This document shows, piece by piece, positions 1 to 64,000 of a stretch of DNA of 64,000 bases. A program made the translations under genes and the position numbers. The stretch comes from Thermodesulfovibrionales bacterium. Its GTDB lineage: Bacteria; Nitrospirota; Thermodesulfovibrionia; Thermodesulfovibrionales; SM23-35. The stretch is from NCBI GenBank assembly GCA_963715195.1, contig CAVQRT010000002.1, positions 1 through 64,000 of the forward strand. Reading direction: 5' to 3'. How positions within the stretch are numbered: the first letter of the stretch is position 1; every line of letters begins with the position of its first letter. Under the pieces are notes generated by a model, which was not told the DNA's origin, did not search any database, and saw only the letters and a program-made list of their open reading frames with translations.

Positions 1-1
1 T

Positions 2-166
2 TTTTTTGCTGCCGCGAATTTTTCCGAGATACTTGATCTTTTGAAATTTATAGAACTGGGAAGGTATCTACAAAAGTTGCTGAAAAAGAAAGTCGAGTTC
101 GTGGATAAGCAGGAGATTAAACCACAGTTGAAAGAGATGATCATGAAAGAAGTTATCTACATATGA
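2..166 (+). CDS. C-terminal part of an MntA-type minimal nucleotidyltransferase antitoxin (partial at window edge, possibly degenerate)
   Basis: Manual translation gives ...DLLKFIELGRYLQKLLKKKVEFVDKQEIKPQLKEMIMKEVIYI*, resembling MNT C-termini. The stop overlaps the next ATG (ATGA). Confidence 0.6.
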   Translation, partial: FFAAANFSEILDLLKFIELGRYLQKLLKKKVEFVDKQEIKPQLKEMIMKEVIYI

Positions 167-400
167 CAAGGAAGTACAGACTTTTAGTTGAGGATATTCT
201 GGATGCTATCGTGTGGATAGGGAAATTTACAAAGGATATGCACTTTGAACAATTTCGTGCTGATGAAAAGACGAAAACCGCTTCTGTGAAAAAACTCGGG
301 ATACTCGGCGAGGCTGCAAAGAACATCCCGCAGGCGATAAGGGTCGGGCAAAAAAACTACCATAGGCAGATATGGCGAAAATGTGAGACAAGTCCTGAAA
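163..400 (+). pseudogene. HepT/DUF86 (HEPN) toxin pseudogene
   Basis: The N-terminus LLVEDILDAI...LGILGEAAKNIP is typical of DUF86. After a frameshift near 350 the other frame reads KLP*ADMAKM*DK (canonical PWxxMAxMRD with two nonsense codons). It ends before the RxxxxH active site. Confidence 0.75.
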
Positions 401-467
401 GTTACAGATCTAAGCATTTGGAGGTTGACACCAATGAGGGGAAAAGTGTTATTTTATAGGCAATTGT

Positions 468-542
468 GGGCGATTAGCTCAGCGGGAGAGCGCTTCCTTC
501 ACACGGAAGAGGTCGCTGGTTCGAGACCAGCATCGCCTACCA
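468..542 (+). tRNA. tRNA-Val (anticodon CAC)
   Basis: Acceptor stem GGGCGAT/ATCGCCT, anticodon arm CTTCC-TTCACAC-GGAAG, T-loop GGTTCGAGACC, encoded 3' CCA. Confidence 0.95.
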
Positions 543-663
543 TATAAATTGCCTATTGTTTCCCCTACTTCCTTTCCTGATTTCCTCCTTGACTTTCATG
601 GTTTTTGAACTAAAAAAGATGGAATCACAAATCCATTTATGGACCAAAATTGGAAACGACAAA

Positions 664-1493
664 ATGAATAAAAAGATCGCGTTCCGGTGGCTTCTGCTCA
701 TCATTCTTCTCCCGTTCCTGTTGCTGCTCAAAGCAGAAGCAAAAATTGCCGATCTGGTTTCTGAAGCCACCCTCTCCAACGGCATGAAAGTCATCCTCAT
801 TGAAAATCACAAGGCACCTCTTGTCACCTTTCAGGTATGGTATCGTGTCGGCTCCCGCAATGAGTCCTGTGGAAAAACAGGACTATCGCACATGATGGAA
901 CATATGATGTAAGAGGGAACATGAATAGTCGGACCTGAAGAATATTCCCGCATCTTACAGAAAAACGGCGGAGACGATAATGCCTTCACAACTCGGAACT
1001 ATACTACTTTTTTTGTTAATATCAGCGCAGACCGTATCCATATTCCTATAGACCTCAAGGCTGAAAACTCTCTTCTGTCAAAGGATCCCAATCTTTTCTA
1101 CATCTTTGCAACAGTTGCGCCACGGAAAGATGTGCGGGAAGTTGAACATGCATTATATGATGAATTATTGATCCTCCAAAAGATTTCATTGGAGCCCGTG
1201 AGCTTGCAAAAGTGAAAACCCAGATTGAGGCTGATTTTCTTTTTGCTCAGGATTCACTATTCAGCCATGCTATGATGCTCAGACAATTTGAAATAGTTGC
1301 CGGATGGCGAAAAATTGATGATTATCTCCCCTCAATACAAAAAGTAACGTCAGAAGATATCCGGTGCGTTGCAAAGCAATACCTTACGGAGGATAACAGG
1401 ACAGTCGGAATCCTCATCCCTATTTCAAAACAAGAGGTGAAGTCTGATCCCCCGGAATTACCGGAGAATCATTCTCGCAAAAAAGACTGGTAG
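664..1493 (+). pseudogene. M16 (pitrilysin-family) zinc peptidase pseudogene
   Basis: Signal peptide, LSNGMKV...WYRVGSRNE...GLSHMMEHMM (HxxEH), then a stop at 910-912. Broken remnants follow (NGGDDNAFT), then a jump to C-terminal M16 motifs (QKVTSEDIRCVAKQYL..NRTVG), implying an internal deletion. Confidence 0.8.
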
Positions 1494-1498
1494 AGCAT

Positions 1499-1717
1499 TT
1501 ATTTCTTAAACGCCCTCCATAACAGATATACGGCTGCAAAACCTGCAGCAAGTGGGAGGGTGATTCACGGCCTGCCACTCACATCTGCTTTGACCGGGCC
1601 GTGAAATCCTGACACATCTGACCAATTGACATGGCAATTGCTCCAACCCCACTGATCCAGCAAAAGTACCATGGCAACAATAAAACAGCAACCAAGAATG
1701 ATGAACCCTGTCCGCAT
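1499..1717 (-). CDS. Small two-TM membrane protein with in-frame TGA at 1565-1567 (selenoprotein candidate or pseudogene)
   Basis: GGAGG upstream of the ATG. Translation: MRTGFIILGCCFIVAMVLLLDQWGWSNCHVNWSDVSGFHGPVKADVSGRP(TGA)ITLPLAAGFAAVYLLWRAFKK*. Confidence 0.45.
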
Positions 1718-1816
1718 TAAATGTCCGCCTCCTCTGATTTATTTCCCTTGTATCAAACCCGCCCTCAAATATCGGCTATTAATCTGTTATGGTCTCATTT
1801 TAACACATCAATGTTA

Positions 1817-1845
1817 TTGACAATTAAGCGGTTTTTTGCTAATTT
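1817..1845 (+). promoter_or_regulatory. sigma70-like promoter for the PQQ-repeat gene
   Basis: TTGACA-N17-TAATTT. Confidence 0.5.
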
Positions 1846-1928
1846 TGAAGCGACTTGAAATACAAATATATATTCGTATTATAGAGATTATCCAATATGA
1901 GGATGCCTAAATCCGAAAAGGAGGGGAT

Positions 1929-3311
1929 ATGAAGAAATTCGTACCGGTTTTTAGCTTATTGGCTTTCTGTTGCATACTAGCATTATTTTTAGCATCATGT
2001 GGTGGAGGTGGTGACAGCTCTGCTTTTACAAAACCCGGCGGAGGGAATGACGGAGGTTCAGGGAATGGCAGTGCTGATGAGGGGACTTTAAAATGGAGCT
2101 TTAAGGCAGAGGGAGCTATAAATTCGTCGCCTGCGGTAAGTTGTGATGGAACTATTTATGTTGGCTCCGATGACGGTTTCCTGTATGCCGTTAATCCTGA
2201 CGGAACTTTGAAATGGAAATATGAAACAGGCGGCAGCATCGTGGCATCACCGTCAGTAAGCGAAGACTGCTCTGTTATTTATGTTGGTTCTGTTGACCGT
2301 CAGATATACGCCATAAATTCCGATGGAACATTGAGATGGGTGATTCCCACGAAATCGAATTTCTATTCTTCGCCGGCGATCGGCAGTGATGGAACAATTT
2401 ATATCGCCGGTAAACTTCAGGATCTCCTCGTTAAATGTTTTGGCGAACTCAGTGTTCAGGTTAGCTATTTATATGCTGTAAATCCAAATGGCTTTATTAT
2501 TTGGTCAGTTGAGTTGTCCGGCGATACGAACTCAACTCCTGCAATTGCATACAACGGGACAATCTATATAGGAACTGATGGTGACATTGGCTATGACAGG
2601 GTAAATCAATGTGATGAGGAGTCAGACTATTTACCAAGCAGTGTTTACCCAAACAGTTTTCCGGCGAATGGTCATCTTTATGCAATTCGACCGGAAGAGA
2701 CTAGAGGGACTATATTGTGGGATTTCAGGACATTAGGTGACGTCGATTCCTCTCCTGCTTTAGGACCTGACGGTACAATCTATGTCGGGTCTGACAGCTA
2801 TATATATGGTTACGGAGAAAAGAAAAGTGAAATCATAACTTATGGTCCAACAACTATTGGTTATTTCTACGCAATTAATCCAAACGGTGTATTAAAATGG
2901 CTTCAAGACTTGTATGGAGATGTCAATTCATCGCCTGCCATAGCCAGTGATGGAACTATTTATGTTGGCTCAGATAAAAATGATATCTTTGCATTAAATC
3001 CTGATGGGTCAATAAAGTGGGTGTATCCCACTAGAAACGATGTGAATTCTTCTCCTGCAATAGGAGAGGACGGTACGATATACATTGGCTCAGATGATGG
3101 TTTCCTCTATGCCTTAAATTCTAACGGGACTGAAAAATGGAGATACGAAGCCGGCAGTGCCATAGGATCCTCTCCAACAATAATCAGCAACGGGATTATA
3201 TATGTTGGATCATCGGACGGAAGCCTTCTTGCAATCGGTAGTAAAAGCACTCTCATGAACAGTCCGTGGCCTAAATTCCGGCATGATTTAAAGAACCATG
3301 CGAGACAGTGA
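1929..3311 (+). CDS. PQQ-like beta-propeller repeat lipoprotein
   Basis: Lipobox LASC followed by a Gly/Ser linker, repeated SSPAI..DGTIYVGS.DG.LYA.NPDG..KW units, C-terminal WPKFRHD. Strong RBS. Confidence 0.85.
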   Translation: MKKFVPVFSLLAFCCILALFLASCGGGGDSSAFTKPGGGNDGGSGNGSADEGTLKWSFKAEGAINSSPAVSCDGTIYVGSDDGFLYAVNPDGTLKWKYETGGSIVASPSVSEDCSVIYVGSVDRQIYAINSDGTLRWVIPTKSNFYSSPAIGSDGTIYIAGKLQDLLVKCFGELSVQVSYLYAVNPNGFIIWSVELSGDTNSTPAIAYNGTIYIGTDGDIGYDRVNQCDEESDYLPSSVYPNSFPANGHLYAIRPEETRGTILWDFRTLGDVDSSPALGPDGTIYVGSDSYIYGYGEKKSEIITYGPTTIGYFYAINPNGVLKWLQDLYGDVNSSPAIASDGTIYVGSDKNDIFALNPDGSIKWVYPTRNDVNSSPAIGEDGTIYIGSDDGFLYALNSNGTEKWRYEAGSAIGSSPTIISNGIIYVGSSDGSLLAIGSKSTLMNSPWPKFRHDLKNHARQ

Positions 3312-3402
3312 TAATTTGACACGATAAAAAGGGGGTGATTGGCAGAAACACTAAGAAGGTGCCTGTGTCGTATGACACGGATAAATCGTAAGGAGGTAAA
3401 TA

Positions 3403-4005
3403 ATGAAAAAAATATTTTTGTTTTTCCTAGTGGTATCATTGATAGTAATGTCCTCAGTAGCATATGGAGCAGAAAAAGCATTGCTCGGCAATGGCAATAT
3501 TGCACTGAAGTTAGATTATCTTAGTTTTACTGAAGATGTATTGGACGATATCGATACTGATGACGCTTTGTATATTGGGCTTGAGGCTTACAACAAAACA
3601 ATATCGAATTTATATGTGGGAATGGAAATCGGCTATGCGAGTTCTGATGGCAATGCAAGAATCGATGATGTTAAAGCAGATACAGAGCTAACCTTCGTAC
3701 CTATCGAGCTTAATCTCAAATATGCCTTGGATATTAATCCCCGGTTTGTTGTTGACTTCGGTGCAGGCGTCTCCTATAACTGGATGAAACTGGAATTTTC
3801 CAAATGGGGGGGCGTATCATCTCCAGGGGACGATTGGCTCTGGGGAGGGCAGTTCTTTGCGGCCCTAAATTATAAGATCGACCGGTTCTTCATAGGAATA
3901 AACGGTAAATATCAGCTCACAGAAAATTTTGAAATAGATGACTATGAGACTGATGTTAATGCCAATAACTGGAGAATCGGCGGACAGGCAGGAATAATGT
4001 TCTAA
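3403..4005 (+). CDS. Small outer-membrane beta-barrel protein
   Basis: Signal peptide, alternating aromatic/Gly strands, C-terminal Phe, AAGGAGG RBS. Confidence 0.8.
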   Translation: MKKIFLFFLVVSLIVMSSVAYGAEKALLGNGNIALKLDYLSFTEDVLDDIDTDDALYIGLEAYNKTISNLYVGMEIGYASSDGNARIDDVKADTELTFVPIELNLKYALDINPRFVVDFGAGVSYNWMKLEFSKWGGVSSPGDDWLWGGQFFAALNYKIDRFFIGINGKYQLTENFEIDDYETDVNANNWRIGGQAGIMF

Positions 4006-4030
4006 TTTTTTTACAGGAACTCACAAAATG

Positions 4031-4066
4031 AAGGAGAGGCGGGTTTTTTACCCGCCTCTCCTTTTT
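4031..4066 (+). terminator. Intrinsic terminator (possibly bidirectional)
   Basis: AAGGAGAGGCGGGT/ACCCGCCTCTCCTT hairpin followed by T tract. Confidence 0.85.
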
Positions 4067-4113
4067 CATGACGAAATAAAATTCGTTTGCAAAACCCGGT
4101 CTTACTGAGGACG

Positions 4114-4144
4114 AATAAAACAAACCCCAGAAGAGGGATTCGCT
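4114..4144 (-). terminator. Terminator-like hairpin after the 14-aa peptide gene
   Basis: Minus strand AGCGAATCCC-TCTTCT-GGGGTTTGTT (10-bp stem with G-U pairs) followed by TTATT. Confidence 0.5.
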
Positions 4145-4150
4145 ATTTCT

Positions 4151-4195
4151 TTATTTCTTTTTACCGCCTTTGCCGCAACCACATTTCTTGCACAT
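4151..4195 (-). CDS. 14-aa Cys/Lys-rich micropeptide MCKKCGCGKGGKKK
   Basis: Perfect AAGGAGG 8 nt upstream of the ATG, its own promoter and terminator-like hairpin, CxxCGC motif. Confidence 0.6.
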   Translation of the reverse strand: MCKKCGCGKGGKKK

Positions 4196-4229
4196 GGATA
4201 GAACCTCCTTTATTTAGGATTGTGATTGT

Positions 4230-4258
4230 ATTTTACGGCAAATCGGTTTTGATTACAA
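4230..4258 (-). promoter_or_regulatory. sigma70-like promoter for the micropeptide gene
   Basis: Minus strand TTGTAA-N17-TAAAAT. Confidence 0.55.
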
Positions 4259-4488
4259 TATGCACGTAAACCATCATATTTAATAATTTGAATTCTCCTT
4301 TTCTATTGACATAACTCTTTCATTTTTATTAGTATTAAAGGTTTTTATTTCCTGGCATGCTTTACGCCTGCGCAAGCAGTACCAATCAATCAGGAAATGA
4401 CAGATAAGGGCAAGTGCGTGCCCGGGCCGGACGGATAAGGTATAAACCCTTTAACGTTTTGAATTTATAGCAGAAAGGAGGGATTGAG

Positions 4489-4647
4489 ATGGCAGAGAAA
4501 GGAAAGTCGAAGACCGATGTTGGATCACGCGCAGATGCAAAAAGCAGAATACAGCGCTGCAGCATCTGCGGGAACAAGGTCGAAATTGTTTTATCTGTTT
4601 CCTCTTCTGGCAAGAAGAGAATGAAACGGATGTGCTGTGAAGGATAA
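4489..4647 (+). CDS. 52-aa basic Cys-containing small protein (CxxC...CC)
   Basis: AAGGAGG RBS. Translation MAEKGKSKTDVGSRADAKSRIQRCSICGNKVEIVLSVSSSGKKRMKRMCCEG*. Below the ORF-track cutoff. Confidence 0.7.
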   Translation: MAEKGKSKTDVGSRADAKSRIQRCSICGNKVEIVLSVSSSGKKRMKRMCCEG

Positions 4648-4652
4648 TCTGT

Positions 4653-4697
4653 CAGTCCTCCAGCGGTAAAGATTCATTTTCTTGCCGCTGGAGACTG
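4653..4697 (+). terminator. Stem-loop after the 52-aa ORF
   Basis: CAGTCCTCCAGCGGTAA...TTGCCGCTGGAGACTG inverted repeat. Confidence 0.55.
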
Positions 4698-4971
4698 TTC
4701 CCGCATTACACACCTTCATTGTTTATAATAACAATGTATCTGTAACTTCCCTGCTAGCCTCCACGATAAGTAGCATGCATGTATCAAATCACAAGAGTTT
4801 TTCAAACTCCCAATGATCTTCCGTAATAAGGATACCTTCCCCCCGACAGGCAAAAAGTATTATTATATTTCATAGGATGGAAAGTTTTACAAATTTGGCA
4901 TAGTTACTGTAGTGTATGACGTTTGACGCTGTTTACAAGCACATGTCCCAAAGTGAAAGGAGGTGATTTCA

Positions 4972-5328
4972 TTGAAGAAATTAATAGCTTTGACCCTCTC
5001 AATTCTTTTTGTCTTAACTGTGACAAGTCTTTCCCTGGCAGGAAGTGGCGCAAGAATGAGACAGGCCATGGAGGCAATGGGAGGAAAAGAGATCGCAGGT
5101 GAGGTGACCGCTGTTGATGCGAAAGAGAAAACAATTACCGTCAAAGGAATGAGGGGCCTTATCACCGCCACCTGTGATGAAAAGACGTTTGTGAAAATGG
5201 GCAACGTAATAAAAACCTGTGCAGAGATCAAGGTTGGCGACAAGGCAAATATGCTTTTTGAAGCTGGCGAGGGGAAGAATGTCGCAAAATCGATTTTCCT
5301 GCAGCATTCCGGCAGTCCCTTCTCCTGA
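4972..5328 (+). CDS. Small exported protein, probable OB-fold (CusF/DUF5666-like)
   Basis: AAGGAGG then TTG start, signal peptide ending SLA, GEVTAVD...TITV and IKVGDK motifs. Confidence 0.7.
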   Translation: MKKLIALTLSILFVLTVTSLSLAGSGARMRQAMEAMGGKEIAGEVTAVDAKEKTITVKGMRGLITATCDEKTFVKMGNVIKTCAEIKVGDKANMLFEAGEGKNVAKSIFLQHSGSPFS

Positions 5329-5396
5329 GGAGAAAGAAGCCGAACCGATGAAAACAGAACCGAAGCAGTAAGTTATTAGGAACAGGTTTTTCTGAA

Positions 5397-5425
5397 ACGG
5401 GTTCAAGCCTGAAACTTGAACCCGT
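5397..5425. terminator. Hairpin between convergent genes
   Basis: ACGGGTTCAAG/CTTGAACCCGT perfect 11-bp stem. Confidence 0.65.
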
Positions 5426-5442
5426 CTTATTTTCGAGAAACT

Positions 5443-6150
5443 TCAGTGTGATGGGCTGTGACTGTGTTCTTCAGCGTGTTCATGCTCTCCGCCCTGCCCA
5501 TGGCCTTCATCATGTCCGTGACCGTGCTCTTCATGCAGTTCTTCATAGCCTTTGAACATTGCGATAATATGCGCCATTGGAGTATGCCCGAGGGTTGCAA
5601 GATAGAAATGGACAATCATGAAAGCGCTGAAGAATATCCAGAGGAAGACATGGATCATATCTGCAATTTGTATCCCACCGATAAGGTTAACAGCAGGACC
5701 AAAGAGATTGGGGTCCCAGAGGAAAAGCCCGGTTATGATCTGAACGGGAATAAGGGCAGCCATGATCATAAGATATGAAACCTGCTGCATGGGATTGAAT
5801 TTATCGTCGGGCATCGGATGATGCGGATTCTCATCGCCCACCATAATACCGAATCCATAAAACTTTGCCTGCACGAGGGCCTTCTTTGCAAAGGCTACCG
5901 GGTGGTGGAGCGGTGGGATATAGATCTTTATCTTCAGGGTGAGGAGATAATAAAAAAGCCAGATGCAATAATTTGCAAGCAGGATAAAGCCCAGCCAGCT
6001 GTGGATCTTGACCGCCCATTCAAAAGACATCAGCTGAAAATAATCCGGATACCGCATCTGTGCCCCTGTTACGATCAAAATGACAAAACCGAGTGCGTTC
6101 ACCCAGTGCCATATTCTGATCGGTAATGGATGAAGATATATTCTCGTCAT
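5443..6150 (-). CDS. Di-heme cytochrome b (Ni/Fe-hydrogenase b-type cytochrome-like family) with His-rich tail
   Basis: RIWHWVNA, IHSWLG, KFNPMQ, IH...VHFY heme-ligand pattern; four TM segments. Confidence 0.85.
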   Translation of the reverse strand: MTRIYLHPLPIRIWHWVNALGFVILIVTGAQMRYPDYFQLMSFEWAVKIHSWLGFILLANYCIWLFYYLLTLKIKIYIPPLHHPVAFAKKALVQAKFYGFGIMVGDENPHHPMPDDKFNPMQQVSYLMIMAALIPVQIITGLFLWDPNLFGPAVNLIGGIQIADMIHVFLWIFFSAFMIVHFYLATLGHTPMAHIIAMFKGYEELHEEHGHGHDEGHGQGGEHEHAEEHSHSPSH

Positions 6151-7826
6151 TATTTCTTACCTCCCTTCCCCATTCTCCGCAATGACCTCAGTGGTGAAGT
6201 GATTATTCTGAATGTTATATGACCAATCGGCACCGCTATTCCGCCAATCAATGCAACAACAAAGAGAATATCAAAAAGCTTTATGCTTGTGCTGCCGAGC
6301 GCATAGAATTTCCGCGCCGGGATTATGGTATATACTGAATTCAACACGTCATTTTTTGCCTGGAGAAGCCTCGTCTTCCCTTCTGCATTCTTTGTGACAA
6401 TAAAGATGTTCTCGAAAAATTCCGCATCCGGATGATGACATTTTTCACAATCCCTCGTTGCCTCTGTCTTTGCACCGATCAAATGTGCATCTGCTGCGGT
6501 CGCCACATCCATTTTGCCCATGAAAAACGTCGTTGTATCTTTCTTATAGAGAATGGCAAACAAATCCCAGATTTCCTTTGCGTCGACACTGCCGTCTGCA
6601 TTGGCATCAATTTTCTGCATCAGACTTTCCGAATCGGTTTCCAATGTCTTCAGCAGTTCTTCTTCGGGGAGCGGTTTTCCGGTCTTCCGGTCATAAATAC
6701 TCAGGTAGACCGCCCGCGCAGCACTGGGAGAATGGCATGCAGCGCAGGACACAACATCGAAATGGGCTTCCGCAAAGGAAGGCAAAGTAACGGGTGGATT
6801 TTTTAGCCAGCTGTTATGAACTTTTGCTGTTTGCTGGTGGCACTTCAGACAGCCATCCTTGATCTTGGTCGTCATGGTAGATTCAACATTGTGGGCATTG
6901 TGACACGAAGCGCAGGTCGGGGCATTCTGAACCCCCTTCCTCCAGGCTTTGCCGTGCATGCTTGCTTCATATGAACTGTTCATGTTCGAATGGCATTTGT
7001 TGCATGAGGAGATTCCGATATCCCGGTGTTTCTTCGTACTGAGCACTGTGTGGTCGCGATGGCAGTCGGTGCATGTCGGCGCCTTGGCATTACCCTTTTT
7101 CAGCATATCCAGATGCACGCTGACTTCATAATCCTTATAGGCCTCTTCATGGCACTTCCAGCAATTCGCTGACTTCTCTATGGAATAAGCTCTCTTGCTG
7201 CTGTACACCTTCATAGGATGCTGTGTCATCGAAAACCCTGCATGGCATTCGGTACATTTGAGCTTCCCGTGAACAGAATCCCGAAGGGCGGACTCGTTGA
7301 CGAGAACAGAAAGCGTTTCCCCGTTTTTCATCTTCATACTAAGCTGCCTGCTATGGCACGTCATGCAATATTGATTCTCCGGCACACCGGTTTTCTGAAC
7401 CGCTGAAGTTTGGACAGCATGGTAGCCATGGCACTCGACACAGGTTCCCTTGGCAGCCAGAGAACTGTGAATCGGCAATCTTTTCCTCATCTGCTCATCG
7501 GTATGGCAGACAGCACATTGTCTTGATCTGCTAAGTGAGTATTCTTTTCTGCTTTTAATTCTCTTCATAACAGGGTGATTGTCCATGGATATATTAGTAT
7601 GGCAGCCCGTGCATCCTGTCTTGGCATGAACTGACCGTTTGAATGCATTGCCGTCGACATAAAGGGGCAGGATCTCTTTATTCATGAGTTTCTTGGCAAG
7701 GGTTTTGTCAGAATGGCATGCAAGGCACAACTGCGTTTCATTCTGGCTCTTCGCAGCATAACTGCATATGGGCACTATCATCAAAGCAATGAAAAGAAAA
7801 AATAGCAGTATCCTTTTTTTATCCAT
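6150..7826 (-). CDS. Membrane-anchored multiheme cytochrome c (13 CxxCH)
   Basis: Signal peptide, 13 CxxCH motifs counted, C-terminal TM helix, translationally coupled to the cytochrome b. Confidence 0.9.
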   Translation of the reverse strand: MDKKRILLFFLFIALMIVPICSYAAKSQNETQLCLACHSDKTLAKKLMNKEILPLYVDGNAFKRSVHAKTGCTGCHTNISMDNHPVMKRIKSRKEYSLSRSRQCAVCHTDEQMRKRLPIHSSLAAKGTCVECHGYHAVQTSAVQKTGVPENQYCMTCHSRQLSMKMKNGETLSVLVNESALRDSVHGKLKCTECHAGFSMTQHPMKVYSSKRAYSIEKSANCWKCHEEAYKDYEVSVHLDMLKKGNAKAPTCTDCHRDHTVLSTKKHRDIGISSCNKCHSNMNSSYEASMHGKAWRKGVQNAPTCASCHNAHNVESTMTTKIKDGCLKCHQQTAKVHNSWLKNPPVTLPSFAEAHFDVVSCAACHSPSAARAVYLSIYDRKTGKPLPEEELLKTLETDSESLMQKIDANADGSVDAKEIWDLFAILYKKDTTTFFMGKMDVATAADAHLIGAKTEATRDCEKCHHPDAEFFENIFIVTKNAEGKTRLLQAKNDVLNSVYTIIPARKFYALGSTSIKLFDILFVVALIGGIAVPIGHITFRIITSPLRSLRRMGKGGKK

Positions 7827-8033
7827 AAAACCCCCCGTAGCTATAGGTGTAATTTATGACCGTAAATATATAGCATATCTGAGATGAGAATGCAAGCACG
7901 ATTTGATTTGATATTAAGGCAAAATGAAAGTGTCCGGTTTTCGGCGAGTACATTTTGAGACAAGTGTTTTGCTGCCCGTATAATTCTTCATCCCTGAACT
8001 GATAAAATGGTAAGGACATGAAGGTGACAGCGC

Positions 8034-8708
8034 ATGATTCCATATAAAGATGATAATCCCACCAGCACGTTCCCATACCTTACGATCGGAATCATCATCC
8101 TCAATATAGCCGTCTTTCTTGTTCAGGTTACCTCCCGCTCAAAGATGCAGATGATAACGTACGATTACGGTGCAATACCACATAATCTCCTTACATTCGA
8201 ATCTCATCAGCCGGTACATCCGACCATGACAGTCTTCTCATCCATGTTCATGCACGGTGGATTGTTTCACCTCGGGGGCAATATGCTGTACCTGTGGATA
8301 TTCGGTAACAACATCGAAGACCGGCTCGGCCATGTGCGCTTCATCATTTTTTATCTTTTCTGTGGCATTTTTGCAGCGTATTCACATGCCATTACAAACC
8401 CCGATTCGACAATCCCGATGATAGGAGCTAGCGGCGCGGTTTCCGGCATCCTTGGTGCATATATGCTGCTCTTCCCGCGTGCCAATGTTCACACACTGCT
8501 TATTTTGGGTATCTTTATTACCACTGTTAAGATTCCCGCCTTAATCGTAATCGGGTTTTGGGTTCTTATCCAATTGCTGAACGGGATAATCAGTTCAGGA
8601 CTGCAGAACGCCGGCGGGGTGGCATGGTTTGCGCACCTGGGTGGATTTCTGATAGGACTGCTCACAATAAAAGCCTGGTTGCCGGGGAGAATCAGGCAAT
8701 GGTCGTAA
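8034..8708 (+). CDS. Rhomboid family intramembrane serine protease
   Basis: SMFMHGG..HLGGNMLYLW, GASG, AHLGG motifs. Confidence 0.92.
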   Translation: MIPYKDDNPTSTFPYLTIGIIILNIAVFLVQVTSRSKMQMITYDYGAIPHNLLTFESHQPVHPTMTVFSSMFMHGGLFHLGGNMLYLWIFGNNIEDRLGHVRFIIFYLFCGIFAAYSHAITNPDSTIPMIGASGAVSGILGAYMLLFPRANVHTLLILGIFITTVKIPALIVIGFWVLIQLLNGIISSGLQNAGGVAWFAHLGGFLIGLLTIKAWLPGRIRQWS

Positions 8709-8859
8709 CATGTTCGAAGTGCCCACAGAAAAAAATAATTGAAAATTGGTGATATTTTTAGATAAATCTTAATATTGAAAGATAATTTAATATAAAGAGA
8801 TTTATTTGGATTATTCTCGCCAAAAAAAAACTTGCATTCAAGACCTGATTCCTTTTATA

Positions 8860-8886
8860 TTAGCACTCACTTACTTAGAGTGCTAA
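8860..8886 (+). promoter_or_regulatory. CIRCE element (HrcA operator)
   Basis: Perfect TTAGCACTC-N9-GAGTGCTAA directly upstream of groES, overlapping a TTGCAT...TATATT promoter. Confidence 0.95.
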
Positions 8887-8924
8887 AAACCCAAATCTAT
8901 TTTTCATGAAAGGAGAGACGTTGT

Positions 8925-9212
8925 ATGAAGTTTAAACCGTTGAGAGACAGAGTATTTGTAAAATTTTCCTCAGAGGAGGAAAAGACGGCAGGAGGGCTTT
9001 ACATCCCTGATACTGCAAAAGAGAAACCCCAGAGGGGCACCGTCGTTGCCGTCGGTCCCGGCAGGGTGACAGATGATGGGAAACGCCAGCCAATGGATGT
9101 AAAGGTGGGCGACACGATTCTTTTCGACAAATATTCCGGCTCAAAGATCAAAATTGATGATGAAGAATATCTCATCATCCGCGAAGAAGACATCTTGGGA
9201 ATCGTCGAATAA
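8925..9212 (+). CDS. groES: Co-chaperonin GroES
   Basis: [26 protein letters not shown] motifs. Confidence 0.98.
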
Positions 9213-9249
9213 GGGACAATATCAACAATAGATAAGGAGGAACTATAGG

Positions 9250-10878
9250 ATGGCGAAGCAGTTACTTTTTAATGATGAAGCAAGAAACGCTATACTCAAA
9301 GGCATAAGTATGCTCACCGATGCGGTGAAAGCTACGTTAGGCCCCAAGGGAAGGAATGCAATCCTTGACAAAAAGTATGGTGCACCCACAATAACAAAAG
9401 ACGGTGTTACCGTTGCAAAAGAGATTGAGTTGAAGGATCCGTGGGAAAACATGGGTGCGCAGCTTGTCAGGGAAGTCGCCTCAAAGACATCGGATACTGC
9501 AGGTGACGGTACAACAACGGCTACAGTTCTTGCACACGCAATTTACCGGGAAGGTATGAAGCATGTTGTTGCCGGTGCGAACACAATGGATATCAAGAAG
9601 GGGATAGAGAAGGCAGTTGAGGTAGTTGTCGACCAACTCAAAGAACTCAGCAAACCGGTGCAAGACAAGAAAGAGATTGCCCAGGTTGGCACAATCTCCG
9701 CAAATAATGACGCTTCCGTCGGTGAATTAATTGCAGAAGCGATGGATAAGGTCGGCAAGGACGGCGTTATCACCGTTGAAGAAGCAAAAAGCATGGCAAC
9801 AATGCTTGATGTCGTCGAAGGAATGCAGTTTGACAGAGGATATATCTCACCATATTTCATAACCGATCCTGAACGCATGGAATGCGTCCTTGAAGACGCT
9901 TTTATTCTGATCCACGAAAAGAAGATTTCGAGCATGAAAGATCTGTTGCCGATCCTTGAGCAGACTGCAAAGATGGGGAAACCTCTCCTGATCCTCGCAG
10001 AAGAAGTCGAAGGAGAAGCCCTCGCCACCCTCGTCGTGAATAAACTGCGGGGAACGATTCAGGTCTCCGCCGTTAAAGCCCCTGGGTTTGGAGACAGACG
10101 CAAGGCAATGCTCGAGGATATCGCTGTCCTGACCGGTGGCACGATGATATCCGAGGACCTCGGCATTAAACTGGAGAATATAAAGATATCAGATCTCGGC
10201 AGAGCCAAGAAAATTAATATCGACAAGGAAAATACGACGATTGTCGAAGGCGCCGGTGACCCTCAGAAGATTCAGGGCAGGGTAAAACAGATCAAGACAC
10301 AGATAGAGGAAACTACCTCCGACTATGACAGGGAAAAACTCCAGGAAAGGCTTGCAAAACTCGTAGGCGGTGTTGCGGTCATCAACGTCGGTGCAGCAAC
10401 CGAGACAGAAATGAAGGAGAAAAAGGCACGTGTCGAAGACGCTTTGAATGCTACGAGAGCAGCCGTTGAGGAAGGGATTATCCCCGGTGGAGGGGTTGCT
10501 CTTCTGAGATGTCTTTCTGCTCTCAAGGGCCTCAAACTTCAGAATGACAAGCAGATCGGAGTTGAGATTATCCGGAGAGCCCTTGAAGAGCCGATACGGC
10601 AGATCGTTAATAATGCTGGGATCGAAGGTTCGGTTGTCGTTGAAAAGGTCAAACATGCCAAAGATGTTAATTTTGGTTTTGATGCCGATAAGGAAGAGTA
10701 TGTCGATATGATGAAGGCTGGCATCATTGACCCCACAAAGGTCACCCGGTACGCATTACAGAATGCCGCATCAGTTGCGGCGCTTATGCTCACAACCTCT
10801 GTGATGATAACAGACATTCCGGAAGAAAAACCTGAACCTGCAATGCCTCCGGGCGGCGGGATGGGCGGAATGTACTAA
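9250..10878 (+). CDS. groEL: Chaperonin GroEL
   Basis: [19 protein letters not shown] tail. Confidence 0.99.
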
Positions 10879-10915
10879 AATATTCCTCCAGCCGGCTATT
10901 AGCATACAATACATG

Positions 10916-10954
10916 AAAAGCGAGGGGGGCTACCATTTACCCCCTCGCTTTTTT
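10916..10954 (+). terminator. Intrinsic terminator of groESL
   Basis: AAAAGCGAGGGGG...CCCCCTCGCTTTTTT. Confidence 0.85.
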
Positions 10955-11008
10955 GCAAAAGCTCCCGACTGTTTGACTATCATTTAGCACTTTTGTCATC
11001 CTAAGACT

Positions 11009-12073
11009 ATGAAAAAACCTCTTATCCTCACCTTTGCGGGCATTCTGCTTGCCATCGCGCTCTATGGTTCATTTCAACTCCTAGCTCCTCTCCCTGTCTG
11101 CAATGGATATTTCGAAGTCGAAATCCCCAAAGGTGCAACATTCAGGCAGGCTGCTGAGATATTTTCACAGGAACGTATCATCTCAGACAAAAACCTCTTT
11201 TTATTTATCGGAAGGGTAACCGGTATTGACCGGAAGATCAGGGCTGGTTTCTATTCTGTTTACCGTTCCATGAATCTCCTCGATCTTTTAAAAACCCTGA
11301 AAAAGGGTCAGATCATAGAAAACGAGATAACAGTAATTGAAGGTGATTCCTTATGGGAGATTGCGGCTAAATTATCTGAGAAAAACATCATACAAGAGGA
11401 CGTATTCCGTCAGCTTGCTTTTGACAGAAGTTTCTTGGCTTTATATAACATTGATGCTCCCTCCCTCGAAGGATACCTTTACCCTGACACTTACAGGATC
11501 CCCAAAGGTATGGATCCGAAAGAAGCCATCGGCATGATGATCAATACACTGAGACAGCAATTTTCAGAAAAACTCAGAGCACGGGCTTTGGAAATCGGTA
11601 TGTCAGAGAGAAAAGTCCTAACGCTTGCATCAATCATCGAAAAAGAGGCTGCCACAGATGAGGAAAGGCCACTGATTTCCGCTGTATACCATAACAGACT
11701 AAGGAAGAAGATTCTTCTCCAGGCAGATCCGACAGCTATTTACGGGATAAAAAGCTCACGAGAAAAAATAACGTTGGAGGATCTGAAACGTAAAACGAAA
11801 TACAACACTTACATCATTAAGGGACTGCCCCCCGGCCCTATCTCATCGGCGAGCATCAAATCAATCGTTGCAGCACTCTATCCCTCAGATGTGCAGTACC
11901 TTTTTTTTGTATCAAACAATGATGGAACCCATCGTTTCTCCGTTACTGCCGCTGAACACGAGGCCGCTGTCAGGGCATACAGGGAGAAGAAACAGGCAGC
12001 GGATGAGCAGGGGAAAATAGATCGTAATATGGATCGTAATCAGGGGAAAAAGGAAGAACATGGTTCCTCGTAA
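11009..12073 (+). CDS. mltG: Endolytic transglycosylase MltG
   Basis: N-terminal TM, LEGYLYPDTY, LASIIEKE, LQADPT, GLPPGPI. Confidence 0.95.
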   Translation: MKKPLILTFAGILLAIALYGSFQLLAPLPVCNGYFEVEIPKGATFRQAAEIFSQERIISDKNLFLFIGRVTGIDRKIRAGFYSVYRSMNLLDLLKTLKKGQIIENEITVIEGDSLWEIAAKLSEKNIIQEDVFRQLAFDRSFLALYNIDAPSLEGYLYPDTYRIPKGMDPKEAIGMMINTLRQQFSEKLRARALEIGMSERKVLTLASIIEKEAATDEERPLISAVYHNRLRKKILLQADPTAIYGIKSSREKITLEDLKRKTKYNTYIIKGLPPGPISSASIKSIVAALYPSDVQYLFFVSNNDGTHRFSVTAAEHEAAVRAYREKKQAADEQGKIDRNMDRNQGKKEEHGSS

Positions 12074-13118
12074 AAAGACGGCTGTCATTCAACTAGGAGA
12101 TGTCCCCATTGGCGGCGGTCATCCGGTCGTCGTTCAGTCCATGACAAAAACAGACACTGCTGATATAAAATCGACGGTCAACCAGATAAAGGCTCTTGAA
12201 AGAGCAGGCTGTGAAATTATCAGACTCGCTGTTCCTGATATGACGGCTGCAATGGCACTCGGCAGGATAAAAAAATCGATTGCGATTCCGATGATTGCAG
12301 ACATCCATTTTGACTGGAGGCTTGCACTTGAAGCTGTTAGGCAGGGCGTTGACGGACTCAGAATAAATCCGGGCAATATCGGAGCAAAGTGGAAAATACG
12401 AGAGGTGATCAGTGCTGCAAACGATAACGGAATCCCGATTCGGATTGGTGTAAATGCCGGCTCCCTGGAGAGAGACCTCCTCCAGAAATACCGGCATCCG
12501 AAGCCGGAGGCGCTTGTTGAGAGTGCTGGAAGGCATATCAGAATGCTTGAAGACTCCAATTTCACAAAGATTAAGGTTTCTCTCAAAGCGTCAGATGTAC
12601 TGAAAACAGTCGATGCATACCGGTTATTTTCTCAGCAATATGCTTACCCCCTTCACGTCGGCATATCTGAAGCCGGGCCGCCATCAACGGGAATCATCAA
12701 GAGTTCGGTCGGAATTGGCATACTGCTTTCCGAAGGTATTGGAGACACAATCAGGGTATCTCTTACGGCTTCACCCAAAGAGGAAATACGGGTTGCCTAT
12801 GCCATTCTCGCCTCACTCGGCCTGCGGAAGAGAGGGGTGAATATCATCTCCTGCCCCACGTGCGGACGATGCACGATAGATTTGAGGAAACTTGTCAGAA
12901 GCGTTGAGAACAGAACAAGAAAACTCGATACGCCTCTTACGGTTGCAGTTATGGGATGCATCGTCAATGGGCCTGGTGAAGCACGAGAGGCTGACATCGG
13001 GATAGCCGGCAGCAGGGGAAGAGGCATTCTCTTCAGAAAGGGTAAAATCGTTAGGAAATTACCTGAAGAGCAGCTCCTTGACGCACTCTTTGATGAACTT
13101 GCTTTTGATGCTTCATAA
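12060..13118 (+). CDS. ispG: (E)-4-hydroxy-3-methylbut-2-enyl-diphosphate synthase
   Basis: VQSMT, ADIHF, RINPGN, CPTCGR, GCIVNGPGE. Confidence 0.97.
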   Translation: MVPRKKTAVIQLGDVPIGGGHPVVVQSMTKTDTADIKSTVNQIKALERAGCEIIRLAVPDMTAAMALGRIKKSIAIPMIADIHFDWRLALEAVRQGVDGLRINPGNIGAKWKIREVISAANDNGIPIRIGVNAGSLERDLLQKYRHPKPEALVESAGRHIRMLEDSNFTKIKVSLKASDVLKTVDAYRLFSQQYAYPLHVGISEAGPPSTGIIKSSVGIGILLSEGIGDTIRVSLTASPKEEIRVAYAILASLGLRKRGVNIISCPTCGRCTIDLRKLVRSVENRTRKLDTPLTVAVMGCIVNGPGEAREADIGIAGSRGRGILFRKGKIVRKLPEEQLLDALFDELAFDAS

Positions 13119-13174
13119 ACAACGTATCGTCGATCCGCGACACCAGATCATGGTCTACAATACAGATGAAGACT

Positions 13175-14422
13175 TCAGGATATGATAGGCTGAGGCTTAT
13201 CGGCATCGGACTCTGAAAAGAGATATGATTGATGCAGAATTACACGATTTCTCCCCTCAGACTTTGCCTTGTATAGCGACATATCCGCAAGCTGGATAAC
13301 TTTATAAATGGAGTCTCCATCAACGGGGAAACTTGCCACCCCGCCGCTGATTGATATCCGACCGAGCGGCTGTGTTTCGCGATGCCTGAAAGGATGCTCC
13401 GCTATCTTTTCCCGGAGACGTTCGGCATAGATAAAGGCATCTGTTTTGGTTATGCCGGGGAGCATAACAATGAATTCCTCTCCGCCATAGCGCACAATTA
13501 CTGAATTTCTTCGTGTAACAGCCCGCATAATATCGCTGAGCTCCTTTAAAAGCGTATCTCCTTCATCATGACCATTCGTATCATTGTAATGTTTGAAATT
13601 ATCGATATCAAAGAGAAAGATCGAAATCTCGGTACCTTCTCTGATTGCTTTCTCCACAAAATTCTGGGCCATATGGAAAAGATAATTGCGGTTATTCAAT
13701 CCTGTTAAGGCATCAGTATTCGCTTTGTGTTTGGCTTCTCCGAGCATCGTCTGGTTTATGAGTGCCACCCCCGCTATATCAGCAATCATTTTCATCAGAT
13801 CGATTTCATTGCCGACCGGGTGAGAAATTGATCCAATTCCGATGACTCCGAGCAGGCGGTCCTTAAACTGAATCGGAACCGCCATCCACAGATTTGATTC
13901 AGGTTGCTGAGCATCCCTCTGTGCATTTTGCATTTTATTGAAATGTTCCTTCATCTGCACCATGCGGTGCTGTGCTGCCAGGCCTACCATCCCTTCACCC
14001 ATAGCATACAAAGCATGCCCCTGTTCTTCGTTTCGAGACGATACTTCCTTCAGATAATTGTCTGTACCATCGAGGAGATAGAATTCAACCGTTTTTGTGG
14101 AAACCATTTCGTTTATGAGATCGACAACAGACGTAATGATCTCATCGACTTTCAGGGTAGCGTTCAACCGCTGAACAACCGTCGGAATTTTCAATAGAAA
14201 AGACAGGTAACGGTCATTGAGCTTGTTCAGGTCAGCCACGTTGCTCCTGAGTTCATGTATCTGCCTGTCTCTGACAAGTATTTCCTTCAGATACGTAGCA
14301 TTATGCTCTTTATCATCTTTTCCCCGTTTCTGGCTGGAACCAATTGACTGGCCGATATGGTACGCCGAGTATATCAGTGCGATACCGATCAACAGCGTTA
14401 AACCGATCAAGACATGATTCAT
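13175..14422 (-). CDS. Membrane-anchored GAF-GGDEF diguanylate cyclase
   Basis: N-terminal TM and coiled coil, GAF-like region, DALTGL, DIDNFK, RYGGEEF. Confidence 0.92.
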   Translation of the reverse strand: MNHVLIGLTLLIGIALIYSAYHIGQSIGSSQKRGKDDKEHNATYLKEILVRDRQIHELRSNVADLNKLNDRYLSFLLKIPTVVQRLNATLKVDEIITSVVDLINEMVSTKTVEFYLLDGTDNYLKEVSSRNEEQGHALYAMGEGMVGLAAQHRMVQMKEHFNKMQNAQRDAQQPESNLWMAVPIQFKDRLLGVIGIGSISHPVGNEIDLMKMIADIAGVALINQTMLGEAKHKANTDALTGLNNRNYLFHMAQNFVEKAIREGTEISIFLFDIDNFKHYNDTNGHDEGDTLLKELSDIMRAVTRRNSVIVRYGGEEFIVMLPGITKTDAFIYAERLREKIAEHPFRHRETQPLGRISISGGVASFPVDGDSIYKVIQLADMSLYKAKSEGRNRVILHQSYLFSESDADKPQPIIS

Positions 14423-14479
14423 AATAAAATCCCTCCGTCTGTTGTTATCAAAATGGAGAGGGCAGTTCGATCAATTTGA

Positions 14480-14647
14480 TTATCTGGTCCCTGCTGCTTT
14501 CCGTGGATGAATATTCCATTTATTATTCTTCTTGATAAGATCATCTAACTCCTGGTACATTTGGGTTACCCCAATTTTGCAGAGGACACAGATATTGTCC
14601 TCCTGATATGTTTCATTGTTGCATTTCTTGCATTTTTTCACCTTCAT
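14480..14647 (-). CDS. 55-aa zinc-ribbon-like protein (CxxC-x10-CxxC)
   Basis: AGGGGGTG RBS. Translation MKVKKCKKCNNETYQEDNICVLCKIGVTQMYQELDDLIKKNNKWNIHPRKAAGTR*. Confidence 0.65.
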   Translation of the reverse strand: MKVKKCKKCNNETYQEDNICVLCKIGVTQMYQELDDLIKKNNKWNIHPRKAAGTR

Positions 14648-14713
14648 GCCGATTCACCCCCTTTATAAAAAAATCGCCGTCTCAAAGATTTTTCCGATAT
14701 TGCAGGGGGTTCA

Positions 14714-14730
14714 TGCAGAATGCATGCCAA
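14714..14730 (-). promoter_or_regulatory. sigma54 (-24/-12) promoter candidate
   Basis: Minus strand TTGGCATGCATTCTGCA (GG-N10-GC) with an AT-rich tract upstream. Confidence 0.6.
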
Positions 14731-14990
14731 TCCTCATAATTCATAATATATTGATATTTATAACAAAAAAGAATTGACCATTATGAATATTAGGCAAATT
14801 GACTAATTTTGTCATCTTGCGCTGCAAAGAGAGAGGCCCCACCGTTTCCCTTGGAAGAACGAACCGATATTGCCCCTTTCTCTTCGCCTCGGCGATTCAG
14901 CCTGAGTCCGGAAAAGGTTGATGGGATTTGCTTATTGAATGGTTATTGTTTGTTTTTCGAACAGCAGACTCTTCCCCTGAAAAATGCTTT

Positions 14991-15045
14991 AAAAAGAGCA
15001 GATGTTGTGAGATACATTATTTTTCGAACAATATCTGCTCTTTTT
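14991..15045 (-). terminator. Inverted repeat/terminator downstream of cimA
   Basis: AAAAAGAGCAGATGTTG...CAATATCTGCTCTTTTT. Confidence 0.6.
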
Positions 15046-15048
15046 GGG

Positions 15049-16617
15049 TCAGATATTTTCTTTCAGAAGCTTGTACTCGATACTGTCAACGAGAGCCTGG
15101 TATGACGCTTCAATAATATTCTCTGAAACCCCGACAGTTCCCCATCTCTCCTCTTCATCACCCGATTCGACAAGCACTCTTACCTTGGCAGCCGTGCCTT
15201 TTCCTGCTGTCAGAACACGAACCTTGTAATCATGGAGTTTGATATGCTTCAGGGCCGGATAAAAAGTATCAAGGGCTTTCCGCAACGCGTTGTCAATGGC
15301 ATTCACCGGGCCCTTCCCAGTCGCGGCTGTGTGTTCGACGCGGCCACCGACCTTGACCATAATGGTTGCTTCACTGATGGATTCCTCGCCCTCTTTCCTT
15401 TTTTCGATTATGGTTCTGAATCCTATAAGATCAAAAAACCGCTTATGAAGACCGAGGGCTTTTTTCATTAAGAGTTCAAATGAAGCCTCTGCTGCCTCGA
15501 ACTGAAATCCTTCATTTTCAAGGTGCTTCAAGGTGGTAACGATGTCCTGTATCTGCGGGGCGTCCGGATCCAGGCGAATGCCAAATTCCTCGGCCTTCCT
15601 GAGTATGTTGCTCTTCCCTGCCAGGTCGGAAATCAAAACTCTCTGGGAATTGCCCACAAGTTCAGGACGGATATGCTCGTATGTTTCAGGCCTCTTGCGT
15701 ATGGCACTGACATGAATGCCGGCCTTATGCGCAAAGGCACTGTCTCCGACAAACGGCTGCCGTTTGAAATGCCGTATATTTGCTATCTCATTGACAAAGC
15801 GCGCCACATCCCTCAGCCTTTTCAGCTGTTCCGGTCTGATGCATTTCATGCCACGTTTGATCTGGAGATTGGGAATTACTGAACACAAGTTTGCATTACC
15901 GCACCGCTCACCAAGACCGTTTACTGTTCCCTGCACATGGCAGGCACCGCTTTCCACAGCAACAACGGAATTGGCAACCGCACAATCCGAATCATTGTGC
16001 GCATGAATTCCGAGAGGACTCCGGATAACCTTTTTGATTGCATGAAAGATCGTCTGCATGTCACCAGGCAGTGATCCACCATTCGTATCACAGGGGATGA
16101 TGCAGTCGGCTCCGGCTTTCTGTGCGGCCGCAAGACATTTCAATGCATATTTTGGATTGTCCTTATACCCGTCAAAAAAATGCTCTGCATCGAAGAAGAC
16201 CTTCGCGATATACTTTTTGAGATAGGCTATGGAATTGTAGATAATATCAAGATTCTCCTGCAGTGATATCTTGAGCGCCTCTTTTACATGGAAATCCCAT
16301 GTCTTTCCGAAAATAGTGACAAACTGGACATCCGCTTCAAGCAGTGAACGAAACATCGCATCATCATCTACGGTATAGTTTGGCCGGTGCGTACTGCCGA
16401 ATGCAACGACTCTGGATGTCCCGAGCTTGAGCTTTTTCACCCTCCTGAAATATTCCAGATCTTTTGGATTTGAGCCCGGCCACCCTCCCTCGACATAATG
16501 AATCCCCAGCTCATCCATCTTTTCGGTAATGCGGATTTTATCTTCAACAGAAAAGGCTATGCCCTCTGTCTGAGCACCGTCACGCAGGGTCGTATCGTAT
16601 ATTTCTATGTTTCGCAT
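15049..16617 (-). CDS. cimA: Citramalate synthase (LeuA/CimA family)
   Basis: YDTTLRDGAQ, EGGWPGSNPKD, FDAEHFFDG, HAHND. Start placed at MRNIEIY. Confidence 0.9.
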   Translation of the reverse strand: MRNIEIYDTTLRDGAQTEGIAFSVEDKIRITEKMDELGIHYVEGGWPGSNPKDLEYFRRVKKLKLGTSRVVAFGSTHRPNYTVDDDAMFRSLLEADVQFVTIFGKTWDFHVKEALKISLQENLDIIYNSIAYLKKYIAKVFFDAEHFFDGYKDNPKYALKCLAAAQKAGADCIIPCDTNGGSLPGDMQTIFHAIKKVIRSPLGIHAHNDSDCAVANSVVAVESGACHVQGTVNGLGERCGNANLCSVIPNLQIKRGMKCIRPEQLKRLRDVARFVNEIANIRHFKRQPFVGDSAFAHKAGIHVSAIRKRPETYEHIRPELVGNSQRVLISDLAGKSNILRKAEEFGIRLDPDAPQIQDIVTTLKHLENEGFQFEAAEASFELLMKKALGLHKRFFDLIGFRTIIEKRKEGEESISEATIMVKVGGRVEHTAATGKGPVNAIDNALRKALDTFYPALKHIKLHDYKVRVLTAGKGTAAKVRVLVESGDEEERWGTVGVSENIIEASYQALVDSIEYKLLKENI

Positions 16618-16648
16618 AATTTCAAAAGATCGGTATCCACAGGAACTC

Positions 16649-17893
16649 TTATCGCCTTGATTTTCCCCTGGTTTTCCTGACTGCATCAAGACCGAAAGCA
16701 TCGTGCAGAACCCTGACCGCCAGCTCGGTATACTTGGAATCGATGATGCAGGAGACCTTAATTTCCGATGTGCTGATCATCATGATGTTAATACGGTGCT
16801 GCGCGAGCGTTCCGAACATTTTAGCGGCAACACCTGAGTGAGTCCTCATACCGACACCGACAACTGAAACTTTTGCGATATCTTCCCGTAATTTAACTTC
16901 TTTTGCTCCGAGTTCGGAAACAATTTCACCGGTAATTTTCAAAGCCTTCTCACTGTCGGATTTTGGAACAGTAAAGGAGATATCTGTTTCTTTTCTGTCA
17001 CTGCTGACATTCTGCACAATCATATCGACAACGATATGAGCACCAGCAATGGCCTGAAAAAGTCTTGCCGCAACACCCGGCTTGTCAGGGACTGCGGTAA
17101 CCGTTATCTTCGACTGATTTTTGTCATATGCAACTCCTGATACAACAACTTTTTCCATATCCCTATCCTCCTTCACCACAAGTGTGCCGGGATTGTCATT
17201 GAAACTTGACCTCACCACAACAGGAACGTCATATATTTTTGCAAATTCGACTGACCGTGTCTGAAGAACCTTTGCCCCGAGACTTGCGAGTTCAAGCATT
17301 TCATCGTATGAAATCTTATCGAGTTTTCTCGCCTCGGGCACAATGTTGGGGTCTGTTGTGTAAACTCCGTCAACATCGGTATAGATCTCGCAAAGATCAG
17401 CCTCCAGTGCTGCAGCAATGGCAACTGCCGTTAAATCAGATCCCCCTCTTCCGAGAGTCGTTACCTCGGAAGTCTGGGTTATTCCCTGGAAACCGGCGAT
17501 AACCGGCACGAAACCCTTTGCAAGAGCTTTCTTCACTGTTTCACCGCTTATCTTTTCGATCTTTGCGCTGGTGTGAGCATCATCGGTAATGATCCCCACC
17601 TGTCTGCCGGTGAGGGAAAGAGCTTTCACTCCAAGACTACTGATAGCCATTGCAGTCAGGGCAGCGCTTATCCGCTCACCAGATGACAGCAGAAGATCCA
17701 TCTCACGACCTTCCGGATTCAAAGCAACCTTATTTGCAAGAGCAATCAGTTTATCTGTTTCGCCTGACATTGCAGACACAATGACAGCAACCCCATTCCC
17801 GTTCTTCCTCGCCCTGGCCACACGTTCTGCGACGGCTTTTATTCTCTCGATGCTGCCAACAGAGGTTCCGCCATACTTTTGTACGATCACCAT
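16649..17893 (-). CDS. lysC: Aspartate kinase
   Basis: [17 protein letters not shown], two ACT domains. Confidence 0.96.
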
Positions 17894-18137
17894 ACCAGTA
17901 AAAATATTCCTCCTGCTCGTGGCCGCGGGGAATTCTTCCCCCGGGTAATTTTATTCCATTATATCAGATTTCCCATGCATTGCTGGCAGCGGCCAGGTAA
18001 TCCAGAGATTTCGCCTGAAAAGTGCAGATGTGGCGAGAAAAATTATTTTTTGAACAATGTCTCCACTTTTCGGGATAAAGCAAAACAGCATCATGCCGAT
18101 ACAGGCAGCATTCATATGATAGAATAGAGGCAGTCAA

Positions 18138-20009
18138 ATGCATATCAGGATTGCATCAGGGAAGACCCTCGACAGCAGAGAAGACGAGAATCTCCTGCAG
18201 GCATTTAAAAGACAGGGTGTATATCTCGTTGCGTCCTGCGGAGGGAAAGGAATATGCGGCAAATGCCGCCTCAGGATTGTTCGGGGAGAGTACCGTACTG
18301 CACCAACGGGGAAGCTCACTCCGGAGGACACTGCATCGGGCATTGTCCTCGCCTGCCAGACTTTTCCCAAATCAGATATCTCGGCAGATATTCCGAAAGA
18401 GGCCCAGCTTGTTGTGGGAGATGTACTCGAACTTCCCAGAATAAAGGATCTTCTCGACAGTTTCCGTTCTTCAGGGGAGATACTGTCCCCTCTCGTAACA
18501 TGGACCTCCCTTGCAATCAGTCCCCCCACGATAGATGACAACATCAGCGATCTCGAACGCCTGAAAAAATCTCTCAGGTCCGGCGGATTCACGGACATGA
18601 GATTCTCTCACGCTTTTCTGTCGGTAATGGCGACCGAACTCCGTGAAGCCAGATGGGATATCAAGCTTGGATACATTGATGGCCCTGAGGCGGTCTTTCT
18701 CGCACCTTCTGCAGAGAGGATTCGATATGGATTAGCGGCAGATATCGGAACAACCACCATCGTGATGTTCCTTGTGAATCTTGATGACGGGTCTCTTTTG
18801 GACGTAGGATCAACCTACAATTCGCAAATCCGGTGCGGTGACGATGTAATCACAAGAATCGTGCATGCCACAGAATCCGGTGGTCTTGCGGAATTGCGGG
18901 ATGCGGTTGTAACCGACCTGAATGACCTGCTGATGCCCATGGCCGAAAAACACAAGATATCAGAAAAAAATATTGAATCGGTTGTCATCTCCGGGAATAC
19001 GACGATGACCCACCTTTTCTGGGGGCTGAATCCCGGATTTATCAGGGAAGAACCGTATACGCCAACCGTAAATTTCTTTCCCCTGTGGAAAGCCGGCATT
19101 ACGGGTTTGAAAACCGGCAGCCAAGTGCCCGTGTATACGGTACCCTGCGTGGCGAGCTATGTCGGCGGCGATATTGTCGCTGGAGTTCTCGCTTCAAAGA
19201 TGCATCAACAGAGCGGGGTGTCACTTTTTTTGGACATTGGGACAAACGGAGAAATCGTTATCGGCAACAGCGAATGGCTGGTAACGGCAGCGTGTTCCGC
19301 CGGCCCCTGTTTCGAAGGAAGCGGCATACGACATGGCATGAGGGCAACGGAAGGGGCAGTGGAATCGCTTACTATCAATCCGCAGACATTCGAACCCTCT
19401 CTCGGCGTCATCGGCAACTGTACCCCGATCGGGATATGCGGCTCCGGCATGATTGATGCGATAACGGAACTGTTTTTCACCGGTCTGATAGACCAGAAGG
19501 GTAAATTTATCAGCGGCCATGCTACGAAGAGAATCCGCGATGGTCTCGAGGGACCAGAATTCCTTATCTTCGGGAATGACAGCAGGGACCTCGTTCTGAC
19601 GGAAGTGGATATAGAAAATATTCTGAGAGCCAAGGCAGCGATCTATGCAGGGGTTTCCCTCCTCGTGAAAAAAATCGGCCTGACACTCGATACCATCGAA
19701 CGGATTTATATCGCCGGCGGATTCGGCAATTACTTGAATATCGAAAAGTCGATTATCATCGGCATGCTGCCTGATGTTCCAAGAGAAAAATTCCGGTTCA
19801 TCGGCAATGCTGCAATTGCCGGCGCGTATTTGTGCCTCCTCTCCGGGAAGATGAGAAAAGAAGCGGAAGAGATTGCAGGGAAAATGACCAATGTGGAATT
19901 ATCGGTATCCAGAAGATTTATGGATGAATACCTTTCAGCCCTCTTCCTTCCACACACCGATATCAGCCAGTTCCCGACAGTGGAAAAACTGCTGAAAAAC
20001 AGGGGCTAA
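18138..20009 (+). CDS. ASKHA-domain/DUF4445 2Fe-2S protein (RACo-like reductive activator of corrinoid proteins)
   Basis: CGGKGICGKC...LAC ferredoxin domain, DIGTTT, DIGTNGE, SAGPCFEG, GICGSG, AGGFG. Confidence 0.88.
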   Translation: MHIRIASGKTLDSREDENLLQAFKRQGVYLVASCGGKGICGKCRLRIVRGEYRTAPTGKLTPEDTASGIVLACQTFPKSDISADIPKEAQLVVGDVLELPRIKDLLDSFRSSGEILSPLVTWTSLAISPPTIDDNISDLERLKKSLRSGGFTDMRFSHAFLSVMATELREARWDIKLGYIDGPEAVFLAPSAERIRYGLAADIGTTTIVMFLVNLDDGSLLDVGSTYNSQIRCGDDVITRIVHATESGGLAELRDAVVTDLNDLLMPMAEKHKISEKNIESVVISGNTTMTHLFWGLNPGFIREEPYTPTVNFFPLWKAGITGLKTGSQVPVYTVPCVASYVGGDIVAGVLASKMHQQSGVSLFLDIGTNGEIVIGNSEWLVTAACSAGPCFEGSGIRHGMRATEGAVESLTINPQTFEPSLGVIGNCTPIGICGSGMIDAITELFFTGLIDQKGKFISGHATKRIRDGLEGPEFLIFGNDSRDLVLTEVDIENILRAKAAIYAGVSLLVKKIGLTLDTIERIYIAGGFGNYLNIEKSIIIGMLPDVPREKFRFIGNAAIAGAYLCLLSGKMRKEAEEIAGKMTNVELSVSRRFMDEYLSALFLPHTDISQFPTVEKLLKNRG

Positions 20010-20019
20010 CGAAATACAT

Positions 20020-20358
20020 TCAATGAGTGAGTCCTTCAGAGAGGAGCTTATCCACTTCCCTCCGGATTACGGTTGCGGGTATACCGCCATGGACTTTCAG
20101 AATACCGTTGATCAGTACGACAGGCGTATTTAAAGCCCCTAACCTTAACAGCTCCCTGATATCATCAAACTCCTCCTCCCCGTCCATAAAAAGATCAATA
20201 TATTCGACATAAACGATCGATGGATAAAAATAGCTCATCTCATGCGAAAGTTCTTCACTAAGTATCTTGTTTGTCCCTGAGATTTCTGTCGTGTTGTCAT
20301 CAAAAAGCATTGCTTCAGTGGGATTGTCAAGTATCTGTATATGAACTCGTTGAAGCAT
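20020..20358 (-). CDS. Hypothetical protein, possible YuzD/DUF1462-like thioredoxin-fold
   Basis: VEYIDLF...PVVLING...GGIP pattern; co-oriented directly after panC with a GAGG RBS. Confidence 0.6.
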   Translation of the reverse strand: MLQRVHIQILDNPTEAMLFDDNTTEISGTNKILSEELSHEMSYFYPSIVYVEYIDLFMDGEEEFDDIRELLRLGALNTPVVLINGILKVHGGIPATVIRREVDKLLSEGLTH

Positions 20359-20363
20359 TCAGA

Positions 20364-21224
20364 TTACCTCTCATTCCGCATGGTTACAAGAATGTTGTCT
20401 ATAAGCCTCGTATTCCCTATCCATACCGCAACCGCAAGGAGCATTTCATCCGCAGTCCCGGACAACTCTTCAAGGGTTTCTGGGTCATAGACTCCGGCAT
20501 AATCGATCTTTGTAACGGCAGGCTTATTGAGAATCTTCCTGTGCATCGCCTCTTTGAGATGCGCGATATCTATTATACCAGATTTGAGCAGGGCAGCCGC
20601 TTCCTTCAACCCCTGGTAAAGAACCACGGACGCCTCCCGCTGAGCCTGATCCAGGTATAGATTTCTCGAACTCATGGCAAGGCCGTCTCTTTCCCTGATG
20701 GTAGGACAGACAACGACATCGACGTCCATATCGAGATCTTTCACCATTTTTTTTATAATGACGGCCTGCTGATAATCCTTCTGGCCAAAATATGCCCTCG
20801 TTGGTTTTACGATATGAAAGAGCTTTGCTACGACCGTTGCAACACCGGCAAAATGTCCCGGCCTGAAGTATCCGCACAGCTTATCGGAAATCTTTCCCAC
20901 TTCAATACGCGTTAAAAACTCCCCGGGATACAACTGGGAGGCATCAGGCATAAAAAGGATATCGGTTTCTTCCCGGGTAAGCTTTTCCGTATCTCCCTCT
21001 ATGTCCCTTGGATACCTTTGAAAATCCTCAGCCGGCCCGAACTGCAGCGGATTTACGAATATGCTTGCAACCGTTTTATCATTCTCCTGCTTCGACCTCC
21101 TGACCAGACTGAGATGACCCTCGTGCAGTGCTCCCATTGTCGGGATAAATCCTGTTGTCTTGCTGCGGAGAAGCATGCCGCTGACAGTGTCCTGCATAAT
21201 TTTCGGTACGCGGATTATTTCCAT
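20364..21224 (-). CDS. panC: Pantoate--beta-alanine ligase
   Basis: PTMGALHEGH, FGQKD, GLAMSSRN, RLIDN. Confidence 0.97.
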   Translation of the reverse strand: MEIIRVPKIMQDTVSGMLLRSKTTGFIPTMGALHEGHLSLVRRSKQENDKTVASIFVNPLQFGPAEDFQRYPRDIEGDTEKLTREETDILFMPDASQLYPGEFLTRIEVGKISDKLCGYFRPGHFAGVATVVAKLFHIVKPTRAYFGQKDYQQAVIIKKMVKDLDMDVDVVVCPTIRERDGLAMSSRNLYLDQAQREASVVLYQGLKEAAALLKSGIIDIAHLKEAMHRKILNKPAVTKIDYAGVYDPETLEELSGTADEMLLAVAVWIGNTRLIDNILVTMRNER

Positions 21225-21539
21225 AAACCAATATTTCAATATAACCTAATGAAAGACCGCTGCGTTTGTCAAACCTGTCGCAACGCATCACCGTACCGCT
21301 GATTGGGACTTTTCAAGACTTCTTATGGTAGAATTCGAGATTGTGGAGGAAATTGGTATCGTCGGGCGCACAGAGGGTATGAATGCGCAAGTCACGCTTC
21401 TAAAAAAGTGCCTGTGACGGGTGTTCAGTTACAACTTGCGTTCCAATGACAGAGGAAATTTTCGGAAATGAAGGATCATCAAAGTCTTACAGCATGACAA
21501 TGAAGTACAGAATATTCTTGCTTGGAGGGGAAATAAGAT

Positions 21540-23636
21540 ATGGAAACTACTGATGTAAACAAAATACGGAATGTGGCGGTTGTTGCTCACAGCGGCGCCG
21601 GCAAAACCTCACTTGTTGAGGCCATGCTTTTCAATTCAGGGGCAATAGTCAGAATCGGGAACATTGAGGACGGCACCAGCACAACTGATTTTGAGCCGGA
21701 GGAGATCGCCCGGAAAATAACCATAACTTCATCGGTTGCATGCTGCACTTGGAATAATTACAGGATAAATCTTGTAGACACACCCGGATTCATAAATTTT
21801 CTGGAGGACACACGCGGATGCCTGCGGGCAGTCGACGGAGTAATTGTTATCGTCAGCGGGCTATCGGGTGTAAAAGCAGAGACTCAGAAGATATGGAAGT
21901 ATGCTTCTGACTTTGAACTGCCAAGAATTGTCTTCGTGAACAAAATGGACAAGGAGACAGCAAACTTCTCCCGGGCTGTCGGGGATCTTGAAAAAACCTT
22001 TGAAGCAAATGCGCTTCCTCTCCAACTCCCGATTGGTTCAGGTGAGCATTTCAGGGGGATAGTGGACCTGATTCAAATGAAAGCCTATACCTTTCAAAAG
22101 GGGAAGGCTGCGGAGTCTGAAATCCCCTCTGATATGATGTCCGCTGTGGAAGAGCACCGAAAAAATTTAGTAGAAAAAATAGCGGAGTCTGATGATACCC
22201 TGCTCGAGAAATATCTTGAGGGCGGAACACTGACTGATGATGAGATTCTGAAAGGAGTGAAAGAAGGATCAATCACAAGAAGGTTCATCCCGGTCACCTG
22301 CGGCTCTGCTTCAATGAATATTGGCATTCCGCACCTCCTCGACGACATGATTCTTTGTCTGCCTTCACCTGTTGAAATGGCACAGATTTCGCCAATAAAG
22401 GGGACAAATCCCCGGAATAATACCGACGCTGAACGCAAACCATCCCCTGCAGAACCTTTATCTGCATATGTTTTCAAAACAATTGCCGACCCTTTTGCAG
22501 GCAGACTCTCTATCTTCAGGGTTTTTTCGGGATCACTGAAAGCAGATTCAAATATCCTGAATTCGACTACAGGTGCTAAGGAGCGGATCGGCCAGGTCTT
22601 CTATCTCCTCGGCAAAAAACAGATACCCGCTCAGACGATAGTGGCAGGAGAAATCGGAGTTGTGGCAAAACTGAAAGAAACCTTTACGGGTGATACCCTA
22701 TCGGATGAATCAAACCCTCTGGTCTTTGCAAAGGTTAAATTCTCCGACCCCGTCATATCGTATGCCATAGCACCCAAGAGTAAGGGGGATGAAGATAAGG
22801 TGAGCACAGGCCTTCATAGGATACTCGAAGAGGATCCGACCCTGAGATTCCAGAGAGATGAAGAAACGAAGGAGATGCTTCTTTCAGGAATGGGCCAGGT
22901 GCACCTTGAAGTCACCCTCGACAGACTGAAGCGGAAATTCGGTGTCGAAGTGCTGATGAAAACCCCAAAGGTCCCTTACAGGGAAACGATAAAGGTTTCA
23001 GCACGGGCGCAGGGGAGATACAAGAAACAGTCAGGGGGTCGCGGACAGTATGGGGACTGTTATCTTGAAGTAGAGCCCCTCCCACGGGGAGAAGGATATG
23101 AATTCCAAGACAAGATTGTGGGGGGCGTTATACCGCAGCAGTACAGACCTGCAGTTGAAAAGGGGGTAGCAGAGACCATGAAGGAAGGCATTATTGCAGG
23201 CTATCCGTTAGTCGATGTTAAGGTTACCCTGTATGACGGTTCATACCATTCGGTGGATTCCTCTGAAATGGCTTTCAAAATAGCGGGCTCAATGGCCTTG
23301 CGGAAAGCTGTTCAAGACGGAAAGCCTGTTCTGCTCGAGCCGATTATGAAGGTCGAGGTCATAACCCCTGATGATACCCTCGGTGCGGTTATCGGAGACC
23401 TCAATTCCAAGCGCGGAAGGGTCCAGGGAGTCGAACCACAGGCCGGCGGAAACCAGAAGATTAATGCCCAGGTCCCTATGTCTGAAATGCTCACGTACGC
23501 CAATCAATTGACAAGCCTGACATCGGGCAGGGGACTGTATTCCATGGAATCATCCCACTATGAAGAACTACCCAGTCATCTCGCGCAGAAGATAATCGCC
23601 GAGCGGGAGGCGCAAAAGAAAGAAAAAGCAGAATAA
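21540..23636 (+). CDS. fusA: Elongation factor G paralog (EF-G2-like)
   Basis: AHSGAGKT, DTPG, NKMD, KKQSGGRGQYG, DSSEMAF. Not in an str operon. Confidence 0.9.
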   Translation: METTDVNKIRNVAVVAHSGAGKTSLVEAMLFNSGAIVRIGNIEDGTSTTDFEPEEIARKITITSSVACCTWNNYRINLVDTPGFINFLEDTRGCLRAVDGVIVIVSGLSGVKAETQKIWKYASDFELPRIVFVNKMDKETANFSRAVGDLEKTFEANALPLQLPIGSGEHFRGIVDLIQMKAYTFQKGKAAESEIPSDMMSAVEEHRKNLVEKIAESDDTLLEKYLEGGTLTDDEILKGVKEGSITRRFIPVTCGSASMNIGIPHLLDDMILCLPSPVEMAQISPIKGTNPRNNTDAERKPSPAEPLSAYVFKTIADPFAGRLSIFRVFSGSLKADSNILNSTTGAKERIGQVFYLLGKKQIPAQTIVAGEIGVVAKLKETFTGDTLSDESNPLVFAKVKFSDPVISYAIAPKSKGDEDKVSTGLHRILEEDPTLRFQRDEETKEMLLSGMGQVHLEVTLDRLKRKFGVEVLMKTPKVPYRETIKVSARAQGRYKKQSGGRGQYGDCYLEVEPLPRGEGYEFQDKIVGGVIPQQYRPAVEKGVAETMKEGIIAGYPLVDVKVTLYDGSYHSVDSSEMAFKIAGSMALRKAVQDGKPVLLEPIMKVEVITPDDTLGAVIGDLNSKRGRVQGVEPQAGGNQKINAQVPMSEMLTYANQLTSLTSGRGLYSMESSHYEELPSHLAQKIIAEREAQKKEKAE

Positions 23637-23655
23637 AAATTGACCGTTACCACCA

Positions 23656-26481
23656 ATGGCAGAGGACTATAAGGCTACCCTGAATCTACCACAGACGGAT
23701 TTCCCCATGAAGGCGAATCTCACCCGGAAGGAGCCTTTCATTCTCGGGTTCTGGGAAGAGAAGGAAACATACGGCAGGATGCATGAAAACAATAAGAACG
23801 CTGCGCCGTATATCCTGCATGACGGCCCTCCATATGCAAACGGCCACATTCATATCGGACATGCTTTAAACAAAATACTGAAAGATATCATCGTTAAATA
23901 TAAATCGATGAGAGGCTTTTATGCCCCTTATGTTCCCGGGTGGGATTGCCACGGACTGCCGATTGAACTCCAGGTTGACAGGAATCTTGGGGACAGGAAA
24001 AACACCGTCGGCATCCTTGAGAAAAGAGAGCTCTGCAAGGCATATGCAGCAGAGTTCGTTGCAATCCAGCGGGATGAATTCATTCGACTGGGAGTGTTTG
24101 GGGACTGGCAAACTCCTTACCTTACAATGTCTCATTCCTACGAGGCGACGATTGTAAGGGAATTCTGCAAATTTGTAGAATCGGGAAGCGTCTATAAAGG
24201 AAAAAAACCGGTTCACTGGTGCCCTTCCTGTGTCACAGCCCTTGCCGAGGCAGAAGTAGAATACGGGAACAAGGAATCGCCCTCAATTATTGTGAAATTT
24301 GCACTTGATGAGGCGGATATCCAGAAAAGCTTTCCTGCACTCTCCGGGAGAAAATTGTTTGCACTTATATGGACCACCACTCCGTGGACCCTCCCTGCAA
24401 ATCTCGCCCTTGCCTTCCATCCGGATTTTACCTATATAGCTCTCGAACAGGATAGCGAAATCTATCTCATCGCTGAAGGCAGAAGAGAAGCCGTCAGGGA
24501 GAAGACCGGCATCGATGGGAAAGTCCTTCTGCGGATTTCGGGGAAGGAAATGGAAGGCATACAAATGCTCCATCCTTTTATCCAGAGAAAATCAGTCGGA
24601 GTTTTAGGGGAATTTGTATCTCTCGAAGAAGGAACAGGCATTGTTCATATCGCTCCGGGACACGGAGAAGATGATTACGAAACCGGTTTGCGATACGGAC
24701 TTGATATCTATGCGCCGGTCGACAAACATGGGAATTTCCGTTTTTCTGAATCTGAGCAGATTACGTCTCTGCAGGGGAAATTCGTATTCAAGGCAAATGC
24801 AGATATCATCGAAATATTGAAAAATCGTCATGCACTCTTGAAAGAAGACCGGGTAACACATGCATACCCGCATTGCTGGCGGTGCAAAAAACCTGTCATT
24901 TTCCGTGCCACTGAACAATGGTTCATATCCATGGATAAAAATGACCTGAGAGGAAAGGCATTGTCTGAAATCGCTGGTGTCACCTGGGTTCCCGGATGGG
25001 GGAAAGAGAGAATTGACAGGATGGTAACGAACAGGCCTGACTGGTGCATATCGAGGCAAAGGGCATGGGGGGTACCGATCACCATCCTGAGATGCGAGAA
25101 GTGCAAAGCGTTCGTCACGGATCCATCAATCTTTGCAAAGATCATCAGCCTGGTGGAAGAACAGGGTGCGGATGTTTGGTTCATGCAGAGACCGGAAGAT
25201 TTTTTGCCGGCTGGGTATGCATGCAAAACATGCGGACATACTGCATTTTCGAAAGAAATGGACATACTCGATGTATGGTTCGACTCGGGTGTCAGTCATG
25301 CGGCGGTCATGGAAGCCGACGACAGGTTATCCTGGCCGGCTGACATGTACCTCGAGGGCAGTGATCAGCACCGGGGTTGGTTCCAGAGCTCGCTCCTCGC
25401 ATCAGTAGGAACAAGGGGGAAAGCGCCCTACAGGACAGTCCTTACCCATGGGTTTACCGTTGATGGACAGGGGAAAAAGATGTCGAAATCCCTCGGGAAT
25501 GTTGTAGCACCCCAGGAGGTTATCAAGAGCAATGGAGCGGAAATACTGAGGCTGTGGGTTTCTGCAGAAGATTACCGGGATGACATACGGATTTCAAGAG
25601 AAATTCTCGACAGACTCACTGAAGCATACAGAAAGATAAGAAATACCTGCAGGTTCCTGCTCGGAAATATTCATGATTTCGACGGCAATGATTACAGCGG
25701 TCATCTGCTGGAGATAGACAGGTGGGCGATGAGCAGGCTCCAGAGTTTTACCGCTAAGGTTGTCTCGGCATACGAGAATTTTGAATTCCATGAAGTATTT
25801 CATAGCATTTACAATTTCTGCGTCGTCGATATGAGTTCCTTCTACCTTGATGTGCTGAAAGATAGGCTCTATACGTTCAGGACAGATTCCCCTGAGAGGC
25901 GGGCAGCCCAGTGGGTTCTCGGCAGGATTCTCTCCTCAATGACAAGACTTATGGCGCCGGTGCTCTCCTTTACTGCCGAGGAAGTCTGGCAGAGCATGAG
26001 AGCAGGCAACCAGTTCAGAGTCCGGGGGAGCGGACAACCTGAAGAATCGGTCTTTCTTGCGTCATTTCCGGCACCTGATGCAGCCTTTTGGAACAGGGAA
26101 CTTGAGAAAAAATGGGATGACCTGTTTGTTTTGCGCAATGAAGTCAACAAGGCTCTCGAAATAAAGAGGTCGGAAAGATTCCTCGGAAACTCTCTTGAGG
26201 CAACCGTTATCCTGCAGCTTCCTGAAAAATATAAAGATCTTCTTGCCGGGAGCAGTGACTTCCTGCCGGCGTTCTTCATTGTATCCGCCGTTGAACTCAC
26301 TGATGAGAGCATGGAGGATTCTCACCGGAGCGATGAAATAGAGGGGCTCGAAATAAGAATCGAGCGTGCTTCGGGCCTGAAGTGCCAGAGGTGCTGGAAC
26401 TGGAGCCAAACCGTCGGAACGTTCACAGATAAACCCGATATCTGCGAACGGTGCTATAACGTAGTTGTTCATAAAAAATAG
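23656..26481 (+). CDS. ileS: Isoleucine--tRNA ligase
   Basis: HDGPPYANG, HIGH, KMSKS, C-terminal CQRC...CERC zinc finger. Confidence 0.98.
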   Translation: MAEDYKATLNLPQTDFPMKANLTRKEPFILGFWEEKETYGRMHENNKNAAPYILHDGPPYANGHIHIGHALNKILKDIIVKYKSMRGFYAPYVPGWDCHGLPIELQVDRNLGDRKNTVGILEKRELCKAYAAEFVAIQRDEFIRLGVFGDWQTPYLTMSHSYEATIVREFCKFVESGSVYKGKKPVHWCPSCVTALAEAEVEYGNKESPSIIVKFALDEADIQKSFPALSGRKLFALIWTTTPWTLPANLALAFHPDFTYIALEQDSEIYLIAEGRREAVREKTGIDGKVLLRISGKEMEGIQMLHPFIQRKSVGVLGEFVSLEEGTGIVHIAPGHGEDDYETGLRYGLDIYAPVDKHGNFRFSESEQITSLQGKFVFKANADIIEILKNRHALLKEDRVTHAYPHCWRCKKPVIFRATEQWFISMDKNDLRGKALSEIAGVTWVPGWGKERIDRMVTNRPDWCISRQRAWGVPITILRCEKCKAFVTDPSIFAKIISLVEEQGADVWFMQRPEDFLPAGYACKTCGHTAFSKEMDILDVWFDSGVSHAAVMEADDRLSWPADMYLEGSDQHRGWFQSSLLASVGTRGKAPYRTVLTHGFTVDGQGKKMSKSLGNVVAPQEVIKSNGAEILRLWVSAEDYRDDIRISREILDRLTEAYRKIRNTCRFLLGNIHDFDGNDYSGHLLEIDRWAMSRLQSFTAKVVSAYENFEFHEVFHSIYNFCVVDMSSFYLDVLKDRLYTFRTDSPERRAAQWVLGRILSSMTRLMAPVLSFTAEEVWQSMRAGNQFRVRGSGQPEESVFLASFPAPDAAFWNRELEKKWDDLFVLRNEVNKALEIKRSERFLGNSLEATVILQLPEKYKDLLAGSSDFLPAFFIVSAVELTDESMEDSHRSDEIEGLEIRIERASGLKCQRCWNWSQTVGTFTDKPDICERCYNVVVHKK

Positions 26482-26534
26482 AGAAACCAAAAAAGTGCAG
26501 ACATTGCTCGAATCCTCGACCCCTTGAATCCTTT

Positions 26535-26978
26535 ATGAAACACGTTCTCTCCATCGTGATCATTGTGATCCTGGTTGTCGCACTGGATCAGGCAATCAAA
26601 TACCTGATCATGACAAACCTCTCAGTATATGATTCAAGAGAAATATTCCCTTTCCTCCATATTGTTCACGTAAGGAATACCGGTGCTGCATTCGGGATGT
26701 TCAAGACCCTTGGAAGAACATTCTTCATCATCTTATCCGTCTTCGCAATCATTTTTATCATATATCTTCTTGCGAAGAGAACCTATAACGCTTTCGGCCT
26801 CGCGCTTATTCTGGGTGGGGCACTGGGAAATCTGATCGACCGGATATTCTATGGGAAGGTTGTAGACTTTATCGATCTTTCTATAGGGTCCTACCACTGG
26901 CCTGCATTCAATGTCGCGGACTCTTCCCTCACCATCGGAATAGCAGTAATTTTGCTAACGTATTTATTCAAGAAATAA
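26535..26978 (+). CDS. lspA: Signal peptidase II
   Basis: NTGAAFG, GALGNLIDR, VVDFI, FNVADS. Confidence 0.96.
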   Translation: MKHVLSIVIIVILVVALDQAIKYLIMTNLSVYDSREIFPFLHIVHVRNTGAAFGMFKTLGRTFFIILSVFAIIFIIYLLAKRTYNAFGLALILGGALGNLIDRIFYGKVVDFIDLSIGSYHWPAFNVADSSLTIGIAVILLTYLFKK

Positions 26979-27006
26979 CAAGCAACCAAACCGCAAAGAA
27001 CCTGCC

Positions 27007-28128
27007 TTATTCACAAATTGCATATCCCCTGATCTTTTCAAGCCTTTTTCCGCGTATACCGAGAAAGTCAATGCTGCTGATTTTTCTTTCCCTTCGTATG
27101 TTTAAAATCCTTGCGACCGTCTCCGGTCCAATCCCCGGGACTCTCAACAAAGCCTCCCTGTCTGATGTATTGATGTGCACAGGGAAAAATTCTGGATGAC
27201 TGTCTGCCCATATCTCCTTGGGGTCTTTGTCCATTCTCAGATTGCCGTTCGCACCGAGCATGAAGTCTTCCTGCCTGAACCCATATTTCCTGATAAGAAA
27301 ATCGGCCTGATACAACCGGTGTTCTCTCATGAATAATGCACCGGGATCTTCGAGAAAGTTTCTCTCTCCCGGGATACCGGCATGGCCGAGCCCCTTCTGA
27401 TAGGCCGAGAAATACACCCTTTTAAAATTCAAACGTTTATAGAGGCTGAACATGTAGTGAATAATCTCAGCGTCAGTCTCGTCTGATGCACCAACGATAA
27501 ACTGGGTGGTACATTTAACCCGCGAAAAATTCTCCCCCGATCCCGTAAGTTTACTCATCAATTTCAGGGGACGAATGATATCCCTGTTGTAGTCTTTCTT
27601 TCTCGACAGAGCACTGAAATGTTTTTGCCCGGGGGTTTCGATGTTCAGCGATACAGCAGTCGCCAGTGAGATAGCATCTTCAATCGCCGCGTCAGATGCT
27701 CCGGGTATGATCTTCAGATGGATATATCCGCTGAAATGATGATGATACCGGAGCAGCCGCGCCACGGTATTGATTTTATCCATGGTATAGTCAGCATTAT
27801 TGATAACCGCTGAACTCAGGAACAGCCCAAAGACTTTTTTATTCTGATAATATTGCATAAAGGTACGCGCGACTTCGTCTGGTCGGAGTGAACACCGCCG
27901 TACGTTGCTTTCCGAACGGAGAGGGCAGTACATGCAATCATTTGCACAGGCATTGGAGAGAAGGGTTTTGAAAAGGACGGTACTGCCGCCCTGCGGAAGC
28001 ACAACAGGATAGAGCCATTTGCCGTCCGGACCCCGTTTCCTGTGTTCATCACGCGCTGTTCCGCACGCACACGCAAGATCGTATCGTGAATCCTCAGAAA
28101 GAATTTTTAACTTATCGATTGTATCCAA
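27007..28128 (-). CDS. Putative DNA modification/repair radical SAM protein with C-terminal HhH
   Basis: YDLAC, CANDCMYC, GLFLSS, YIHLKIIPG, REHRLYQADFL, VPGIG. Start placed at TTG (LDTIDKL). Confidence 0.85.
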   Translation of the reverse strand: MDTIDKLKILSEDSRYDLACACGTARDEHRKRGPDGKWLYPVVLPQGGSTVLFKTLLSNACANDCMYCPLRSESNVRRCSLRPDEVARTFMQYYQNKKVFGLFLSSAVINNADYTMDKINTVARLLRYHHHFSGYIHLKIIPGASDAAIEDAISLATAVSLNIETPGQKHFSALSRKKDYNRDIIRPLKLMSKLTGSGENFSRVKCTTQFIVGASDETDAEIIHYMFSLYKRLNFKRVYFSAYQKGLGHAGIPGERNFLEDPGALFMREHRLYQADFLIRKYGFRQEDFMLGANGNLRMDKDPKEIWADSHPEFFPVHINTSDREALLRVPGIGPETVARILNIRRERKISSIDFLGIRGKRLEKIRGYAICE

Positions 28129-28381
28129 GGATGACCTTTTTGGGATTATATCATGGTCGTCTATGCTGAACCACAAAAATACACTGAAAAGTGCAAATGT
28201 TGTAAGAAAAATTATTTTTCGATACCGAAGTGTGCTTTTCACTGATGGTTTAACGAATATTTTTATCCGGAAAACGATAAAGGATCATTAAATCAATCAT
28301 CACGTTGAAGAATTTTTCGAGCGATGTCTTCACTTTTCGCGTAATGAGAAGGATGGTATTTTGCCTGTGCTATTATAGAGA

Positions 28382-29152
28382 ATGCATCCTGTGCTGATTC
28401 GAATCGGTCCTCTGACGATTCATACCTACGGATTTCTGATTGCCATCGGGTTCCTTGTTGCCCTCTGGCTTGCAGCTATTCAGGCAAAGAAAGAAGGTTT
28501 TCCTGCAGGCAAAATAATGGACCTCGGGTTTTATATTCTTCTCGCGGCTATTGTCGGCTCAAGGCTTTTTTTCGTTCTCATCAATGCAGGGCATTACATC
28601 AATCGTCCTCTGGATGTTTTCAAGATCTGGGAGGGAGGCCTCGTCTTCTACGGAGGAGTTTTGCTTGCAGTTCCCGTTGCCGTCTGGCATATAAAGAGAA
28701 ACGGAATGGATCTGTGGAGCACAGCAGACATCTTGGCCCCGTCGATTGCCATCGGGCATGCTTTTGGCAGACTTGGGTGCCTGGCAGCAGGCTGCTGCCA
28801 CGGAAGGCCCGCTGAAGACCTACCCTGGGGAATAATCTTCACAGATCCGGAATCTCTGGCCCCGACAAATGTGCTCCTGCATCCGACACAGCTCTATGAG
28901 TCCGCAGGAGAATTGCTTATCTTTCTTGCTCTCATTCTGACGAGAACCCGTAAATCATTCGATGGACAGCTTTTCATGATGTACCTGATCCTATACGCAG
29001 TCCTGAGGTTTCTTGTCGAGTTCTTCCGGGGTGATATAGGGCGGGGATTCATCATGGAGAACATGTCGGTATCCCAGGGGATGAGTATCCTGATCTTTAT
29101 CACCGGCATCCTTGGAATTCTGATTTTAAAGAAAAGAAAGCCCGTTCACTGA
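28382..29152 (+). CDS. lgt: Prolipoprotein diacylglyceryl transferase
   Basis: GGLVFYGG, GRLGC, HPTQLYE, RFLVEFFR. Confidence 0.96.
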   Translation: MHPVLIRIGPLTIHTYGFLIAIGFLVALWLAAIQAKKEGFPAGKIMDLGFYILLAAIVGSRLFFVLINAGHYINRPLDVFKIWEGGLVFYGGVLLAVPVAVWHIKRNGMDLWSTADILAPSIAIGHAFGRLGCLAAGCCHGRPAEDLPWGIIFTDPESLAPTNVLLHPTQLYESAGELLIFLALILTRTRKSFDGQLFMMYLILYAVLRFLVEFFRGDIGRGFIMENMSVSQGMSILIFITGILGILILKKRKPVH

Positions 29153-30205
29153 TTACAGCGGCATATATGCAACCGGGTTCAGGTCAAGTTTGGCGAGATC
29201 TCCTGCCTTGAAATGATGATATCCTGCAGCTGCGATCATGGCAGCATTGTCTGTGCATAGAAAGAGAGGAGGCATAAATAATTCTGCCTCCTTATCCCCT
29301 GCCATCTCCTCCATCCTCTTCCTCAATGCACTGTTTGCAGCAACACCTCCTGACAGGATAACCCGCCTGATCCCCTCTTTCCTGATTGCCCATTCTGTCT
29401 TTTTAACCAGCACGTCAACGACAGCAGCCTGAAAGGAGGCTGCAATGTCGTTGATGAGGTCAGAGATTTCACCCTCTCCCTTACCCTCTTCCCTCAAGGG
29501 CGAGGGACAGTTTGAATAGCTGCTTTTTGATTTCACAAAATTCAGTACGGCGGTTTTCAATCCGCTGAAGCTGAAATCAAGTGACTCGGGCAGATATGCC
29601 CTTGGAAAGGCTATCGAATCAGCAGTACCATTACGGGCAAGAGTATCGATAACAGGGCCGCCGGGGTATCCAAGTCCGAGTAGCTTGGAAACCTTGTCAT
29701 ATGCCTCTCCCGCAGCATCATCCCTCGTCCTTCCAAGCTCGACGTATTTCCCAAATCCATCAACCCTGTACAGGCAGGTGTGTCCACCGGAGACAATCAA
29801 TGCGATAAAAGGATAATCAAGCGTTGCGTTCTCAAGAAATGCAGAGAAGATATGTCCCTCAAGATGATTGACCGCAACAAGGGGAATTTGTTTCGCGTAG
29901 CAGAAAGCCTTCGCAAAAGAACATCCTATCAGCAGCGAACCGATCAGGCCCGGGCCGTGACAGACTGCAATACAGGCTAAATCCTTGTACGAAATACGGG
30001 CGGTTTTCAATGCTTCGTCAACAACCGGCCATATCATCTCTATATGGCGGCGGGATGCAAGCTCCGGAACGATTCCCCCGTATTGTTTATGGATATCCGT
30101 CTGGTTCGAAATAATGTTAGAGATGATATTTGTACCGGATTCGACAACAGATGCCGATGTGTCATCGCAGGATGTATCGATACCGAGGATCAGCACAGGG
30201 GGCAT
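29153..30205 (-). CDS. tsaD: tRNA N6-adenosine threonylcarbamoyltransferase TsaD
   Basis: GIDTSCDDT, HLEGH, VSGGHT, DDAAGEAYDK, FSFSGLKT, DNAAMI. Confidence 0.97.
   Translation of the reverse strand: MPPVLILGIDTSCDDTSASVVESGTNIISNIISNQTDIHKQYGGIVPELASRRHIEMIWPVVDEALKTARISYKDLACIAVCHGPGLIGSLLIGCSFAKAFCYAKQIPLVAVNHLEGHIFSAFLENATLDYPFIALIVSGGHTCLYRVDGFGKYVELGRTRDDAAGEAYDKVSKLLGLGYPGGPVIDTLARNGTADSIAFPRAYLPESLDFSFSGLKTAVLNFVKSKSSYSNCPSPLREEGKGEGEISDLINDIAASFQAAVVDVLVKKTEWAIRKEGIRRVILSGGVAANSALRKRMEEMAGDKEAELFMPPLFLCTDNAAMIAAAGYHHFKAGDLAKLDLNPVAYMPL
29469..29507 (-). repeat. Palindromic REP/BoxC-like element inside tsaD
   Basis: Minus strand TCCCTCGCCCTTGAGGGAAGAGGGTAAGGGAGAGGGTGA, read in frame as PSPLREEGKGEG. 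Confidence 0.6.
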
Positions 30206-30861
30206 TACGGATTCTGTCTGAAGATGGTTACATCCTTCGGCAAAGCAGGATCAAAGAATGCATCCTCCAGCCCTGTATTGATTTTGACGTCCACAAGATC
30301 CATCACGATTCTGTTCGAATACGAATCGATGACAGTAAATGACCTGATCGGAAATACACCATCTGAGAGTTCTACTTCGACAGAGAGGACCCCACCCATC
30401 GATTTCTTTGGTTTGAGATATAGTTTCCCCTCCTTATCTGAAACGGCAAACTCATCCTGAATCCTGCCAAATCCTCCCAGAAGGGCTATGGGGACCTGAC
30501 CATAGGTCTCTCTGTCAAACCGTCCCTTGAATGCCTGTTTTTCCTTTTTCTGGTAGATGGTAATCTCGTCATTGTTGATCACGACATCCTGTGGATTATC
30601 TCCTTCATAGCTCCACATCATCTTCATTGGTCTCTTGATATAAAAATACCCCTTGTATTTCTCTGTCTTGTTCAGATCCTTTATAAAGCTCTTCTGCATA
30701 AAACTCCCCTTGATATCCCTGATATTCTCGTATGCCTTCTGAATTCTGATGATCTCCTCATCAACAGAAACAGCGGAGGCAGGATACAAAAAGGGACCAA
30801 AAATAAAGAGGGCAAAAGACAGTATGAGAAAAAGAATTAAATTATTGTGTAATCGATTCAT
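30205..30861 (-). CDS. lolA: Outer-membrane lipoprotein carrier LolA
   Basis: Signal peptide, G.FYIKRP.KM.W.Y, P+ALL, INTGLED..F. GGAG RBS before MNRL. Confidence 0.85.
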   Translation of the reverse strand: MNRLHNNLILFLILSFALFIFGPFLYPASAVSVDEEIIRIQKAYENIRDIKGSFMQKSFIKDLNKTEKYKGYFYIKRPMKMMWSYEGDNPQDVVINNDEITIYQKKEKQAFKGRFDRETYGQVPIALLGGFGRIQDEFAVSDKEGKLYLKPKKSMGGVLSVEVELSDGVFPIRSFTVIDSYSNRIVMDLVDVKINTGLEDAFFDPALPKDVTIFRQNP

Positions 30862-30992
30862 TGTGAAGACTCCTATATCAGTTAGTATGTTTAATTTTAG
30901 AATACCACACGGCAAAATTTCATCCAAAAACTAATATACATTTACAGGATTCATTTCTTGCTAAAATACTGCAGACTGTTTAAAGTTTTTCT

Positions 30993-31802
30993 ATGAGTAA
31001 TTCATGGCGTATTATCGACACAGGACCATGCACTGCATCCTTAAATATGGCCCTCGATGAGGCGATTGCCACGTCTGTCAGACAGGGGGTTTCGCCTCCG
31101 ACGCTACGAATCTATGGCTGGCGTCAACATGCAGTGAGCATCGGCTATTTTCAGAGTTCAGAAGATCTCGATATCGGGTATTGCCGCAAAAATAGCATCC
31201 ATATCGTGCGGAGACCAACCGGCGGACGTGCCGTCTTTCACAATGATGAACTCACCTACAGCTTCTCGGTGCAAACAAAAACCGGCATATTTTCCCGTGG
31301 ACTATTCGACAGCTATAAAAAAATAAGCTCCGCATTGGCGCTGGCATTGTCAAAAGCAGGGCTCTCCCCTCAAAGCATGAAACGGAAACCAGGCCTTAAA
31401 TCAAAAGCTCAAAGCGCAAAATTTTCGAATCCTCTTTGTTTCCGGTCGGTTTCATTTGGAGAGATTTCCGTCGACAATATCAAAGTAATCGGCTCGGCAC
31501 AGAAACGCTGGGCAGACGGATTACTCCAGCAGGGTTCTATCCCCTTTACCGTCGATGAAGACAGGGGCATGAAACTTTTTCAGCGCAACAATGTTCACTT
31601 CAGAAAAGCCCCTTTGATCGGACTGAAGCAGATAGCCCCGTCACTGTCGTATGATGCGTTGAAGAACACAATACGGACTGCTTTCGAAGAGACTTTTCAG
31701 ATACAGCTCATCAGTTCCGTGCCTTCACAGGAGGAACTCTCACTTGCACATACCCTTGATGCACAGAAATATCTCGATGATGCCTGGACATTCAGGAAAT
31801 AA
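30993..31802 (+). CDS. Lipoate-protein ligase A/LipM-family protein
   Basis: NMALDEA, RRPTGGRAVFH, KVIGSAQ, LLQQGS. Confidence 0.9.
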   Translation: MSNSWRIIDTGPCTASLNMALDEAIATSVRQGVSPPTLRIYGWRQHAVSIGYFQSSEDLDIGYCRKNSIHIVRRPTGGRAVFHNDELTYSFSVQTKTGIFSRGLFDSYKKISSALALALSKAGLSPQSMKRKPGLKSKAQSAKFSNPLCFRSVSFGEISVDNIKVIGSAQKRWADGLLQQGSIPFTVDEDRGMKLFQRNNVHFRKAPLIGLKQIAPSLSYDALKNTIRTAFEETFQIQLISSVPSQEELSLAHTLDAQKYLDDAWTFRK

Positions 31803-32015
31803 AGCAAATACTTGTTTAAACGATGAAGGGGATAGAATTTGAGCGGATTTTTTTGATGATATTCGTTAATAAATCATTTAACAGTAAAGAGGCAAAAACC
31901 TCGGAGGTCGCGGTCCTGAAAATATTCGGGACCGGGACCGAGAATGAGCGAAAATACTATTCCCTTCATCGATTCTTTGGATCATGACCTTTAACCGCAG
32001 TGGTATAATCAATTC

Positions 32016-32909
32016 ATGTACGTCTATGTAAACGGTGAGATTCTCCATGCAAAAGAGGCGGTAATCTCGGTCTTCGACCACGGTTTCCTTTACGGTGACG
32101 GCATATACGAGACATTACGGGTATATGACGGTGTTGTCTTCAAGCTTGATGAACATCTCACACGGCTTTTCCGTTCTGCCTCCCTGATCGGCCTTTCGAT
32201 TCCCCCTGATATCAACCACCTGAAAATCGCCATGTACGAAACACTGATTGCCAACGCACTCAGGAATGCTTATGCACGAATAACTGTCTCCCGGGGAAAA
32301 GGTTCCATCGGCCTTGATCCCGACCTCTGCCCTGAGCCGACAATCGTCATCTTTGCGCAGGATTTCACAGAATACCCGAAGGAATTCTACAAGAATGGCC
32401 TGCACCTGATTATTCCCGAAACCAGGAGAAACTATAAAAAGGCGATTAATCCTCAAATTAAGTCACTAAATTTTCTCAATAATATTCTCGCGAAGATTGA
32501 GGCAAAGAGGGAAAAAGCTCACGAGGCCGTCATGCTGAATGTAAACGGCTATCTTACTGAAGGCACGATCAGCAATATCTTCTTCTACAAGGACACGAAA
32601 CTCTGCACCCCGTCACGTGATTGCGGAATCCTCGACGGGATAACGAGAGGTATGATTATCGACCTTTCCCGGAGAGAGGGCATTCAGGTGCGTGAAGGAC
32701 GCTTCACGAAGAAAGATATCTATTCCGCCGGAGAAGTCTTCATAACGAATACGACCATGGAGATTATGCCGGTATCAAAGGTTGACACTCAGCATTTTGC
32801 TGTAGGGGATATTGCGAAATTGCTGCGCGCACTCTATCAGCAGGAAGTGAAAGCCTATCTTGCGGAAGTAAAAGCAAAAGGTCCTTCCCTCTGGGCTGAA
32901 AATGAGTAG
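32016..32909 (+). CDS. ilvE: Class IV aminotransferase (branched-chain amino acid aminotransferase)
   Basis: DHGFLYGDGIYET, KSLN, EGTISN, LDGITR. Confidence 0.85.
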   Translation: MYVYVNGEILHAKEAVISVFDHGFLYGDGIYETLRVYDGVVFKLDEHLTRLFRSASLIGLSIPPDINHLKIAMYETLIANALRNAYARITVSRGKGSIGLDPDLCPEPTIVIFAQDFTEYPKEFYKNGLHLIIPETRRNYKKAINPQIKSLNFLNNILAKIEAKREKAHEAVMLNVNGYLTEGTISNIFFYKDTKLCTPSRDCGILDGITRGMIIDLSRREGIQVREGRFTKKDIYSAGEVFITNTTMEIMPVSKVDTQHFAVGDIAKLLRALYQQEVKAYLAEVKAKGPSLWAENE

Positions 32910-32950
32910 AGTCTGCTTATGCAATTAGTCAGTTAACGACATAAATTATA

Positions 32951-33025
32951 AAATCCCTCCTAACCTCCCTTTACCAAAGGGAGGAATAATCCCCTCTTTG
33001 GTAAAGAGGGGTGAGGGGAGATTTT
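32951..33025. repeat. Double-hairpin palindromic intergenic repeat
   Basis: Hairpins CCTCCCTTT-ACC-AAAGGGAGG and CCCCTCTTT-GGT-AAAGAGGGG enclosed by AAATCCCTCC/GGGGAGATTT. Confidence 0.7.
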
Positions 33026-33087
33026 TTGATCAATAGCGATTCATATTTAAGACATCAATAACTTCAAACCGATGCGGAAGCCCAGAA

Positions 33088-34302
33088 TTACAAATGCCTC
33101 TCGATGCGTGTTTTCTGCTCAATAATTTCATACATGAATTTCTCAGGATTTCTTCCAAAACACGTGCCAAGGCTCTCAAATATGGCAATCTCACTGATGT
33201 TCACTTCTCTCCGCTTTATGACTTCAGCAGTTGACTGGTAGTAAATTCTGTTGCCGTCAACATTCACAACCGTGTTCCCGGTTTTCCCTTCTAACAGGAG
33301 AAAGACCGCTGCAGCCCCTGCCTTGTAACCGAAATTCACGTCACGCGCAGAGGAATGACCTGAACGGACAAGATGGCCGGGTGTCACTTCCCGCACCTCC
33401 GGCGCCTCATACACGCCAGGGGCAAACATCCCTGTCTCCTGCATAAATTCCTTGACTGCCGGATCAGTCTTGAGCCGTTTTTCAAGCTGTTGCCGTACAT
33501 ATTTTCCTGACCCGGCAAGCTTTTTATGGCCAAAGGCGTCGGGTGGGATGGATTCATCGTACAGCATTTCACCATTGATGTTTCTGATTCCTTCTGCAAC
33601 GACAATGATATATGTTCCAGCCTTGACATCGCTCCGCTTAATGCGTGCAAAAAATGTGGTCTTCATATGCTCATAGAGAACGTCAAAATCAACCGGAATC
33701 TCAGGTATTAAGATGGCATCTGCCTCTGCACCGATTCCACCGCGAAAAGCGGTATGACCGACATACCTGCCAAACACCTCTATGACAAGAATCCTGTTGT
33801 GGCTCATGCCTGTTGTTTTGAGATCCCGGGCAAAAACAGCAATCCTGTTAATTGCGGAATCCCCGCCTACGCTGTAAGACTGGAGGTCAAGATCCATCGT
33901 CTTCGGAACATGAACGCAGGGGATACCCTGGGATGAGAGGTCGACCACAACACTTCCGGTATCATCACCCCCGCTTATTACAAGCGCGTCGATGTGAAAT
34001 TTTTTCAGTCCTTCCTTTATTCGTTCATATTTATGCGGATCTGCAATTTTGCTTATTTTTACGCGTGAATGCCCTGCTTCAGAGCCTGCCAGAGAGGCTT
34101 CTATCTTACTCACCCGCTCCGCGTTGAGAAATACCACTTCATTCATATTGGTCAGGTTATAAAGACCTGCATAGCCATGGGGGATAACAACTGATTCGAT
34201 ACCGAGGAAATATGCCTCTCTCGCTACTCCTTTAATGACCGCATTAAGACCCCCGCAATCTCCCCCGCTCGTTATAACGCCGATTCTCTTGATCGCTGGC
34301 AT
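33088..34302 (-). CDS. pfkA: 6-phosphofructokinase, probably pyrophosphate-dependent
   Basis: TSGGDCGGLN, GGDD, PKTMD, EVFGR. GAGGAGG RBS 7 nt before MPAIK. Confidence 0.88.
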   Translation of the reverse strand: MPAIKRIGVITSGGDCGGLNAVIKGVAREAYFLGIESVVIPHGYAGLYNLTNMNEVVFLNAERVSKIEASLAGSEAGHSRVKISKIADPHKYERIKEGLKKFHIDALVISGGDDTGSVVVDLSSQGIPCVHVPKTMDLDLQSYSVGGDSAINRIAVFARDLKTTGMSHNRILVIEVFGRYVGHTAFRGGIGAEADAILIPEIPVDFDVLYEHMKTTFFARIKRSDVKAGTYIIVVAEGIRNINGEMLYDESIPPDAFGHKKLAGSGKYVRQQLEKRLKTDPAVKEFMQETGMFAPGVYEAPEVREVTPGHLVRSGHSSARDVNFGYKAGAAAVFLLLEGKTGNTVVNVDGNRIYYQSTAEVIKRREVNISEIAIFESLGTCFGRNPEKFMYEIIEQKTRIERHL

Positions 34303-34613
34303 ATCCATACCTCCTCGTATAGGTTTTATCCGATGTAACAATGCATCATGACGAATAATTGCTGATATTCTATCGATTTCATAGACTCCTTGCAATGTGC
34401 CCGAAAAAAGAAACATAAAATATTTGCATTTTTCTTTTTTTTTCTGTTATTATCACTTCCTAACAAAGCCTCATGTATTGGCAGCAGGTGCAGAATAACT
34501 CTCTCCCTTCCCAATACAGAGGCTCTTTTATACTGAATTTGGTTTTCTATGCAATCGAAATGTATTTGTCATAGAATCTATACCACTCCCCCCTATGCTG
34601 CCCGAAAACCTGT

Positions 34614-36536
34614 ATGCCTTCAGCAAAAACCCGTATGATTATCGAAGAAGTCATAGATTTCCTCAAAAAAATTCCCCCCTTCCAGTTCTTTGATGAAGCA
34701 AGCCTTAAAAACATTACGAGTGAAATATCTATGGATTTTTATCCGAAAGGAACAACTATCCAGTATCAGGGGGGGCCGGCTTCAGAGTATCTCCATATTA
34801 TCAAGAAAGGAGAAGTAAGGGTCTTCATAAAGAACGAAACTGACGAGGTGTTCGTTGATTACAGGGGAGAAGGTGATTTAATCGGCTATCTCCTTGTATT
34901 CGGTGGTGACAAAGCGAGGGCAACCGTCACTGCCATAGATGATACCATCTGCTATCTGATCAGAAGAGAGACAATACAGAATATTCTGAACGCCAATCCC
35001 AGCGTCAGGGAATTTTTTCATAAATCCTTTCTGACAAGATATCTTGACAGAACATTTAAGGAAATACAGAACAAGAATATAGCCTACGGAGGGGGCGATA
35101 AAATCCTCTTTACCATGCGCGTGGGAGAAATAGGATCGAAGGATGTGATAAAGGCATCAGAAAATATCACCATCCAGGAAGCTGCCGAGATTATGTCTAA
35201 TTACAGCATCAGCTCTCTAATCCTCGTTGATGCCCAGGACTTACCTTCCGGGATTATTACAGACAGAGACCTCAGGGACAAGGTTGTTTCAAAAGGAAGA
35301 GATTGTAACATTCCAGTAAAAGACATCATGAGCGTCCCTCGTGTCCGGGCAGATGTGAAGGATTATTGTTTCGAAGCAATCCTAAAGATGGTAAAACACA
35401 ACGTACATCATCTGCTCATCATGAAGGATGAAAAGTTAAAAGGAATCCTGACGAACCATGACCTTATGATGATTCAAGGCACTTCTCCCTTATCGATTGT
35501 TAGGGATATCGAAAGCCAGAATGTTATAGCCACACTGGTTCCTGTTTCTAAAAAAATTAATGATATGGTCGGGTTATTACTCAGTCAAGGTGCGAAAGCG
35601 AGCAGCATTACCCACATCATCAGTGAAATAAATGACAGACTTATAAGAAAAATACTCATGATAGCGGAAGAGCGCTTTGGAAAACCGCCAGTTCCTTATT
35701 GCTGGGTTGTTTTCGGGAGCGAGGGCCGTAAAGAGCAAACCTTTAAAACAGACCAGGATAACGCGCTCATTTATCATGATCCGACGGATCCTGAAATGGA
35801 AGAAGCGGCAAACAAATATTTCAGGGATTTCACGCTGTTTGCCCGAGATGGTTTGTTGAAATGCGGGTTCCCGTTATGCCCCGCAGATTTCATGGCGACG
35901 AATCCTATGTGGTGTCAACCTCTCCATATCTGGAGGAGTTATTTCACAAACTGGGTCTCTTCTCCGACCTCTGAAGCAGTATTGAACGCTGTCATATTCT
36001 CTGATCTCAGGGCAATCCATGGTGAAACGCGCCTTCTGGAATGGCTCAAAGATCACGCAATCGCCTTGCTCAGCGATAACCAGGTCTTCCTCGGTTATAT
36101 TGCCAACATGGCTATAAGAAATGTGCCCCCAATCGGCTTTCTGAAGACGCTCGTGGTCGAAAAGGGTGGCGAATACAAAGACCGGCTGGATCTCAAAACA
36201 AAGGGAATTGTTCCTTTGATTGACATCATTCGGCTTTTTGCATTAGAAAAAGGCTTCAGGGAGACTTCAACAGTCGAAAGAATCAACGCTCTGAAAGATA
36301 ACCATTCTATCGTCAGAGAATATGCGGATGAGCTTTTACACTCCTTCGAATTTATCATGTTACTAAAAATTCAAACTCAGTTTGAGCAATTGAGAGAAGG
36401 ACAGGATATCAACAATTTCATCCATTCTCATAAACTGAGCAATCTTGAAAAAAGGATAGCGAAAGAAACTTTTCAACTCATAGCTAAAATTCAGGACCTC
36501 ATCATTGAACAATATGATATCAGGCGTAATGACTAA
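34614..36536 (+). CDS. cNMP-CBS-CBS-DUF294 putative nucleotidyltransferase (copy 1)
   Basis: cNMP-like N-terminus, CBS GIITDRDL, GSEGRKEQ..TDQDN NTase motif, DUF294_C region. Confidence 0.9.
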   Translation: MPSAKTRMIIEEVIDFLKKIPPFQFFDEASLKNITSEISMDFYPKGTTIQYQGGPASEYLHIIKKGEVRVFIKNETDEVFVDYRGEGDLIGYLLVFGGDKARATVTAIDDTICYLIRRETIQNILNANPSVREFFHKSFLTRYLDRTFKEIQNKNIAYGGGDKILFTMRVGEIGSKDVIKASENITIQEAAEIMSNYSISSLILVDAQDLPSGIITDRDLRDKVVSKGRDCNIPVKDIMSVPRVRADVKDYCFEAILKMVKHNVHHLLIMKDEKLKGILTNHDLMMIQGTSPLSIVRDIESQNVIATLVPVSKKINDMVGLLLSQGAKASSITHIISEINDRLIRKILMIAEERFGKPPVPYCWVVFGSEGRKEQTFKTDQDNALIYHDPTDPEMEEAANKYFRDFTLFARDGLLKCGFPLCPADFMATNPMWCQPLHIWRSYFTNWVSSPTSEAVLNAVIFSDLRAIHGETRLLEWLKDHAIALLSDNQVFLGYIANMAIRNVPPIGFLKTLVVEKGGEYKDRLDLKTKGIVPLIDIIRLFALEKGFRETSTVERINALKDNHSIVREYADELLHSFEFIMLLKIQTQFEQLREGQDINNFIHSHKLSNLEKRIAKETFQLIAKIQDLIIEQYDIRRND

Positions 36537-36623
36537 TTGCATGAGCAGGTTCGGGACCTTTTTTTGATACATTATGTGTATTATTGAAAACAATGATTCA
36601 TCTGAGGAGAGGGCACTAATACC

Positions 36624-38537
36624 TTGGTAGCGGAAGACACCATTAGATTTCTCAGGAAAATACCCCCTTTTCAGTTCCTTGATGACAGTATTCTCCAGCG
36701 TGTAAGCAGGAACGCAAGAAAAACTGTCTATCCAAAGGATACCATTATTCTCCAGCAGGATGGACAGCCAAGTGAATACCTCCGCGTGATCAGGAAAGGC
36801 GGAGTAAAAGTATACAGGACCACTGAAACCGGAGAGGAAATCGTCATTGACTTTCGGGGCGAGGGGGATACATTCGGTTTTCTCTCCCTTATTGGCAAAG
36901 ATAAGGCAAAAGCAAATATTATTGCCACAGAGGATACTGTCTGTTACCTCTTGGATAAAGAAACGGTTAAAAGCCTTATCGAGACAAGTTCGATTTTTAC
37001 TGAATATTTCCTGAAATCTCATCTCGCAAAATACATTGACAAGTCATTCGGTGGAAAAGAGAATAAATCTCTTCTTTTTGGATCCGCTGACAGCATTCTA
37101 TTCAAGACTCGTGTGGATGATATCGGGCTGAAGGACATCATCACAGTAGAGGAGTTCAGGACAATAAAGGAGTCTGCAAAGATTATGTCTCAGAATAAGA
37201 TCAGCTCCCTGATCATCATAAACGGTGAACAACAGCCTTCAGGAATCGTTACCGACAGAGACCTGAGGGAAAAAGTCGTTGCTGCCGGCAGGGATGTGTC
37301 AGAACCGATACGTAATATCATGACCAGTCCACTCATACGGGTTGATACCTCAGATTTCTGTTTCGAGGCGGTCATGAAAATGATCAAAAATAATATCCAC
37401 CATATTGTTGTGATGGAAAAAGGGTTTCTGAAGGGCATCCTCACAAATCACGACATTCATGGTTCTACAGGGCACCTCCCCGTTATCTGTTGTCAGGGAT
37501 ATTGAAGCGCAGAATACCATTGAAGGGCTCATCCCGGAGTCCGGGAATATCAATAAAATTATTGCTCTCCTTTTGAAGGAGGGGGCAAAAGCGAGCAACA
37601 TCACCGGTATCATCACAGAAATCAACGACAGGCTCCTCAAAAAAATTCTCGCAATTTCAGAGAATAAATTCGGACCCCCTCCCGTTCCGTATTGCTGGAT
37701 TGTATTCGGCAGTGAAGGCAGAAAAGAACAGACGTATAGAACAGACCAGGATAATGCCATCATTTACATCTGATCCGGTCACAGAAGACCAAAAAGAAGC
37801 TGCGAGGGAGTACTTTCATAAATTTTCAGAATTCGCCAGGGATGCCTTGTTGCAATGCGGGTTCCCTTTATGTCATGGAAATTACATGGCATCTAATCCA
37901 ACATGGCGACAGCCGCTGAACGTCTGGAAGGACTATTTTTCTCAATGGATATCCACTCCGACACCCGATGCGGTACTCGCTTCCTGCATCCTTTTTGACT
38001 TCAGGCCGGTATATGGGGATTCCTACCCTTGCTGAGCATCTCAGAGAACACCTTCAGACCAAGTTGAAAAATCAGGATATGTTCCTAAAACTCATGGCCC
38101 AGCTTACCATAAATCTACGCCCGCCCATAGGTTTGTTCAAGGGTTTTATTGTGGAAAAAACCGGGAAACACAAAAACAAGCTTAACCTCAAATTCACCTG
38201 TCTTGCTCCTCTCGTCAATATCGTGCGACTTTTCAGTCTCGAAACCTATATCCCTGAGACATCTACACTCGACAGACTCCACGCGTTGAAAGCAATACAC
38301 GCGATTGTTGGGGAATTCGGTGAGGAACTGGAGCATGCTTTTGAGTTTCTTACCATGCTTAAAATCCGTCATCAGCATGAACAGATACAACAGGGACAAG
38401 AACCGGATAACTTCATTAACCCGAAAGCCTTGAGCAATTTCGAACAGAAGGTATTCAAGGAATCCTGTCAGGCAATCTTTAAAATACAGGACATGATCAA
38501 TAAAAAGTATAATCCGGGAACAGGATCGATCTTATAA
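36624..38537 (+). CDS. cNMP-CBS-CBS-DUF294 putative nucleotidyltransferase (copy 2), interrupted by three +1 frameshifts
   Basis: Colinear paralog of copy 1 across four ORF pieces. Extra bases near 37457, 37768 and 38021. GSEGRKEQ..TDQDN is intact. Confidence 0.85.
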
Positions 38538-38538
38538 A

Positions 38539-39273
38539 ATGAGCAAACTCTTCACAGATTACAGAAATAAATTCTTTCAGGGTGCGATGAAGAAACAGGA
38601 TTTACCCCCTTCTGTCCTGAAGCATCTGTCAGTTACTGAACATATCAGGAGAGACGTCGACCCACGAGAGGCAGTCTACGTCGTATTTGATACAGAGCTT
38701 ACCGGTCTGAATCCCAAAAAAGATTCAATTGTTTCCATCGGAGCCCTGAAAGTATTCGGAACAAAAATCGATATCGGCAATCCATATTACAGAATTGTTG
38801 AACCGCAGTCCAAGCTGACCGGTCAGAGCGTTGTCATTCATGGCATCACACCATCAGAGGCTTCAGAATGTCCCAAAATTGATAAACTCCTCCCTGAGTT
38901 CCTGGACTTTTGTGGAAGCGGAATTATCGTTGGTCATTTTGTATCTATTGATCTCGCCTTTCTCAATAAAGAGATGACAAGGCTGTTCGGGTTGACGCTT
39001 CAGAATCCTTCTGTTGACACATGCGTGCTCTATCAATGGGTGAGAAAACGGGAAGAAAATATCTGTGCCTTCCACGATGGCATTAAGGAAAATGTTGATT
39101 TAATGACCCTTGCGCAGAAATATTCCATACCGGTTTTTGACGCACACAATGCCCTGAATGATGCCTTTATCACTGCGCAGCTGCTTCAACGGCTCATCGC
39201 AAACCTTCATCGCTTCAATATCAACACTGTCGAGGACCTCCTCAGAATTGGGAAGCCTCGCAAGAAAAAATAG
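38539..39273 (+). CDS. DEDDh 3'-5' exonuclease (DnaQ-like)
   Basis: FDTELTG, GHFVSIDL, HNALNDA. Confidence 0.92.
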   Translation: MSKLFTDYRNKFFQGAMKKQDLPPSVLKHLSVTEHIRRDVDPREAVYVVFDTELTGLNPKKDSIVSIGALKVFGTKIDIGNPYYRIVEPQSKLTGQSVVIHGITPSEASECPKIDKLLPEFLDFCGSGIIVGHFVSIDLAFLNKEMTRLFGLTLQNPSVDTCVLYQWVRKREENICAFHDGIKENVDLMTLAQKYSIPVFDAHNALNDAFITAQLLQRLIANLHRFNINTVEDLLRIGKPRKKK

Positions 39274-39355
39274 GGAAAAGGAGGTGGTAGGATAAGGGAA
39301 AAACAGGGGAACGCGTCCTCTTTGAGGATGCTGATCTTTTTCGGAGGAGGCATAT

Positions 39356-39616
39356 ATGGTAGCAAAAGAAACATATGAGGCTTACTGGAAACAGAATCTG
39401 ACCTACATTGTGATTCTTCTTTCCATTTGGTTTGCCGTATCATATCTATGCGGGATCATGCTGGCTGACCAGCTCGATAACATCAGATTTTTCGGATTTC
39501 CGCTCGGTTTCTGGTTTGCAAACCAGGGGTCTGAGGTAACATTTGTGATCCTCATCGCAGTATATGTGAAGTTAATGAATGCACTCGATATCAAATACGA
39601 CGTCCATGAAAAATGA
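39356..39616 (+). CDS. DUF4212 small membrane subunit of a solute symporter
   Basis: YW..NL, GFPLGFWFANQGS, two TM helices, immediately upstream of the SSS gene. Confidence 0.88.
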   Translation: MVAKETYEAYWKQNLTYIVILLSIWFAVSYLCGIMLADQLDNIRFFGFPLGFWFANQGSEVTFVILIAVYVKLMNALDIKYDVHEK

Positions 39617-39689
39617 GCAGGTAAGCAGGACTGAGTGATCCGCTGATGCAGATACGGATCATAATCTTAATGATTGAAAGGAGAAAAAC

Positions 39690-41474
39690 ATGAGTATAAT
39701 AACGTGGACGTGGATAATCGTTGGTGCAACATTTGCTTTATATATAGGGGTAGCATTCTGGGCTAAGGCAAGATCGACCGGCGAATTCTATGTCGCAGCG
39801 AAACAGGTCCACCCGGTACTTAATGGAATGGCCACCGGTGCAGACTGGATGTCTGCGGCCTCATTCATTTCAATGGCAGGGTTGATATCCTTCCTCGGGA
39901 GGGACGGCGCCATGTATCTCATGGGCTGGACAGGCGGCTATGTCCTACTTGCCATGCTCCTGGCACCCTATCTCAGAAAATACGGGAAATACACCGTGCC
40001 GATGTTCGTCGGTGAACGGTACTATTCACAGGCCGCCCGCGTTGTCGCCGTCATCTGTGCCATTTTTGTCTCGTTCACCTATGTTGCGGGACAGATGCGC
40101 GGTGTCGGTGTTGTCTTCTCACGTTTCCTGGAAGTCCCCATTAATACAGGCGTCCTTATCGGCATGGGAATCGTGTTCTTCTATGCCGTGCTGGGAGGAA
40201 TGAAGGGAATCACCTACACGCAGGTCGCCCAATACTGTGTTTTGATAACCGCATACCTCATCCCGGCTATTTTTATATCAATAATGCTTACCGGGAACCC
40301 GATTCCTCAGTTCGGCTACGGGAGCACGTTAAGTGAAAACGGCATGCAACTTTTGAATACAAGCGGTGGGTATCTCCTGGATAAACTCAACGAGGTCCAG
40401 AAAGACCTGGGCTTTCCCGCATATACCGGGCGGGGCTCAAAGAGTATGATCGACGTGTTTATGATTACTTTCGCACTTATGGTAGGAACAGCTGGCCTTC
40501 CCCACATCATCATTCGCTTCTTCACAACGCCCACCATCAGAGGGGCGCGTGCCTCAGCAGGATGGGCATTGCTCTTCATCGCTATTTTGTATACAACAGC
40601 CCCGGCAGTTGCCTCCTTTGCCAGACTCAACATGATTCACACCCTCAACAACAAGGCCTACGCTGAAGCCCCAAGCTGGTTCAAGAACTGGGAAAAAACA
40701 GGACTTGTCGCCTGGAAAGATAAGAATGGTGACGGCATGATACAGTATGCAAAGGGCGACGCATTTAAGGGGAAAATAGCTTTTGAAACAGGTGCCGTCG
40801 GTCCCTATGGCGAAAGGGTCGTGAAAACACCCATAAATGAGGAAAGCACCAGTGAGCTTTATATTGACAGGGACATCATGGTTCTGGCCAATCCTGAAAT
40901 TGCCAAGCTTCCTGCGTGGGTAGTAGCTTTAGTAGCAGCGGGAGGACTTGCCGCAGCACTCTCCACTGCTGCCGGACTTCTTCTGGTCATCGCTTCTGCC
41001 TTCTCCCACGACCTGATAAAGAATGTTATCGCCCCGAATACGTCTGAGAAGGGAGAGCTCATAGCGGCAAGGATCGCTGCTGGATTTGCGGTGACGGTTG
41101 CTGGTTATTTCGGCATCCATCCGCCGGGATTTGTTGCCCAAGTCGTTGCCTTCGCGTTCGGACTTGCAGCGTCATCGTTCTTCCCTATTATTATCATGGG
41201 AGTCTTCTGGAAAAGGACTACCAAGGAAGGAGCAATTCTGGGAATGCTCAGCGGTATCATCTTTACCGCCGCTTATATCATCTATTTCAAATTTGTCAAT
41301 CCTGACATGAATAAGGCTCAATACTGGCTCTGGGGAATTTCTCCTGAAGGTATCGGAACAATCGGGATGCTCATCAATTTTGTCGTTACGTTCGTAGTAT
41401 CCAAAATAACAAAGGAGCCTCCGAAGGCGGTTCAGGATATGGTTGCAAGCCTGCGCTATCCGAGAGAGATTTAA
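39690..41474 (+). CDS. Sodium/cation:solute symporter, ActP-like (acetate/carboxylate)
   Basis: NGMATGADWMSAASF, GTAGLPH...RFF, LAAALST; adjacent to acs. Confidence 0.92.
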   Translation: MSIITWTWIIVGATFALYIGVAFWAKARSTGEFYVAAKQVHPVLNGMATGADWMSAASFISMAGLISFLGRDGAMYLMGWTGGYVLLAMLLAPYLRKYGKYTVPMFVGERYYSQAARVVAVICAIFVSFTYVAGQMRGVGVVFSRFLEVPINTGVLIGMGIVFFYAVLGGMKGITYTQVAQYCVLITAYLIPAIFISIMLTGNPIPQFGYGSTLSENGMQLLNTSGGYLLDKLNEVQKDLGFPAYTGRGSKSMIDVFMITFALMVGTAGLPHIIIRFFTTPTIRGARASAGWALLFIAILYTTAPAVASFARLNMIHTLNNKAYAEAPSWFKNWEKTGLVAWKDKNGDGMIQYAKGDAFKGKIAFETGAVGPYGERVVKTPINEESTSELYIDRDIMVLANPEIAKLPAWVVALVAAGGLAAALSTAAGLLLVIASAFSHDLIKNVIAPNTSEKGELIAARIAAGFAVTVAGYFGIHPPGFVAQVVAFAFGLAASSFFPIIIMGVFWKRTTKEGAILGMLSGIIFTAAYIIYFKFVNPDMNKAQYWLWGISPEGIGTIGMLINFVVTFVVSKITKEPPKAVQDMVASLRYPREI

Positions 41475-41482
41475 TCCTTTCC

Positions 41483-41515
41483 GACAGGGAGGATCTTTTT
41501 CAGGTCCTCCCTGTC
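41483..41515 (+). terminator. Stem-loop between the symporter and acs
   Basis: GACAGGGAGGA/TCCTCCCTGTC 11-bp stem with no clear U tract. Confidence 0.55.
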
Positions 41516-41659
41516 AGGAGAAAAGATGAAAACATGTATAATAGAGACGCCTCTTGAAGAAATCATGAAGACAAGCAGGATAAGCCACGGTGAGACAGTA
41601 TTGCAAATTTCACCTGTTGATTCTTCTCACCAAACTCAGGAAAGGAGGAGTTACCGATA

Positions 41660-43631
41660 ATGTCCAACGAGAGTATTGACGTATTGATGGCGGAAAAGAG
41701 GACGTTCCCTCCGTCGAAGGAATTCAGCAAAAAGGCGCATATCAAAAACATCAAAGAGTATGAAGAACTGTACAAAAAGTCTGTTGAAAATCCTGACGAA
41801 TTCTGGGCAGAAATGGCAGAAAAGCACCTGACCTGGTACAAGAAATGGGATAAGGTTTCAGATTGGGACTTTCATAAGCCATATATCAAATTTTTTATTG
41901 GGGGAAAATTGAATGCCTGCTACAACTGCCTTGACAGGTTTATAAATACCCCGACCAGGAACAAAGCAGCCATTATCTGGGAATCGGATGATGGAACATA
42001 TAAAACCTACACGTATCAGCAGTTATACCGCGAAGTGAGCCGATTCGCCAATGTCCTGAAAAAACATGGCGTGAAGAAAGGAGACAGGGTAACCATCTAT
42101 CTCCCCATGATTCCGGAACTCCCGATCTCGATGCTTGCCTGTGCCCGCATCGGTGCAATCCACAGCGTCGTTTTCGGAGGGTTCAGTGCAACAGCACTGA
42201 AAGACAGGATACAGGACTGCAAATCAAACCTCCTTATTACTGCGGACAAAGGCGCCAGGGGCGGACGGTTTGTCCCTCTCAAGGCAAATGCCGACCAAGC
42301 CCTACAGGAATGTCCTACTGTTCAGAAAACTATCGTCGTAAAACGGGTTGGGAGTGTGGATATGGAACCCAACAGGGATCTGTGGTGGCATGATGAGATG
42401 AATGACCCTGACATATCAGACTACTGTGAACCCGAACAAATGGATGCCGAGGATCCCCTGTTCATCCTGTATACGTCAGGTTCCACAGGGAAACCAAAGG
42501 GAGTCCTTCACACCGTTGGCGGATATATGCTGTATACAAACCTCACATTCAAATGGATATTTGATTACCGTGATGAAGATATCCACTTCTGCACTGCGGA
42601 CATCGGTTGGGTCACCGGGCATAGCTATATTCTCTATGGTCCTTTGAGCAGCGGGGCAACCAGCCTGATGTTTGAAGGTATCCCGACATATCCCGATCCA
42701 AGCAGGTTCTGGAAAATTGTGGACAAATTCGGGGTCAACATTTTTTATACAGCACCGACTGTAATCAGGGCCCTTATGAGAGAGGGTGAGAGCTGGGTTA
42801 ACAAACACGATCTTTCCTCACTGAGATTGCTCGGGACAGTCGGAGAACCGATCAACCCCGAGGCATGGATGTGGTACCATACCCATGTTGGGAAAACGAA
42901 ACTACCGATTGTTGATACATGGTGGCAGACTGAGACAGGCGGTATATTAATTACACCTTTGCCCGGAGCCATGACAACAAAGCCGGGATCAGCCAGCAAA
43001 CCATTTCCAGGAGTCGTTCCGAAAGTTTTAAAAGAAGACGGCTCCCCTGCCGGCGCTCATGAAGGCGGGTACCTTGTCATCGAAAAACCATGGCCGGGAA
43101 TGCTCCGCGGCACTTACGGAGACCCGGAGAATAAACGCATCAAGGAAGTGTATTTTCACGCGCTTTCCCGGGAAATACTTCACCGGTGATGGTGCACGGG
43201 TCGATGAAGACAACGATTATTGGCTTATGGGAAGAATTGACGATGTTATCAATGTTTCCGGCCACAGGATCGGAACAGCTGAAGTCGAGTCTGCCCTCGT
43301 AAGCCATGAGGCAGTAGCTGAAGCTGCAACAGTCGGCTACCCGCATGATATTAAAGGTGAAGGCATTTATGTCTACGTGACTCTGAAGGAGGGCTTCGAA
43401 CCCACCCCTGAACTCACCAAGATACTCGTCGGTCACGTGAGGCAGGTGATTGGCCCGATAGCAACCCCTGATAAAATACAGTTTACCCCGGGTTTACCAA
43501 AAACGAGGAGTGGTAAGATTATGCGAAGGATACTCCGGAAAATAGCACGGGGAGATACGGAAGACCTCGGCGATACATCCACCCTTGCAGATCCTTCCGT
43601 GGTCAATGAGATCCTGAAGGGGAAAGTGTAA
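41660..43631 (+). CDS. acs: Acetyl-CoA synthetase (one +1 frameshift near 43155)
   Basis: [31 protein letters not shown]. Split over two frames at the TATTTTCACG run. Confidence 0.95.
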
Positions 43632-43730
43632 TAACGTCGGACAACAGAATGATATGTTCCCAAAAGGGTAGAGTAAAATCTACCCTTTTTGTTTTTCCCG
43701 CGGTAAAATAAACCGCGTAAGGAGAATTGT

Positions 43731-46416
43731 GTGTCGGTAAAAAACCTTGAATATTTTTTCAATCCCCGTAGAATCGCTGTCATCGGTGCATGTGAAGACA
43801 GATACTCGATAGGCTACACAGTTTTCAAAAATCTCTTTGGCAAAGGGTTCAAAGGTTCTGTGTATCCTGTCAACCCCCGTGTCGAGGCAGTACAGGGGGT
43901 AGAGGCATATCCCAAAATATCCGACATTCAGCGCGAAATCGATCTGGCCATTGTGGCAGTCCCCCCTCAAGAGATTCCCCAGGTGCTTGATGAATGCGGC
44001 ATCAAAGGAGTAAAGGGGGTCATAATCCTCTGTTTTGATTTTAAGAAGAGGGTTGAAAATTCTCAGGACCTCCAGGGAAAAATTAAAGATGCCTCTGACA
44101 AATATGGATTCAGGGTTCTGGGTCCTGATTCACTTGGATTTATCAAGCCGAGCATGAATCTCAACGCAAGCATCTATCCTCAAATACCTCCGAAGGGGAA
44201 TATCGCTTTCATAGCGCAAAGCACTACCCTCTCATCCGCACTTCTGGACTGGGCGTCAAGCAAGAACATCGGTTTCAGCTACTTCATTTCTATCGGAACG
44301 AAAATTGATATCAAACTCGCAGACCTCATTGACTTCCTTGGGGTTGATCCGGAGACACGGGCTATTATTCTCTACATAGAATCCATAAAAAACGGGCGTA
44401 AATTCATAACTGCTGTCCGGAGTTTTGCATCCAGCAAGCCGATCATGATAATTAAATCCGGGAAATTCGATGTCTCTGCCCATGTTGCACTCACGCATTC
44501 AGGGTACATGGCGGGAGAAGACAAGGTTTACGATGCAGCCTTTGAACGTGCAGGAGCCATACGGGTTGATGAAACCCTTGATCTCTTCTATCTTGCCGAG
44601 TCCCTCTCCAAACAGCGCCGTCCCAAGGGTAACCATCTGGCAATTATCACGAATTCCGGTGGCTCCAGCCATCATAGCTGTCGACACCCTGCTTAAACTG
44701 AACGGGGAATTGGCAATGTTAAGTAAAGAAACTGAGGAATCCCTCCGCACGCACTTCACCTATCTTAGGTTTATTCAGAATCCCGTCGATCTGTTCGTTG
44801 AGGCATCTCCAAAGGATTATGATGTCGCATTGAGAGGTTGCCTTAAGGATAAGAATGTCGACGGCGTTCTCGTTATCCATACTCCCTCTTACCTGCCGAA
44901 CTCAAGGGAAATTGCAGAGGCAGTAGTTGAGGCAGCAAAAGCGTATCCCTATAAACCGATCTTCACCATCTGGATGGGCGGAGAGCAGGTGATTGCCTCA
45001 AGGGAATTTCTCAGCAGCCACGGGATACCGACTTTTGTATCCACAGAACAATCAGTCAAGAGCTTCATGTATATGTACCGGTATGATTACAACCTCCGTC
45101 TCCTTCTCGAAACACCGGAGGTGATTCTGAAGGATTTTGAACCCGATGAGTACCGCGCCGAGGAGATAATCAGAAAGGCATCGGAAGAGAAAAGGCTTCT
45201 CCTGAATCTCAATGAGGTAAAAGATGTTCTCCTCTCGTACGGGATACCGGTCGTTCCCACAAAGGTAGTTCAGACTGCTGAAGAAGCAATCGAGATCGCT
45301 GATTTCATCGAATATCCTGTAGTTTTAAAAATTGATTCAAGGAAAATATTTCATAAAACCGAACTGGGGGGTGTCTGGTTAAACCTCAGGGACCAGAATG
45401 CAATCAGAGAAGCCTTTAAGCACCTTCAGGAGCTTGCTGTGATGGCGAAAGATCCAGATGCACAGGTTATCATTCAGCCGATGGTATCACATAATGGTTA
45501 TGAACTCGTGATCGGCGCCAAAAAAGACCCGACGTTCGGGTCGGTAATTGTCTTTGGTACCGGCGGGGTCCTTCTTGATGTCGTCGAGGATTATGCCATA
45601 GGACTTCCGCCCCTCAATCAGACATTGGCAAGGCGCATGATGAACAAGACGAAGATTTATAACCATCTCCGCCGTCAGGTAGGTTTCGAAAGCACGCTCC
45701 GCTATATTGAGGAAGTCCTTGTTCGGTTCTCTCATCTGATCATTCATTTTCCCCATATTAAGGAGATCGATATCAATCCCTTCTTTGTCTCAAATGAGGA
45801 GAGCTTTGCGTTGGATGCCAACATCCTGCTCGAGGCGGATGTCCTTGAAGGTTTCGTTCCTGTGAGAGGTGACTTCTGTCCTCCTCACCTTTCCATCTGT
45901 CCCTACCCCGATCAATACATTGACGTTTTCAAGTTGCGGGATGGCCCTGCTGCCGTTATCAGGCCCATCCGTCCTGAGGATGAACCTCTCATAAAAGAAT
46001 TGCTGAAGAGGTCTTCCGAACAGACACTCATGATGAGGTTTTTTAGGAAAGTATCTGACATGACTCATGAGCAACTTACGCGGTACTGTCACGTTGATTA
46101 TGACCGGGAGATCTCCTTCGTGGCTATCCTCACCGACACCGGCGGGGACCGGATAGTCGGCGAGGTTCGGATGAGCAGACTGCCCGATCAGGAGAATGCT
46201 GAAATGGCTGTTGTAGTTGGGGACCCCTGGCAGGGAAAGGGCATTGGGAAGGCCCTCTGTATGCACTGTTTGAAGATTGCGAAGGAGATCGGGATTAAAA
46301 AAATGTGGATGGAAATTCTGCAGGTAAATTCAAGGATGCTTCACCGGGCAGAAACCATGGGCTTTACGAAAGTTTCATCTGATGAGGAGTCGTTAAAAGT
46401 TCTGCTTGATTTGTAA
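43731..46416 (+). CDS. Pat-type protein lysine acetyltransferase (NDP-forming acyl-CoA ligase-like + C-terminal GNAT), one +1 frameshift near 44664
   Basis: CoA-binding N-terminus, TNSGG-PA, NPVD, ATP-grasp-like region, IRPIRPED...WQGKGIG GNAT. Confidence 0.9.
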
Positions 46417-46432
46417 TATTTGCAGAAAGGGA

Positions 46433-46461
46433 TTGAAATTTTTTAAAAAGATCGCTAAACT
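46433..46461 (+). promoter_or_regulatory. sigma70-like promoter for the porin
   Basis: TTGAAA-N17-TAAACT. Confidence 0.45.
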
Positions 46462-46498
46462 CAATAGAATTTAAAATTTTTCATCACAAGGAGGGGTT

Positions 46499-47761
46499 AT
46501 GAAGATTTTATTTCGAGGGTTTCTGGCATGTATTTTCATCTTTCTGCTGTCAGGTGCCGTCTTCGCTCAGGCAACGGTGACTGATATGCAGAGTCAGCTC
46601 GAAATGCTGATGAAACAGGTGGATGCGCAAAAGAAGCAGATCGAGTCACTGCAAAATACCATCAACGAAATGCAAAGCAAACAGGCTGTACCTGCAGCAC
46701 CTGCCGCAGCTCCGGAAGTAAAAGTAAGTTCCAAATACGATATCAAGATCTACGGGAAAATAAAGTTTGACACTATTTATGATACCAATAACATGGGGAG
46801 AGATGAATTTATTACGTTTGTTCCCCAAAACGCTGACGGTAAAGACAAAGCAACATTTAATGTTCGTGACACTCGTTTGGGTATTGCCGTTACCGGTCCG
46901 TCGATGAATGGCTGGACAGCTAGTGGCCGTTTTGAATCCGATTTTTATGGTAGCGACCCGACAAGTAATGGTGGCCTAAGAATTCGTCTCGCCTACATAG
47001 ATTTCAAAAAAGATGGCACCGGAATCAGGGTTGGACAGGACTGGAACCAAATTGCTGCACTGAATCCGACAACTGTCGACTTTGCGATCATGGGGTACAA
47101 TGGTAACCTTTGGAATAGGGTCCCACAGGTAACCTTACGGCAGAATTTCGGAAGCGGGCTTGACGGTCTCCTCACTGTCTATCGTTACCGTTGGAATGAT
47201 GATGACGCCGGCTCAAAAGTTGATACACAGATTCATATGCCTTGGATTGGCGGAAAAGTCGCCTATGCAGGCAAACTCATTGATCCCGACAAAAATGCCT
47301 ACATTGCACTTGATGGTGCAGTCAGAAATGGTCAAGCCGGGGATAATGACGTGACTCCTTATGTTGCTGCACTCGAGTTGAAACTGCCCATTATGTTCGT
47401 CGAGTTAACCGGTGAAGCATACATGGGGCAGGGTCTCGGCTCTGAGTATTTCCATACTGGTTCCGGCGGGGCTTTCAGTGCAAAAGGGAATGCGGTATTG
47501 ACCCGCGGCGGTTTTCTCCAGGCCAGTGTAAAACCGATCAAAGATATCACTGTGAATGTTGGATATGGCTTGGATGATCCTAAGAACGCTGATGCAGGAA
47601 GCGATTTCTTCCAGAAGAGCAACTATGCTTTTGGTAATGTGTTTATACAGCTCTTTAATGACATCTCAGCAGGCATGGAAGTAGCCCATGTGAATACTGA
47701 TTGGGCAACCGGCGATGAGCACGGCACCCGCTATCAGGCTTCATTGATGTATAACTGGTAA
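46499..47761 (+). CDS. DcaP-like outer-membrane porin
   Basis: Signal peptide, N-terminal coiled coil, YGKIKFD, TRLG, ESDF, RIRLAY, GQDW, RVPQ, terminal aromatic residue. Confidence 0.8.
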   Translation: MKILFRGFLACIFIFLLSGAVFAQATVTDMQSQLEMLMKQVDAQKKQIESLQNTINEMQSKQAVPAAPAAAPEVKVSSKYDIKIYGKIKFDTIYDTNNMGRDEFITFVPQNADGKDKATFNVRDTRLGIAVTGPSMNGWTASGRFESDFYGSDPTSNGGLRIRLAYIDFKKDGTGIRVGQDWNQIAALNPTTVDFAIMGYNGNLWNRVPQVTLRQNFGSGLDGLLTVYRYRWNDDDAGSKVDTQIHMPWIGGKVAYAGKLIDPDKNAYIALDGAVRNGQAGDNDVTPYVAALELKLPIMFVELTGEAYMGQGLGSEYFHTGSGGAFSAKGNAVLTRGGFLQASVKPIKDITVNVGYGLDDPKNADAGSDFFQKSNYAFGNVFIQLFNDISAGMEVAHVNTDWATGDEHGTRYQASLMYNW

Positions 47762-47777
47762 GAACTTTAATATACAG

Positions 47778-47803
47778 CAAGGGGATGGGAAGCCATCCCC
47801 TTG
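47778..47803. terminator. Hairpin between the convergent porin and ftsK
   Basis: CAAGGGGATGG/CCATCCCCTTG. Confidence 0.7.
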
Positions 47804-49873
47804 TCATCTCCTTCTCCTGAGAAAATCTCTCGGTTTTCCGGCGGCCCTTGGCGGACCTACCAGACCATCCTCTTCCATTAATTCCATGATGCGTGCAGCC
47901 CTGTTGTACCCTATCTTGAGTCGCCTCTGGATAAAGGATATGGAGACCTCGCCGGTTGTCTCCCCGATCTCAATCGCTTTCTGATACATTTCGTCTCGTT
48001 CCGCATATTTTTCATCATCACCCGGTTCGTCCAGGTTCTGAATGCTCTCCATAATCCTGTAATCAGGCCTCCCCTGTGTTTTTATAAACTCGGTAACGCC
48101 CTGTATCTCCTCTTCGGTAATCAGCGCTCCATGAACGCGGATGATGCGTGCACCGGGCAGCATCAAAAGCATATCTCCTTTCCCGAGGAGCTGCTCTGCG
48201 CCATGGGTATCGAGGATTGTGCGGGAATCCACTTTTGAAGATACCTGGAAAGAAAGTCTCGCGGGAAAGTTCGCCTTGATAATTCCGGTAATGACATCAA
48301 CAGAAGGTCTCTGAGTGGCCAAAATAAGGTGTATGCCTGCCGCACGTCCCATCTGTGCAAGCCTTGTTATGGAATCTTCCACATCCGTCGGCGCAGTAAA
48401 CATAAGGTCAGCGAGTTCATCAATAATAATGACGAGATAGGGCAGATGCTCCTCATCCTTTGCCTGCAGGTTGAAGCTCTCTATGTTCCGGGAGCCCTTT
48501 TCTGCAAGAAACCGGTAGCGCCTCTCCATTTCGAAAACCATCTTCCTCAATGCCTCTGCTGATTCTTTCGGGTTCGTAATAACGGGAGAAATAAGATGGG
48601 GGATTTCCTGATAGGCGGAAAGTTCGAGCAGCTTCGGATCGACCATGAGCATCTTCACCTCAGCAGGAGTTGCCTTATACAACATGCTCATCACCATGGA
48701 ATTTATGGATACACTCTTTCCTGACCCGGTTGCACCGGCAACGAGCAGGTGCGGCATTTTGGAGAGATCTGCAACGACCGGGGCACCTGAAATGTCTTTG
48801 CCGAGTCCGAGGGTAAGTTTCGATTTGCTCTTCTGAAACCCTTCTGAAGAGAGTATCTCTCTCAGAGAAACGGTTTCCCGTTGCTTGTTGGGGACTTCTA
48901 TGCCGAGAACAGCTCTGCCCGGGATAGCTGATACCCGTATGCTTTGCGCTTTGAGCGCGAGGGCAAGATCATCAGACAGGGAAACAATCTTGTTGATCTT
49001 GACCCCGGGAGCCGGTTCGAATTCATACATCGTGATAATGGGACCGGGATTTACCTTGGTGATTTTTCCTTCTACGCCGAAATTATACAGCTTCTGCTCA
49101 ATGAGTGATGAATCAGCGATAAGTTCTTCATGAGATGGCTTGACAACCTCAGAAACGGAGTGCCGCAGGATTTCGAGAGAGGGGAATTCGTAGTCACCTT
49201 CCTTTCTCGGCAGCATGGGCGCAGCAGGTTCAGCAACAGGGTAAGCTACAGGCGCAAACTCGGATTCGGTAATAAGTATCTCCTCCTGTTCTTCTGGTTC
49301 CGCTTCTTCCCTGAACTCTTTTCGTTCAACCTGCCGGGTCCTCTTTCTGACCGCAATGGCAGTCACTGACACAGGGCTTATCAATACGATCGAAGACAGA
49401 AGAGCCGAGAGTGAAAAGATATAGGCGCCGGGCAGGGATACCAGTTGAATGGCAAGATATGCCAGCGCCTTGCCCGCAAGGCCACCAATTCCGTCGGGAT
49501 ACTTCTCCAGCCCGATACCAAAGGTGTGAGAGAGGAGGGAGAGAAGAAGAGACGTAGATATGGTGCATAAGATCCCCCCGAGGAGATATATCCGGTGTCG
49601 CCCCAGCCCCAGCAGACGTTTCACCCCGAATGCAATAACGAAAACAGGGATGATGAACGCAGCAAGCCCGAGAAGAATGATGAGAAAACCCGATAATTGC
49701 GCCCCGACAACGCCCCCCAGATTCCGGACAGGTTCGGGCGGTTCTGTCGTCCTGAAAAAAAGAACGGAGTCCCTCAGCGAGTGGGTAAAGAGAATCATCA
49801 GCAGATAGAAACTGCCCATGAGCGAGACAACGCCGGCAATCTCTTCTTTTACCCGTCTTATTCTTTCCACCAT
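47804..49873 (-). CDS. ftsK: DNA translocase FtsK
   Basis: 4TM N-terminus, AGATGSGKS, IIDELAD, ATQRPS, QRRLKIGYNRAAR gamma domain. Start placed at MVERI. Confidence 0.95.
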   Translation of the reverse strand: MVERIRRVKEEIAGVVSLMGSFYLLMILFTHSLRDSVLFFRTTEPPEPVRNLGGVVGAQLSGFLIILLGLAAFIIPVFVIAFGVKRLLGLGRHRIYLLGGILCTISTSLLLSLLSHTFGIGLEKYPDGIGGLAGKALAYLAIQLVSLPGAYIFSLSALLSSIVLISPVSVTAIAVRKRTRQVERKEFREEAEPEEQEEILITESEFAPVAYPVAEPAAPMLPRKEGDYEFPSLEILRHSVSEVVKPSHEELIADSSLIEQKLYNFGVEGKITKVNPGPIITMYEFEPAPGVKINKIVSLSDDLALALKAQSIRVSAIPGRAVLGIEVPNKQRETVSLREILSSEGFQKSKSKLTLGLGKDISGAPVVADLSKMPHLLVAGATGSGKSVSINSMVMSMLYKATPAEVKMLMVDPKLLELSAYQEIPHLISPVITNPKESAEALRKMVFEMERRYRFLAEKGSRNIESFNLQAKDEEHLPYLVIIIDELADLMFTAPTDVEDSITRLAQMGRAAGIHLILATQRPSVDVITGIIKANFPARLSFQVSSKVDSRTILDTHGAEQLLGKGDMLLMLPGARIIRVHGALITEEEIQGVTEFIKTQGRPDYRIMESIQNLDEPGDDEKYAERDEMYQKAIEIGETTGEVSISFIQRRLKIGYNRAARIMELMEEDGLVGPPRAAGKPRDFLRRRR

Positions 49874-50625
49874 AATCCTGTTATTATAACAACTGCCAGG
49901 ACAAACCGGTAAAAGACGAAGATATTCAGGGGATATTTCTTGAAGAAGTGCAGCAAGAATTTGATGGCAACAAGACCTGTGCAAAAAGAGGCAACAAGAC
50001 CGGATGCAAAAAGGCTGAAGTTATAATTCTCCGCACTGCCGATAACCTTTGTTGCATGCAAGAGGACTGCACCGGCAATAATCGGCGTTGAGAGAAGAAA
50101 CGAAAACCGGGCAGATGCTTCCCGCTCGAGTCCTGCGAAGAGACCAGCTGCGATGGTAATCCCGGAGCGGGAAACACCGGGAATTATTGCCACCGCCTGT
50201 GCGATACCAATGAAGAGGGCGTTGCCGAATGTGATTGTATCAATATTTTTAAACTTATATGCCTTTTCAGACAGGAGCATCACAAAGCCCACGCCAATCA
50301 ACATCACACTGATTATCAACGGACTTCTCATAGACGTCTCAACGATGTCGTTCAGCAAGAATCCGGTGATACCGGCAGGAACTGATGCCATGAGAATAAA
50401 CGCGAATAATTTCTGTTTCCTCACGATGAGGTCAATCCAGTCTTTCCAAAAACAGCAGAGCAGAGCACACAGGGTCCCGCCGTGCAAAGCGATATCAAAG
50501 GTGAGGGTATCAACCTCACCGTTCCAGCTGAAAAACCAGGGGAGCAGGATCAGATGCGCCGTGCTGCTGACTGGCAGGAACTCGGTAAACCCCTGGACGA
50601 CGCCGAGAATGATGGCTTCGAACAC
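49858..50625 (-). CDS. uppP: Undecaprenyl-diphosphate phosphatase
   Basis: QGFTEFLPVSSTAH, PGVSRSG. Confidence 0.95.
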   Translation of the reverse strand: MFEAIILGVVQGFTEFLPVSSTAHLILLPWFFSWNGEVDTLTFDIALHGGTLCALLCCFWKDWIDLIVRKQKLFAFILMASVPAGITGFLLNDIVETSMRSPLIISVMLIGVGFVMLLSEKAYKFKNIDTITFGNALFIGIAQAVAIIPGVSRSGITIAAGLFAGLEREASARFSFLLSTPIIAGAVLLHATKVIGSAENYNFSLFASGLVASFCTGLVAIKFLLHFFKKYPLNIFVFYRFVLAVVIITGLWWKE

Positions 50626-50631
50626 GCGAGC

Positions 50632-52287
50632 CTAAACCTCGAAAATAATCGGCATGATCATCGGTCTGCGGTCCATGGTGTTTCTGAGATATTTCTTCAG
50701 CGTGCTTCTGAGTTTTGCCTTGAGCAGTGAAGCATCTGAAACCACTTCCGGTTCAAGGCCTCTTATCGTGTCTGTAAGGAGTTCCTTGACCTTTGTGATG
50801 ACCTCCTGTGATGCATCCTCAAAGATAAATCCCCGTGATATGATGTCCGGGCCTGAGACAATGGTACCGGTCAGTTTTTCGATCCCAAGCAGGATGAGAA
50901 CGATGCCATCGTGGGCAAGACGCAGCCGGTCCCTGAGCACCATCTCCTCTACGTCTCCCATGCCCTTGCCGTCTATGAAGATGCGGCCGCAATGTACACT
51001 TCCATTTTTTCTCGCTCCACTGCCATCAATCTCAAGGACATCCCCATTTTTAAGGATAAAAATGTTCTCCTCGGGGATATCCGTTTTCCGTGCGAGCATC
51101 GTATGATAGACGAGGTGCCGGTATTCCCCGTGAAGAGGCATGAAGTATTTCGGCTTCACGAGGTTCAGCATGAGTTTTAGTTCTTCTTTTGATGCGTGTC
51201 CCGAGACATGTACCTCTGATACTTTTTCATAGATAACGTTCGCTCCCCGCCTGAAGAGATGGTTAATAATCTTTCCGATGGAGCGCTCGTTACCAGGAAT
51301 CATCTTTGCGGAAAGGATAACGGTATCACCGTTTTTGATTTTTATGACCTTATGCTCATCAGTTGCAATCCGCGAGAGAACACTCATCGGTTCTCCCTGG
51401 CTTCCCGTCGTAATTATAACCACTTCATGATCCGGGAGTTCCTTCAGTTCATCCAGCTTGAGCCAGGTTCCCTGAGGGATTTGCAGATATCCCAGGTTTA
51501 AAGCTATCTGTGCATTCGACACAATGCTCTTCCCGCAAAGGATAACCTTTCTCCCGAATTTCACCGCAACATCGATTGCCTGCTGGATCCTATGGATATT
51601 CGATGCAAACGTGGCAATGATAATCCTTCCTTCCGTCTTGGAAAAGATATTCTCGAAGGCACGTCTGACCTCTTTTTCGGAAAAGGTGAACCCGCCTTTT
51701 TCTGCATTGGTGCTGTCGGACAAGAGAAGCAGGGTTCCCCTTTCCCCATATTCAGAAAACTTGAGGAAATCCATGAGCTGTCCGTCAACCGGGGTGGGAT
51801 CAAGCTTGAAATCGCCGGTATGAACGACCAACCCGATAGGCGTCGTAATGCCGAGGCCGACACCGTCCACAATGCTGTGAGTCACTCTCACAAATTCAAC
51901 AGAAAATTTGCCGATACGAACAACATCCCTGGGCATCACCGGGATAAGCTCTGCTGTGTCAAGGCTGTGCTCAGAGAGTTTTTCCCGTACCAGACCAAGT
52001 GTCAAAGGAGTTCCGTAAACAGGTACCTGGATCTCTTTCAGCAGGAAAGGAAGGGCACCGGTGTGGTCCTCATGGCCATGCGTAAGGATCACTGCCTTTA
52101 CTTTGGCTCTGTTCTGAATCAGGTAGGAAATATCCGGAATAATGAAATCTACACCGAGGGTATCTTCTTCCGGGAACATCAGCCCGGCATCAACAATAAT
52201 AATATCTTCGTCGTATTCCAGGACGGTCATGTTGAGGCCAATCTCCTCAACACCACCAAGAGGGATGACAGCAAGCGTATTTTCCAC
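50632..52287 (-). CDS. rnj: Ribonuclease J
   Basis: LGGVEEIG.N, THGHEDH, HTGDFK, GSQGEP, HVSGH. Confidence 0.96.
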   Translation of the reverse strand: MENTLAVIPLGGVEEIGLNMTVLEYDEDIIIVDAGLMFPEEDTLGVDFIIPDISYLIQNRAKVKAVILTHGHEDHTGALPFLLKEIQVPVYGTPLTLGLVREKLSEHSLDTAELIPVMPRDVVRIGKFSVEFVRVTHSIVDGVGLGITTPIGLVVHTGDFKLDPTPVDGQLMDFLKFSEYGERGTLLLLSDSTNAEKGGFTFSEKEVRRAFENIFSKTEGRIIIATFASNIHRIQQAIDVAVKFGRKVILCGKSIVSNAQIALNLGYLQIPQGTWLKLDELKELPDHEVVIITTGSQGEPMSVLSRIATDEHKVIKIKNGDTVILSAKMIPGNERSIGKIINHLFRRGANVIYEKVSEVHVSGHASKEELKLMLNLVKPKYFMPLHGEYRHLVYHTMLARKTDIPEENIFILKNGDVLEIDGSGARKNGSVHCGRIFIDGKGMGDVEEMVLRDRLRLAHDGIVLILLGIEKLTGTIVSGPDIISRGFIFEDASQEVITKVKELLTDTIRGLEPEVVSDASLLKAKLRSTLKKYLRNTMDRRPMIMPIIFEV

Positions 52288-52394
52288 TGGGTGATATTAT
52301 ATCAAATTTTGTATGGGGATTACGGAAACAGAGTTGTAGCAACAGAAGGTGAATGAAAATCAGATGATCATTCCTACATAATTTCAGGAATAGA

Positions 52395-52955
52395 TCATAT
52401 CCTTGGATGCTCCTTCCGGTAATCATGCGGCTTTTCCCTTAGACCATTCTCGCTCCAGATGCCAAGCCGCTTTTCTCTTGCCTCCGCCTGCGCTTTTTTA
52501 AACTCCGCTGCATATTTTACGTTCGGCGGTACCGTATAGAGCATCGCATATCCGCTCTTTATCATCTCCAGATTAATGAGCCTTCCGTCAGCAGTCCATA
52601 CGTATGCGAGGATACGTCCGTATTGGTCGGTTTTTTGGGCATCAGTTTCTATTGTCACCTTCCATTTTGAGGCCTGCACGACAGATTCAAGATATTGTTT
52701 TGCCTGTTCTCCCCACGGATTCTGCCCTGTTTCAGGCGCGTCGATGCCGATAAGTCTGAGCTTTTCCTGTTTCTTATGCAGGATGACACTGATTGTATCC
52801 CCATCATGAATGGTTGCGACCGGAACGGCCTCATTGCTCTGCTGTGCAGCGAGAAAAGGATATCTTTCGTTCACCAGATAGAAAACTGCCGCGAGGAGAA
52901 AGAAAATGACGGAGATGAGATTTATCGCTCTGAGTTTGGTGTTCCTTCGCCGCAT
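52395..52955 (-). CDS. Thermonuclease (SNase) family protein
   Basis: DGDT, RLIGIDAPE, DQYGRILAYV, GIW; N-terminal TM. Confidence 0.92.
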   Translation of the reverse strand: MRRRNTKLRAINLISVIFFLLAAVFYLVNERYPFLAAQQSNEAVPVATIHDGDTISVILHKKQEKLRLIGIDAPETGQNPWGEQAKQYLESVVQASKWKVTIETDAQKTDQYGRILAYVWTADGRLINLEMIKSGYAMLYTVPPNVKYAAEFKKAQAEAREKRLGIWSENGLREKPHDYRKEHPRI

Positions 52956-53098
52956 GCTTTATTATATATCATGCTTTGTTGTCCCGGCCTCTTCCGCGGT
53001 ATTTGTAACAGCCGTCAGGACCGGTATTTCAAGTAAAAAGAAATATAAACAAGCCCATCAGCCGAACTATTGAAAGATAGGAAAGAGATGTGCTATTT

Positions 53099-53168
53099 TG
53101 TCATTCCGGCTTGGCCGGAATCTTTCTTTAGGAAGGATTCCCGATGCGCTTCGCTTGCGGGAATGACA
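53099..53168. repeat. REP-like palindromic element
   Basis: TGTCATTCC...GGAATGACA termini enclosing ATTCCGGC-TTG-GCCGGAAT and ATTCCCG...CGGGAAT hairpins. Confidence 0.7.
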
Positions 53169-53242
53169 TTTTGTTTGATACGTAAATATATTCATAGAAT
53201 GAAGTGCTTAGTTTATTCACAGGCATTAATGAATCCTGCCTG

Positions 53243-54610
53243 CTAATTGATCCCGTATTTCTGTAAGCGGTGACGAAAAGACCTGAAAGATAACCCGAGC
53301 ATCTTTGCCGCATCAGTCTTTATTCCGTTGGTCTTGTCGAGCGCCTGCAGAAGATACGTTTTTTCAATATCTACTATGAGCTGCTCAAGGTCAATACCTT
53401 CATCCGTGAGCCCGGCAAGGGATTTCACATCGGATCTGCCCTGGTTTGCTACCTCAGGGGGAAGATTTGCAGGGGTTATTTCATCTTTATCGGTCAGCAG
53501 GGCAACGCGTTCAATCACATTTTCGAGTTCCCGAACATTCCCCTTCCATGCATAATCTATCATCAGCTTCATGGCTTCGGGAGTAATTTTTTTTGGTTTG
53601 TCAGCTGTTCTGCCCAGAAAGTGGTTTATAAGCAAGGGAATGTCCTCCTTCCGATCTCTGAGCGGCGGCATCATCACGGGCACGACATTTAAGCGGTAAT
53701 ACAGGTCCTCCCGGAATCTTCCGGTGGCGATCTCTTCTTTCAGTTCCTTGTTTGTTGCAGAGATAACCCTGACATCAACCGTAATGTCCGTTGTTCCGCC
53801 GATACGCCTGAATGTACCGTTTTCAAGCACCCTGAGCAGCTTGGCCTGGAGGCTGGTCGGCATCTCCGCGATCTCGTCAAGGAAAATGCTCCCGCCATCT
53901 GCGATCTCGAAGAGTCCTTGTTTGTTGTACATGGCTCCGGTGAAAGAGCCTTTCATATGCCCAAAAAGTTCTGATTCGAGAAGCCCTTCAGGAAAGGCAG
54001 CGCAATTAATCGTAACAAAATTCTTTTCCTTTCGGAGGCTGAGGTTATGCATAGCATGCGCGACGAGTTCCTTGCCGGAGCCGCTCTCACCCGTTATCAG
54101 GACATTGGAGTTGCTCTGTGCGATTCGTGGAATGATCCGGAACAATTCCTGCATTTTCGGGCTCTGGCCAATGATGTTTTCGATCGCATAGCTTGCATCA
54201 ACCTTCTGCCTCAGGATGGAGAGTTCCACGTGCTCGCGTTTCTTCTCGATAGCTTTCTTGACAATCAAGCGGATTTCATCGATGTTGAACGGTTTACTGA
54301 TATAATCGTAGGCACCCAGCTTCATCGCCTCAATGGCTGAGTCCTTTGTCCCAAAAGCTGTTATCATAATGACAATCGTATCAGGAGAGATCTCTTTGAT
54401 CTTTTTCAGGACTTCAAAACCATCGACCTTGGGCATCTTTATATCAGTCACAACAAGATCGAAGATATCGTTATCAAGACAGGCAATTCCCTCCAGACCG
54501 TCTGAAGCGGTCACTACATCATACCCCTCCCCCTCGAGAAGAATCTTGAGCACTTCACGCATGCTTTTTTCGTCCTCTACGATGAGGAGCTTTCCTTTAG
54601 GCTTTTTCAT
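53243..54610 (-). CDS. pilR: sigma54-dependent response regulator PilR
   Basis: REC domain, GESGSGKE, GSFTGA, FREDLYYRL, HTH LSFRSFRHRLQK; located in the pil cluster. Confidence 0.88.
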   Translation of the reverse strand: MKKPKGKLLIVEDEKSMREVLKILLEGEGYDVVTASDGLEGIACLDNDIFDLVVTDIKMPKVDGFEVLKKIKEISPDTIVIMITAFGTKDSAIEAMKLGAYDYISKPFNIDEIRLIVKKAIEKKREHVELSILRQKVDASYAIENIIGQSPKMQELFRIIPRIAQSNSNVLITGESGSGKELVAHAMHNLSLRKEKNFVTINCAAFPEGLLESELFGHMKGSFTGAMYNKQGLFEIADGGSIFLDEIAEMPTSLQAKLLRVLENGTFRRIGGTTDITVDVRVISATNKELKEEIATGRFREDLYYRLNVVPVMMPPLRDRKEDIPLLINHFLGRTADKPKKITPEAMKLMIDYAWKGNVRELENVIERVALLTDKDEITPANLPPEVANQGRSDVKSLAGLTDEGIDLEQLIVDIEKTYLLQALDKTNGIKTDAAKMLGLSFRSFRHRLQKYGIN

Positions 54611-56196
54611 ATGGTGCAGGTAGTATAATCTCAAAGGTGGTGCCAATGCCAGAGGTACTTTTGGCAGTTATCCTGCCGTTGTGTTCGTCGATTATCCGGT
54701 AGGCTATGGCAAGCCCGAGGCCTGTTCCCTGCTCTTTCGTCGTAAAAAAGGGATAAAACACTTTTCCGATATCCTTTTCCTCTATGCCATTCCCGGAATC
54801 CCGGAACGTGATTGATGTGACATTATTCATACTGACGGCATCGATAGAGAGTTCTCCACCTTCCGGCATCGCTTCGATCGCATTAACCCCCAGATTCCAG
54901 AATACCTGATGCATTTTTTGCGGATCTGCATGGACAAGAAGCGGACTCTGGTAATTTTTCCTGAACGAGACAAGCTCTTTGTTGTGATTAATATTGCTGA
55001 GGAGTTCGACCGTCTCATCGAGGAGTTCACGGATGTCAAACGTTTGAAAGACCGGCAGGGTTGGACGCGAATAGGTGAGGAAATCGGATATGATATGGTT
55101 GAGCCGCTCCATTTCCTTCAAGGCGATGTCCATAAGGCGCTCCTTATGGTTTGGACTCACGGAATCCTCCCTGAGCATTTCAATAGAACCCTTCAGTGAT
55201 GCAAGAGGGTTTCTGATCTCATGGGCAATGTTGGAAGAAAGTTCACCGACTGCAGCCAGTTTTTCTTTCTTTTTTATTTCATCCTCAAGTTTCTTGATCT
55301 GCGTGAGATCCTGAAAAACGGCAATAAACCCCTTTGGAGCATAAGCAATACCCTTCAGGGGCGAAATGGTGATACCAATAATTTTCTCACCGCTGTCTGC
55401 CGGGATGATTTGCTCCCTTCGTCCTTCCAAAAATGGAAATGGGAAAAAAGGCATCACGACATCGATCTTCTTCCCGATTACCGCATCGCTGTCCATACCG
55501 ATTATCCTTTCAGCCGCAAAGTTAAAGAGCAGTATCTTCCCCGATGTATCCACGGTGAACAGCCCGCTCGGCAGGCTCTCGATCACTTCCTTATTGAAAA
55601 GCTCGAGATTGCGAAGGTCCAGGTCCGTCTGCTCAAGCTCCTGAACGGTGCTTTCGAGGCGTGCCGAAAGATATCCGCTCAGATAAGCGGTCAGATAGAA
55701 GAAGAGAACGTGGACAAACAACTTGTAGAGGGAATCCGGTTCTTTTGCAGATGCCACGCTGCTTACAGGGAAGCACATCATAGAGCTGAAGATTGACAAG
55801 AATGCCGTACGAAATGCTGCTCAGGGTTGCGATAACAAATCCTGCCCTCTTGTTCAGGATAATGCTTGAAGCAATGATAATAAGAACAAGGGGAAAGGAA
55901 AACCAGCTTTCGACTCCACCGGTAACGTAGATAAGGAGTATGGATGCAGCGACGTCGAGAACAAGCTGCACATATGCAAAAAGAGACTGAGAGCGGACTT
56001 TTTCGAGAAGAAATGAATAGATGAGGGTGAGGAAGTAAAGAGCGCCTATGAGATAATACAGGAACCGGGTCTGCAGCAATTGCTCGGATCCCCTGAAGAA
56101 GAAGGATGACCCGAACAAAAGAGTGATGAATAAGGCCCTGAATACGATGAGGGCCTTATTCTTTTTTTTCAGACTTTCAGCATCTCCAGATGACAT
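54597..56196 (-). CDS. pilS: Sensor histidine kinase PilS (one +1 frameshift near 55769)
   Basis: Multi-TM N-terminus (TGG.ES.F), PAS-like region, AHEIRNPL, GTGLGL. Confidence 0.85.
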
Positions 56197-56203
56197 TTCA
56201 ATG

Positions 56204-57420
56204 CTACTTAATCAGCGTAATGAGTTTGAAGATCGGAAGATACATGGCAACAACGATAAAACCAACGGTTCCGCCGAGAAAGACCATCAGCATCGGCTCC
56301 ATCATTGCGGTAAGGTTCGATACCGCCGCGTCAACTTCGTCATCATAAAAATCAGCTATCTTGCCAAGCATCGCGTCAAGGGCACCGGTCGATTCTCCGA
56401 CGGCAATCATGTGCGTTACCATGGGCGGAAAGACCTTTGCCTTGGTAATGGGCTCGGCAAGGGTCTTTCCACCGACTACCCCCTTGCGCACCTCAACAAT
56501 CGCATATTCGATGACTTTGTTGCCCGATGTCTTCGCCGTGATGTCAAGGCCGTCCAGGATAGGCACTCCGCTGCTGATAAGGGTACCGAGCGTTCTTGTG
56601 AATTTTGCGACAGCCACCTTCTTGAGAAGCGACGCCGAATATCGGGAGCTTCAGCAAGATTCTGTCGGTAAGATATTTCCCTTTCTCTGTTCTCCGGAAC
56701 TGGACAAGAAAGACAATAAACGCAACCACTGCCCCCGCTGTCAATAAACCACCTATGCCTGCAATGAAATTACTCAGATTAATGATGATCCGCGTGGGAA
56801 GGGGAAGGGTTCCGCCAAGCTGTGCAAACATCTTTGCGAAAGTCGGCACGACAAATATCATGATAATGGCAATGCACCAGAACAGCGATTGATGTAACCA
56901 CGGCAGGATAAACCATGGCACCCTTAACCTTCTTCTTCAGTTTCATTGCCTTTTCAATATAGGCCGCCAGCCTGTTGAGAATCGTATCGAGAATACCGCC
57001 TGCCTCTCCTGCCGCGACCATGTTGACATACAACTCGCTGAATATCCGCGGATGTTTTTTCAGGGCATCAGCATAGGTTGCACCCGACTCCACATCTGCC
57101 TTCACCTGTGCCAGGGTTTTCCCCAGCGTCTTGTTTTCAACCTGTGTTGAAAGTATGTCAAGCGCCTGCACCAGGGGAAGTCCTGCATCAATCATCGTAG
57201 CGAACTGTCGTGTGAAAATGACAATGTCCTTGTCCTTGACCTTGCCCCCGAAGGAAAACTTTTCAAGAATCCCCTTCTTTGTTTTTTCCGTAACGACCGT
57301 TGCCGTAATGTTTCGCCTTCTCAGCAGAGCAATAACCTCTTCCCGCGTCCCTGCCGTCATTTCACCGGATTCGACCGTACCTCTCACCGTTTTTCCTGAC
57401 CACTGAAATACCATTGCCAC
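56204..57420 (-). CDS. pilC: Type IV pilus platform protein PilC (two +1 frameshifts near 56878 and 56631)
   Basis: FTRQFATMIDAG, AGEAGG.LD, AMVYP, GESTGALD across three frames; GTG start. Confidence 0.9.
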
Positions 57421-57422
57421 GT

Positions 57423-58517
57423 TTACGCCCTCCCTTTATTTAGGGTTTCCGGCATGCCCTTTTGAATCATTGCAATGATTTCATCGGGCACCGGCGATCT
57501 CCCGACAGCATCTTCATAGGATATAAGCCGTCTTGAAAAGAGATCGAACAACGACTGATTCATTGTCTGCATTCCGAACTTTGATTGACCCGTCTGCATC
57601 ATTGAATAAATCTGATGAATCTTATCTTCCCTTATCAGATTTCTGATCGCGGGATTCGGAACCAATACTTCAACAGCAAGAACCCGGCCGATACCCGACT
57701 TCTGCGGGATGAGCTGCTGGGCCAGAATGCCCTCGAGGACAAAAGAGAGCTGGACCCGTATCTGCTCCTGCTGATGCGGGGGAAAAACATCGATGATTCT
57801 GTTCATGGTCTGCACTGCTGAATTCGTATGCAGTGTCGCAAGCGTTAAATGGCCGGTTTCTGAAACCGTAAGCGCTGCCTCGATCGTCTCGAGATCACGC
57901 ATTTCACCGATAAGAACGACGTCGGGATCCTGCCGAAGGACATACCGCAGTGCAGAAGTGAAGGAAGCTGTATCTGCACTGACTTCCCGCTGATTGATCA
58001 GACATTTCTTGTGCGGATGCAAATATTCTATCGGATCTTCGATTGTTAATATATGCTCATACCGGTCCGAGTTGATTCTGTCGACCATGGCAGCGAGTGT
58101 CGTTGATTTCCCGCTACCGGTAGGACCGGTAACGAGCATTAACCCTCTGGGTTTCTTAACGATGTCATTCATGATTTCCGGGAGTCCGAGGTCTTTGAAC
58201 GTCCTGATATCAAACGGTATCGTCCGGAACGCACCGGCGACAGCCCCCCGCTGCATAAAGATATTGGCCCTGAACCTGCTGAGCCCTTTCACACCGAAAG
58301 AAAGATCAAGTTCATTATTCTCCTCATACTTATGCTTCTGTGCGTCGGTCAGGACGCTGTAGCAAAGCGATTTGGTATCTGCGGGATTCAGTGGCGGATG
58401 CTCAATATTCACGAGTTTTCCATCTACTCGTAATCTTGGAGGACTTCCGGTTGTGACATGGAGGTCAGACGCGTTTTTTTCGATCATCAGCTTCAACAAT
58501 TCATATAAAGTTGCCAT
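57423..58517 (-). CDS. pilT: Twitching motility ATPase PilT
   Basis: GPTGSGKST, EDPIE, RQDPD, AIRNLIRE, GMQT. Confidence 0.96.
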   Translation of the reverse strand: MATLYELLKLMIEKNASDLHVTTGSPPRLRVDGKLVNIEHPPLNPADTKSLCYSVLTDAQKHKYEENNELDLSFGVKGLSRFRANIFMQRGAVAGAFRTIPFDIRTFKDLGLPEIMNDIVKKPRGLMLVTGPTGSGKSTTLAAMVDRINSDRYEHILTIEDPIEYLHPHKKCLINQREVSADTASFTSALRYVLRQDPDVVLIGEMRDLETIEAALTVSETGHLTLATLHTNSAVQTMNRIIDVFPPHQQEQIRVQLSFVLEGILAQQLIPQKSGIGRVLAVEVLVPNPAIRNLIREDKIHQIYSMMQTGQSKFGMQTMNQSLFDLFSRRLISYEDAVGRSPVPDEIIAMIQKGMPETLNKGRA

Positions 58518-58626
58518 TATCCACTCCGTTCTATTCTATGCTTTGACGTATTGTCACATTTCCCGCTCAGACTTTGAGCCGTTTATGACTTCCGTGCACC
58601 CAGAGATGATCCGTGATATCCATTCG

Positions 58627-60432
58627 TCAGTCTCCGAAGGTTACCCTGAGTACTTCCTCTATCGATGTAACCCCTTCCTTCACCTTGGTAAGGCCGCTCA
58701 TCCGCAGAGTCTTCATGCCGAACCTGCTGGCGGTCTTTTTCAGTTCATCTGCCGACGCGCCTTCAAGCACCATCTCTTTGATATCCGGGACAACGGGCAT
58801 GATCTCATACAGTGCTATTCTCCCTTTATACCCCGAATTATTGCAGGCCGAACAGCCTTTCCCTTTAAAACATATTACCGATTGAGCCTCTTCCTCCGAA
58901 AAACCCACTTGCACAAGGGTTGAAACAGGGATTCTTTCCTCTTCCTTGCAGGCGGTACAAATTTTTCTGGCAAGCCGTTGCGCGGCAATGAGGATGACCG
59001 ATGCCGACACAAGAAACGGTTCAATACCCATATTCAGGAGCCTGCTGATGCTACTTGGGGCATCGTTGGTGTGGAGGGTACTGAGGACAAGATGTCCTGT
59101 CAGCGCTGCTTTCACTGCGATCTCGGCCGTCTCAAAATCACGGATCTCACCAACAAGGATGATATCAGGGCTCTGTCGTAAAAACGCCCTGAGGGACGAG
59201 GCAAAGGTCAGCCCTATTTCTTCCTTCACCTGCACCTGGTTCATTCCCTGAAAGTTGTATTCGACCGGATCCTCAGCAGTCATAATATTGATACCGGGTT
59301 TATTGAGATAATTGAGCGCTGAATACAGGGTTGTGGTCTTCCCGCTCCCGGTAGGCCCGGTTACAAGGATCATTCCATATGGCTTGCTCAGCGCATCCAT
59401 GAATTTCTGTAAGGCATCCTCTTCGAATCCGAGCTTGGTGAGATCCACCTGAAGGTTTGCTTTATCGAGAATTCTGAGGACGGTTTTCTCTCCAAAGAGA
59501 CAGGGGAGAACAGAAACACGGAAATCGATCTCTTTTTTCTTTCCGAGTCGCAATTTGATACGTCCATCCTGCGGGATTCTTCGCTCGGCAATATCGAGTT
59601 TTGACATAATCTTCAGGCGAGAAGTTATCGGGTTCTTTATTTTGAGCGGCAGATTCATTGCGTTAAAGAGGACCCCGTCAACGCGGTAACGTACGCGCAA
59701 CGATCTCTCATACGGCTCTATATGGATATCACTGGCACCACCTTTAATTGCATTAATGAGAATACCATTGACCAGTTTTACGATCGGTTCATCGACCTCG
59801 GCAGAAGATGCATCATCCTTTTCCATGTATGCCTCAACACTATCGAGAGCATCTCCTACCACCTTATCGAACTCATCAACGTCGACCATCATCCCCTCAT
59901 CAACTGTCCCAACGTCGCTATCCTTCAGATCATCTTCGGAGAGCGCATAATCCTGTGCCTCCAGGACGCCGGATGTTGCCGTCTTCGTCGCTACCAGGGC
60001 TTCACCCCCGTTGCGGTAATGCGCCGATATGGCACCGAGTATCGAACTCTCACCCGATACAACAACCTCAACATTATACCCGGTCATAAACTTCACATCG
60101 TCTATCACGAATACATTCGAGGGATCTGCCATCGCTATCGTTAAGGTTGCCCCAACCCTCGCAACCGGTATGATGAAGTATTTCCGCGCTACATCGATCG
60201 GAATGAGCTTCAATACCGATGGGTCAATCTTGTAATCAGTCAGGTTGATCGCCGGTACTCCCCACTGCCTGCTTAAAAACCCCACCAGCTTCTCCTCGCT
60301 GATATATCCCAACTTGACCAGATTTGCGCCCAGCTTCCCACCCTCCTTCCGTTGAAGACTCACCGCCTCCTTCAACTGGTCATCGGTGATCAGCTGCGCT
60401 GTGATCAGTAATTGCCCTAACTTCACCGCCAT
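58627..60432 (-). CDS. pilB: Type IV pilus assembly ATPase PilB (downstream copy)
   Basis: MshEN-like N-terminus, GPTGSGKTT, CxxC...CxxC zinc site. Start placed at MAVKLG. Confidence 0.95.
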   Translation of the reverse strand: MAVKLGQLLITAQLITDDQLKEAVSLQRKEGGKLGANLVKLGYISEEKLVGFLSRQWGVPAINLTDYKIDPSVLKLIPIDVARKYFIIPVARVGATLTIAMADPSNVFVIDDVKFMTGYNVEVVVSGESSILGAISAHYRNGGEALVATKTATSGVLEAQDYALSEDDLKDSDVGTVDEGMMVDVDEFDKVVGDALDSVEAYMEKDDASSAEVDEPIVKLVNGILINAIKGGASDIHIEPYERSLRVRYRVDGVLFNAMNLPLKIKNPITSRLKIMSKLDIAERRIPQDGRIKLRLGKKKEIDFRVSVLPCLFGEKTVLRILDKANLQVDLTKLGFEEDALQKFMDALSKPYGMILVTGPTGSGKTTTLYSALNYLNKPGINIMTAEDPVEYNFQGMNQVQVKEEIGLTFASSLRAFLRQSPDIILVGEIRDFETAEIAVKAALTGHLVLSTLHTNDAPSSISRLLNMGIEPFLVSASVILIAAQRLARKICTACKEEERIPVSTLVQVGFSEEEAQSVICFKGKGCSACNNSGYKGRIALYEIMPVVPDIKEMVLEGASADELKKTASRFGMKTLRMSGLTKVKEGVTSIEEVLRVTFGD

Positions 60433-62317
60433 GTGTACAATCCGTATCTTAAAAACCAAAAAACAAGGCACAATTTTTCGGAAGTTGCATTCTGATTCCT
60501 GGTTTCTCTAATCACCAAATGTCACCCTGAGAATCTCTTCGACAGATGTAAGCCCTTTTTTTATCTTGGCAAGACCGCTCATCCGGAGGGTTTGCATCCC
60601 CAATCTGATGGCCGTCTTTTTCAGTTCGTCGGCTGAGGCACCCTCGAGAATCATCTCCTTGAGTTCATCATGCAGAGGCATAACCTCATACAGTGCCACC
60701 CTTCCTTTATACCCCGAGTTATTGCACTCAGGGCACCCTCGCCCCCTGTAACACATTATGGACTGAGCCTCCTGCTCAGAAAAGCCTATTTCAATCAGGC
60801 CGGGGATGGAGACTGTATCTTCCTCCTTGCAGGAAGGGCACAGTACCCGGACAAGTCGCTGTGTCGCTACGAGAATCAGGGATGCTGCAACGAGAAAGGG
60901 CTCAATTCCCATGTTCAGAAGCCTGCTGATGGTGCTTGGAGCATCATTGGTATGAAGGGTGCTTAAAACCAGATGCCCTGTCAGAGCGGACTTCACCGCA
61001 ATTTCAGCAGTCTCAAAATCACGAATCTCACCGACCATGATGATGTCGGGGTCTTGCCGCAGAAAGGATCTGAGGGCTGAAGCGAACGTGAGCCCGATAT
61101 CTTCTTTCACATGCACCTGATTTATTCCATGGAAGTTATATTCAACAGGATCTTCGGCAGTTGATATATTCACTCCGATTTTGTTCAGGTAATTCAGGCC
61201 CGAATAGAGCGTTGTAGTCTTGCCGCTCCCTGTCGGTCCTGTAACAAGAATCATGCCGTATGGTTTGTCCAGGGCGCTCATGAAATTTTGGAGCGTCGTT
61301 TCTTCGAATCCCAGCTTGGTCAGGTCAACCTGAAGATTTGACTTATCCAGAAGCCTGAGAACCGTTCTCTCGCCAAAAAGACATGGGACAGTCGAAACCC
61401 GGAAATCAATTTCCCGCTTCTTGCCGAGTTTCAATTTGATTCTCCCATCCTGCGGGAGCCTCCTTTCGGCGATGTCGAGACTTGCCATGATCTTGACCCT
61501 TGAAGTTACAGCGTTTTTTATTTTTACCGGGAGATTCATGACGGTATACATCACACCGTCGACTCTCTGTCTCACCCTGAGTGCATTTTCATACGGCTCT
61601 ATGTGAACATCGCTTGCCCGTTCTTTTATCGAATTGATGAGAATACCATTCACGAGCTTCACGATGGGACGTTCCACCTCCTGGACAGTTTCGTCTTCTT
61701 TCTCATCAACAACCTCAACATCGCTTAAGGCCTCGCCGACAACTTTATCAAATTCATCAACGTCGACCATCATCCCCTCGTCTGCCGGGCTCAGTGCTCC
61801 TTCCCCGACAACTTCATCCTCGGAGAGGGTATAATCCTTTGCCTGCAGGACGCCGGATGTTGCCGTCTTCGTCGCTACCAGGGCTTCACCCCCGTTGCGG
61901 TAATGCGCCGATATGGCACCGAGTATCGAACTCTCACCCGATACAACAACCTCAACATTATACCCGGTCATAAACTTCACATCGTCTATCACGAATACAT
62001 TCGAGGGATCTGCCATCGCTATCGTTAAGGTTGCCCCAACCCTCGCAACCGGTATGATGAAGTATTTCCGCGCTACATCGATCGGAATGAGCTTCAATAC
62101 CGATGGGTCAATCTTGTAATCAGTCAGGTTGATCGCCGGTACTCCCCACTGCCTGCTTAAAAACCCCACCAGCTTCTCCTCGCTGATATATCCCAACTTG
62201 ACCAGATTTGCGCCCAGCCTCCCCCCCTCCTTCCGTTGAAGACTCACCGCCTCCTTCAACTGGTCATCGGTGATCAGCTGCGCTGTGATCAGTAATTGCC
62301 CTAACTTCACCGCCATG
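59962..62317. repeat. 472-bp near-identical direct repeat (59962-60433 and 61846-62317)
   Basis: By-eye alignment at offset 1884 shows only two mismatches (60335 and 60340). Confidence 0.9.
60508..62316 (-). CDS. pilB: Type IV pilus assembly ATPase PilB (upstream copy)
   Basis: Same architecture as the downstream copy; RQDPD, zinc site. Confidence 0.95.
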   Translation of the reverse strand: MAVKLGQLLITAQLITDDQLKEAVSLQRKEGGRLGANLVKLGYISEEKLVGFLSRQWGVPAINLTDYKIDPSVLKLIPIDVARKYFIIPVARVGATLTIAMADPSNVFVIDDVKFMTGYNVEVVVSGESSILGAISAHYRNGGEALVATKTATSGVLQAKDYTLSEDEVVGEGALSPADEGMMVDVDEFDKVVGEALSDVEVVDEKEDETVQEVERPIVKLVNGILINSIKERASDVHIEPYENALRVRQRVDGVMYTVMNLPVKIKNAVTSRVKIMASLDIAERRLPQDGRIKLKLGKKREIDFRVSTVPCLFGERTVLRLLDKSNLQVDLTKLGFEETTLQNFMSALDKPYGMILVTGPTGSGKTTTLYSGLNYLNKIGVNISTAEDPVEYNFHGINQVHVKEDIGLTFASALRSFLRQDPDIIMVGEIRDFETAEIAVKSALTGHLVLSTLHTNDAPSTISRLLNMGIEPFLVAASLILVATQRLVRVLCPSCKEEDTVSIPGLIEIGFSEQEAQSIMCYRGRGCPECNNSGYKGRVALYEVMPLHDELKEMILEGASADELKKTAIRLGMQTLRMSGLAKIKKGLTSVEEILRVTFGD

Positions 62318-62322
62318 CTTTA

Positions 62323-62351
62323 AAAATATCTAAATATTTTATAAATGTCAA
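62323..62351 (-). promoter_or_regulatory. sigma70-like promoter positioned for a leaderless pilB transcript
   Basis: Minus strand TTGACA-N17-TATTTT, 6 nt before the ATG; no SD. Confidence 0.55.
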
Positions 62352-62534
62352 TTAAATAACTCATTTAACTTTAACCATTACTTCATATTCTTTGAGACGC
62401 AAATTTCACCACATATTCAAATACCCTATGGTATACGAGAATAAAGATACATTGCCGTGACATTCCTCACACAATAGAACAATGGATACGCCTACTTAGA
62501 TGTAATATTATGATTTGTGGCACATTATATTCTA

Positions 62535-62551
62535 AGCAAACTCTGTGCCAG
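62535..62551 (-). promoter_or_regulatory. sigma54 promoter upstream of the pil cluster
   Basis: Minus strand CTGGCACAGAGTTTGCT, an exact TGGCAC-N5-TTGC match. Confidence 0.7.
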
Positions 62552-62620
62552 TGAGATACGACCGAGAATGTCCGCCTGAGAGGATTAACCGGTGGGAAAC
62601 CAATGTCCGCATTTTCAGGG

Positions 62621-63472
62621 TTAATAGAACTCTTTAATCGTATTTTCTATTCTTGATATATCAATATGTTGCCGTATCAGGGGTTTGTCCTTGATAACAG
62701 GTATTCTCTCCTCCAGCACAGGGCGGTGGTTTCTGTAAATGATCCCCAGGGGAATGCGTTCTCCCCACTCCAGAGCCCGCTGAAATGCGCTAATCTTGTC
62801 TTCGGGATCATATCCGGATTCAATATGATAGACGCGCTGGCGGTACCACTCATAGGTATTTATTTTATTGAACGTCACACACGGTTGCAGGATATCGATT
62901 AATGCAAATCCTTTATGGAGTATCGCTTCCTTCATGAGTTCCTTGAGATATTCCTGATCTCCTGCAAATCCCCTCGCTACAAAGCTGCAGTCAAGAGCTA
63001 TCGCAAGAGCTAAAGGATTTAATTGTTCCGAGAAAACGCCCAACGGCTGATTCTTCGTGACCATTCCCTCCATACTCGTCGGTGAGGGCTGGCCTTTCGT
63101 GAGCCCGTATATCTGATTATCATGCACAAACAGCTTCAGATTAATATTTCTTCGTATTGCATGCATCAAGTGGTTACCGCCTTCACCATAACAGTCACCA
63201 TCCCCGGCAACAGCGATGACAAGCATCTCATGATTAGCGAGTTTAATGCCCGTTGCAACAGGAAGGGTCCTTCCATGCAGCCCGTTGAAGGTATTGCATT
63301 TCAAGTAATGGGGGAACTTCGACGCTTGACCGATCCCGGACACAATGGTGAATTGATGCGGCTCCAATTCAAGTTCAGCCATCGCTTCCTTGAAGGCATT
63401 GAGGATACTAAAATTACCGCAACCGGGGCACCACGCAGGGGTCTGCGCGCTATAATCTTCTGATGATGGCAT
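62621..63472 (-). CDS. 2-oxoacid:ferredoxin oxidoreductase beta subunit
   Basis: WCPGCG, LHGR, GDGD, YGLTKGQ.SPT, QPCVTFN. Confidence 0.93.
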   Translation of the reverse strand: MPSSEDYSAQTPAWCPGCGNFSILNAFKEAMAELELEPHQFTIVSGIGQASKFPHYLKCNTFNGLHGRTLPVATGIKLANHEMLVIAVAGDGDCYGEGGNHLMHAIRRNINLKLFVHDNQIYGLTKGQPSPTSMEGMVTKNQPLGVFSEQLNPLALAIALDCSFVARGFAGDQEYLKELMKEAILHKGFALIDILQPCVTFNKINTYEWYRQRVYHIESGYDPEDKISAFQRALEWGERIPLGIIYRNHRPVLEERIPVIKDKPLIRQHIDISRIENTIKEFY

Positions 63473-64000
63473 CGAATTCTCCGAGGAGCTTTTCAACAGT
63501 GAACGGTCTCCCGTCATATCTGTTTATCATATGATTAAATGCATATCCGGTCTCTGCCCTGAGAAGCCGGGCAAACTGTCCGGTAGCATTCTGTTCTACA
63601 GAGATAACGACTTGCGTATTGTTCAGCAGGGGAAGGCAGTCAAATTCACCGGATAAGGGGAACGGATACATTTCACTGAAATGCAGCATTGCAGCTTTCT
63701 TGTCCTTTGAAAGAATTTCGACAGCCTCTCTGACAACTCCGTAGAGAGAACCCCAGCATACGAAAAGAATATCCGGTTCCCTGCTGCCGTAAAGAACAGG
63801 CTGGTTCATTTCATGCCTAATGAGCGGCAGTTTCTTCAGCAATCTTTTCTGAACCATTTTAATCCGCGTTTCTGCGTCCTCGATGATATGGCCTTCCTCA
63901 TCATGTTCATCACTGTCAGTCACAACAAGGTTTTTCGAATCTCCGGGTACCCCGAAAGCAGACACGCCGGTCTCTGAAAAGGCATGCCGTTTATACTGTT
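63450..64000 (-). CDS. 2-oxoacid:ferredoxin oxidoreductase alpha subunit (C-terminal part; runs off window)
   Basis: SDEHDE.G, WGS, VEQNATGQF, YDGRPF; overlaps the beta-subunit start. Confidence 0.9.
   Translation of the reverse strand, partial: QYKRHAFSETGVSAFGVPGDSKNLVVTDSDEHDEEGHIIEDAETRIKMVQKRLLKKLPLIRHEMNQPVLYGSREPDILFVCWGSLYGVVREAVEILSKDKKAAMLHFSEMYPFPLSGEFDCLPLLNNTQVVISVEQNATGQFARLLRAETGYAFNHMINRYDGRPFTVEKLLGEFDAIIRRL

Follow-up and report, generated by a model that had tools for sequence, protein, structure and literature searches.

Can an open reading frame (ORF) of 14 codons be a gene in its own right and, if so, what might its product do? The question is raised by a locus on the minus strand of the window, that is, the whole stretch of 64,000 nucleotides analysed here, which comes from the genome (G000) of a bacterium of the order Thermodesulfovibrionales. 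The first-pass annotation had read at this locus a promoter, the Shine-Dalgarno (SD) sequence AAGGAGG 8 nt before an ATG, a 14-codon ORF and a hairpin as one complete transcription unit, and direct reading of the sequence confirms this arrangement, which recurs at 60 loci. The whole unit, from the -35 to the T-tract, occupies 4258-4112 of the minus strand, and the features of the locus and its surroundings are the following:

4253..4258, minus strand: -35-like hexamer TTGTAA (sequence reading and consensus scan)
4230..4235, minus strand: -10 hexamer TAAAAT, with a 17-nt spacer to the -35 and 34 nt from its end to the ATG
4204..4210, minus strand: Shine-Dalgarno sequence AAGGAGG, with an 8-nt spacer to the ATG
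4151..4195, minus strand: 14-codon ORF plus stop, encoding MCKKCGCGKGGKKK (ATG 4195-4193, TAA stop 4153-4151)
4112..4144, minus strand: terminator-like hairpin (4144-4119) and T-rich tail (consensus scan and fold)
3403-4005, plus strand: gene of a 200-aa outer-membrane beta-barrel protein (OMP gene; PF13505, E 1e-9), convergent with the micro-gene
4489-4647, plus strand: gene of a 52-aa Cys-containing small protein, divergent from the micro-gene
468-539, plus strand: tRNA gene (Rfam)

The frame of the micro-gene reads ATG TGC AAG AAA TGT GGT TGC GGC AAA GGC GGT AAA AAG AAA TAA, and it is present in G000 as a single copy. In the consensus scan the promoter-like site scores 9 of 12 matches and the hairpin at 4144-4119 has 10 pairs, 4 of them G-C, with a loop of 6 and the tail TTATTCGTCC; the same hairpin forms in the fold of the 119-nt putative transcript, the z-score of the whole transcript (-1.36) being unremarkable. 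Terminator-like sites number 5 in the 2-kb region, compared with 1.8 +/- 1.4 in shuffled sequences, and promoter-like sites (6, compared with 5.2 +/- 2.7) are no commoner than in the shuffles, so that the signals alone are no proof of a gene. Rfam recognises no family at the micro-gene locus, its sole match in the window being the tRNA. The sequencing runs listed for the 2-kb stretch are DNA metagenomes of marine, estuary or other sediment, or of seawater, with no RNA run among them; the ORF is identical in contigs of 3 runs, with 6 variant sites at 4247-4336, these strains being few and too close to one another to serve as evidence. An inverted repeat, AATC...GATT, was spotted by eye between the -35 and the -10 of several loci (L021, L023 and L034, the last being window 4236-4252); its spacing is variable, and both an operator and an A/T-rich chance occurrence are possible.

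It is conservation, rather than these signals, that shows the locus to be a gene. In an unconstrained BLASTN search with a 751-nt query, 6 of 40 relatives gave a match to the stretch from the SD to the stop (77-88% identity), located elsewhere in the genome and on contigs otherwise unlike the query, and all six matches are 14-codon ORFs behind a strong SD. It had been proposed that selection on the peptide would be visible as Cys codons that are kept while synonymous sites vary, and this is the pattern seen: the Cys are unchanged in the six relatives, and differences between copies fall mainly at third positions. A degenerate pattern for MCKKCxCGK was found in 20 of the 57 genomes of the window's family, in exactly one copy each (18 ORFs of 14 codons and 2 of 16), and the reversed pattern, used as a control, had no match in these 57 genomes. 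A search of all 45 nt that tolerated up to 3 mismatches recovered the same 20 genomes with nothing intermediate added, and no copy without a Cys or a Lys surfaced in the 57 genomes at this tolerance. With the pattern anchored on the SD and residues 3-4 unspecified, one further, diverged member was found in G011, the 17-aa MCKKCGCGTTTKKKKKK; its promoter is arranged in the same way, and its terminator is strong. The homologous short ORFs that the first-pass annotation had proposed to look for in relatives are therefore present in a total of 21 of the 57 genomes of the family.

The substitutions among these copies are those of a translated sequence. Pairwise comparison of the 18 copies of 14 codons, 17 of which are unique at the nucleotide level, gives 585 synonymous versus 134 non-synonymous codon differences, and the nucleotide differences at codon positions 1, 2 and 3 number 90, 66 and 640, respectively; Lys, Cys and Gly codons all vary synonymously between copies. 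Coding identity is 0.86, compared with 0.33 and 0.30 in the ungapped flanks, and conservation ends at the SD on one side and at the stop codon on the other, the flanks being unalignable. Because the search pattern prescribed residues 1-5 and 7-9, their invariance rests only on the BLASTN relatives and the 3-mismatch search; residues 10-14 and the stop were free, yet they too are conserved, K12-K14 being unchanged in 18 of 18 copies, so that the constraint on the tail equals that on the head.

After pooling and dereplication, 60 unique loci encoding 13 distinct peptides were obtained, with the consensus MCKKC[GNSK]CG[KQT][GVAS][GSNDT]K3-6, in which residues 9-11 are small. Residue 6 is N, S or K in 40 of the 60, most members being CNC or CSC, and the family as a whole thus keeps only C-x-x-C-x-C-G. 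In all 60 loci the ORF ends after 14-17 codons and is followed by a hairpin; the downstream 70 nt fold at -12 kcal/mol or below in 54 of the 59 loci, the median z being -3.6. An SD-like purine block precedes the ORF in 58 of 58 loci having at least 20 nt upstream, and a sigma-70-like promoter, with TTGCAA, TTGAAA or TTGTAA 17-18 nt from the -10, was scored in 48 of the 55 loci whose upstream sequence is long enough. Among these 48 the -10 is TAAAAT in 32 and TAGAAT in 15, and its end lies 24-37 nt (median 29) from the ATG. The possibility, raised by the first-pass annotation against its own reading, that the ORF is what truncation has left of the 5' end of a longer CxxCGC protein is excluded by what the 60 loci have kept: the length, the stop, and a promoter and terminator of their own.

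The distribution of the micro-gene is narrow. The window's family belongs to the order Thermodesulfovibrionales and comprises sulfate-reducer-like sediment bacteria; among 301 genomes sampled across the order, the 20 matches all fell within this family, and none of 246 genomes of 12 sister families carried the micro-gene. When the looser pattern MCKKCxCG was searched in one genome per species, 185,579 species in all, 41 stretches were found. The micro-gene accounts for 18 of them, all in MAGs labelled as Nitrospirota, Thermodesulfovibrionales or 'Nitrospiraceae'; the remaining 23 lie in other phyla, have no SD, continue with unrelated residues and are about as many as expected by chance. A metagenome scan gave 117 stretches, among them 45 complete members of the micro-gene family and one that is cut off. 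These 23 stretches show what chance gives, and they bear on the view that there is no gene at the locus, only a chance ORF or the decayed 5' remnant of a hypB-like gene. The promoter-like match, which by itself stands at chance level in the region, speaks for that view; against it stand the 60 unique loci of the same length class with SD, promoter spacing and hairpin, the codon-wise pattern of substitution and the persistence across genera described below, and no flanks shared between loci were seen that would speak for copies of one mobile element. The absence of a gene is thus very improbable.

On a HypB tree of 30 genomes of the family, the presence of the micro-gene needs 2 changes, compared with a mean of 10 when presence is shuffled (0 of 500 shuffles were as low), which, for a single-gene tree covering part of the window's family, fits vertical inheritance. 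On the same tree the 14-aa form lies on one side and the 16-17-aa forms at the base of the other. The first-pass annotation had proposed to look for the ORF at syntenic positions in relatives, and it is so placed in G002, of the same genus, in which an identical peptide, encoded with 4 synonymous or stop-codon changes, lies beside the same OMP gene; the OMP genes of the two genomes are 69% identical in nucleotides and the micro-gene stretches 85%. In other genera the neighbours are different: the micro-gene has been kept in at least 10 genera in the absence of synteny, and a Pfam scan of 96 flanking ORFs at 19 loci detected no neighbour common to different genera, the genes met including those of an ADP-ribosylglycohydrolase, an M48 peptidase, PheT and Fur, PheS, Omp85, a RuBisCO-like protein, a bactofilin and PilZ. 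G003 has the end of the OMP gene, but the 230 nt that follow contain no micro-gene; in G001 both the OMP gene and the micro-gene are absent. Taken together, the third-position bias, the unalignable flanks and the differing neighbours point to a monocistronic translated micro-gene, neither leader peptide nor remnant, which, as read from sequence comparison, is a unit that has changed its place on the chromosome and taken its signals along; that the locus is a real translated gene is very probable.

The 52-aa protein encoded at 4489-4647 on the plus strand (MAEKGKSK...CSICGNK...MCCEG) has its own SD and terminator, and its stretch is matched in 19 of 40 relatives by BLASTN. It shows weak desulforedoxin/rubredoxin-like CxxC matches, both below the cut-off (Pfam E 0.009, NCBIfam E 0.034), and is probably a small metal-binding protein; it adjoins the micro-gene in the window's genome only.

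The same data bear on the proposal that the peptide is a by-product and that the function lies in its translation, as a sensor of Cys or Lys supply or through poly-lysine stalling, or in the RNA itself, as a regulatory small ORF or dual-function small RNA. Classical leader peptides are of the same size, 14 codons, and an A-rich Lys run lies at the end of the ORF beside the hairpin. However, a reading of the ORF tables places the next downstream gene in convergent orientation in 11 of 19 loci, and the same arrangement in the window leaves nothing to attenuate. A leader peptide or attenuator was considered for the window and rejected, as the OMP gene on the plus strand converges and no same-strand regulated gene lies behind the terminator. 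Moreover, conservation is frame-wise (640 of 796 nucleotide differences at third positions) and confined between SD and stop codon, Rfam is silent and the fold of the transcript is ordinary. The dual-function sRNA put forward by the first-pass annotation accordingly finds no support, and a regulatory role of this kind is improbable. A precursor of a modified or exported peptide (RiPP core, signal or antimicrobial) might be suspected in a product that is Cys-rich, very short and cationic, but there is no leader or signal sequence, there are no hydrophobic residues, and no modifying enzyme, transporter or immunity gene was found nearby in the 19 loci scanned, which makes such a precursor hardly credible.

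If the peptide itself is the product, its head is the natural starting point. The first-pass annotation had likened it to the N-terminal nickel site of HypB, and part of this likeness stands: in both, Cys2, Cys5 and Cys7 followed by Gly8 lie at the extreme N-terminus, the spacing M-C-x-x-C-x-C-G is identical, and the peptides of the window and of G002, which begin MCKKCGCG where E. coli HypB begins MCTTCGCG (PMC6848105), carry the full M-C-x-x-C-G-C motif at the very N-terminus. The likeness does not extend to the CGC of most members, in which residue 6 is N or S, nor to the rest of the protein, as the micro-peptide has no GTPase domain, His-rich linker or hyp neighbourhood, has its own promoter and terminator, and carries an oligolysine tail in place of the remainder of HypB. 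A peptide of 14 aa is too short for family scanners, and the comparison was therefore made with the five longer MCKKCGCG relatives described below, which match the model NF053667 (HypB_prefix_1) at model positions 1-23/28 with E values of 0.007-0.03 and 15.8-17.8 bits, below its curated cut-off of 30 bits; a genuine 270-aa HypB of the same phylum, starting MCVNCGCGKSNKG and used as a control, scores 21.6 bits and is also below the cut-off. A six-frame search of G000 with HypB_prefix_1 gave no match at E up to 10. There is likewise no linkage with nickel genes, since no hyp, nik, urease, coo or hydrogenase gene was detected among the 96 flanking ORFs of the 19 loci.

In E. coli HypB the CxxCGC site has been described as binding Ni(II) with picomolar affinity in a square-planar arrangement through the N-terminal amine and Cys2, Cys5 and Cys7, and short peptide copies of the head are stated to bind Ni and Zn (PMC12284835). 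A calorimetric study gives a Ka of about 1e6 per M for Cu binding by free HypB head peptides and, under its conditions, no isotherm with Ni or Zn (PMC6848105). The literature thus disagrees on whether free HypB head peptides favour Ni or Cu (PMC12284835, PMC6848105).

Prefix-bearing HypB proteins do exist in the same class and phylum, with the starts MCDVCGC, MCVECGCG and MCVNCGCGKSNKG; in other orders of the class they begin MCDVCGC... and occur in 7 of 121 genomes sampled, and HypB_prefix_1 was not found in the genomes of the window's own order within this class sample. In the window's family, none of the 30 HypB N-termini read has the prefix; these proteins begin directly with the GTPase domain, and their genes lie away from the micro-gene. 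A complementary distribution, in which the micro-gene would occur where HypB has no prefix, was examined and rejected as a rule: prefix-less HypB was read both in genomes with the micro-gene (13) and in genomes without it (17), and the own order has no HypB_prefix_1 in the class sample while its sister families (0 of 246 genomes) have no micro-gene. HypB is found in 50 of the 57 genomes of the family and the micro-gene in 21, so that most of the family manages without the latter. In the G000 assembly itself no HypA, HypB or HypD was detected, and HypB is present in the three remaining genomes of the genus; because G000 has hydrogenase genes, an assembly gap is likely, a real loss being also possible. 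Its nickel enzymes include a CO dehydrogenase (CODH) catalytic subunit (568 bits; C6:15781-17634) and two [NiFe]-hydrogenase large-subunit-like genes (C14, C3). A second precedent comes from CooT, the nickel chaperone of CO dehydrogenase, a small protein that binds Ni through Cys2 (PMC6006190). It is a small binder with a Cys2 ligand, as the micro-peptide would be, and G000 encodes a Ni-CODH; CooT is a folded 7-kDa beta protein, with one Ni per dimer, and sequence similarity to the micro-peptide is not expected.

From these elements a function can be proposed, in which a thiolate metal-binding head is joined to a polycationic tail in a small metal buffer or chaperone, a reading to which we give an even chance. 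Metal binding by the peptide, the identity of the metal, the partner of the tail and the cellular role are things that we infer only. Methionine aminopeptidase removes the initiator Met when Cys follows, and it should therefore expose Cys2 of the micro-peptide as the N-terminus, leaving the 13-residue peptide CKKCGCGKGGKKK. Together with the free N-terminal amine, the thiolates of Cys2, Cys5 and Cys7 would then bind a thiophilic metal at a single high-affinity site, as in E. coli HypB; Zn(II) or Cu(I) could also be bound by the same head. The invariant oligolysine tail, of 3 to 6 Lys, might keep the head soluble and dock it on polyanions, candidate partners being nucleic acid, the ribosome, polyphosphate or a membrane face. 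The peptide would in this way buffer or chaperone metal in the cytosol of an anaerobe with nickel enzymes whose family has a HypB without the prefix. Given the precedents of HypB and CooT and the nickel enzymes of the organism, nickel would be the best single guess for the bound metal, at most a tentative one. A bolder version, which is unlikely, would make the product a free-standing metallopeptide of 13 residues and the smallest known gene-encoded metallochaperone or buffer, which may supply in trans the Cys3/amine nickel site that the prefix-less HypB is missing, or supply nickel to CODH, its head being reused on phage histone-like tails and on other small proteins.

Metallothioneins are recognised by many Cys in CxC, CxxC and CC motifs that hold a metal-thiolate cluster within one chain. 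The micro-peptide is like them in its composition of Cys, Gly, Lys and Ser/Asn and in having CxC and CxxC motifs; assignment to this class was nevertheless rejected, as 3 Cys in 14 residues, with one CxxC overlapping one CxC, allow no metal-thiolate cluster within one chain, and the peptide is, as we take it, at least several-fold shorter than the smallest metallothioneins. A role as a thiolate metal buffer, by analogy with Cys-rich buffers, is plausible.

The head is not confined to the micro-gene. Phage and metagenome sequences encode MCKKCGCG peptides of 29-39 aa whose first 8 residues are identical to those of the micro-peptide and are followed by K-x-G-K-K and a Lys-rich tail; these tails, basic and rich in Lys, Ala and Pro, are 2-3 times longer than that of the micro-peptide and resemble histone H1 (AKK, SPKK-like). 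On a 43.9-kb viral contig, a 32-aa peptide with this head opens a run of small, very basic proteins. Searches for the nature of these relatives were negative: Pfam gave nothing for the five longer ones, PHROGs no match for three of them, the 32-aa phage peptide included, and the ESM Atlas only unnamed clusters for the 39-aa one (best score 0.86). A profile of the five retrieved 0 proteins at E up to 0.001 among 1.84 billion representatives, a threshold that a low-complexity profile of 32 positions can probably not reach.

In the marine phage L261 (2001-3023, minus strand) basic proteins of 32, 56, 86 and 93 aa are followed by a 72-aa ORF, the run being flanked by a collagen-like tail-fibre gene and the large terminase; its first protein starts MCKKCGCGKPGKK, and three of the others belong to PHROGs of unknown function. 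Two phage micro-ORFs with the same head were also seen, the 24-aa MCKKCGCGCSKPTCGGKCKKKKGK and the 15-aa MCKKCSCGCKTKKGR (on the viral contig L263 and in L264/L247), each with extra Cys and Lys and each behind an SD-like site.

These relatives matter for the main alternative to metal trafficking, according to which the product is a protamine-like micro-protein that binds polyanions, its oligolysine tail working on DNA, RNA or the ribosome and its Cys bridging peptides through shared metal or disulfides, or acting as a redox switch. The fixation of K12-K14 in 18 of 18 copies, the 5-6 Lys of the tail in other lineages, and the near-consensus promoter and SD, which suggest high expression, are in keeping with it. 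The occurrence of the MCKKCGCG head on 29-39-aa tails rich in Lys, Ala and Pro, and of the phage relative on the 43.9-kb contig, where it is one of four consecutive small, very basic proteins encoded between the tail-fibre and large terminase genes, favours nucleic-acid binding over nickel supply. On the other hand, 3-6 Lys would give only weak, non-specific binding, the N-terminal C-x-x-C-x-C-G spacing is far stricter than bridging requires, disulfides are disfavoured in the cytoplasm of a strict anaerobe, and 7 of the residues that the phage peptides share with the 14-aa family were fixed by the pattern, so that homology between the two is no more than putative. Overall, a protamine-like role is rather unlikely, if well short of improbable.

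Other small proteins share the head on a different body. Proteins of 54-62 aa beginning MCYTCGCG[KR]PDD... (119 clusters, all 'hypothetical' and without Pfam family) have the same N-terminal head as the micro-peptide and score 19.5 bits on HypB_prefix_1; they differ in being longer, with an acidic, probably helical body and no lysine tail, so that the likeness is that of an 8-residue head. In a sister family of the same order, proteins of 54-55 aa that start MCYTCGCG[KR]PDDSMGDPRNIT (L285 1359-1523, minus strand; L286 1510-1671, plus strand) are encoded directly behind a flavoprotein reductase-like gene, and L277 holds a 12-codon truncated copy of the MCYTCGCG protein. Another Nitrospirota genome (L287 1515-1742, plus strand) encodes a 76-aa protein starting MCYRCDCG directly downstream of a gene for an ArsR/SmtB-type (HTH_5) regulator, a layout typical of metal-responsive pairs.

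Genes this short escape standard annotation, and the suggestion of the first-pass annotation that this one had been missed by gene callers owing to its shortness is supported. To our knowledge, very few independent bacterial genes of fewer than 20 codons come with evidence of selection on the peptide, and no description of such a stand-alone gene was found in the literature outside subscription-only papers. A known metal-binding head here constitutes an autonomous gene of 14 codons, one of several unannotated small-protein families with this head. If the head binds nickel as that of HypB does, the metal-capturing tip of a metallochaperone can be a gene of its own, and there would be a way into the study of metal handling in sulfidic sediments, which are poor in Ni, Zn and Cu; if it is the tail that does the work, the peptide would be a minimal bacterial counterpart of protamine-like DNA/RNA binders, shared with phages. 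Either way, MCxxC.CG is a recurrent N-terminal head on several unannotated small-protein families, and, should the most far-reaching reading be true, micro-proteins headed by it would form an unrecognised and widespread class.

Follow-up and report, generated by a model that had tools for sequence, protein, structure and literature searches.

What does a sensor-type nucleotidyltransferase (NTase) followed by an exonuclease do at the head of a locus for the uptake and activation of what is probably acetate? This question is raised by a gene cluster in the window, i.e., the stretch of 64,000 nucleotides that we analysed. We hold with high confidence the joint reading that the cluster serves the uptake and activation of a monocarboxylate, probably acetate, in a Thermodesulfovibrionales-like member of the Nitrospirota, that it carries a sensor-NTase/exonuclease module, that several of its genes are interrupted by breaks peculiar to this assembly, and that the first of its two NTases is a remnant. 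The locus is an ordinary copy of a widespread organic-acid uptake cluster and its host is a sediment Nitrospirota.

Profile searches with Pfam and NCBIfam recovered all eight gene families that a sequence-only reading had listed here, co-oriented on the + strand between 34614 and 47761. Gene content and order in that reading stood, but the broken reading frames of NTase 2, acs, and pat had escaped it. The motifs that it quoted were likewise found in the translations: GSEGRKEQ..TDQD in both NTases, PKTRSGK in Acs, DIKYDVHE in the DUF4212 protein, and the RYP tail of the symporter. The head of the locus is a conserved COG2905-type module, in which a cNMP/CBS-sensing NTase of the GlnE/DrrA fold precedes a DEDDh exonuclease. 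NTase 1 (34614..36536) is intact at 640 aa and combines a cNMP-binding domain (PF00027, 56.6 bits), a CBS pair (PF00571, 60.6 bits), DUF294 (PF03445, 167.2 bits), and DUF294_C (PF10335, 126.4 bits), all above their cut-offs. NTase 2 (36624..38537) has the same architecture, its pieces jointly holding the same four Pfam domains. The two proteins are about 46% identical, and NTase 2 shares 60-68% identity with the intact NTase of the related locus L071.

The exonuclease gene (38539..39273; 244 aa) starts 1 nt past the NTase 2 stop and encodes a DnaQ/RNase T-like 3'-5' exonuclease of the DEDDh type (PF00929, 86.1 bits against a cut-off of 24), the single copy of its type in the window's genome. 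The DEDDh residues noticed earlier are conserved across 62 aligned exonucleases; in an alignment of 49 sequences, D52, D139, H204, and D209 (L071 numbering) are invariant and E54 is present in at least 90%. Among solved structures, the PolC exonuclease domain 2p1j is nearest to the protein in sequence (E 4e-22). We rejected an equivalog identity with PRK09145, PRK09146, or DnaQ, since the protein scores below the cut-offs of PRK09145 (131.9 against 189 bits), PRK09146 (124.2 against 266), and the DnaQ equivalog models; only the broad TIGR00573 epsilon-family domain model is passed (89.3 against 71.5). A consensus scan predicted a terminator-like hairpin with a T run 3' of this gene (39313..39331, + strand) and further terminator-like hairpins 3' of the symporter gene (41474-41494) and 3' of acs (43662-43689). 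The same scan predicted 24 such sites, compared to 12.7 ± 3.1 in shuffled sequences.

Downstream lies a two-subunit transporter. The small subunit (DUF4212/TIGR03647; 39356..39616; 86 aa) scores 110 bits against a cut-off of 26.05, and its gene is separated by 73 nt from that of a VC_2705-family SSS symporter (39690..41474; 594 aa), for which TIGR03648 gives 858.5 bits against 320.75. The ActP and MctC models score under their cut-offs on this symporter. Judged by these profiles it is probably a monocarboxylate importer, and the neighbouring acs and pat genes suggest that its substrate may be acetate. The acs gene (41660..43631) encodes an AMP-forming acetyl-CoA synthetase in two pieces; the N-terminal piece alone reaches 747.4 bits with TIGR02188 (cut-off 724.95), and the acetylation-site motif PKTRSGK sits in the C-terminal piece. 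The next gene (43731..46416) encodes a Pat-type protein lysine acetyltransferase, whose CoA_binding_2, Succ_CoA_lig, ATP-grasp_5, and GNAT (Acetyltransf_1) domains are spread over two pieces, so that both the site motif and the acetyltransferase that had been pointed out are present. Pat-type acetyltransferases acetylate the Acs lysine within this motif. The row ends with a putative DcaP-like outer-membrane channel (46499..47761; 420 aa). PF19577 matches it at 29 bits (cut-off 27) over profile positions 22-184 of 410 only, and its nearest clusters in the Atlas are DcaP, at 0.99. Orthologues of this porin lie 3' of pat in L002 and L089, the one in L002 giving no PF19577 match at E ≤ 0.001.

The breaks in three of these genes amount to five single-base insertions. 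NTase 2 is divided into four overlapping ORFs by three frameshifts (37456, 37770, and 38025), acs into two by one inserted base near 43153-43157, and pat into two at 44663. We compared these sites with Logan contigs from four metagenome runs of four studies, mostly at least 99% alike. One base was absent at each of the three NTase 2 sites in contigs of all four runs; for acs, the base was absent at 43153 in three runs and at 43157 in the fourth; for pat, absence at 44663 was listed for run X1, and the pieces listed for the other three runs do not span that site. Removal of the extra bases gives single open frames of 636 (NTase 2), 656 (acs), and 894 (pat) codons, as judged by length, and the pat orthologue in L002 is intact (898 aa) with the same domains. 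Because near-identical contigs lack the extra bases, the five breaks are most likely assembly errors, insertions peculiar to the window's assembly, and the natural population probably has intact NTase 2, acs, and pat genes, with their interruption confined to this assembly. Could the frameshifts instead be real, in a strain that is losing these three genes from a decaying locus? A cluster of substitutions (37578 to 39729) separates the window from all four runs, which share them, and marks it there as a separate strain; long homopolymers are absent from all five sites, and one cassette has already been deleted in the lineage (see below). Decay nevertheless seems quite unlikely to us, since all five lesions are of one kind (+1 insertions, with no stops and no deletions) and in each of the four runs, including the best-matching one, which is possibly the source sample, the extra base is absent from four or more of the five sites. 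Further genes in the window also look split, e.g., a PilS-like kinase at 54597-56196, pointing to a general error habit of the assembly.

Both NTases carry the Pol-beta-type G-S...D-x-D motif (GSEGRKEQ..TDQDN). This motif and many more residues are invariant in alignments of 36 and 49 homologues; in the set of 36, G368, S369, and D382 are invariant and D380 is present in at least 90%. All family-invariant residues are present in NTase 1 (alignment A1). AF2 models of NTase 1 had a pLDDT of 78 for the whole protein and 90.1 for the catalytic part. When the catalytic-domain model (345 residues) was searched against 48,161 representative chains, three matches stood out: the GlnE N-domain 1v4a (Z 24.7, 297 residues aligned, rmsd 2.7), DrrA (6yx5_B; Z 23.6, 297 residues), and the GlnE adenylylation domain 3k7d_B (Z 23.4, 296 residues). 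Other DrrA entries followed at Z 12.6 and 11.7, and everything else was at or below 12.6, with the best unrelated fold, a HEPN domain, at 9.5 and aminoglycoside NTases at or below 7.3. The whole-protein model returned the same top three. Identity to the solved GlnE and DrrA structures is 12-13%, and no GlnE or GlnD model is among the NCBIfam matches of NTase 1 at E ≤ 0.001. As modelled, the DUF294 NTases form a separate family that is predicted to share the protein-adenylyltransferase fold of GlnE and DrrA, and the kinship with GlnD/GlnE that had been put forward is upheld for GlnE/DrrA. Solved members of this fold modify protein tyrosines.

How tightly this NTase is bound to its neighbours was assessed in 136 related loci, with counts taken from sets of 76, of 40 evenly drawn, and of 20 from a second phylum. 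Across them, NTase and exonuclease form a cassette that accompanies a single SSS symporter. In the set of 76, the exonuclease lies directly 3' of the NTase in 55 of the 68 loci with enough downstream DNA; 51 of 59 have an SSS symporter no more than 4 kb away, and 42 of 47 have Acs no more than 9 kb away. The gap between NTase and exonuclease is at most 32 nt in 47 of 51 intact pairs, 26 of which overlap (starts being chosen by a length rule). NTase, exonuclease, and symporter are all held by 34 of the 40 evenly drawn loci, and in the second phylum the NTase adjoins an exonuclease in 12 of 20. One phylum supplied most of the loci, and these are related to one another, which means that the counts cannot be treated as independent. 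The association goes far beyond what chance would give, in agreement with the earlier suggestion that this neighbourhood is known from other bacteria. The genes are also matched in number: L081, L085, L086, L108, and L116, the only five loci in which two SSS genes are complete, each have two NTases, two exonucleases, and one Acs. A DUF294 gene stands without an adjoining esterase in 12 of 68 loci (L055 set aside), and also in L098, L106, and L113. In receptor-type relatives, a calcineurin-like metallophosphoesterase takes the place of the exonuclease. L137 encodes a sCache-PAS-CBS-DUF294 receptor, then an overlapping Metallophos protein, then an SSS gene; with L134 and L138, three of the five receptor-type loci have this arrangement.

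The same comparison suggests how the tandem NTases arose. NTase 1 has no downstream exonuclease of its own and is in this sense an orphan. Locus L116 reads NT1-EXO-DUF485-ActP-NT2-EXO-DUF4212-SSS-ACS-PAT, and the full first cassette is visible there and in L089. L071 retains a 106-residue remnant of the ActP C-terminus between its two NTases (66% identity, E 2e-44), and DUF485 is absent from the window's genome. NTase 1 clusters with the NTases of the ActP-type cassettes L001-L003, and NTase 2 with those of L071 and L067, which precede EXO-DUF4212-SSS; NTase phylogeny thus tracks transporter type, even inside the single genome of the window. From gene order and phylogeny, NTase 1 appears to be the survivor of a first cassette, NTase-EXO-DUF485-ActP, whose last three genes were deleted, and NTase 2-EXO-DUF4212-SSS appears to be a second cassette that is complete. 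The proposal of a two-layer switch is weakened accordingly: Pat is present as described, but it is only an occasional neighbour of the module (7 of 76 and 6 of 40 loci), and the two NTases are no designed pair.

Building on the fold and motifs, on the one-to-one-to-one linkage of the genes, and on the swap of partners, we infer a writer/eraser switch on the transporter, a plausible but tentative reading to which we give somewhat less than even credence. Each NTase-phosphoesterase pair would be a dedicated switch of its own symporter. Upon binding a cyclic nucleotide or adenylate, the NTase would transfer an NMP from an NTP to a protein hydroxyl in the transporter system, the acceptor perhaps being the permease or its small subunit, or else a protein that regulates them, and this addition would dampen uptake. 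The exonuclease would then hydrolyse the protein-NMP phosphodiester and free 5'-NMP, so that uptake would be restored; such a cleavage would be chemically the same as that at a nucleic-acid 3' end. We know of no DEDDh enzyme that takes a nucleotide off a protein. The exchange of the exonuclease for a calcineurin-like esterase fits a generic phosphodiester-removing partner. Two tyrosines that had been named as targets are not conserved: Y81 in DIKYDVHE of the DUF4212 protein is found in 18 of 22 sequences, with F in three, and Y590 in the RYP tail of the symporter in nine of 19, with I in nine. Acs, also named, is unlikely to be the target, since the NTase/exonuclease pair is counted per symporter and not per Acs.

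Literature searches returned genetics and speculation only, and no biochemistry, for any member of the module. In the portions of the Pseudomonas reports that we consulted, deletion of the exonuclease PP_0353, yjcH, or actP-I is described as impairing growth of P. alloputida on pyruvate, whereas deletion of the NTase PP_0354 is not. Such phenotypes, in which loss of PP_0353 resembles loss of the transporter and loss of PP_0354 does not, are those predicted for an inhibiting writer and an activating eraser. On propionate, the same portions describe lower growth upon deletion of either the NTase or the exonuclease, but not upon deletion of the transporters; effects in the same direction indicate that the pair are not simply antagonists acting on ActP alone. 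On acetate, deletions in P. fluorescens and P. putida are described there as having negligible or no effect.

These propionate phenotypes are easier to explain if both enzymes act in one pathway, for instance if the product of the NTase is a small molecule containing a nucleotide (a linear or cyclic oligonucleotide, a dinucleoside polyphosphate, a nucleotidylated metabolite, or the like) that is degraded by the exonuclease, or in other lineages by the metallophosphoesterase, and that tunes the symporter or its expression. The NTase has nucleotide-binding sensor domains, and both swap partners come from families in which the known members hydrolyse nucleotide phosphodiesters: oligoribonuclease is a DEDDh enzyme, and among the calcineurin-like esterases are hydrolases of cNMP and of Ap4A. 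The fold search also showed distant structural kinship (Z 6-7) with aminoglycoside NTases, enzymes that modify small molecules. Proteins are the substrates of all three close relatives (Z 23-25), however, and small-molecule NTases score far lower; moreover, the cassette encodes no receptor for such a signal except the cNMP and CBS domains of the NTase itself. We judge a small-molecule signal unlikely. The remaining reading, in which transporter expression requires the exonuclease, an enzyme that would trim or degrade an RNA (e.g., the mRNA of the symporter or some small RNA), while the NTase senses metabolites and controls or tails that RNA, strikes us as very improbable. Degradation of mRNA is speculated upon in the consulted portion of the P. 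putida work, and the exonuclease both retains all catalytic residues and has the PolC and DnaQ proofreading domains as its best solved sequence relatives. Against this, a calcineurin-like esterase is able to replace the exonuclease, the fold of the NTase is unlike that of RNA-tailing enzymes, none of which is among the best 50 of the 48,161 chains, and no Rfam family or conserved RNA was found in 33000-48500, where the best match (E 0.7) was spurious.

The proposed switch of the transporter by protein nucleotidylation has its nearest counterparts in Pseudomonas, where both the module and the idea are already in print. As the consulted portions of those reports describe it, PP_0354/PP_0353 of P. 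putida (alloputida) KT2440, Pflu5625 of P. fluorescens SBW25, and PA3233/PA3232 within PA3232-PA3235 of P. aeruginosa likewise represent a cNMP-CBS-nucleotidyltransferase gene with an RNase_T-type exonuclease gene behind it; the pair is linked to acs and to genes for the uptake of acetate or monocarboxylates, and a regulatory role through nucleotidylation of proteins has been put forward for it. The pair of P. putida and P. fluorescens is described as lying apart from actP and acs and as joined to them by the CrbS/R (MxtR/ErdR) regulon, whereas in the window all genes form one co-oriented row and CrbS/R is not evident. The window differs further in its extra orphan NTase, its Pat and porin genes, and its phylum, Nitrospirota. 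In Shewanella and P. stutzeri, according to the part of the preprint consulted, clusters contain the same two-subunit DUF4212 and VC_2705-family symporter; fitness data indicate that DUF4212 is needed for the transporter, and the symporter is cofit with a neighbour labelled 'COG2905 (RNAse T domain protein)', a label that fits either member of the NTase/exonuclease pair (Price et al., bioRxiv 10.1101/072470). The substrates reported there are D,L-lactate and D-alanine, whereas acetate is suggested for the window.

The Pat/CobB and AcuABC systems share with the window a Pat-type gene beside acs and the conserved lysine motif, but the locus has no deacetylase gene and Pat is not a constant neighbour of the module. 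In structure, the two CBS domains of the NTase are similar to AcuB, itself a CBS protein (Z about 16), a likeness generic to the domain. DrrA (SidM) of Legionella, whose adenylyltransferase domain is among the three best fold matches, is paired with SidD; the AMP-tyrosine that DrrA makes is taken off by an unrelated metal-dependent esterase. In contrast to the window's NTase, which would be a cytoplasmic housekeeping-type sensor, DrrA is a secreted effector that acts on host Rab1, and the two are about 12% identical. GlnE with glutamine synthetase, and GlnD with PII (GlnK) and AmtB, are linked to the window by the same GlnE fold (Z 23-25). GlnD/GlnE systems nucleotidylate tyrosines reversibly upon sensing metabolites. 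The locus lacks PII, GS, HD, and ACT domains, and its sensors are cNMP-binding and CBS domains. Unlike GlnD, whose removal activity resides in a separate metal-dependent phosphohydrolase domain, its candidate remover is a DEDDh exonuclease, or in relatives a calcineurin-like esterase. Modified PII gates a membrane transporter, and the logic of the switch proposed here would resemble that of GlnD/GlnK/AmtB.

Translations and profile matches resolve positions 34614–47761 of the plus strand into eight co-oriented genes, running from NTase 1 to a porin-like protein. The 640-aa product of NTase 1 combines cNMP_binding, two CBS, DUF294, and DUF294_C domains, and the second gene, NTase 2, encodes a protein of the same architecture with approximately 46% identity to it. 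The third gene, which starts 1 nt past the NTase 2 stop, encodes a 244-aa DEDDh exonuclease of the RNase_T/DnaQ type. There follow genes for an 86-aa DUF4212/TIGR03647 protein, a 594-aa SSS symporter of the VC_2705 family (TIGR03648, 858 bits), acetyl-CoA synthetase (acs), a Pat-type protein (CoA-binding/ATP-grasp/GNAT), and a 420-aa DcaP-like outer-membrane protein; the last matches the DcaP model at 29 bits against a cut-off of 27 and is grouped with DcaP clusters in the protein atlas. The sequence-only reading had the gene families and their order right, and every motif it quoted is found in the translations of the window, but it missed breaks in NTase 2, acs, and pat. An Rfam scan of 33000–48500 gave a single spurious match (E 0.7), and a promoter scan gave no signal (25 sites versus 22.5 ± 3.7 in shuffled sequences). 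The locus is a real, well-conserved gene cluster: a representative, from a new phylum, of one already known, in a family whose chemistry is unsolved. The two features peculiar to the window, i.e., its two NTases and its broken genes, have mundane explanations.

The genome of the window (2.81 Mb, 36 contigs, 97.8% complete) contains no DUF294 genes other than NTase 1 and NTase 2, a single copy of this type of exonuclease, and no DUF485 gene. The closest homologues of NTase 1 are labeled, for example, Thermodesulfovibrionales or Nitrospirota MAG. Elsewhere in the window, the minus strand encodes a 558-aa multihaem cytochrome c with a cytochrome b561-type partner (5443–7826) and the plus strand a RACo-type corrinoid-protein activase (18138–20009), both in keeping with an anaerobic sediment lifestyle. 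Type IV pilus/T2SS-like genes occupy 56779–62316 of the minus strand, among them two tandem MshEN-domain T2SSE ATPases (614 and 602 aa), one T2SSE ATPase, and a short, possibly truncated T2SSF protein (213 aa).

In the window, NTase 2 is spread over four overlapping frames, and acs and pat over two each. DNA of the locus is found in public marine-sediment and estuary metagenome runs, and we compared the locus with contigs from four such runs, each of a separate study and mostly at least 99% alike. Relative to the window, all four runs are one base short at each of 37456, 37770, and 38025; three are also one base short at 43153, and the fourth at 43157. A missing base at 44663 is listed for run X1 only, the other three runs having no listed piece that spans the site. 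These positions are exactly those of the five frame changes, and without the extra bases NTase 2, acs, and pat become single frames of 636, 656, and 894 codons, respectively. The breaks are very probably errors of the window's assembly, since all five are +1 insertions, with no stops and no deletions, and since a further gene of the window likewise looks split: a PilS-like sensor kinase on the minus strand (54597–56196), whose 6TM_PilS (55633–56196) and PAS-HisKA-HATPase (54597–55799) parts lie in overlapping ORFs, probably through another single-base assembly error. A sigma-54 response regulator (53243–54646) adjoins this kinase. The alternative, real decay in the window's strain, draws support from a shared substitution cluster at 37578–39729, at which the window differs from all four runs. 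The runs agree with one another across this cluster, which runs through the 3' part of NTase 2 and then the exonuclease and DUF4212 genes and reflects either a strain difference or a lower-quality stretch of the assembly. Under the error and decay readings alike, the natural population has NTase 2, acs, and pat whole. A genome-wide count of stop-to-stop overlaps as a sign of frameshifts returned 548 pairs, mostly ordinary neighboring genes, and was uninformative. Annotators should be warned that single-base insertions in this assembly imitate pseudogenes. In the RNA run X20, a fraction of 0.10 of the sampled words was present.

The co-occurrence check shows that this neighborhood is conserved. 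In a first set of 76 loci, from a scan of species-representative genomes, the exonuclease gene lies directly 3' of the NTase gene in 55 of the 68 loci with at least 800 nt downstream; in one of the 13 misses (L055) the NTase is split and the exonuclease in fact follows. An SSS symporter occurs within 4 kb in 51 of 59 loci, 16 of these with DUF4212; symporters without it are mostly ActP-type and accompanied by a small DUF485 protein, an arrangement verified in locus L002. Acs is found within 9 kb in 42 of 47 loci, and Pat anywhere in the locus in 7 of 76. The NTase and exonuclease genes are separated by at most 32 nt in 47 of 51 intact pairs and overlap in 26, distances that are approximate since starts were assigned by a length rule. 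A second, evenly drawn set of 40 loci, reached via the genome holding locus L036, was dropped as an independent phylum, since its gene orders and similarity scores match the first set and place it in the same group of organisms. Within it, NTase, exonuclease, and symporter occur together in 34 loci. The remaining loci comprise an NTase with ActP and no exonuclease (L095), an NTase–exonuclease pair alone (L115), solitary NTases next to a short receiver-like ORF (L098, L106, L113), and, in L111, one very long fused frame. Two complete symporter genes occur in five loci (L081, L085, L086, L108, L116), each of which also has two NTases and two exonucleases, with one Acs.

An independent sample was taken around genome G002, from a second phylum, to which the genome with locus L067 belongs. 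A strong DUF294 gene is present in 41 of 151 genomes of that phylum, and the exonuclease adjoins it in 12 of the 20 loci fetched. The counts per symporter, the single Acs, and the repetition of the pairing in this second phylum show that the inherited unit is NTase, exonuclease, small subunit, and symporter, with Acs and Pat as neighbors outside it. The NTase–exonuclease pair is widespread and adjoins genes for the transport of acetate, pyruvate, propionate, and lactate. A word-limited, and so weak, search of the exonuclease against longer proteins for NTase–exonuclease fusions gave three matches, none with DUF294 (one PAS-RNase_T and two PolC-like).

Loci L098, L106, and L113, like L074 and L057 of the first set, represent a DUF294 subfamily with no exonuclease or symporter nearby; in the first three, the receiver-like ORF preceding the NTase scores 131–147 bits to a response-regulator query. 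The L111 frame (G092:C139:1495-6558) is open for approximately 1687 codons and combines a DUF294 match with sigma-54-regulator-like sequence, which points to a large fusion protein or to neighboring genes read through as one. PF03445 matches 126 of 201 genomes of the group reached via the L036 genome, the weakest matches falling in frames of 900–1000 aa. Such weak matches of the DUF294 model (E 1e-4 to 1e-6, frames of approximately 900–1000 aa) recur in many genomes, E. coli included, and probably represent GlnD or GlnE, an assignment that would agree with the kinship of fold.

Five loci in the phylum of the L067 genome encode receptor-type NTase proteins of approximately 980 aa; the two scanned with Pfam (L137 and L136) contain sCache_2/dCache, PAS, CBS, DUF294, and DUF294_C domains. 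In three of the five (L134, L137, L138), a metallophosphoesterase gene lies 3' of the NTase. At L137 it encodes a 250-aa calcineurin-like enzyme and overlaps the NTase stop, followed by genes for an SSS symporter, an sCache histidine kinase, and a sigma-54 regulator. With the receptor-type NTase on one side and the sCache_2 histidine kinase on the other (the latter with its regulator within L137:7722-10568), a single symporter is flanked by two different sCache receptors.

The presence of two NTases in the window can be traced by comparison with related loci. In a midpoint-rooted FastTree tree of N-terminal halves, considered without its support values, NTase 1 clusters with its counterparts from L001–L003, which head ActP-type cassettes, and NTase 2 with those of L071 and L067, which head DUF4212-type cassettes. 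The close relative L116 (NTase 1 score 1140) contains both cassettes in the order NT1-EXO-DUF485-ActP-NT2-EXO-DUF4212-SSS-ACS-PAT, and L089 reads NT1-EXO-DUF485-ActP-NT2-EXO-ACS-PAT-porin. L071 has the gene order of the window and holds, between its NTase genes, a 107-aa ORF (L071:1519-1842) with 66% identity over 106 residues to the C-terminus of the L116 ActP (E 2e-44); by this similarity, the ORF is an ActP remnant, the deletion scar of the first cassette. No such remnant is detectable in the 87-nt spacer between NTase 1 and NTase 2 of the window. Together, the tree grouping, the L116 and L089 gene orders, and the L071 remnant indicate that the window locus descends from a two-cassette locus whose first cassette lost its exonuclease, DUF485, and ActP genes. 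NTase 1 is hence an orphan, although its reading frame is whole and none of the invariant residues is missing. In ten other loci (L015, L018, L019, L021, L032, L040, L051, L053, L112, L117), a sigma-54-dependent response regulator of approximately 448 aa (Response_reg, Sigma54_activat, HTH_8) stands between an upstream DUF294 NTase and an NTase-EXO-DUF4212-SSS-ACS cassette; it was identified with Pfam in L021, L053, and L032 and elsewhere by ORF size or phmmer score against the L021 protein. This protein may control transcription of the cassette or serve the upstream NTase as a partner.

A PDB sequence search with NTase 1 matched its cNMP and CBS parts only, so fold searches were needed. We modeled the catalytic part (residues 296–640) with AlphaFold (48-row alignment, pLDDT 90.1) and compared the model with 48,161 representative solved chains. 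The best match was the GlnE N-terminal domain (Z 24.7, 297 residues aligned, rmsd 2.7), with DrrA (Z 23.6) second and the adenylylation domain of GlnE (Z 23.4) third; two more DrrA entries preceded a HEPN domain (Z 9.5) and aminoglycoside NTases (Z at most 7.3). A model of the whole protein gave the same top three. The relation of DUF294 to the GlnD/GlnE fold, cited as established in the sequence-only reading, is therefore upheld in the predicted structure (Z 23.4–24.7 versus 9.5 for the next fold): the modeled fold is unambiguously that of protein adenylyltransferases. No GlnE or GlnD family model matched NTase 1 in an NCBIfam search, which places the family outside GlnE/GlnD proper, as a predicted sister of the protein tyrosine adenylyltransferases. 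The exonuclease keeps all DEDDh residues and is nearest by sequence to the PolC and DnaQ proofreading domains. Complex prediction for the intact orthologous pair of L071, NTase (645 aa) and exonuclease (244 aa), with alignments A2 and A3, gave a score of 0.11 against a mark of 0.32 and is neutral on binding.

Published genetics connect the pair with carboxylate uptake. Price et al. (bioRxiv 10.1101/072470) found DUF4212 to be required for its symporter (lactate, D-alanine) and the symporter to be cofit with a neighboring "COG2905 (RNAse T domain protein)", i.e., the NTase or exonuclease of the pair, which they guessed to be needed for expression. Sepulveda and Lupas (PMC5715377) placed Pflu5625 in the CrbS/R acetate regulon, described its deletion phenotype as negligible, and stated that it is predicted to act on proteins via nucleotidylation. 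In Pseudomonas, the pair is among the genes under strongest acetate-regulon control (10.64898/2026.09.07.749794), and PA3232–PA3235 rise approximately 16-fold on propionate (PMC9765439). Henriquez et al. (PMC9927547) described pp_0354-pp_0353 as an operon, with no acetate defect and with a pyruvate defect in the exonuclease mutant. In the 2026 preprint (10.64898/2026.09.07.749794), deletion of either the NTase or the exonuclease reduced growth on propionate, and exonuclease, yjcH, and actP-I mutants had pyruvate defects, with little or none for the NTase mutant; protein modification was again raised as an idea. Our literature search found no biochemistry of the pair.

The best-supported reading, although one we hold tentatively and at somewhat less than even odds, is a switch specific to each transporter, in which the sensor NTase would attach a nucleotide to one of the symporter system's proteins, to be removed as 5'-NMP by the esterase, whether exonuclease or metallophosphoesterase. 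It is favored by the fold, the 1:1:1 gene count, the close or overlapping NTase and exonuclease genes, the exchange of partner, and the pyruvate phenotypes of the published mutants, in which the strain without the "eraser" resembles the transporter mutants, unlike the strain without the "writer". It is weakened by the propionate phenotypes, which run in the same direction, by DUF294 genes that have no esterase, by the variability of the candidate tyrosines, and by the lack of biochemistry, of a known target, and, to our knowledge, of any precedent for a DEDDh de-nucleotidylase. The tyrosines put forward from the sequence alone do not hold as conserved sites: of 22 DUF4212 sequences, 18 have Y81 and 3 have F there, and of 19 symporters, 9 have Y590 and 9 have I, with R589 and P591 invariant on either side. 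The proposal of Pat as a second layer of the switch is weak, this layer being ordinary Acs control with no tie to the NTase module in the data.

No RNA-tailing or cGAS-type enzyme is among the best 50 of the 48,161 chains matched to the catalytic model, and the calcineurin-like esterase in the exonuclease's place suggests that the partner's job is hydrolysis of an NTase-made phosphodiester, not nucleic-acid trimming as such. A small-molecule or second-messenger version of the NTase–esterase pair seems unlikely, and an RNA-level role, akin to the mRNA decay speculated on by Henriquez et al. (PMC9927547), more unlikely still. The per-transporter switch in its full form, i.e., reversible protein nucleotidylation, one switch per SSS carboxylate symporter, that gates uptake by cyclic-nucleotide/adenylate state, with the DEDDh exonuclease as de-nucleotidylase and the orphan NTase supplying the surviving switch with a second sensory signal, is possible but doubtful.

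The window reveals no new kind of system, and the chemistry of the family stays interesting and is now more sharply testable. Comparison across loci sharpens the question, in that the pair is counted per symporter and not per Acs, the exonuclease is swappable for a calcineurin-like esterase, and the predicted fold is that of a protein adenylyltransferase. If the switch is real, it would entail a protein de-nucleotidylase activity, never described for the DnaQ-type DEDDh fold. The proposed gating of symporter uptake by an NTase and a phosphoesterase would resemble the gating of AmtB by GlnD/GlnK.
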